Positions 1-32,737 of a DNA stretch of 32,737 nucleotides are shown here, in pieces (the first letter of the stretch is position 1; each line of letters starts with the position of its first letter). The DNA is from Candidatus Binatia bacterium (GTDB lineage: Bacteria > Methylomirabilota > Methylomirabilia > Rokubacteriales > CSP1-6), in assembly GCA_035574035.1 (NCBI GenBank), contig DATLZL010000216.1, forward strand, positions 1 through 32,737, in the 5' to 3' direction. The notes under the pieces are model-generated. The model did no database searches. It worked only from the letters and a program-made list of their open reading frames with translations, and was not told the origin of the DNA. The translations under genes and the position numbers were made by a program.

Positions 1-237
1 GACGCGTCCGGCGCTGCCGGCGGGCGCCTGGGTGTGACGGCCGTCTCCGCCCGCGCGCTGGCCGCCGGCCTGGTCGAGGCTGCGGGCGGCCGCGAGCGCC
101 TCCAGGACGACCCCCAGGCCCTCGCCGAGGCGGCCGTCGACCGCCGCCGCCTCGCACTCGCCCGGGGCGTCGGTCACCCGCTCGGCGCCGACCAGGTCGC
201 GCAGCGCCGCGCCCAGGCTGCGGGTGGAGACCGCCAT
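1..237 (-). CDS. FAD-binding oxidase subunit, GlcE-like, N-terminal part (runs off the window edge)
   Basis: The ATG at 235-237 shares one base with the stop of the upstream glcD-like gene (TGATG). The frame stays open to position 1. The translation MAVSTRSLGAALRDLVGAERVTDAPGE..AAAVDG resembles N-termini of FAD/PCMH-type subunits that follow glcD. It is absent from the ORF track because it is truncated. Confidence 0.4.
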   Translation of the reverse strand, partial: MAVSTRSLGAALRDLVGAERVTDAPGECEAAAVDGRLGEGLGVVLEALAAARSLDQAGGQRAGGDGRHTQAPAGSAGRV

Positions 238-1682
238 CAGACCCAGGCCCCGGCCGGCAGCGGCCGCCGGGCCGGCCGGAAACCCTCGCCGCAGGCCGGA
301 TGGGCGGGCAGGAGCTTGCCGGGATTCATCAACCGATCGGGGTCGAACACCCGCCGCAGCCGGGCCATGAAGTTGAGGTCGGCCTCCCGGTACTGGAGCG
401 GCAGGTTCTTGGCCTTATCCAGGCCCACCCCGTGCTCGCCGGTGACCGAGCCGCCCAGCGCGATGCAGGCGCGCAGCAGCTCCTCGTTGGCCGCCAGCGC
501 GCGCTCGAGTTCCTCCGGCCGGCGGTCGTCGTAGCAGATGAGCGGGTGGAGGTTGCCGTCGCCAGCGTGGAACACGTTGGCGATGGTGACGCGGTGGCGG
601 GCGGCGATGGCGGCCATCTCGCGCATGATCACCGGCAGCTTCGAGCGCGGGACGACCGCGTCCTGGAGCAGGTAGGCCGCCGTCAGCCGCCCGACCGCCC
701 CGGCCGCCTCCTTGCGACCCTTCCAGAGCCGGGCCCGCTCGACCTCGTCGCGAGCCACGCTCACCTCGAGCGCCTCCCGCCGCCGGCAGATCGCGGCCAC
801 CGCGTCGGCCTGCGCCTCGACCTCGGCGCGGGGGCCGTCGAGCTCGATGAGGAGCACCGCCCCGGCGCCGGCGGGATAGGTGGGCCCGAGGGCGGCGTTG
901 ATCGCACCGATGATGACCTCGTCGAGCATCTCGAGGGCGGCCGGCACGATGCCGGCGGCGATGATGTCGGACACGGCCTCCGAGGCCTCGACCATCGTCC
1001 GGAACGAGGCCAGCGCGGTCTTGACCGCCTCGGGCACGTGCAGCAGCCGAACCGTGATCTCGGTGACGAGGCCCAGCGTCCCCTCGCCGCCCACCGCCAC
1101 GCCAGTGAGGTCGTAGCCCGGCCGATCGGCCACCTTGCCGCCGAGCCGGGCCACCTCGCCGGTGGAGGTCACCAACTCGAGCCCCAGGACGTGGTTGGTG
1201 GTGATCCCGTACTTCAGGCAATGGGGGCCGCCGGCGTTGGTGGCGACGTTGCCGCCGATGGAGGACACCATCTGGCTCGACGGGTCCGGCGCGAAGAACC
1301 AGCCGCGGCCGGCGACCGCCCGGGTCAGCTCGAGGTTGATCAGGCCGGGCTGGACCACGGCGCAGCGGTTGGCCAGGTCGATTTCCAGGATCCGGTCCAT
1401 GCGGTTGAGCCCGATCATCACGCCGCCGTGCGGCGCCATGGCGCCGCCGATCAGGCCCGTGCCCGAGCCGCGGGGCACGATGGGGACGCCGGCCCGCCGG
1501 CACGCCCGGACCACGGCCTGGACCTCGGCGGTGGAGCGCGGCAGCACGACGGCGTCCGGGGCGCCCTTGTAGAAAGTGTGCATGTCGCACTCGTAGACGA
1601 GGCGACCTTCGGGGGTGGTGACGAGCCCGTCGGCCCCGACGATCTCGCACAGCTCGTCGAGGACCGCCGCCGTCAGCGCCAT
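237..1682 (-). CDS. glcD: FAD-linked oxidase, GlcD / D-lactate dehydrogenase family
   Basis: 481-aa ORF with an N-terminal FAD-binding PCMH pattern (VVLPRSTAEVQAVVRACRRAGVPIVPRGSGTGLIGGA). Its C-terminal FAD-oxidase domain ends in GEHGVGLDK...RVFDPDRLMNPGK. The ATG lies 13 nt after the korB stop. Confidence 0.85.
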   Translation of the reverse strand: MALTAAVLDELCEIVGADGLVTTPEGRLVYECDMHTFYKGAPDAVVLPRSTAEVQAVVRACRRAGVPIVPRGSGTGLIGGAMAPHGGVMIGLNRMDRILEIDLANRCAVVQPGLINLELTRAVAGRGWFFAPDPSSQMVSSIGGNVATNAGGPHCLKYGITTNHVLGLELVTSTGEVARLGGKVADRPGYDLTGVAVGGEGTLGLVTEITVRLLHVPEAVKTALASFRTMVEASEAVSDIIAAGIVPAALEMLDEVIIGAINAALGPTYPAGAGAVLLIELDGPRAEVEAQADAVAAICRRREALEVSVARDEVERARLWKGRKEAAGAVGRLTAAYLLQDAVVPRSKLPVIMREMAAIAARHRVTIANVFHAGDGNLHPLICYDDRRPEELERALAANEELLRACIALGGSVTGEHGVGLDKAKNLPLQYREADLNFMARLRRVFDPDRLMNPGKLLPAHPACGEGFRPARRPLPAGAWV

Positions 1683-1695
1683 GCGGGCGCTGGCC

Positions 1696-2720
<1,025 letters not shown>

Positions 2721-2724
<4 letters not shown>

Positions 2725-4592
2725 GCCGGCCTCCCGGTGAGTTGCATGATCGCCTCCAGGATGTCCTCGGTCGCCAGCGGAAGGCCGCGCACGCGGTTGA
2801 AGCCTACCGCGTCCACCAGGTACTCCGAGCGCAGCACCCGCACCAGCTGGCCGCTGTTGATCTCGGGCACCAGCACCTTGCGGTACTCGCGCAGGATCTG
2901 TCCGAGGTCGGGCGGCAGCGGGTTCAGGTAGCGGAGGTGGACGGAGGCCACCGAGAGGCCCTCGGCCTGCGCCCGCTCGACGGCGGCGGTGATGGCTCCG
3001 TAGGTCCCGCCCCAGCCGACGACCAGGAGGTCGCCGGTGGCGGGGCCGTGGATGGTGGTCGGCGGGATCTCCTGGGCCACCCGGCGTACCTTCTCGGCCC
3101 GGGTCCGCACCATGTGGTCGTGGTTCTCCGGGTCGTACGAGATGTTGCCGGTGACGTCCTGCTTTTCCAGGCCGCCGATGCGGTGCTCCAGGCCCGGCGT
3201 GCCCGGCCGCACCCACGGCCGCGCCAGGGTGGCCGGATCGCGCAGGTAGGGAAAGAAGCCCTCGGGGTCGGTCCGGAACTTCACCTCGATCGGCGGCAGC
3301 GTGCCCAGGTCGGGGATGAGCCACGGCTCCGAGCTGTTGGCCAGGAACCCGTCGCTCAAAACGATGACGGGGACCATGTACTTCACCGCGATGCGGACGG
3401 CCTCGTAGGCGATGTAGAAGCAGTCGCCCGGCGTGGCCGGGGCCAGCACCACCACCGGCGACTCGCTGTTGCGGCCGTAGAGGGCCTGCATCAGGTCGGC
3501 CTGCTCGGGCTTGGTCGGCATGCCGGTGGACGGCCCGGCGCGCTGGATGTCGAACACGACCAGCGGCAGCTCGGCCATGACCGCCAGCCCGATCGCCTCT
3601 CCCTTGAGCGCGATGCCGGGGCCGCTGGAGCCGGTGACACCGACGGCGCCGCCCAGCGAGGCCCCGATGGCCGCCGTCACGGCGGCGATCTCGTCCTCGG
3701 CCTGGATGGTGCGGATGCGGAACCGCTTGTGCAGGGCCAGCTCCTCGAGGATGGACGAGGCCGGGGTGATGGGGTAGGCGCCGTAGACGATCGGCAACCG
3801 GGACCGCTCGGCGGCGGCCAGGAGCCCCCAGGCCAGCGCGCGGTTACCGGTCATCGCGCGGTAGAGGCCGGGCGCCATCTCGGCCGCCTCGACCGTATAG
3901 TGCTCGTTGAAGAACTCGGCCGTCTCGCCGAAGGCGTGCCCGGCCTTGAGCACCCGCAGGTTGGCCTCGGCGATCTCCGGCCGCTTGGCGAAGCGCTTCC
4001 GGATCCACTCGACCGTCGGCTCCAGCGGGCGGGTGTAGATCCAGGAGACAAGGCCCAGCGCGAAGAAGTTCTTGGTGCGCTCCTTCTCCTTCTGGTTGAG
4101 CGGCAGGTCCCGGATCGCCTCCAGGGTGAGCGCCGTCATGTCGACCTTGTGGAGCCGGTAGCGCTCGGCCAGGGCCGGGTCGTCCAGCGGGTTCTGCGCG
4201 TAGCCGGCCTTGTCAAGGTTGCGCTTGTCGAAGGCGGCGGTGTTGACGATCAGCAGCCCCCCGGTCTTGAGGTCGCCCAGGTGGACCTTCAGCGCGGCCG
4301 GGTTCATGGCCACCAGGCAGTCCAGGCGGTCGCCGGGGGTGTAGACGCGCTGGCTACCGAACTGGAGCTGGAAGCTCGAGACGCCGAACAGCGTGCCGGC
4401 CGGCGCGCGGATCTCGGCCGGAAAGTTCGGCAGCGTGGCGACGTCGTTGCCGGCCCAGGCCGACTCGGTCGTGAACTGCTCGCCGGTGAGCTGCATGCCG
4501 TCGCCGGAGTCCCCGGCGAACCGCACCACGGCCCGTTCCAGCTCCCGGCGCGGCTTGACGGCTCCCTTGGCCGGAGCCACCGTCTCGCTCAT
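2721..4592 (-). CDS. korA: 2-oxoacid:ferredoxin oxidoreductase, alpha subunit (fused alpha/gamma type)
   Basis: Start set at MSETVAP (ATG 4590-4592), preceded by GGAGGA 5-10 nt upstream. The sequence RFAGDSGDGMQLTGEQF...YPITPASSILEEL...GPSTGMPTKPEQADL is typical of two-subunit KorAB enzymes. Confidence 0.9.
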
Positions 4593-4718
4593 CGATCCTC
4601 CTGTCCTTTCCGCGCCGCCCGGGCGGCACACCCCGTCCCCCACAATCGCTCGGGGGGGAACGCGCCGGAACAGCGCGTCCGGCCTGACGCCTGGCTGTCA
4701 GGACAGACGCCGCTCATC

Positions 4719-5654
4719 TTATCGGAGCGCTCCCGGCTCGGCAAGGATTCGGGGGCCGCCGTCGCCGCCCGGGGCCGAGGCCTGCTGCAGCAGCTCGATG
4801 AAGCGCCGGACGGCGGGAGTGAGCGGCTTCTGGCGCCGGTGGATCAGCCCCACCGGGCGCACCAGCTCGGGCAGGTCGAACGGCACCACCGCCAGCGTCC
4901 GGATCCCGGCCTCCTTCTCGACCGTGTGCCGGGGCAGCAGGCTCACCCCGGCGTCGATCATGATCGCCTGCTTGATGGTCTCGATGTTGTCGAACTCCAT
5001 CACGACGTGCAGCCGGACTCCCCGCTGGCGCAGGACGCGGTCGATGGCCTTGCGGATAGTCAGCTCCCGGTCGAAGGCGACGAAGGGCTGACCGATCAGG
5101 TCGGCCGGGGCGACACTGCGGCGCCGGGCGAAGCGGTGCGCGGGGTGACAGACCAGGGCCATCGGCTCCTGGCGCAGCGGCACCACCGTCAGCGCGCGGT
5201 CGGCGGGCGGGTAGGACATGACGCCGACGTCGGCCTCGTCGCTGAGCACCGCCTCCACCACCTTGTGCGGGTGCAGGCACTCGAGCTGGACCCGCGCGTT
5301 GGGGTAGAGCGACATGAACCGTTGCAGGTGGTGGCTCATGTCGTGCAGGCCGACCGAGTAGATCGCCGCCACCCGCACGGTGCCGTCCACCCGGGCCCGG
5401 ACCGAGGCCACCTGGGCCCGGGCCTGCTCCCACTGCTCGAGCAGCCCGCGGCAGGCCTCGTAGAACGTCCGCCCCTCGGGCGTGACCACGAACGGCCGTC
5501 GGGTGCGGTCGATGAGGGTCACGCCGAGCTCGCGCTCGAGCTGCTGCACGGCCTGGCTGGCCGCGGACTGGGAGACGAAGTTCTGCTCGGCGCCGCGGGA
5601 GAAAGACCGCAGCCGGACGATGTCGCAGTAGAGGCGGAGGGTCTCCAGGTGCAC
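4719..5654 (-). CDS. LysR-family transcriptional regulator (GltC-like position, divergent from gltBD)
   Basis: 311 aa with a GTG start. N-terminal wHTH: LETLRLYCDIVRLRSFSRGAEQNFVSQSAASQAVQQLERELGVTLIDR. The C-terminal part is a LysR substrate-binding domain. Confidence 0.9.
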   Translation of the reverse strand: MHLETLRLYCDIVRLRSFSRGAEQNFVSQSAASQAVQQLERELGVTLIDRTRRPFVVTPEGRTFYEACRGLLEQWEQARAQVASVRARVDGTVRVAAIYSVGLHDMSHHLQRFMSLYPNARVQLECLHPHKVVEAVLSDEADVGVMSYPPADRALTVVPLRQEPMALVCHPAHRFARRRSVAPADLIGQPFVAFDRELTIRKAIDRVLRQRGVRLHVVMEFDNIETIKQAIMIDAGVSLLPRHTVEKEAGIRTLAVVPFDLPELVRPVGLIHRRQKPLTPAVRRFIELLQQASAPGGDGGPRILAEPGALR

Positions 5655-5688
5655 GGACGCAGCCTACCATAAGAAACCCTAATACCCA

Positions 5689-5735
5689 TCATCTGCTTTT
5701 TCCCGGATGACTTATGCTCGGCGGGCGGCTAGTAT
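5689..5735 (+). promoter_or_regulatory. Candidate LysR-type dyad (TCATC-N12-GATGA) overlapping a sigma70-like promoter (TGACTT, 16 nt, TAGTAT) for gltBD
   Basis: Inverted repeat at 5689-5693 / 5706-5710. Candidate -35 at 5708-5713 and -10 at 5730-5735. It lies in a locally AT-rich divergent intergenic region 50 nt upstream of the gltB ATG. This rests on pattern matching only. Confidence 0.3.
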
Positions 5736-5784
5736 CGTGCAACTCTTCACAAGACACGACCGCTGACGAGGCGAGGGCGACGGC

Positions 5785-11797
<6,013 letters not shown>

Positions 11798-11805
11798 CTA
11801 GGTCC

Positions 11806-11850
11806 CAGCCGCCCGCTCCGGCGACCCCCCGGGAGCGCGCCGGGCGGCTG
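11806..11850. terminator. Long GC-rich hairpin between convergent gltD and the Cld-family gene (possible bidirectional terminator)
   Basis: Perfect 10-nt inverted repeat: CAGCCGCCCG (11806-11815) and CGGGCGGCTG (11841-11850). A second tight palindrome GCCGCCC-C-GGGCGGC follows at 11850-11864. There is no clear U-tract, so function is uncertain. Confidence 0.35.
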
Positions 11851-11886
11851 CCGCCCCGGGCGGCTTCCCCGGCGCCCGGCGCCGAC

Positions 11887-12597
11887 TCAGCGCAGCGGGC
11901 TCTGCCAGACGACGTGGCCGACGAAGAACGGCCCCAGCCGCTCGATGTACTGGGACGTCTGCACCGTCCGGCGCATCGTCTGCACCAGGTGGGAGAGCGG
12001 GTGCAGGTCCCGTCCGACCAGGCCGATGACGAAGTCGTTGTCGTGGGTGTCCAGCCCGTGGCAGGCGAGCCGGATGTCGTGGGCCAGGTCGGCGTCGCCG
12101 TAGGCGTGGCCGAGGACGGCGTGCTCCTTCACGATCGCCCCCTGCTCGGCCGCCGGCAGCCGCGAGAAGGCGCCGGTGCGGCGCAGCGGGTACCAGATCG
12201 CCCACGGCCAGGCGGGATTGAGCGCGGTGCGCCGCGGCCGCCGCAGCAGCCAGTCCTCCAGGTCGGCCTCGAAACCCGAGGAGTAGGTCCGGCCGAACAT
12301 CGTGAAGGCCGGCCGGTGCGCAAGCGCAGCGAAGGGCTCCGCGGCCAGCAACTCGCGGAAGGGGCCGGCGAAGAACGCCGGGTCTTCGTGCATGGCCAGG
12401 ACCGCGACGCCCCGGGGGTCGTTGACGTCCCGGTAGAGCACGGCCTCGAGGCCGCTCGCCTCCAGCGCCCGCACCAGCGCCTTGGGCTCCGGCGCAGCGC
12501 CGAAGGCTTGCAGCTGCATCCAGAGCCGGCGGCTGGAGGTCTGCCCCTGCGCGCCCCGCTCGTGGACGTCGATGCGCCGCTCCTCGCCAGCGTTCAT
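11887..12597 (-). CDS. Chlorite dismutase family protein (HemQ/ChdC-like or Cld-like)
   Basis: Internal ATG (MNAGEERR...) of the 312-aa track ORF, giving 236 aa. Family-typical C-terminal half: YPLRRTGAFSRLPAAEQGAIVKEHAVLGHAY...HGLDTHDNDFVIGLVGRDL..LVQTMRRTVQTSQY..GPFFVG. Confidence 0.75.
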   Translation of the reverse strand: MNAGEERRIDVHERGAQGQTSSRRLWMQLQAFGAAPEPKALVRALEASGLEAVLYRDVNDPRGVAVLAMHEDPAFFAGPFRELLAAEPFAALAHRPAFTMFGRTYSSGFEADLEDWLLRRPRRTALNPAWPWAIWYPLRRTGAFSRLPAAEQGAIVKEHAVLGHAYGDADLAHDIRLACHGLDTHDNDFVIGLVGRDLHPLSHLVQTMRRTVQTSQYIERLGPFFVGHVVWQSPLR

Positions 12598-12611
12598 CCC
12601 TGCCACTGCCC

Positions 12612-13643
12612 TCACCCGCCCCGGGTGTGCATCTCGAGGTGCGGGTCCCGCCGGAGCGCCGCGATCTGCACCAGCGGACCACGCTCGCGCGCGGCCAGCC
12701 GCTCCTCGGCCCCCCGGTCGGCGCGGGCCTGCCAGTGGCCGGCGATCAGCGCCCGCAACTCCTCCCGGGTCGCTCCCCGGCGGAGGGGACCGCGCAGATC
12801 CGTCCCTTCGATGGCGTAGAGGCACCGGAACCAGAGGCCGTCGGCGGTGAGCCGGCTCCGGTCGCAGGCCCGGCAGAAGGGCGCGGTGGTGGAGGCGATG
12901 ATTCCGAAGGTAAGGCCGTCGGGCAGCCGGAAGCGCTCGGCCGGTGCGGTGCTGTCCGGCTCGAGCACCGGCTCGATGCGGCCGTAACGGCGGCCCAGCG
13001 CGGCCAGGATCTCGGCCCGCGAGACGACCTGGTCCATGGACCAGCGGGTGGCGCCGCCCACGTCCATGTACTCGATGAAGCGGACCTCGGCCGGCACCCG
13101 GCGGGAGAACTCGATCAGGTCCCCGAGCTCGTCGTCGTTCACCCCGCGGATGACGACGGTGTCGAGCTTGGTGCCGGTGAAGCCGGCCGCCGTTACGGCG
13201 GCGATGCCCTCCAGCACCTGGCCGTGCACCGCCGCCGGGCGGCGCGTGAGCGGCGGGAACCGCTCCGGGCGCAGGGTGTCCAGGCTCACCGTCACCCGGT
13301 GCAGCCCCGCCGCGCGCAGCGCCGCCGCCTGCTCGGCCAGCAGCACCCCGTTCGTCGTCATGGCCAGGTCACGGATGCGGGGCTTCGCGGCCAGCTGCCG
13401 GACCAGCTCGGCGAGGTGGCGACGCAGCAGGGGCTCGCCCCCGGTGAGCCGGACCTTGTCCACGCCCAGATCCAGGAAGACGTCGACCAGCGCGCTGATC
13501 TCCTCGAAGTGCAGGATGGCCTCCCGCGGGAGCCACGCGTACTCCTCCTCCGGCATGCAGTACTGGCAGCGGAGGTTGCACCGGTCGGTGACGGACAGCC
13601 GGAGGTTCCGCAGCGGGCGGCCGAAGGCGTCGCGCACGAGCAT
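12612..13643 (-). CDS. moaA: GTP 3',8-cyclase MoaA (molybdenum cofactor biosynthesis)
   Basis: Internal ATG ([11 protein letters not shown]...) overlapping the upstream gene's stop as ATGA. Radical-SAM motif CNLRCQYC. Second cluster [19 protein letters not shown]-terminal GG tail. Confidence 0.9.
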
Positions 13644-15349
13644 CACGCCACCCCGCTGGTCACGACCGCCTCCGCCTGCGCCCGCTCCCACTCCCGGATC
13701 AAGCCGGTCTTGCGCACGCCGACCTCGAGGTGGTCCCACGGCAGGCGTTCGTCCACGCTCCGCGGACGCGTGGTGTAGAAGTCCGGGTCCCCCGCCCACT
13801 CGCGCAGGGCCCGCCGCCAGTCCCCGTCGAGCTCGGCCGCCCGCTCCAGGAAGTCGGCCACCCGGCGGTCGCCCCGGGCCAGCAGGGCCTGAAGCGCTGC
13901 CTCCCGCGGGTTCTCGTGCAGCACGCGGACGTTCGGGAACCGGCGCACGCCCCGCTTGATCACCTCCAGCTTGGCGGCCAGCGACTCGGCGCCGTCGAAC
14001 GGCGCCCACTGGAAGGGCGTCCAGGGCTTGGGCACGAACGACGAGATGGACAGCGTCAGCCGACCGAAGGGGTGGCCGGCCGGATCGGGCACGCGCAGCC
14101 GGTCCAGCATCCGCCGGGCGAGGTCGGCGATGGCCTCGACGTCCTCCAGGGTCTCGGTGGGCTGGCCGATCATGAAGTACGTCTTGAGGTTGGGGATGCC
14201 GTGCCGGCGCACGAGGTCGCAGGCGGCCAGGATCTGCTCGTCGCTGATGCTCTTGCGGATGGCGCGCCGGAGCCGTTCCGTCCCCGCCTCCGGCGCCACC
14301 GTCAGCGTACGATGACCGCCGCGGGCGAGCGAGGCCGCCAGCTCGTCGGTCAGGCTGTCGGCGCGCAGCGACGAGATCGACAGCTCGAGGCCGTGGGCCT
14401 CGATGACCGTCAGCAGCTCGCCGATCCAGGGGTAGTCCGACACGCAGGCCCCCACCAGGCCGATGCGACGGTTGGCCGGGTCGGCGGCCAGCCGGGCCAC
14501 CGTCTCGCCGAGGGCCGCCACGCCGCGGTGCCGCACCGGCCGGTACACCTGGCCCTCCAGGCAGAAGCGGCAGCCGCGCCCGCACCCCTTGCCGACCTCC
14601 AGCAGGGCCATGTGGCCGTACTCGGCCTGCGGCGTCTTGACCAGCGAGATGGTTTCGAAGCGGTTGACGTCGCTCAGCCGGCGCTTGACCACCGGCAGCG
14701 GCGCGCCGTCGCGCGGGCGCACCTCGGCGATCGTCCCGTCGGGGCCGTAGTCGACGTCGTACCTGTCGGGGACATAGATGCCCGGCACCGCCGTCAACCG
14801 GTCCAGGAACTCGGCCCGGTCACGGTACCCGGCGCGGTAAAGATCGACCAGCTCGCCGACCACCTCCTCGCCCTCGCCCACCACGATGAAGTCCATGAAC
14901 GGGGCGATGGGCTCCGGGTTGGCGAAGGCGCACACCCCGCCCATGAGCACCAGCGGGTCGTGCGGCCGCCGGTCGGCCGCCCGGAGGGGGATGCCGCCCA
15001 GGCGCAGGATCCGCAGAGCGTGGATGTAGTCGCCCTCGTAGGTGATGGAGAAGCCGACCATGTGGAAGTCGGCCAGCGGCCGCTGCGACTCCAGCGAGAA
15101 GATCGGCGTGCCGGTGCGCCGCAGCTCCTCGATGTCTTCGGGGTCGGGCAAGAACACGCGCTCGCAGACCACGTCAGGCCTCCGGTTCAGGTGCCAGTAG
15201 ATGGTCTGGAAGCCCAGGTTGGACATCCCGACCGCGTAGCGGTTGGGGTAGACGAGGGCGATCGCCGCCCGGCCGCCCCAGTCCTTGCGGAAGGCGCCTT
15301 CCTCGGTGGCGAGCAGGGCCTGACTCTTCTGCTTGAGCCGCCACGACAT
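13643..15349 (-). CDS. Large radical-SAM protein (resembles the uncharacterised TIGR03960-type family)
   Basis: 568 aa. N-terminus: [27 protein letters not shown]3CX2C motif in [11 protein letters not shown]. The family assignment is from memory of the N-terminal pattern. Confidence 0.8.
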
Positions 15350-15373
15350 CCCGGTCAGCCTACCACAGGGCCC

Positions 15374-16768
15374 TCAGCCCTTGACGACGCCGATCGGGCG
15401 CAGGCGCGCCACCTTGCGCGAGATCCCGAAGCGGTGGACCACCTCCACCACGTCCTTGACGTCCTTGTAGGCCTCGGGCATCTCCTCGGCCAGCGCGTCC
15501 CGCCCGGTGGCCCGGGCGACGATGCCCCGGGCCGCCAGCTCGTCAGCGATCCGGCGGCCCCGGGCGGCCTTGACCGCCGCCGTGCGGCTCAGGACCCGCC
15601 CGGCGCCGTGACAGGTGCTGCCGAAGGTCTCGCGCATGGCCGCCTCCGTCCCCAGCAGGACGAACGAATAGCGCCCCATGTCCCCGGGGACCAGGACCGG
15701 CTGGTCGGGAAAGGCCCGCGTGGCCCCCTTGCGGTGCACGAGCACCCGGCGGCGCCGGCCGTTGACCGCGTGCTCCTCCTCCTTGGCGATGTTGTGGGCG
15801 ACGTCGTAGATGACCCGGACCGAGCCCGGGGCCGCGCCCAGCACGCGCTGGAGAACCTCGCGCGTCCAGTGCGCCAGCAGCTGGCGGTTGGCGAAGGCGA
15901 AGTTGGCCGCCGCCCGCATGGCGCCCAGGTAACGGCGCGCCTCCTCCGACTCGATGGGCGCGCAGGCCAGCTGCCGGTCGGGCACGCTGATGCCGTAGCG
16001 CCGCAGCGCCGCCTCGGTGATCTTGAGGTAGTCGGTGCAGACCTGGTGACCCAGTCCGCGTGAGCCGGTGTGAATCATCACGGTCACCTGTCCGGGGCGC
16101 AGGCCGAGCCGCTCGGCCGCCGCCGGGTCGTAGACCTCGTCCACCACCTGGACCTCGAGGAAGTGGTTCCCGGAGCCGAGGCTGCCGAGCTGCTGTCGGC
16201 CGCGCTCGAGGGCGTGAGCCGAGACCTGCTCGGGATCCGCCCCGGGGATGCGTCCCCCGGACTCCAGGTGCTGGAGGTCCTCGGGCAGGCCGTAGCCCCG
16301 CTCCACCGCCCACGCCGCACCCCGGGCCAGGACCTCCCGGAGGTCGCGGTCGGTCAGCGAGACGCGTCCCTTGGAGCCGACCCCGGTCGGAATGGCGCCA
16401 TAGAGGACGTCGACCAGCTCCCCCAGCCGGGGAGCGACGGCGGCGGCGTCAAGGTCCGTCGCCAGCAGGCGCACGCCGCAGTTGATGTCGAAGCCGATCG
16501 CCCCGGGGCTCACCACGCCGGTCTCGACGTCGGTGGCGACCACACCGCCGACCGGCAGCCCGTAGCCCTGGTGGATGTCGGGCATCGCGAGCGCAGCCTT
16601 GACGATGCCAGGCAGCGTGGCCCCGTTGGCGAGCTGCTCCAGCGAGGCCTCGGTGCGGATGTGGGCCATCAGCCCCTCATCGGCCACGATCAGGGCCGGC
16701 ACCCGCATCCCGGGCCGGCCGTCCGGGGGAATGCGCCAGAGGTACGGTCCGATCTGCTCGACCTTCAC
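15374..16768 (-). CDS. rtcB: RNA-splicing ligase RtcB
   Basis: GTG start at VKVEQIGPY inside the 781-aa track ORF. Motifs: DIHQGYGLPVGG, GFDINCGVR, GSGNHFLE, HTGSRGLGHQV, HNIAKEE, CHGAGR. The upstream part of the track ORF overlaps lgt out of frame. Confidence 0.85.
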   Translation of the reverse strand: MKVEQIGPYLWRIPPDGRPGMRVPALIVADEGLMAHIRTEASLEQLANGATLPGIVKAALAMPDIHQGYGLPVGGVVATDVETGVVSPGAIGFDINCGVRLLATDLDAAAVAPRLGELVDVLYGAIPTGVGSKGRVSLTDRDLREVLARGAAWAVERGYGLPEDLQHLESGGRIPGADPEQVSAHALERGRQQLGSLGSGNHFLEVQVVDEVYDPAAAERLGLRPGQVTVMIHTGSRGLGHQVCTDYLKITEAALRRYGISVPDRQLACAPIESEEARRYLGAMRAAANFAFANRQLLAHWTREVLQRVLGAAPGSVRVIYDVAHNIAKEEEHAVNGRRRRVLVHRKGATRAFPDQPVLVPGDMGRYSFVLLGTEAAMRETFGSTCHGAGRVLSRTAAVKAARGRRIADELAARGIVARATGRDALAEEMPEAYKDVKDVVEVVHRFGISRKVARLRPIGVVKG

Positions 16769-16842
16769 ACTCGTTATTGTAGCGGCCGCGAGGAGTTGAA
16801 GCGGCCGCGAGCAGCGCCGGGAGGCGGCGCGCGGCGCCGGTC

Positions 16843-17631
16843 TCAGCCGGCCACGGCGGGCCGCGTGCGCCGGTGGGTCCAGGCCAGCCCGGCCAGGGCC
16901 ACCAGGACCCCCGCCACGCTGGCCAGCTGGGGGACCCGGAACTGGCCGAGCCAGAAGCTGTCGAGCCGGAGCGCCTCGATGGCGAAGCGCCCCACGGAAT
17001 AGAGCCCGATGTAGACGAAGAAGAGCGCGCCGGGGTGGGCTCGCAAGCGGGGCCGGAACCAGAGGACGAGCGCCAGGAACACGCCGAAGTCCCAGAGTGA
17101 TTCGTAGAGGAACGTCGGGTGGAAGTAGTCGTACTGCGCGTACCCGGGGGGGCGATGAGGGGGCGAGATGTAGAGCTTCCACGGCAAGTCCGTCGGCCGG
17201 CCGAATGCCTCCTCGTTGAAGAAGTTGCCCCACCGCCCGATGGCTTGCCCGATCGCCAGGCTGGGTGCGGCGATGTCGAGGCCCCGCAGCACGGGCAATC
17301 TCCACCTCCAGGCCAGCCAGGCCCCGACCAGCGGGCCCACGACGAGCCCGCCGTGGATCGCCAGGCCGCCCTCCCACACCGCGATGATCTTCCTCGGGTA
17401 CTGGCCGTAGTAGTCCCAGTTGAAGACGACCTCCCAGAGGCGGGCGCCGACCAAGCCGGCCAGGATCGCCCACTGAGCGGCGGCGATGATGTCGTCGGCC
17501 GGCAGCCCCTCGCGGCGCGCCTGCCGGTGGCCCAGCCAGAGGCCGACGACGATCGCCAGCGCCATGAGGATGCCGTACCAGCGGATGACGATGGGCCCGA
17601 TCTCGAAGGCGACTGCGCCGGGCGAGGCCAT
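16843..17631 (-). CDS. lgt: Prolipoprotein diacylglyceryl transferase
   Basis: 262 aa, polytopic. Motifs: IRWYGILMALA, WEGGLAIHGG, GRWGNFFNEEAFG. Confidence 0.9.
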   Translation of the reverse strand: MASPGAVAFEIGPIVIRWYGILMALAIVVGLWLGHRQARREGLPADDIIAAAQWAILAGLVGARLWEVVFNWDYYGQYPRKIIAVWEGGLAIHGGLVVGPLVGAWLAWRWRLPVLRGLDIAAPSLAIGQAIGRWGNFFNEEAFGRPTDLPWKLYISPPHRPPGYAQYDYFHPTFLYESLWDFGVFLALVLWFRPRLRAHPGALFFVYIGLYSVGRFAIEALRLDSFWLGQFRVPQLASVAGVLVALAGLAWTHRRTRPAVAG

Positions 17632-17689
17632 GCTCGCCTCGTACGATAGCGTGGTCGGGCGGGGATTTCCAACGAACCCCCCGGGAGGA

Positions 17690-17779
17690 TGGTAGGGGCG
17701 GCAGGATTCGAACCTGCAAGTCCTCGCCGAGGACCGAGGGGTTTAAGCCCTCTGCCTGTTCCAGTTCGGCAACGCCCCC
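17690..17779 (-). tRNA. tRNA-Leu (anticodon UAA), class II with long variable arm
   Basis: Hand fold of the reverse complement. Acceptor GGGGGCG / CGCCCCU (G1:U72 wobble). Anticodon stem-loop GAGGG-CTTAAAC-CCCTC. 18-nt variable arm. T arm GCAGG-TTCGAAT-CCTGC. Discriminator A, encoded CCA. Confidence 0.85.
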
Positions 17780-17815
17780 GCGAGCGGGACCCGGGATCTC
17801 AGGCGCGCGGTGAAG

Positions 17816-17858
17816 TGGAGGCGGCGAGCGGATTCGAACCGCTGAATAGAGGTTTTGC
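17816..17858 (-). repeat. Orphan 3' part of tRNA-Cys (anticodon to CCA); distal att-type direct repeat of the island
   Basis: 43/43 nt identical to 29056-29098. Identity stops exactly at the anticodon. No 5' tRNA half follows. Confidence 0.85.
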
Positions 17859-17982
17859 CAGCCCGCCTCAGCCCGCGCCTCTACCCGGGCCCATCTCCCA
17901 CAATCCGCGCTATCTCGCGTGTTTACGAGTGGCCGAAGTATACCCCGGAAACCCGATTCGGCCGAGGAAATCAGGGTCGGTC

Positions 17983-18005
17983 TAGCAAAGTAGTAGCTAA
18001 GTCGA
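17983..18005 (+). repeat. 23-nt direct repeat, copy 1 (TAGCAAAGTAGTAGCTAAGTCGA), 124 nt inside the left att repeat
   Basis: 21/23 identical to 28968-28990 in the same orientation. A partial inverted copy CTACTAC lies at 18017-18023. Confidence 0.7.
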
Positions 18006-18019
18006 GCCGCCCCGACCTA

Positions 18020-18498
18020 CTACACCAGGCTCCACCGCGGCGGTTTCCGGCCGGCGTGGGTGCCGACGCCAAAGTACTCCAAGATGTCCACGCGAGCGAC
18101 GCGGAACCCCTCACCCATGACATCGATCGTTCCGCCGCACCGGTAGCAGCTGGGCGCCGAAAAGCCGCCGTCGACGGCTCTCTTAACGGCCCGAATCTGT
18201 CGACGCGAGCCCAGTGCCGCGTAGTCTGTCGCGAGGTACGGACCCCACACATCCGGAGGTCTTGGCGACTCCTCCAGGGCTCTCGCCTCCATGTACGCAC
18301 AGGCCATACACTTTGGCACAAGCACCCAAGGTTCACGGCCGTGGCGTAACCGCGACGGCGTCGGGCGCGACGGACGGTCTCGCACACCCGTGCGACAACC
18401 CAGGCTATGCGTTCGACCTCCCATCGTCGCTCCGCGCGCACGTACTCTTCCCACAGCTGGTTCATATCGGGGGGATCGAAGCTCTCTGTCTCGCGCAC
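18020..18498 (-). pseudogene. Frameshifted small gene; the C-terminal part carries two CxxC pairs (possible zinc ribbon)
   Basis: GTG at 18496-18498 is preceded by AGGAGG about 11 nt upstream and opens a protein-like frame (MRETESFDPPDMNQLWEEYVRAERRWEVERIAWV...). Near 18335 the protein-like signal moves to another frame (...PKCMACAYMEARALEE...CYRCGGTIDVMGEGFRVARVDILEYFG), which ends at TAG 18020-18022. Confidence 0.4.
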
Positions 18499-18781
18499 GT
18501 CGCAGACCGCCTCCTACTTGAGTCGGACAACGTTTTACCGGGCCCGCCAAAGAGCTCGAGCGGAGGTTTGTGAACCTGACGCCTTCCGTAACTGCGCGTC
18601 GACGCCCACTTTGCCGGCTCGCTTACCTGAAACTTATCTACTCCGGCGGGCTCCCGAGGCCCGCCCGGGAGGCCGGGCTCTATGGGTACTGACCCCGAGT
18701 TCCCTGTCCCTCCACCGCCGGTTCCGGGGCCGGCCCGAAGCGCCCGCGGCGTCTTTGGCCCCGCAAGGAGCACCCGTTGCC

Positions 18782-19110
18782 CTATCGAGCTGGCCGCTCC
18801 GGTCTCCGAATAGCCAGGATCCACACGCCGAAGCAGAGGATGGCGCCGCCGGCGATGAAGCCGGACAGGGACTTGCCCGCTCGTAGCGGGTGAAGATGCC
18901 CTTGTCCATGAGGCTGGCGTGGACCCTCGGGCGGATCTCGTTCTCGGCCTTGACGACGGGGATGGTGAGTACAAGAACGGCGAACGGGCGGCGAGCACCA
19001 GCGCCATGACGCCGACAGCCAGCGCCAGTCCCAGGAAACCCAGCAGATCCCAGAGGACGGTGCCGAGGAAGGCCAGACCGTAGATGATGACGCCGAGCGA
19101 GGACGTCGTC
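18782..19110 (-). pseudogene. Degraded small membrane-protein gene (three pieces in three frames)
   Basis: Hydrophobic segments continue across two frame changes. Piece 1: LGVIIYGLAFLGTVLWDLLGFLGLALAVGVMALVLAA. Piece 2: VLVLTIPVVKAENEIRPRVHASLMDKGIFTRYERA. Piece 3: GKSLSGFIAGGAILCFGVWILAIRRPERPAR, ending at a stop (18782-18784). Confidence 0.3.
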
Positions 19111-19449
19111 GCTGGCTGGCAGCCCGGTGGGCGCCGCCGTCGGGCCCGGAAGCTTCGGGGCAACCCTACGGATCAGCGACTCGCCTCATAGGGGGACGGA
19201 AGCGGAGCCTCTCAACCTCTCGCAGTAGACCCACCGCCTCGTCGGACGACGCCGGCTGCAGCGGGTGGGGCGCAGCGCAAGACCGGTCAGCAGGAACTCG
19301 ATCCCAGCCCAGTCGAAGGGTGGTACAACGCATGGCGTCACTCGGCGCTCGACCACTGCTGCCCAAGGCGGCCCTCCAGTTCACTCTCCTCGGAACCGGC
19401 CCAGCTCCAGAGCATCACGCCTCAAAGGCTGCGGCCTTCGCGGATAGGG

Positions 19450-20958
19450 TCAGGCCGCATCCTCCGCGAATGCCTCCTCACGTCTGGCGCGGACGGCTGG
19501 CAGCGTCACCGCCACCAGGGCTGCCAGCGCCAGCAGGAGCATCGCCGCGCTCAGCGGACGCCGGAGGAAGACGGTGGGGTCTCCTCGCGATAGCAACAAC
19601 GCCCGTCGCAGGTACTCCTCCATCATGGGCCCCAGGATGAACCCAAGGAGCATTGGCGCCGGCTCGCAGTCGAGCCGCGCACAGGCGTAGCCGAACACCC
19701 CGAACAGCGCCATGAGGTAGACGTCGATGACACTGTTGTTCAACGTGAAGACCCCGACCGCGCAGAATGCCAGGATGGTCGGGTAAAGCGCGTGATACGG
19801 AACCCGGACGAGCCGCACCCACACCCCGATCAAGGGCAGGTTCAGCACCAGCAGGAACATGTTGCCGATCCACATGGATGCGACAACGCCCCAGAACAGG
19901 TCCGGCTGCTCCTTCGTCACCGCGGGACCCGGCTGGATTCCGTGAATGACCATTGCCCCTACCATGAGGGCCATCACCGGGTTGCTGGGAATCCCGAGCG
20001 TCAGCATCGGGATGAATGAGGTCTGCGCCCCTGCGTTATTGGCTGCCTCCGGGCCGGCCACACCCTCGATCGCGCCCTTGCCGAACTCCTGTCTGAAGCG
20101 AGACGCCTTCTTCTCCAACGAGTATGATGCGAAGGACGCCAGCGTCGCCCCGCCGCCGGGCAGGACGCCGAGGACCGAGCCCAATGCGGTCCCCCGGAGG
20201 ATCGGAGCCGCCATCCGCTTCCAGTCCTCCCGCCTGGGCATCAGGCTCGTGATCACCGGCACCGCGCCCGCCGTTGTTTCCCGCTCCACGTTCCTGGCCA
20301 CCTCCGCGAGACCGAACATCCCCATGGCGACCACCACGAACCCGATGCCGTCCGACAATTCGGCCACGCCCAGGGTGTACCGCTGGACTCCCGAGTTCAC
20401 ATCCGTTCCCACCAGGCCGAACAGCAGGCCGGTCACCGTCATGGCGATCGCCTTCAGGGGCGACCCGTGCGCGAGCACCACGGCCGCGATCAACCCCAGC
20501 ACCATCAGCGAGAAGTACTCCACCGGCCCAAACCCCAGCGCCAGGTTTCCCAGGGGCGGTGCAGCCACGGCCAGGACGAGCGTGGCCACGGTCCCCGCGA
20601 AGAACGAGCCGATGGCCGCCGTCGCCAGGGCCACGCCGCCTCGCCCCTGCCGCGCCATCAGGTGGCCCTCGAGCGCCGTGACCACAGACGACGTCTCCCC
20701 GGGCAGGTTCACGAGGATGGCCGTGGTCGACCCCCCGTACTGCGCGCCGTAGTAGATTCCCGCGAGCATGATCAGGGCCGCGGCTGGTGGCAGCGTGAAG
20801 GTCGCCGGTAGCAACATCGCGATCGTGACCACCGGCCCGAGTCCCGGCAGTACGCCGATGAGCGTCCCCAGCGACACGCCGATCACGCAGTAGAGCAGGT
20901 TCCCGGGGGCGAGCGCCGACGCCAGCCCTAGGCTGAGGTGGCTCCACAGGTCATGCAT
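19450..20958 (-). CDS. tctA: Tripartite tricarboxylate transporter, large permease TctA
   Basis: ATG (MHDLWSHL) lies 1 nt after the tctB stop. Family-typical sequence: GVSLGTLIGVLPGLGPVVTIAMLLP..YYGAQYGGSTTAILVNLPGE.. Confidence 0.9.
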   Translation of the reverse strand: MHDLWSHLSLGLASALAPGNLLYCVIGVSLGTLIGVLPGLGPVVTIAMLLPATFTLPPAAALIMLAGIYYGAQYGGSTTAILVNLPGETSSVVTALEGHLMARQGRGGVALATAAIGSFFAGTVATLVLAVAAPPLGNLALGFGPVEYFSLMVLGLIAAVVLAHGSPLKAIAMTVTGLLFGLVGTDVNSGVQRYTLGVAELSDGIGFVVVAMGMFGLAEVARNVERETTAGAVPVITSLMPRREDWKRMAAPILRGTALGSVLGVLPGGGATLASFASYSLEKKASRFRQEFGKGAIEGVAGPEAANNAGAQTSFIPMLTLGIPSNPVMALMVGAMVIHGIQPGPAVTKEQPDLFWGVVASMWIGNMFLLVLNLPLIGVWVRLVRVPYHALYPTILAFCAVGVFTLNNSVIDVYLMALFGVFGYACARLDCEPAPMLLGFILGPMMEEYLRRALLLSRGDPTVFLRRPLSAAMLLLALAALVAVTLPAVRARREEAFAEDAA

Positions 20959-20959
20959 G

Positions 20960-21421
20960 TCAGTGCCCAAGCCCGGGGCCGAGAATCGGCATGGGCAGCC
21001 CGAGCAGCTTCACGAAGACCAATACGCTGAAGGCCGCCAGCGCGCCCGCCAGCGCCAGGGCCGTCCGCCAGGAAAATCGGCGGCTTGCCCACGAACTCAC
21101 AACGACCAGCACAACGAGCGCTGGCACCACACCCGTCCGGCGCACCAGAACGCCGAACAGCAGCGTCGCAACCGTGATGACCGCGAGCGGCACGAGGGTC
21201 AGGCGACCCACGGGCGCGCCGCGCACCGCGAGCGCCCGCAGCGCCAGCACCCCGCCCAAAACCGCAAGAAGCCCGCCGAGCACCAAGGGGAAGTAGGCGG
21301 GCCCCATCCGCGTCGCGGACCCCATCGGATGATGCCGGACCAGGAGCACTGCGGCAACTCCCAGGCCGGCAAACATGACGCCGGCCCAGAAATCCCTCGG
21401 CGCCCGGATCGTACCGCCCAC
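20960..21421 (-). CDS. tctB: Tripartite tricarboxylate transporter, small subunit TctB
   Basis: 153 aa with a GTG start and four predicted hydrophobic helices. It sits between tctC and tctA. Confidence 0.8.
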   Translation of the reverse strand: MGGTIRAPRDFWAGVMFAGLGVAAVLLVRHHPMGSATRMGPAYFPLVLGGLLAVLGGVLALRALAVRGAPVGRLTLVPLAVITVATLLFGVLVRRTGVVPALVVLVVVSSWASRRFSWRTALALAGALAAFSVLVFVKLLGLPMPILGPGLGH

Positions 21422-21455
21422 GCTCTCGTCGCCTTCGAGGACAGCGGAGCGCCGG

Positions 21456-22430
21456 CTACTCCTCCGGTTTGATGTCCGCGGCGCGAATCACGGACTCCCA
21501 TTCCGCGTATTCCCTGGCCACACGTTCGGCGAGCTGCGCCGGCGTGCTGGAGGTGGCGGTCACACCGAAGCCTGCGAACCGGTCGCGGATCTCCGGAGTG
21601 GCAAGGGCCTCCGCTAGCGCGGCATTGAGCCGACCGATGACGTCGGGCGGCGTGCCCGCTGGCGCGAAGACGCCAAACCACACCTCAGTGGAGAAGTTCG
21701 GGACTGTCGCGGCGATCGGGACGGCGCCGGGTGCCAGCGGGGAGGGCCGAAGCGACGACACTCCGAGGAGTCTCACCTTTCCCTCTTTGATGTGGGTGTT
21801 CATCGCGGACGATGTGGTGGTCATCAGAACCTTCACCTCGCCGCTGAGCACGGCCATCGTCGCGGGCGCCTGTCCCTTGTACGGCACGTGCAGCATACGG
21901 ATGCCCGCCGCCTTACTGAATAGCTCGGTGGCCAGGTGACCGAATGATCCGTGCCCGGCGGTCGCGTATTCGAGTTTGCCCGGATTGGCCTTCGCATACC
22001 TGATCAGCTCGCGCACGCTGTTGGCCGGCACGCTCGGATGCACCACCAGCAACATCGGCGCGAGTGAGATCAGGGAAACCGGGGCCAGGTCCTTGATCGG
22101 ATGGTATCCGGCATCCTGGCTCAGGCTGGGCGTGATGACCAGAGCGTTGTTGGGGAAAAGCAGCGTGTGTCCGTCCGGCGTGGCGCGCGCCACCTGTCGG
22201 GTCGCCAAAGCGCCGGCTGCGCCCGGCCGGTTGTCCACGACGATCGGTTGCCCCAGGATCCGGCGAAGCGGCTCTTGCAGCACGCGGACTTGCAAGTCGC
22301 TAGTGCCCCCTGGTGGGTACGGCACGACGATCTGGATCGGCCGGCTGGGAAACGCGCCCTGTCCGCTCGCTGGGGACGGAACAGTTAATGCGATCACTCC
22401 CGCCATTACGACCACCAGCGCCCAAACCAT
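21456..22430 (-). CDS. tctC: Tripartite tricarboxylate transporter substrate-binding protein (TctC/Bug family)
   Basis: 324 aa. A signal peptide is followed by PSRPIQIVVPYPPGGTSDLQVRVL...VVDNRPGAAGALAT, the typical Bug-family start. Confidence 0.9.
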   Translation of the reverse strand: MVWALVVVMAGVIALTVPSPASGQGAFPSRPIQIVVPYPPGGTSDLQVRVLQEPLRRILGQPIVVDNRPGAAGALATRQVARATPDGHTLLFPNNALVITPSLSQDAGYHPIKDLAPVSLISLAPMLLVVHPSVPANSVRELIRYAKANPGKLEYATAGHGSFGHLATELFSKAAGIRMLHVPYKGQAPATMAVLSGEVKVLMTTTSSAMNTHIKEGKVRLLGVSSLRPSPLAPGAVPIAATVPNFSTEVWFGVFAPAGTPPDVIGRLNAALAEALATPEIRDRFAGFGVTATSSTPAQLAERVAREYAEWESVIRAADIKPEE

Positions 22431-22454
22431 TCCGAGCCTCCTGTTCCTACGGGT

Positions 22455-23702
22455 TCACACCGGACCATCGCTCTCGGCCGCCGCCACCTGTTCAACTGCG
22501 GCTCCCACCGGGCCGACGGCCTGGTGCAGCACGCCTTCCCGCCTCAGCGCCATCACCTGGCTGTCCGAGTACCCGAGCAACCTCGAGACGATTTCCGCGC
22601 CGTGCTCGCCCAGCTCCGGTACCCAGCCGCCGGCGCTGGCCGCGCCGCGGCTGAACCGAAACGGCGGCTCGGGCACGCGCAGTGGCCCGGCGCCGTCGTT
22701 GATCGTCCGAAACGATGCCCGTTCCCGCACCGGCGGCAGGTCCATCGCCTGGCGGACGCTGAAGTACCTCGAGCACGGCACGCCTGCCGCCGTCAGGACG
22801 GCCTCACACTCCTCAGCACTCCGCCCGGCTGCCCACGCTTCCAGCAGCTGGAGAAGTTCGCTCCAGTAGTGTTCGCGCGCCGCCACGGTGGCGAACCGCG
22901 GATCGGCCGTCCACTCGGGGCGGCCCACCGCTCGGGCCAGCGCTTCGAAGTTCTTCTGGCTGACCGGTGCCACGAGTACGAACTCATCCTTCGTGCGCAT
23001 CGGCTCGTACACGGGACGGCGGCGCTCGGCTGGGAACTGCGCCTCCTGGCACTCATACACGAGCATGCTCATCATCGCGTCCATCAGGGACAGGTCGATG
23101 TACTCGCCACGTCCCGTCCGGACCGCCCGATACAACGCGGCCTGAATCGCACCAAACGCCAGCGCCCCTCCCAGCACGTCGGCAACGAAGATCCCGGTCT
23201 TGAGCGGCCGTTCACTCCCACCCTGGTACATGAGATTGGCGACATCGAAGCCGCTCACCGCATGGAGCACGGGAGCATACGCGCTGCGGGCGGCCCATGA
23301 CCCAGTCTGGCCGAATCCCGAAATCGAGCAGTACACGAGGCGCGGATTCGAGCCCTCAAGCGTCTCATATTCCAGCCCCAGTCGCTGCATCACACCCGGC
23401 CGGAAGTTCTCGACGACGACGTCGCACCGGGCGGCAAGCGCGATGACCAACTCCCTCGCCGCAGGCTTCTTCAGGTCCAGGGCGATACTCTTCTTTCCGC
23501 AGTTGAGCTGAGCGAAGTACGCGCTCCGTCCATTTCGGAGCGGCGGCCGCAGCCGCATGTGATCTCCCTCCGGCGGCTCGACCTTAATGACCTCCGCACC
23601 GAGGTCAGCCATCAGCCGCGTGCAGTAGGGCCCCGACATCATCGCGCTGAAGTCGAGGACCCGCACGCCTGCGAGCATTCCCTTGTCGCCCATCGCCGTC
23701 AT
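22455..23702 (-). CDS. Family III CoA-transferase (CaiB/BaiF type)
   Basis: 415 aa. Motifs: LAGVRVLDFSAMMSGPYCTRLMADLGAEVIKVEPPEGD...VVVENFRPGVMQRLGL.Y..L...NPRLVYCSISGFGQTG. Confidence 0.9.
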   Translation of the reverse strand: MTAMGDKGMLAGVRVLDFSAMMSGPYCTRLMADLGAEVIKVEPPEGDHMRLRPPLRNGRSAYFAQLNCGKKSIALDLKKPAARELVIALAARCDVVVENFRPGVMQRLGLEYETLEGSNPRLVYCSISGFGQTGSWAARSAYAPVLHAVSGFDVANLMYQGGSERPLKTGIFVADVLGGALAFGAIQAALYRAVRTGRGEYIDLSLMDAMMSMLVYECQEAQFPAERRRPVYEPMRTKDEFVLVAPVSQKNFEALARAVGRPEWTADPRFATVAAREHYWSELLQLLEAWAAGRSAEECEAVLTAAGVPCSRYFSVRQAMDLPPVRERASFRTINDGAGPLRVPEPPFRFSRGAASAGGWVPELGEHGAEIVSRLLGYSDSQVMALRREGVLHQAVGPVGAAVEQVAAAESDGPV

Positions 23703-23732
23703 TTCCCGCCCGCGCTCGTCGGTCGGCGGGGG

Positions 23733-24875
23733 TTACGCCAGCAGGTGCCGCGCGATCACCAACCGCTGGATCTGGTTCGTGCCTTCGAAGATCTGGTTGA
23801 TCTTGGCGTCGCGCATCATGCGCTCCACCGGGTAATCCTTCATGTAGCCGGCGCCGCCGAAGATCTGCACTGCGTCTGTCGTCACCCGCATCGCGACATC
23901 GCTAGCGAAACACTTGGCCATGGATGCCATCTCCGTCAGGCGCGAGAAGTCTCCCGCGTCCACGAGGCGGGCACACTCGTAGACCAGTGCGCGAGCGGCC
24001 TCCACCTGCATCTGCATGTCGGCCAGCATGAACTGCAGGCCCTGGAAGTCGGCGATCGCTCGGCCGAACTGCCTGCGCTCCTTTGCGTAGGCGACGGCCG
24101 CGTCCAGGGCCCCCTGCGCGAGGCCCACAGCAGCCGCGCCCACTGTCGGTCGGTTCAGGTCGAGGATGCGCATCGCCGCGCGGAAGCCCTGGCCCTCCTG
24201 GCCGATCATATTCTCCGCGGGCACCCGCATCTCCTCGAAGTACAGCGAGACGTTGGGGACGCCGTGGAGTCCCATTTTGCGCTCGTTCTTTCCCACGTGG
24301 AATCCGGGCGTCCTCGTATCGACCAGGAAACAGCTGATCCCGTCGAACCCGCGCTCGCCCGAGGTCCGCGCGAACACCAGCACCCAGTGCGCGATGTTGC
24401 CCCACGTGATGTAGCACTTCTGTCCGTCGATGACCCAGCTGTCGCCATCCCGGCGCGCGCGCGTCTTCATCGCGCCCACGTCCGAGCCGGCCTCCGGCTC
24501 CGTGATCGCCACGGCCGTTAGGGTCCGCCCCTTGGCCGCCATCGGCAGCCAGCGCTGGCGCTGCTCCTCCGTCCCGAAGTGGAGCAACGGCAAGACCAGG
24601 CCGATAGAGTTCTGGCCCGCGATCAGCGCGCACGCCTCCGACACCCGGGCGATCTCCTCGCGAGCCAAGCAGACGGTCGTCAGGTCGCCGCCGGGCCCTC
24701 CATACCGCTCGGGGACCCAGAGCTGCATGAGGCCCATGTCGCCGAATACGTCGAACAGTCGCTCGGGAATACGGTCGGTCTCGTCGATCTCCGCGGCGAT
24801 CGGCCGGATTTCCCGCTCCACCATCGTCCGGATCGCGTCCCGCATCGCCAGCTGCGCTTCGTTCAGGTGCGGCAT
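23733..24875 (-). CDS. Acyl-CoA dehydrogenase (short/medium-chain-like)
   Basis: 380 aa. Motifs: AITEPEAGSD, WITWGN-type motif (YITWGNIAHW), and a C-terminal catalytic-base context IFEGTNQIQRLVIARHLL. Confidence 0.9.
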   Translation of the reverse strand: MPHLNEAQLAMRDAIRTMVEREIRPIAAEIDETDRIPERLFDVFGDMGLMQLWVPERYGGPGGDLTTVCLAREEIARVSEACALIAGQNSIGLVLPLLHFGTEEQRQRWLPMAAKGRTLTAVAITEPEAGSDVGAMKTRARRDGDSWVIDGQKCYITWGNIAHWVLVFARTSGERGFDGISCFLVDTRTPGFHVGKNERKMGLHGVPNVSLYFEEMRVPAENMIGQEGQGFRAAMRILDLNRPTVGAAAVGLAQGALDAAVAYAKERRQFGRAIADFQGLQFMLADMQMQVEAARALVYECARLVDAGDFSRLTEMASMAKCFASDVAMRVTTDAVQIFGGAGYMKDYPVERMMRDAKINQIFEGTNQIQRLVIARHLLA

Positions 24876-25747
24876 GGCTTCGTCCTCGTGTGCGTGGTGC
24901 CTGCGCTCATTGGTCGGGCTGGCCGGTCGCCCAGTCGCTGGCTCCTCGTGTCACTCCGCCCTCTCCGCAGGATCCCGGTCCGGTCCACACAACGCCTCAG
25001 CACCGCCAGTTCGCGCACCGTGGGAGGGGGCGTCGTGGCGACGTCCGGCGGGACGTCCAGCACGAAGCCGGTCCGTGCCACGACCTCCGCCACGCTCACG
25101 CCCGGGTGGACGGAGCGCAGCTGCATGGATCGAGTGACGGGATGGAAGTCCAGCACCGCCAGCGGCGTCACTACGAGTCGAGGGCCCTCGGTCTCCAAGC
25201 CCAGTTCGCTCGCCCGGCTGCTACCGCCCCGGTAGTGACCCACGGCCGAGATGAAGTCCACACGCTCTACCAGGTTCTGGCGGTCGTGGCGTGCGAGCAG
25301 GACAAAAAAGTGCTTCGCGAAGGCCGCCAACGGGCTGGTGCCGATTACGCCAGGGCCGCGCACCTTGGGGCGCGCGTGGTCCCCGATCACGACCGTGTTG
25401 AGGTTGCCGTGGCGGTCCACCTGCATAGCACCCAGGATGGCGAAATCGAAGAAGCCCGGCCGCCAGTCGATGACGTCGATCATCACGCTCAAGTCGACCA
25501 CGGCCTCCGCGTGCCGGATCAGCCGGGCGTCCGCGGTGGGCAGCAGCGCGCCCGCGTCCGCGTTCACCGTGCCGAGCGGGCCCGACACCCAGGAGAGCGA
25601 GGGTGCATGCATGGCCCGCGCCAGGTTGCACGCCGCTACCTGCACGTCCGAGGCCGTGCCGACGATTCCGACCTCGCCGTCCGCCAGCTCCCGGGCCAGG
25701 ATGATCGCCTGGAGCTCCGCAGTGGTCCACGTGCTCGCCGCATTCAT
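24863..25747 (-). CDS. Class I CoA-transferase, subunit B (glutaconate/3-oxoacid CoA-transferase-like)
   Basis: ATG (MNAASTW..) overlaps the subunit A stop as ATGA. Sequence: IVGTASDVQVAACNLARAMHAP...GAMQVDRHGNLN. The 3' end overlaps the acyl-CoA dehydrogenase start by 13 nt. Confidence 0.75.
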   Translation of the reverse strand: MNAASTWTTAELQAIILARELADGEVGIVGTASDVQVAACNLARAMHAPSLSWVSGPLGTVNADAGALLPTADARLIRHAEAVVDLSVMIDVIDWRPGFFDFAILGAMQVDRHGNLNTVVIGDHARPKVRGPGVIGTSPLAAFAKHFFVLLARHDRQNLVERVDFISAVGHYRGGSSRASELGLETEGPRLVVTPLAVLDFHPVTRSMQLRSVHPGVSVAEVVARTGFVLDVPPDVATTPPPTVRELAVLRRCVDRTGILRRGRSDTRSQRLGDRPARPMSAGTTHTRTKPCRT

Positions 25748-26703
25748 CGCTCGTCCCCCTCGCACCCGGTACGGGCACGCCGCGCCCCGCGCCGCACAAG
25801 CTCCCGGTACCTTTCCTCTCCGACCCGCACGTAGCGGTCGAGGTACTTCTCATACGCATCCGGCCTAGTGCCCGCTTCCACGTACGCGCGTAGGTGCCCC
25901 TCGTCGGGGTCGTACAGCGTGTGACTTCCCGTCGGGTGGGCGCCTCGCGGACACTCGACCACGGCGGTCACCAGGTACGAGGGCAACTTCGTCCGTTCGG
26001 GCACCCGCCGGATGGTCCGGGTTGGGACCAGACGGTCGACGCTCACAACGACGCGCCGCGCGGCCATGGCCAGCAGGGGGTCGAAGAACGCGCCACCCAG
26101 CAGTTGCGCGTTCCCGTACTCGTCAGCCTGCTGGGCGTGGACGAGTACGACGTCCAGGCGGATCGGCGGAACGGCGAGCAGGCGACGGCCGTCTACTGCC
26201 GGGAGGGGTCGGTACCACTCCGGGTTGACCCGCGGCAAGTCCGTTCCCACGTCGAAAATCGGCACATACGGCAGGCCGTCCGCTGCGGCCCGGAGCCCGG
26301 CGGCCAGTCCGGGTCCATCCATCTCCAGCACCTGGAGCGCCCCGGACTCGCTCCGGCGGCGGAAGTTCGGCGCAAATCCTAGGTGCTCGAACGTGATGAA
26401 GACGCAGAAGACCCGCGAGACCGAACCCGCGCCGATCAGCAGGTCGGGGCCGATGCTTCCCGGCGCCGGCACGAGCGTCAGGTCCCGTCGGCCCGCGCGC
26501 GCCAGGGCCCTCACCAGAGCCATGGGCGTGTTGTAGAAAATCCACCCACCCAGCCCCACGGTGGCGCCGTCCTCCACGAGCCTCACCGCATCATCCAGTG
26601 TCACGACCTTCCGACGCCGGACGGACAAAGGCCTCCCGACAGTACCCTCCGATTCGGCCGCAGGACCGGCGCCGCGAGCCCCGAGCGTACCGTGCGGATT
26701 CAT
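25744..26703 (-). CDS. Class I CoA-transferase, subunit A
   Basis: ATG at 26701-26703 overlaps the gntR stop as ATGA; a GTG at 26712 is an alternative start. Sequence: LDDAVRLVEDGATVGLGGWIFYNTPMALVRAL...VHAQQADEYGNAQL. Confidence 0.75.
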   Translation of the reverse strand: MNPHGTLGARGAGPAAESEGTVGRPLSVRRRKVVTLDDAVRLVEDGATVGLGGWIFYNTPMALVRALARAGRRDLTLVPAPGSIGPDLLIGAGSVSRVFCVFITFEHLGFAPNFRRRSESGALQVLEMDGPGLAAGLRAAADGLPYVPIFDVGTDLPRVNPEWYRPLPAVDGRRLLAVPPIRLDVVLVHAQQADEYGNAQLLGGAFFDPLLAMAARRVVVSVDRLVPTRTIRRVPERTKLPSYLVTAVVECPRGAHPTGSHTLYDPDEGHLRAYVEAGTRPDAYEKYLDRYVRVGEERYRELVRRGARRARTGCEGDER

Positions 26704-27395
26704 GTGCGCCACGACCGCCGCCGCGCTGTCCCGCGCAGCAACTGCTGGACTTCGATGATGTGGCGCCTCAGCTCCCGCTTCGCCGCGCGCCCGTTGCCGG
26801 TCAGCAGATGATTCAGGATCGTCCGGTGCGATGTGTGGGTGGCCGTCGACAGGCGCCGCGAACTGCCGACCTTGGTCAGCATGGGCTCGAAGATGTCCAG
26901 CAGCGCCCGGATCAGCAGTGGGTACACCGGGTTGCCTGTGGCCTCCGCGAGCTGGACGTGAAACTCGAAGTTCGCTCGGGAGCTCGCCACCAGATTCCCG
27001 GCCTTGAAGTCCGCCGTGGCGCGATCGATGGACTCCAGGATCCTGCGGAGCGCGGTCTTCGGCGGCTTGGCGGCCAGCGTATCGACGATGAGGGCCTCCA
27101 GGCCCAGACGGACCTCGGTGACCTGCTCAAGGGTGAACTCGCCGAAGCGCAGGAGGTCCGAGAGCGAGCGCGTCACCGCCTTGGTGTTGCGCATCTCCAC
27201 AAAGGCGCCGCCGCCCTTGCCTGGCCGGATGCGGATCAGGCCGCCCTGCTCCAGCACGCGCAGCGCCTCGCGGATGGCCCCGCGCCCCACCTGGAATTGC
27301 CGCACGAGTTCCCGCTCGGCTGGCAGCCGGTCCCCCTGACGGTAGCCCCCGTCCAGGATCGCCGCGCGCAGGTGTTCGACTACCTTCTCGAACAC
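26700..27395 (-). CDS. GntR-family regulator with FadR/FCD-type C-terminal domain
   Basis: 231 aa with a GTG start. wHTH: GDRLPAERELVRQFQVGRGAIREALRVLEQGGLIRIRPGKGGGAFV. It is the first gene of the cargo operon. Confidence 0.9.
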   Translation of the reverse strand: MFEKVVEHLRAAILDGGYRQGDRLPAERELVRQFQVGRGAIREALRVLEQGGLIRIRPGKGGGAFVEMRNTKAVTRSLSDLLRFGEFTLEQVTEVRLGLEALIVDTLAAKPPKTALRRILESIDRATADFKAGNLVASSRANFEFHVQLAEATGNPVYPLLIRALLDIFEPMLTKVGSSRRLSTATHTSHRTILNHLLTGNGRAAKRELRRHIIEVQQLLRGTARRRSWRT

Positions 27396-27425
27396 GCGCG
27401 GGCCTCGGAGCGCAGGAAACGCTGT

Positions 27426-27441
27426 GGTAATAGGTATGACC
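27426..27441. promoter_or_regulatory. Candidate GntR-type operator dyad GGTAATA-GG-TATGACC
   Basis: Imperfect palindrome (half sites GGTAATA / GGTCATA) 31 nt upstream of the gntR GTG, in an AT-rich gap. It has the GT-N-AC flavour of GntR-family operators. No experimental or comparative support. Confidence 0.3.
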
Positions 27442-27609
27442 TTTTTGGCTTGGGCTTCTTTGTATCCTAGACCCAGGGCCGTGTCAAGCCTCTCGTTAGG
27501 TGGCGTTGGTCTTTTCTCAGGAGAAGAAGGAAATGACGGAAAAACGCCACATCATGGGCCCTTGAACGAGCAGAATTTCTCGAAGCCGGAAGCCGGAGTA
27601 ACTCAATTC

Positions 27610-28040
27610 CTGTAACAGCGACGGCAGATCCCTCACGCACGGCGGTCCACTCATCCCACGTCCGCAGCGGCACCTGCTGGCGCAGGGCCTCCAGGGCGGG
27701 ATTGGCGCGGTGCGGCCGCCGCGAGCGGATGCGGTGAAAAATCCAGCTAAGAATGGGACCTCTCCCTGGGACCATCACCGGAGGTCAAGGAAAGGGGGAG
27801 CCCAGGGGGTGGAGCAGCCGGTCGAGGGGTGACCGGGCTGCCGGCCAAGAGCGCCTGCAGCACAGCTGGCGTGACCGGGAGCCCCTGGGTGCTGCTCCAG
27901 GCCGCGAGCAGCGGGGGTAGGACAGCCATGGGAGCATGCCGCACAGCCGGTCGCTGGCGAGCCAGAAGCGCTCAAGCACCGGCAGGAGCTCCGGGCCCGT
28001 AGCGGCGCGAGCGGCCCGGCCGCCGGTCGGCGGGCCGCGC
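27610..28040 (-). mobile_element. Heavily frameshifted remnant of the N-terminal part of a DDE (integrase-core type) transposase
   Basis: Fragments in three frames read RPGRSRRYGP / ELLPVLERFWLASDRLCG / LPPLLAAWSSTQGLPVTPAVLQALLAGSPVT / LDRLLHP / ALRQQVPLRTWDEWTAV. This order matches my memory of one transposase family's N-terminus. No catalytic domain follows and no terminal inverted repeats were identified. Confidence 0.35.
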
Positions 28041-28072
28041 CACGCCCCGCAGGATTAGGCAACGGCAAATGC

Positions 28073-28970
28073 TCCCTCCGGCGCATCGAAGACGCCGTCA
28101 ACCACCTGCGCGGCTTCTTCGGCACCATGCGCGCGGTCGACATTACCACCGACCGCATCCGCCCCTGCATCGCCTAGAGCTAGCTAGCGGCTCGCCAAGC
28201 GCCCCGGCAACGTCAAGAACCCGCCTTCGCCAAGACCACCAGCGCGGCCCCCGTCAACCGCGAACTGGCCGCCCTGTGGCGGATGTTCCGGGTTGCCTGC
28301 ACGATGGGCGGGTGGCGCGCCTGCCCCACATGCCGCTCCTCGGCGAGGACAACGCCCACGCCGGCTTCTTCGAGCGCGACCAGTACGAGGCCGTCCGGGC
28401 CGAGCTCCCGGAGCACCTGCGCCCCGTGACGGACTTCGCCTACCTAACCGGTTGGCGCATCGGCGAGATCCTCGGCTTGACCTGGCGCCAGGTCGACTTC
28501 TCGGCCGGGGTGGTCCGGCTGGAGGTGGGCACGACGAAGACGGGCGAGGGGCGGACGTTCCCCTTCGACCTCCTCCCGCCCCTCGGCGAGCTCCTCCAGC
28601 GACAGCGCGAGCACACCAGCGCCCTGGAGCGGGCCCCCGGGCGGATCATCCCCTGGGTCTTCCACAGCCACGGCGCCCCCATCCGCAGCTACCGCAGTGC
28701 CTGGGTCGGGGCACGGCGTCGTGCGGGGCTGCCCGGCCGGGTGCCGCACGACTTCCGGCGGACGGCCGTCTGCAACCTCGAACGTGCCGGGGTGCCCCGG
28801 TCGGTGGCCGTGAAGCTTACCGGGCATAAGACCGAGTCTGTCTACCGGCGTATGCCGTGGTGAGCGAGGGGGACCTCCGCGAGGGCGTCGCCAAGCTCGC
28901 CGCCCTGCACCGGGCCCAGGCCGATACGCCGGGAGCGTTCGTGTTCCTCGGGGCGCCCCGCACGAATTAG
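28073..28970 (+). pseudogene. Tyrosine recombinase (phage-type integrase), inactivated
   Basis: N-terminal SAM-like segment LRRIEDAVNHLRGFFGTMRAVDITTDRIRPCIA is followed by in-frame TAGs at 28175-28177 and 28181-28183. A frame change occurs before PHMPLLGEDNAHAGFFERDQYEAV. The catalytic region carries YLTGWRIGEI (Arg), HDFRRTA (HxxR) and GHKTESVYRR. A 1-nt frame change at the expected RY nucleophile gives a premature TGA at 28861-28863. The family-like tail VVSEGDLREGVAKLAAL continues in another frame to TAG 28968-28970. Confidence 0.75.
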
Positions 28971-28990
28971 GCAAGTAGTAGCTAAGTCGA
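28968..28990 (+). repeat. 23-nt direct repeat, copy 2 (TAGGCAAGTAGTAGCTAAGTCGA), 65 nt inside the right att repeat
   Basis: 21/23 identical to 17983-18005. It starts at the terminal TAG of the integrase remnant. Confidence 0.7.
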
Positions 28991-29055
28991 CCGCGGAATG
29001 AGGGCCGGGACCCGGGTGGGGCGCTTGGTAACCTGCGAGAAAACTGGGCGGGGTT

Positions 29056-29130
29056 TGGAGGCGGCGAGCGGATTCGAACCGCTGAATAGAGGTTTTGCAG
29101 ACCTCCGCCTTGCCACTTGGCTACGCCGCC
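29056..29130 (-). tRNA. tRNA-Cys (anticodon GCA), intact; its 3' 43 nt form the proximal att repeat
   Basis: Hand fold. Acceptor GGCGGCG/CGCCGCC. D arm GCC-AAGTGGCAA-GGC. Anticodon arm GAGGT-CTGCAAA-ACCTC. T arm AGCGG-TTCGAAT-CCGCT. Discriminator U, encoded CCA. Confidence 0.9.
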
Positions 29131-29149
29131 AGCCGACGGGGCGGGGCGC

Positions 29150-29224
<75 letters not shown>

Positions 29225-29278
29225 GTCCGGTCCCCTCCGACAGCCCCACATACTACCACGCGCCCGGCGGCCGTCCAG

Positions 29279-30283
29279 TCAGCCGGCCGCCTCGCGGAGC
29301 GAGGTGGCGGCGTCCTCGGGCGGCACCGGGTTGATGAAGAACCCGCTGCCCCACTCGAAGCCGGCCACCCGCGTCAGCTTCGGGATCACCTCCAGGTGCC
29401 AGTGGAACTCGTCGAGCGCCGGCTCCTGCAGCGGCGCGCTGTGGAGCATGAAGTTGTACGGCGGATCGCCGAGCACCCGGTTCAGGCGGCGGAGGAAGTC
29501 GCCCAGCACCCCGGCCAGCGCCCGCAGGTCGTCCGGCCCCGAGTCCTCGAAGTGGGAGCGGTGGCGCGTGGGCAGGATCCAGGTCTCGAACGGAAAGCGG
29601 GGGGCGAACGGCGCCAGCACCGCGTACTGGGGCGTCTCGGCGATCAGCCGCCGGCAGCCCCGCCGCTCCTCGCGCACGATGTCGCACCACACGCAGCGTT
29701 CCTTGATCGCGTAGTAGCGCAGCGCACCGGTCAGTTCCTCCGTCACCATGATGGGGATGATCGGCGTGGCGATGAGCTGGGAGTGCGCGTGCTCGAGCGA
29801 CGCCCCGGCTGCCTCGCCGTGGTTCTTGAAGACCAGGATGTACTGGAAGCGGGCGTCCTTCTTGAGATCGAGCATCCGCTCCCGGAAGGCCAGCAGCACC
29901 TCGGCCACCGCCTCGGTCGGGAGGCTGGCCAGCGTCGCGTCGTGGACCGGCGTTTCGATGACGACCTCGTGAGCGCCGATGCCCGACATGCGGTCGTAGG
30001 GACCTTCCCCGCTCGGCTCCAGCTCCCCCTCGATGCGGAGGGCCGGGAACTTGTTGGGGACCACACGGTACGTCCAGCCCGGCGTGTTCGGCGGGCTGCC
30101 TGGGGGCCGGCCGGCCAGGATCTCGGGCGGGGTCCGATCCTCGGACCCGGGACAGAACACGCAGCTGGTCAGGCGGGGCCGCACCGGCTCGGGCCCGAAG
30201 TCGCTCGGCCGCCGGGCCCGCTCGGCGGAGATGATGACCCAGCGTCCCACCACCGGGTCCTTGCGCAGCTCGGACGCCGTCAT
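29279..30283 (-). CDS. galT: Galactose-1-phosphate uridylyltransferase-like HIT-family nucleotidyltransferase
   Basis: Internal ATG (MTASELRKDP...) overlapping the gpsA stop as ATGA; 334 aa. Zn motif CVFCPG. NKFPAL. Active-site motif HAHSQL. The precise substrate is not inferable from sequence reading. Confidence 0.8.
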   Translation of the reverse strand: MTASELRKDPVVGRWVIISAERARRPSDFGPEPVRPRLTSCVFCPGSEDRTPPEILAGRPPGSPPNTPGWTYRVVPNKFPALRIEGELEPSGEGPYDRMSGIGAHEVVIETPVHDATLASLPTEAVAEVLLAFRERMLDLKKDARFQYILVFKNHGEAAGASLEHAHSQLIATPIIPIMVTEELTGALRYYAIKERCVWCDIVREERRGCRRLIAETPQYAVLAPFAPRFPFETWILPTRHRSHFEDSGPDDLRALAGVLGDFLRRLNRVLGDPPYNFMLHSAPLQEPALDEFHWHLEVIPKLTRVAGFEWGSGFFINPVPPEDAATSLREAAG

Positions 30284-31266
30284 CCGTCCTCGGCTCCCGC
30301 CGCCCGGTCGAGCAGCGCGGCCAGCGCCTGGCCGGGCGGCGTACCGCCGAAGAGCACCCGGTGCACCTCGACGCAGATCGGCAAGGTCACGCGGTGGCGC
30401 TCGCCCAGGGCCACCGCCGACGCGACGGTGCGTGCGCCCTCGGCGACCATCCGGGTCCGCCGCTCCACGCTGTCGCGGGTCTCGCCGCGCACCAGCGCCA
30501 GGCCGAGCGCGCGGTTGCGGGACAGGCTCCCCGTGCACGTGAGCACCAGGTCCCCGAGCCCGGCCAGGCCGGCCAGCGTGGCCGCCTGCCCGCCCATCGC
30601 CACCGCCAGGCGGGTGATCTCCGCCAGGCCGCGGGTGATCAGCGCCGCGCGGGCGTTCTCGCCCAGCCCCAGGCCGTCGGCCAGCCCGGTCGCGATGGCG
30701 ATGACGTTCTTCAGGGCGCCGCCGATCTCCACACCGACGACGTCCCGGTTGGTGTAGAGCCGGAACTCGCGCGTGCCGAGCACGCCCTGCAGGTGGGCGG
30801 TGAGCGCCGGATCGCCGGCGACCACGCAGGCGGTGGGCAAGCCCAGCGCCACCTCGCGGGCGAACGTCGGTCCCGAGAGCGCGGCGACCGGCGCGCCGGG
30901 GAAGCGCTCGGCGATGAGCTCGGTCATGCGCGCGTGGCGGACCGGGTCGAGGCCCTTGGCGGCCGAGACGAACGGCACCCCGCGCCCGACCGGCGGCAGG
31001 TCCTTGAGCGTGGCGGCGAAGAACTCCGACGGCACCGCGAGCAGGACGATCTCGGCTCCGGCCACCGCCTCCGCCTGGTCGGGAGTGGCGGTGAGACCCG
31101 CCGGGCACGGGATGTCGGTCAGGTAATAGGGATTGCGCCCCTCGCGCCGGATCCCGTCCACGACCTCGGGCTCCCGCGCCCAGAGGTGCACGGCATGCCC
31201 GGCGCGGGCCAGGTGGATCGCCAGCGCCGTGCCCCAGCTCCCACCGCCGACCACGGCGATGTTCAC
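30280..31266 (-). CDS. gpsA: NAD(P)H-dependent glycerol-3-phosphate dehydrogenase
   Basis: GTG start (VNIAVVGGGSWGTALA) overlapping the plsY stop as GTGA. Motifs: GPTFAREV, GGALKNVIAIATG. Confidence 0.9.
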   Translation of the reverse strand: MNIAVVGGGSWGTALAIHLARAGHAVHLWAREPEVVDGIRREGRNPYYLTDIPCPAGLTATPDQAEAVAGAEIVLLAVPSEFFAATLKDLPPVGRGVPFVSAAKGLDPVRHARMTELIAERFPGAPVAALSGPTFAREVALGLPTACVVAGDPALTAHLQGVLGTREFRLYTNRDVVGVEIGGALKNVIAIATGLADGLGLGENARAALITRGLAEITRLAVAMGGQAATLAGLAGLGDLVLTCTGSLSRNRALGLALVRGETRDSVERRTRMVAEGARTVASAVALGERHRVTLPICVEVHRVLFGGTPPGQALAALLDRAAGAEDG

Positions 31267-31862
31267 GCCCGCCGCGCTCCCAGGCGTCGCTCGGTGCCGG
31301 CCAGGAGCCGGGCGATGTTCTCGTGGTGACGGAAGATCACGATGGCCGCGCCGCCGGCGGCCGCGGCCACCACCGTCCACGGCGCACCCAGCCACAGCGC
31401 GCCCAGCGGCACGCAGAGCGCCCCGATGATGGAGCCGAGGGAGACGTAGCGGAACATCGTCGTCACCGCGAGCCAGACGAGCACCGCCGGCCCGACCGCC
31501 GCGGGCACGAGCCGCAGGAAGGCCCCGAGCCCGGTGGCCACGCCCTTGCCGCCGCGGAATCCGAGGAACACCGACCAGCCGTTGCCGACGATCGCCGCCA
31601 CCGCGCCGAGCGCCGGCGCCGCCGGCTCCCCCCCGCCGACGGCCTCCGCCGCGACGACGGCCAGGTAGCCCTTGGCCACGTCCCCCACCAGCGTGAGGAG
31701 CGCCGGCATCCGTCCCGCCGTCCGCAGCACGTTGGTGGCGCCGATGTTGCCGCTGCCGTGGTGGCGGATGTCGCCGATCCCCCAGGCCCGGGCCACCAGG
31801 AAACCGACCGGGACGGCGCCCACCAGGTAGGCCGTCAGGAAAGCCAGGAGCGTCAGGACCAC
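31263..31862 (-). CDS. plsY: Glycerol-3-phosphate acyltransferase PlsY
   Basis: GTG start (VVLTLLAFL...); 199 aa. Motifs: HGSGNIGATNVLR, GGKGVATGLG. The upstream part of the track ORF overlaps pgsA out of frame. Confidence 0.85.
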   Translation of the reverse strand: MVLTLLAFLTAYLVGAVPVGFLVARAWGIGDIRHHGSGNIGATNVLRTAGRMPALLTLVGDVAKGYLAVVAAEAVGGGEPAAPALGAVAAIVGNGWSVFLGFRGGKGVATGLGAFLRLVPAAVGPAVLVWLAVTTMFRYVSLGSIIGALCVPLGALWLGAPWTVVAAAAGGAAIVIFRHHENIARLLAGTERRLGARRA

Positions 31863-32422
31863 CGCTCCTCGCCGGGGACGATAGCCCGATAGTCCGCCTT
31901 GCGGAAGAACCGGTAGAAGTAGTCCGCCGCCGAGACCAAGGTCAGCACCAGCGCCGCCCACAGCACGGCGGTGGCCGCGGCGTGGAAGGCGACCGACCCG
32001 ACGCCCTTCTCGATGATCAACATGGTGATGGCGACATACTGACTCACCGTCTTCCACTTCGCCAGCCGCGAGGCGGGGACGATGACGCCGACGCCGGCGG
32101 CGACCGCCCGCAGCCCCGTGACGGCGAGCTCGCGGCCGATGATCACCACCACCATCCAGGGGGCGATCTTGTCGATGGCCAGCAGCGACACCAGGGCCGC
32201 CGCCACCAGCAGCTTGTCGGCGATGGGATCGAGCAGCGTGCCCAGCGTCGTCACCTGGTTGCGGCGGCGGGCCAGCACGCCGTCGAGCCAGTCGGTCACC
32301 GAGGCCAGGATGAAGATCGCGGCCGCGATGGCGGCGTGCACGCGGGACGACGAGATGAGGAACATGATGAGCAGCGGGGCGGCCACGATTCGCGTGACCG
32401 TGAGACCGATGGGCAGGTTCAC
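31853..32422 (-). CDS. pgsA: CDP-diacylglycerol--glycerol-3-phosphate 3-phosphatidyltransferase
   Basis: GTG start at VNLPIGLTVTR (residue 21 of the track ORF). CDP-alcohol phosphatidyltransferase motif DWLDGVLARR..TLGTLLDPIADK. Confidence 0.85.
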   Translation of the reverse strand: MNLPIGLTVTRIVAAPLLIMFLISSSRVHAAIAAAIFILASVTDWLDGVLARRRNQVTTLGTLLDPIADKLLVAAALVSLLAIDKIAPWMVVVIIGRELAVTGLRAVAAGVGVIVPASRLAKWKTVSQYVAITMLIIEKGVGSVAFHAAATAVLWAALVLTLVSAADYFYRFFRKADYRAIVPGEERWS

Positions 32423-32453
32423 GCCGGCACCCTGCGCACGGGCAGCGCAGGCA

Positions 32454-32737
32454 TTATCGAAAGCCGACGACGATCTTGTCAATGTCCGCCCGGTACACCG
32501 GCACCAGACTCGCGCGGTCGAGCACCAGGCAGGCGCGGACGTCGGCCTCCCAGCCCCGGGCCGCCAGCCGCCGGGCCCAGCCCGAATCCCGCGCCAGGCG
32601 CCCGAGGTCGCCGTCGTAGCGTCGGGCCAGCTCGAGCGCCCGGCGGGCGACCGCTGTGGGTCGGGCCCCGCCGCGCGCGAGGCGCTCCACCAGGAGGCCG
32701 GCCGCCACCTGGTCCTCGAGCGAGGGCGCCCCCCGCT
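32454..32737 (-). CDS. Hypothetical protein, C-terminal part (frame open to the window edge)
   Basis: The 84-aa track ORF begins at a GTG, but the frame continues without a stop to position 32737. There is no recognisable motif. Its stop lies 32 nt upstream of the pgsA start. Confidence 0.35.
   Translation of the reverse strand, partial: RGAPSLEDQVAAGLLVERLARGGARPTAVARRALELARRYDGDLGRLARDSGWARRLAARGWEADVRACLVLDRASLVPVYRADIDKIVVGFR

Follow-up and report, generated by a model that had tools for sequence, protein, structure and literature searches.

The interval at 17816-29098 of the 32,737-nt stretch of DNA analysed here (the window) is very probably a genomic island that a tyrosine integrase put into the chromosomal tRNA-Cys(GCA) gene of a member of the Rokubacteria (Methylomirabilota). 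It measures 11,240 bp from the start of one repeat to the start of the other. The preliminary description of this DNA had proposed that an integrase inserted it into a tRNA gene, in the 3' half, and the proposal is supported in every element that could be tested, with two minor corrections given below. Since the integrase is non-functional, integration is read from the scars that it left and was not observed. The ends of the island and the flanking chromosome comprise the following features:

16843-17631, minus strand: lgt (prolipoprotein diacylglyceryl transferase), left chromosomal flank (PF01790, 248 bits; TIGR00544, 219 bits, above cut-off)
17690-17779, minus strand: tRNA-Leu(UAA), final tRNA of the Gly-Cys-Leu run that is split here (ARAGORN; Rfam, 48.2 bits)
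17816-17858, minus strand: orphan tRNA-Cys 3' fragment, the putative attR core and displaced native 3' part (43/43 repeat)
17988-18005, plus strand: 18-nt repeat, copy 1, 129 nt inside attR (local alignment)
18017-18118, minus strand: remnant of an HNH endonuclease gene, with a deletion at 18031/18032
18139-19359, no strand assigned: variable segment, apparently non-coding or decayed, with no clear GC3 frame
27396-28054, no strand assigned: degraded region in the place expected for an excisionase gene and for the 5' end of the integrase gene
28055-28970, plus strand: tyrosine integrase pseudogene in three frames, 28055-28309, 28297-28851 and 28851-28970 (PF00589, tblastn)
28973-28990, plus strand: 18-nt repeat, copy 2, which directly follows the stop codon of the integrase as restored; attL is 65 nt further on
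29056-29098, minus strand: putative attL core, the element-supplied 3' part of tRNA-Cys (43/43 repeat)
29056-29130, minus strand: intact tRNA-Cys(GCA) (ARAGORN; Rfam, 66.8 bits)
29150-29224, minus strand: tRNA-Gly(GCC) (ARAGORN; Rfam, 72.8 bits)
29279-30283, minus strand: galT-like gene, right chromosomal flank (PF01087 and PF02744), in the same position in relatives
31853-32482, minus strand: pgsA (PF01066; TIGR00560, 159 bits against a cut-off of 109)

The segments 17816-17858 and 29056-29098 are identical at 43/43 nucleotides and form the longest direct repeat between 15 and 32 kb of the window. Within tRNA-Cys(GCA), the repeat runs from the first anticodon base, G34, to the encoded CCA. 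As described earlier, the right copy completes an intact tRNA-Cys, while the left copy is an orphan separated from tRNA-Leu(UAA) by 36 nt (17780-17815); neither ARAGORN nor the Rfam model called a tRNA in this fragment. The earlier statement that identity ends exactly at the anticodon is true of the contiguous match, but when a 1-nt gap is allowed a weak similarity between the two copies goes on beyond it (CAG.CC.CC). In a second assembly of the island (L097), the Cys fragment differs from that of the window by one mismatch and a 1-nt indel; it has no extra C, and three more nucleotides match the intact tRNA. The exact stop at the anticodon is thus partly due to a 1-nt indel in the window copy.

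The unoccupied form of the site is found in related genomes. Lgt homologs at 80-93% identity carry Rokubacteria or Methylomirabilota names, and the gene order in Rokubacteria relatives is pgsA-plsY-gpsA-galT-tRNA-Gly-Cys-Leu-(DUF218)-lgt, with no insertion. The empty-site search suggested in the preliminary description yielded contiguous Gly-Cys-Leu tRNAs in this conserved synteny in L001-L003 and L005-L007, and two further contigs had the same gene order with the island absent. The empty-site relatives whose context was fetched are 84-86% identical to the window in Lgt. An empty allele from the same species was searched for and none was found; the nearest relatives, with about 92% nucleotide identity in the flank, carry the island too. 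The left neighbour of tRNA-Leu in the window is corrected here to lgt. The Gly-Cys-Leu run that had been placed downstream of pgsA exists in the relatives, but pgsA does not adjoin it: in the window it lies 2.6 kb upstream of tRNA-Gly, with plsY, gpsA and the galT-like gene in between. The arrangement cited from E. coli, pgsA-glyW-cysT-leuZ, is present in MG1655.

The composition of the island differs from that of the host chromosome. Its GC content is 68.0%, against 71.7% and 73.5% in the flanks, in agreement with the spot counts made earlier. The GC3 values of the nine island genes (0.80-0.93) do not overlap those of the 12 flank genes (0.94-0.97; Mann-Whitney p = 1.4e-4). One of the outcomes that the preliminary description had named as speaking against it was that close relatives all carry the 11 kb, with no empty sites and with a composition like that of the flanks; the relatives described above include empty sites, and the composition is distinct.

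The tyrosine-integrase remnant that had been noticed just inside the intact tRNA is now resolved as a pseudogene, which reads towards tRNA-Cys and ends 85 nt from it. Thus, an integrase gene lies at one end of the island, beside the tRNA. Its PF00589 score was 62.9 bits, against a cut-off of 27.1. In tblastn with full-length homologs, amino acids ~75-144, 141-325 and 326-356 aligned in three different frames; the gene has two frameshifts, and its first ~75 codons are missing. The motifs TGWR, HDFRR and GHK (Arg, His-x-x-Arg, His) are kept, and the codon for the catalytic Tyr is present but out of frame, with a 1-nt deletion directly before it. The window integrase is therefore a PF00589 family member by descent, not an intact enzyme. 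The degraded region at 27396-28054 had no Pfam match, and tblastn with integrase N-termini and the HTH_17 protein of a related element (L056, see below) gave no match there; neither Pfam nor tblastn with that protein revealed an HTH_17/xis remnant. Similarity of the window to L097 stops at 27503. With two frameshifts in the integrase gene, the N-terminus gone and no excisionase present, the island can probably no longer excise by itself.

Both ends of the island contain the 18-nt repeat AAGTAGTAGCTAAGTCGA. Its extent was determined by local alignment and the window was searched with its 17-nt core, which has only two copies where 0 are expected by chance. Copy 1 is identical in L097. The two repeats are probably arm-type integrase sites, because related integrases at other tRNAs have tandem repeats in the same position. 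A tRNA lies within 350 nt of the integrase 3' end in 40 of the 80 closest metagenome integrase loci, on the opposite strand, as in the window, in 31 of these 40. Tandem repeats of ~11 nt, defined as pairs with at least 8/9 positions matching at a period of 10-12, occur in 33/40 of the related spacers between integrase and tRNA, at the position of window copy 2; the pairs lie mostly 54-99 nt before the tRNA, commonly about 75-80 nt. Shuffled spacers gave an average tandem match of 5.9/9, and the window motif, at 7/9, is less regular than in most relatives. The targets of the closest integrase relatives sampled were tRNA-Leu, Ser, Lys, Phe, SeC and Arg; tRNA-Cys was the target in 0/80 of the closest loci.

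Two complete elements of ~6.3 kb in tRNA-Leu(UAA) (L056 and L058; JGI Ga0315290_10012105 and Ga0315278_10019323) have an intact integrase of 372 aa that is 58% identical to that of the window. As in the window, their repeat ends at the anticodon loop, the integrase reads towards the tRNA 3' end and a tandem motif is present at both ends of the element: ~76 nt before the tRNA, where the integrase gene ends, and again ~120-140 nt inside the far end. Unlike the window, they occupy another tRNA, have another motif sequence and retain both an intact integrase and an HTH_17 (excisionase-type) gene adjoining it. Their cargo is small and mostly without known function, whereas the window carries a metabolic operon.

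At the left end, alignment to L097 revealed that the HNH gene of the window has a deletion of ~240 nt (238-241 nt); L097 has an intact 113-aa HNH gene (PF01844) at 9724-10065. An HNH remnant is not diagnostic of a prophage. The adjacent segment 18139-19359 had no Pfam or NCBIfam match and could not be aligned to the corresponding segment of L097. The rest of the island is occupied by the cargo operon:

19450-20970, minus strand: tctA, large membrane subunit of a tripartite tricarboxylate transporter (PF01970, 524 bits)
20960-21421, minus strand: tctB (PF07331, 57 bits)
21456-22430, minus strand: tctC, periplasmic solute receptor (PF03401, 230 bits)
22455-23702, minus strand: family III (CaiB/BaiF) CoA-transferase (PF02515, 360 bits)
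23733-24875, minus strand: acyl-CoA dehydrogenase (PF00441, PF02771, PF02770)
24863-25765, minus strand: CoA-transferase subunit, family I, B-like (PF01144, 53 bits)
25744-26712, minus strand: CoA-transferase subunit, family I, A-like (PF01144, 110 bits; TIGR02429, 75 bits, below cut-off)
26700-27395, minus strand: GntR/FCD transcriptional regulator, first gene of the operon (PF00392 and PF07729)

TctA, TctB and TctC are encoded adjacently and all exceed their Pfam cut-offs, as expected of a tripartite tricarboxylate transporter. Neither the family III CoA-transferase nor the acyl-CoA dehydrogenase had an NCBIfam equivalog above cut-off. Judging by these families, the operon, which lies on the tRNA strand, would import a carboxylic acid, convert it to a CoA thioester and oxidize it. 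The closest named homologs of the family III CoA-transferase are proteobacterial (Bradyrhizobium, Rhodopseudomonas, Variovorax and Burkholderiales; 63-70% identity for the best), whereas Lgt is 80-93% identical to Rokubacteria proteins. The order GntR/CoA_trans/CoA_trans/CoA_transf_3(/TctC) is kept in Bradyrhizobium oligotrophicum S58 (AP012603, 2.448-2.453 Mb) and Variovorax paradoxus (CP063167), so that the regulator and three CoA-transferase genes are arranged as in the window; their family III enzymes are 69-70% identical to that of the window, and DNA similarity of the Variovorax module is about 70%. Unlike the island, the proteobacterial modules lie within larger lipid- or steroid-like degradation clusters with no flanking integrase or att sites, and the window has in addition an acyl-CoA dehydrogenase between the transferases and a full TctCBA. 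No relaxase, coupling protein or type IV secretion gene was found among the island ORFs with Pfam and NCBIfam, so the island is not classed as an integrative conjugative element. Nor is it classed as a prophage: apart from the integrase, the Pfam and NCBIfam matches include no capsid, terminase, tail or lysis genes.

Herein, we describe how the island may have been inserted. The attP of the element would have included a duplicate of the 3' part of tRNA-Cys, and the integrase N-terminal domain would probably have bound the 18-nt repeats as arm-type sites. Strand exchange, which we place in the anticodon loop, would have joined the native 5' part to the 3' part of the element, giving a complete tRNA-Cys at attL beside the integrase, while the native 3' part was left orphaned at attR, with 36 nt between it and tRNA-Leu(UAA). 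Since then, the recombination module has decayed.

Other metagenome assemblies have this island, too, and at this site. One contig (L008) covers the junction from integrase to tRNA-Cys at 100% identity to the window, and L097 and L098 (k141 contigs from other samples) extend from the cargo across the Cys fragment and tRNA-Leu as far as lgt-rtcB. At third positions, the window and L097 differ by 6.4% in eight island genes and by 17.4% in three genes of one flank. The island is thus less diverged than the adjacent chromosome, which suggests that it spread recently.

One alternative, which we regard as unlikely, is that an already integrated, decaying island was received from a related Rokubacterium by transformation or transduction and homologous recombination through the conserved flanks. 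Site-specific integration would then have happened once, in another lineage or an ancestor, and the island's own integrase would not have acted in this lineage. The island copies are 2.7-fold less diverged at third positions and yet share an identical site and attR scar, and the window integrase is dead, both of which fit such a transfer. Identity to L097 is already 0.955-0.97 at about 17400, some 400 nt beyond the edge of the island, as expected if a recombination tract extended into the flank; however, this stretch consists mostly of tRNA-Leu and the lgt 5' end, and its identity may be due simply to conservation. The same picture would arise if near-identical elements had integrated independently at this attB, and the L097 contig ends at the integrase.

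An assembly artefact, in which a foreign island was threaded in through the 43-nt tRNA-Cys sequence or by a chimeric join, is highly improbable. The window is a metagenome-derived contig, the island differs from its flanks in composition and one short-k Logan contig stops within the repeat, but an artefact requires two separate mis-joins, and in relatives the genes of both flanks lie together at a single locus. Moreover, both junctions are reproduced in independent assemblies, which argues against an artefact: the 43-nt repeat is far shorter than the k of 141 with which L097 and L098 cross from cargo to lgt-rtcB, and L008 independently gives the other junction. Equally hard to credit is a native catabolic operon with a local partial duplication of tRNA-Cys and a chance integrase fragment: the cargo has no mobility genes besides the integrase, and Tct systems and CoA-transferases are common in Rokubacteria genomes, but in eight relatives nothing separates tRNA-Cys from tRNA-Leu, the 18-nt repeat links the two ends in just the way seen in complete elements whose integrases belong to this family, every island gene has a lower GC3 than every flank gene, and integrase position and orientation fit the family rule.

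Insertion by a tyrosine integrase places the island among known tRNA-targeting elements of the anticodon-loop type. K. P. Williams is said to have described this sublocation for elements with lambda/P4-type tyrosine integrases (in Nucleic Acids Res, 2002). Shared with such islands are a repeat equal to the tRNA 3' part from anticodon loop to 3' end, an integrase beside the reconstituted tRNA, arm-type repeats (here putative) on both sides of the core, a foreign composition and empty sites in relatives. The window differs in its uncultured host phylum, integrase pseudogene, lost excisionase, lack of phage and conjugation genes, and metabolic cargo. As for the target, Podoviridae pelagiphages are reported to use tRNA-Cys as attB (bioRxiv 10.1101/410191), and tRNA-Cys is also reported to be mentioned in papers on Burkholderia pseudomallei genomic islands (PMC2612704). 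Those elements share the target, but their hosts and integrases are unrelated, and they are either prophages or large islands of the pathogenicity or fitness type.

In conclusion, this is a textbook genomic island, and the mechanism of tRNA-targeted integration gains nothing new from it. It is a clean, well-delimited case in which a carbon-source utilization operon was gained horizontally within an uncultured soil phylum that is abundant; the two att scars, the probable arm sites, the unoccupied site of relatives and another copy with slight divergence can all be compared. It marks tRNA-Cys in the conserved pgsA...tRNA-Gly-Cys-Leu locus as a Rokubacteria insertion site, and the large integrase clade with its stereotyped attP layout could aid island-finding software and perhaps tool development. 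Tentatively, and with somewhat more doubt than confidence, we propose that the island represents an undescribed tRNA-Cys-specific branch of a very widespread soil integrase clade, in which the closest relatives sampled have tandem arm repeats of ~11 nt in an attP of stereotyped layout, and that it recently moved a proteobacterial-type operon for organic-acid catabolism among Rokubacteria lineages before its recombination genes decayed. If so, it would be a concrete example, open to dating, of metabolic genes crossing from another phylum into Rokubacteria, and the clade would offer ready-made int/attP/attB pairs for a phylum without genetic tools.

The interval from 17816 to 29098 is a decayed integrase-type genomic island that carries a catabolic operon and sits in tRNA-Cys of a Rokubacterium. 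Three tRNA genes were predicted by ARAGORN at its borders, and an Rfam scan of 17000–29500 returned no RNA family besides these three.

Genes at the borders and in the flanks of the island
16843–17631, lgt, in the left flank; next come rtcB and then a radical-SAM gene
17690–17779, minus strand, tRNA-Leu(UAA), Rfam 48.2 bits
29056–29130, minus strand, tRNA-Cys(GCA), Rfam 66.8 bits
29150–29224, minus strand, tRNA-Gly(GCC), Rfam 72.8 bits
right flank beyond tRNA-Gly, a galT-like gene, gpsA, plsY and pgsA, in that order

The segments 17816–17858 and 29056–29098 are identical at 43 of 43 positions, and no longer direct repeat exists in 15–32 kb. The repeat runs from the encoded CCA to the first anticodon base; its left copy, 36 nt away from tRNA-Leu, belongs to none of the predicted tRNAs. 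The preliminary description had read the repeat as the 3' part of tRNA-Cys with an orphan left copy, which the alignment, ARAGORN and Rfam bear out, and its proposal of an integrase-mediated insertion splitting a Gly-Cys-Leu run is likewise supported. When a 1-nt gap was allowed in local alignment, weak similarity continued beyond the 43 nt (CAG.CC.CC). In a second assembly of this island (L097) the Cys fragment is without the extra C and agrees with the intact tRNA at three further bases, so the original repeat probably once extended slightly deeper into the anticodon loop.

Next, we looked for the uninterrupted locus in relatives. All named homologs of the window's Lgt at 80–93% identity belong to Rokubacteria or Methylomirabilota. 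Six contigs (L001–L003, L005–L007), picked by an Lgt 84–86% identical to that of the window, have the empty site that had been predicted, with contiguous Gly, Cys and Leu tRNAs 30–80 nt apart. Their conserved order is pgsA-plsY-gpsA-galT-tRNA-Gly(GCC)-tRNA-Cys(GCA)-tRNA-Leu(UAA)-(DUF218)-lgt-(rtcB)-radical SAM, and two further contigs have a matching gene order with a galT-to-DUF218 gap of about 480 nt. When window positions 17600–17815 were joined to 29056–29300, the product aligned over its full length with L005: tRNA-Gly was identical, tRNA-Cys had two differences, and a short spacer preceded tRNA-Leu. The empty attB of the window's own species, searched as an exact 65-nt pattern, had no match in JGI metagenome contigs, and an exact-protein look-up found no identical proteins on record for the window's Lgt, acyl-CoA dehydrogenase and galT-like protein.

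The window's pgsA meets the TIGR00560 cut-off. The preliminary description was right that it precedes the tRNA run and that E. coli carries pgsA-glyW-cysT-leuZ, as MG1655 shows; the adjacency it implied was wrong, as 2.6 kb with plsY, gpsA and the galT-like gene lie between pgsA and tRNA-Gly. The order pgsA, tRNA-Gly(GCC), tRNA-Cys(GCA), tRNA-Leu(UAA) is common to E. coli and Rokubacteria, members of separate phyla (window 29150–32482; L001 5663–9219; L005 5723–9328; MG1655); in Rokubacteria the three interposed genes separate pgsA from the tRNAs. Two other loci were set aside. L004 (GCA_044869815.1) has tRNA-Leu and lgt with other upstream genes and no tRNA-Cys fragment, a different and uninformative rearrangement; there, at 2200–2450, outer-membrane and lysyl-oxidase genes precede tRNA-Leu(UAA)-lgt. 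In L082, a metagenome locus, a related integrase gene lies at tRNA-Leu(UAA), with tRNA-Cys 2.9 kb off and no Cys repeat (4199–7284). Judging from these two loci, rearrangement or insertion appears to have struck the Gly-Cys-Leu locus repeatedly.

The composition of the interval also sets it apart, as had been noticed from spot counts. GC content is 68.0% in the island and 71.7% and 73.5% in the flanks. GC3 is 0.80–0.93 in nine island genes versus 0.94–0.97 in 12 flank genes (disjoint ranges, p = 1.4e-4). The tetranucleotide profile changes over the same interval, in a test with some circularity, since every chunk also contributes to its own reference pool.

A remnant of a tyrosine integrase had been placed just inside the intact tRNA. 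It is present there (ORF 28003–28863, plus strand, PF00589 at 62.9 bits) and proved to be a pseudogene spread over three frames when full-length homologs of 372–375 aa were used as tblastn queries.

Segments of the integrase pseudogene
28055–28309, frame +2, homolog residues ~75–144
28297–28851, frame +1, homolog residues 141–325
28851–28943, frame +3, homolog residues 326–356

The second frameshift results from the loss of 1 nt immediately 5' of the catalytic tyrosine codon; in the restored frame the surrounding sequence reads ...GHKTESVYRR / YAVVSEGDLREGVAKLAAL. The first ~75 residues had no match in the window by tblastn, and neither an excisionase-type (HTH_17) remnant nor the integrase N-terminus was found in 27396–28055 by Pfam and tblastn. 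The frameshifts, the missing N-terminus and the lack of an excisionase remnant together indicate that the recombination module is dead.

Homologs of the repaired catalytic domain number in the thousands in soil metagenomes, with a top identity of 69%, and the best 80 loci were surveyed (L012–L091). A tRNA lies at most 350 nt downstream of the integrase gene in 40 of these 80: Leu(CAA) in 12, Leu(UAA) in 10, Ser(UGA) in six, Leu(UAG) in four, Lys in five, and Phe, SeC and Arg in one each. None of the 40 targets is tRNA-Cys. The tRNA is on the strand opposite the integrase gene in 31 of the 40, the same as in the window. Of the 40 integrase-tRNA spacers, 33 contain two ~11-nt repeats in tandem that agree at 8 or more of 9 positions (mean in shuffled controls, 5.9/9); the pair lies at the 3' end of the integrase gene, mostly 54–99 nt (commonly ~75–80 nt) before the tRNA. 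The tandem sequence varies with the target tRNA, and by eye a (C/G)TAAGT-like motif stands ~10–20 nt ahead of the tRNA end. Two of the loci, L056 (1–6487) and L058, are complete ~6.3-kb elements in tRNA-Leu(UAA), with both att repeats and both copies of the arm motif in one contig. Their repeat is 36 nt exact, or 59 nt with one mismatch, and ends in the anticodon loop. An HTH_17 gene is followed by an intact 372-aa integrase, and a 22-nt tandem motif at the 3' end of the integrase gene recurs ~140 nt inside the far repeat. The other content is a PDZ-domain protein and ORFs without known identity.

The window's tandem is weaker (TAGGCAAGT/TAGCTAAGT, 7/9, period 11) and occupies the same place as that of the clade. 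It is part of an AT-rich 18-mer, AAGTAGTAGCTAAGTCGA, at 28973–28990, whose second copy at 17988–18005 lies 129 nt inside the other end. A 17-nt core was searched in the window, where zero chance copies are expected; the 18-nt extent comes from local alignment. Because L056 and L058 have the same two-ended layout, with the motif at the integrase 3' end and inside the far end, we read the 18-mers as putative arm-type integrase sites and, by the same analogy, the two ends as those of one element. In 596 Gb of genomes the 18-mer had two matches, in Listeria marthii and a Pseudolabrys MAG, which is not above chance; at one locus with a match (L009) there was no tRNA and no obvious ORF of integrase size. 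A hairpin by the left 18-mer (GTAGTAG...CTACTAC) is not conserved in L097 and was dropped.

The island is neither an ICE nor a prophage, as its Pfam and NCBIfam hits include no conjugation or phage-structural families. An assembly artefact, the alternative raised at the outset, is very unlikely, given that other assemblies (L008, L097 and L098) reproduce both junctions. L008 (Logan, SRR7882662) is 100% identical to 27775–29083 and ends 28 nt into the repeat. L097 (ENA, k141), L098 and L099 (both JGI) were reached through the cluster to which the cargo CoA-transferase belongs. Their cargo is 96.7–96.9% identical to window 27503–19359; the Cys fragment is shared and the 18-mer identical, and beyond these lie tRNA-Leu and lgt-rtcB-radical SAM at only 92.4% identity.

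Third-codon-position identity is 0.918–0.970 in eight island genes (pooled 0.936) and 0.768–0.870 in three flank genes (pooled 0.826). Since third positions are less diverged in the island than in the flanks, the two island copies are, by this measure, younger than the chromosome split. Such a pattern suggests that the island has moved between lineages, whether through integration into the same attB or by way of homologous recombination across the flanks. The copies also differ in content. The window's HNH gene (18017–18118) is a pseudogene, destroyed by a ~240-nt deletion (238–241 nt) relative to L097, and 1.2 kb at 18139–19359 is unalignable with L097, with no coding signal detected, a variable spot in the island. 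The L097 and L098 contigs stop ~250 nt past the end of window similarity (27503). Directly past that end lies a different tandem repeat, two copies of GGCCAGAATTTCCGGAA with period 23 (L097 1–250; L098 1–236), which may represent another element's arm or a replacement of the integrase side.

The insertion left tRNA-Leu(UAA) 11.2 kb away from the tRNA-Gly/Cys promoter region. Promoter and terminator scans of both island ends gave nothing useful; at 17780–17990 (minus strand) the consensus-based promoter scan had no hit. The 130 nt of island DNA beside attR are 97% conserved in L097; a TATACT at ~17937–17942 (minus strand) in this DNA is a promoter element only as a guess by reading.

The cargo comprises eight minus-strand genes, apparently a single operon: a GntR/FCD regulator, two family I CoA-transferase subunits, an acyl-CoA dehydrogenase, a family III CoA-transferase, and TctC, TctB and TctA of a tripartite tricarboxylate transporter. 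No cargo enzyme reaches an NCBIfam equivalog cut-off, so none receives an equivalog-level name; the gene families suggest that a carboxylate is imported, activated with CoA and dehydrogenated. For the family III enzyme, the nearest homologs that carry a name (63–70% identity) come from Bradyrhizobium, Rhodopseudomonas, Variovorax, Piscinibacter, Azoarcus and other Proteobacteria. The order GntR / CoA_trans / CoA_trans / CoA_transf_3 (/ TctC) also occurs in B. oligotrophicum S58, in JGI contigs, and on a Variovorax replicon at ~70% DNA identity.

The mechanism of tRNA-targeted integration is textbook, and tRNA-Cys is reported as an attachment site for other elements too. The island adds modestly to this picture through its host phylum, the signs that it spread recently, and the stereotyped attP shared across its integrase clade.
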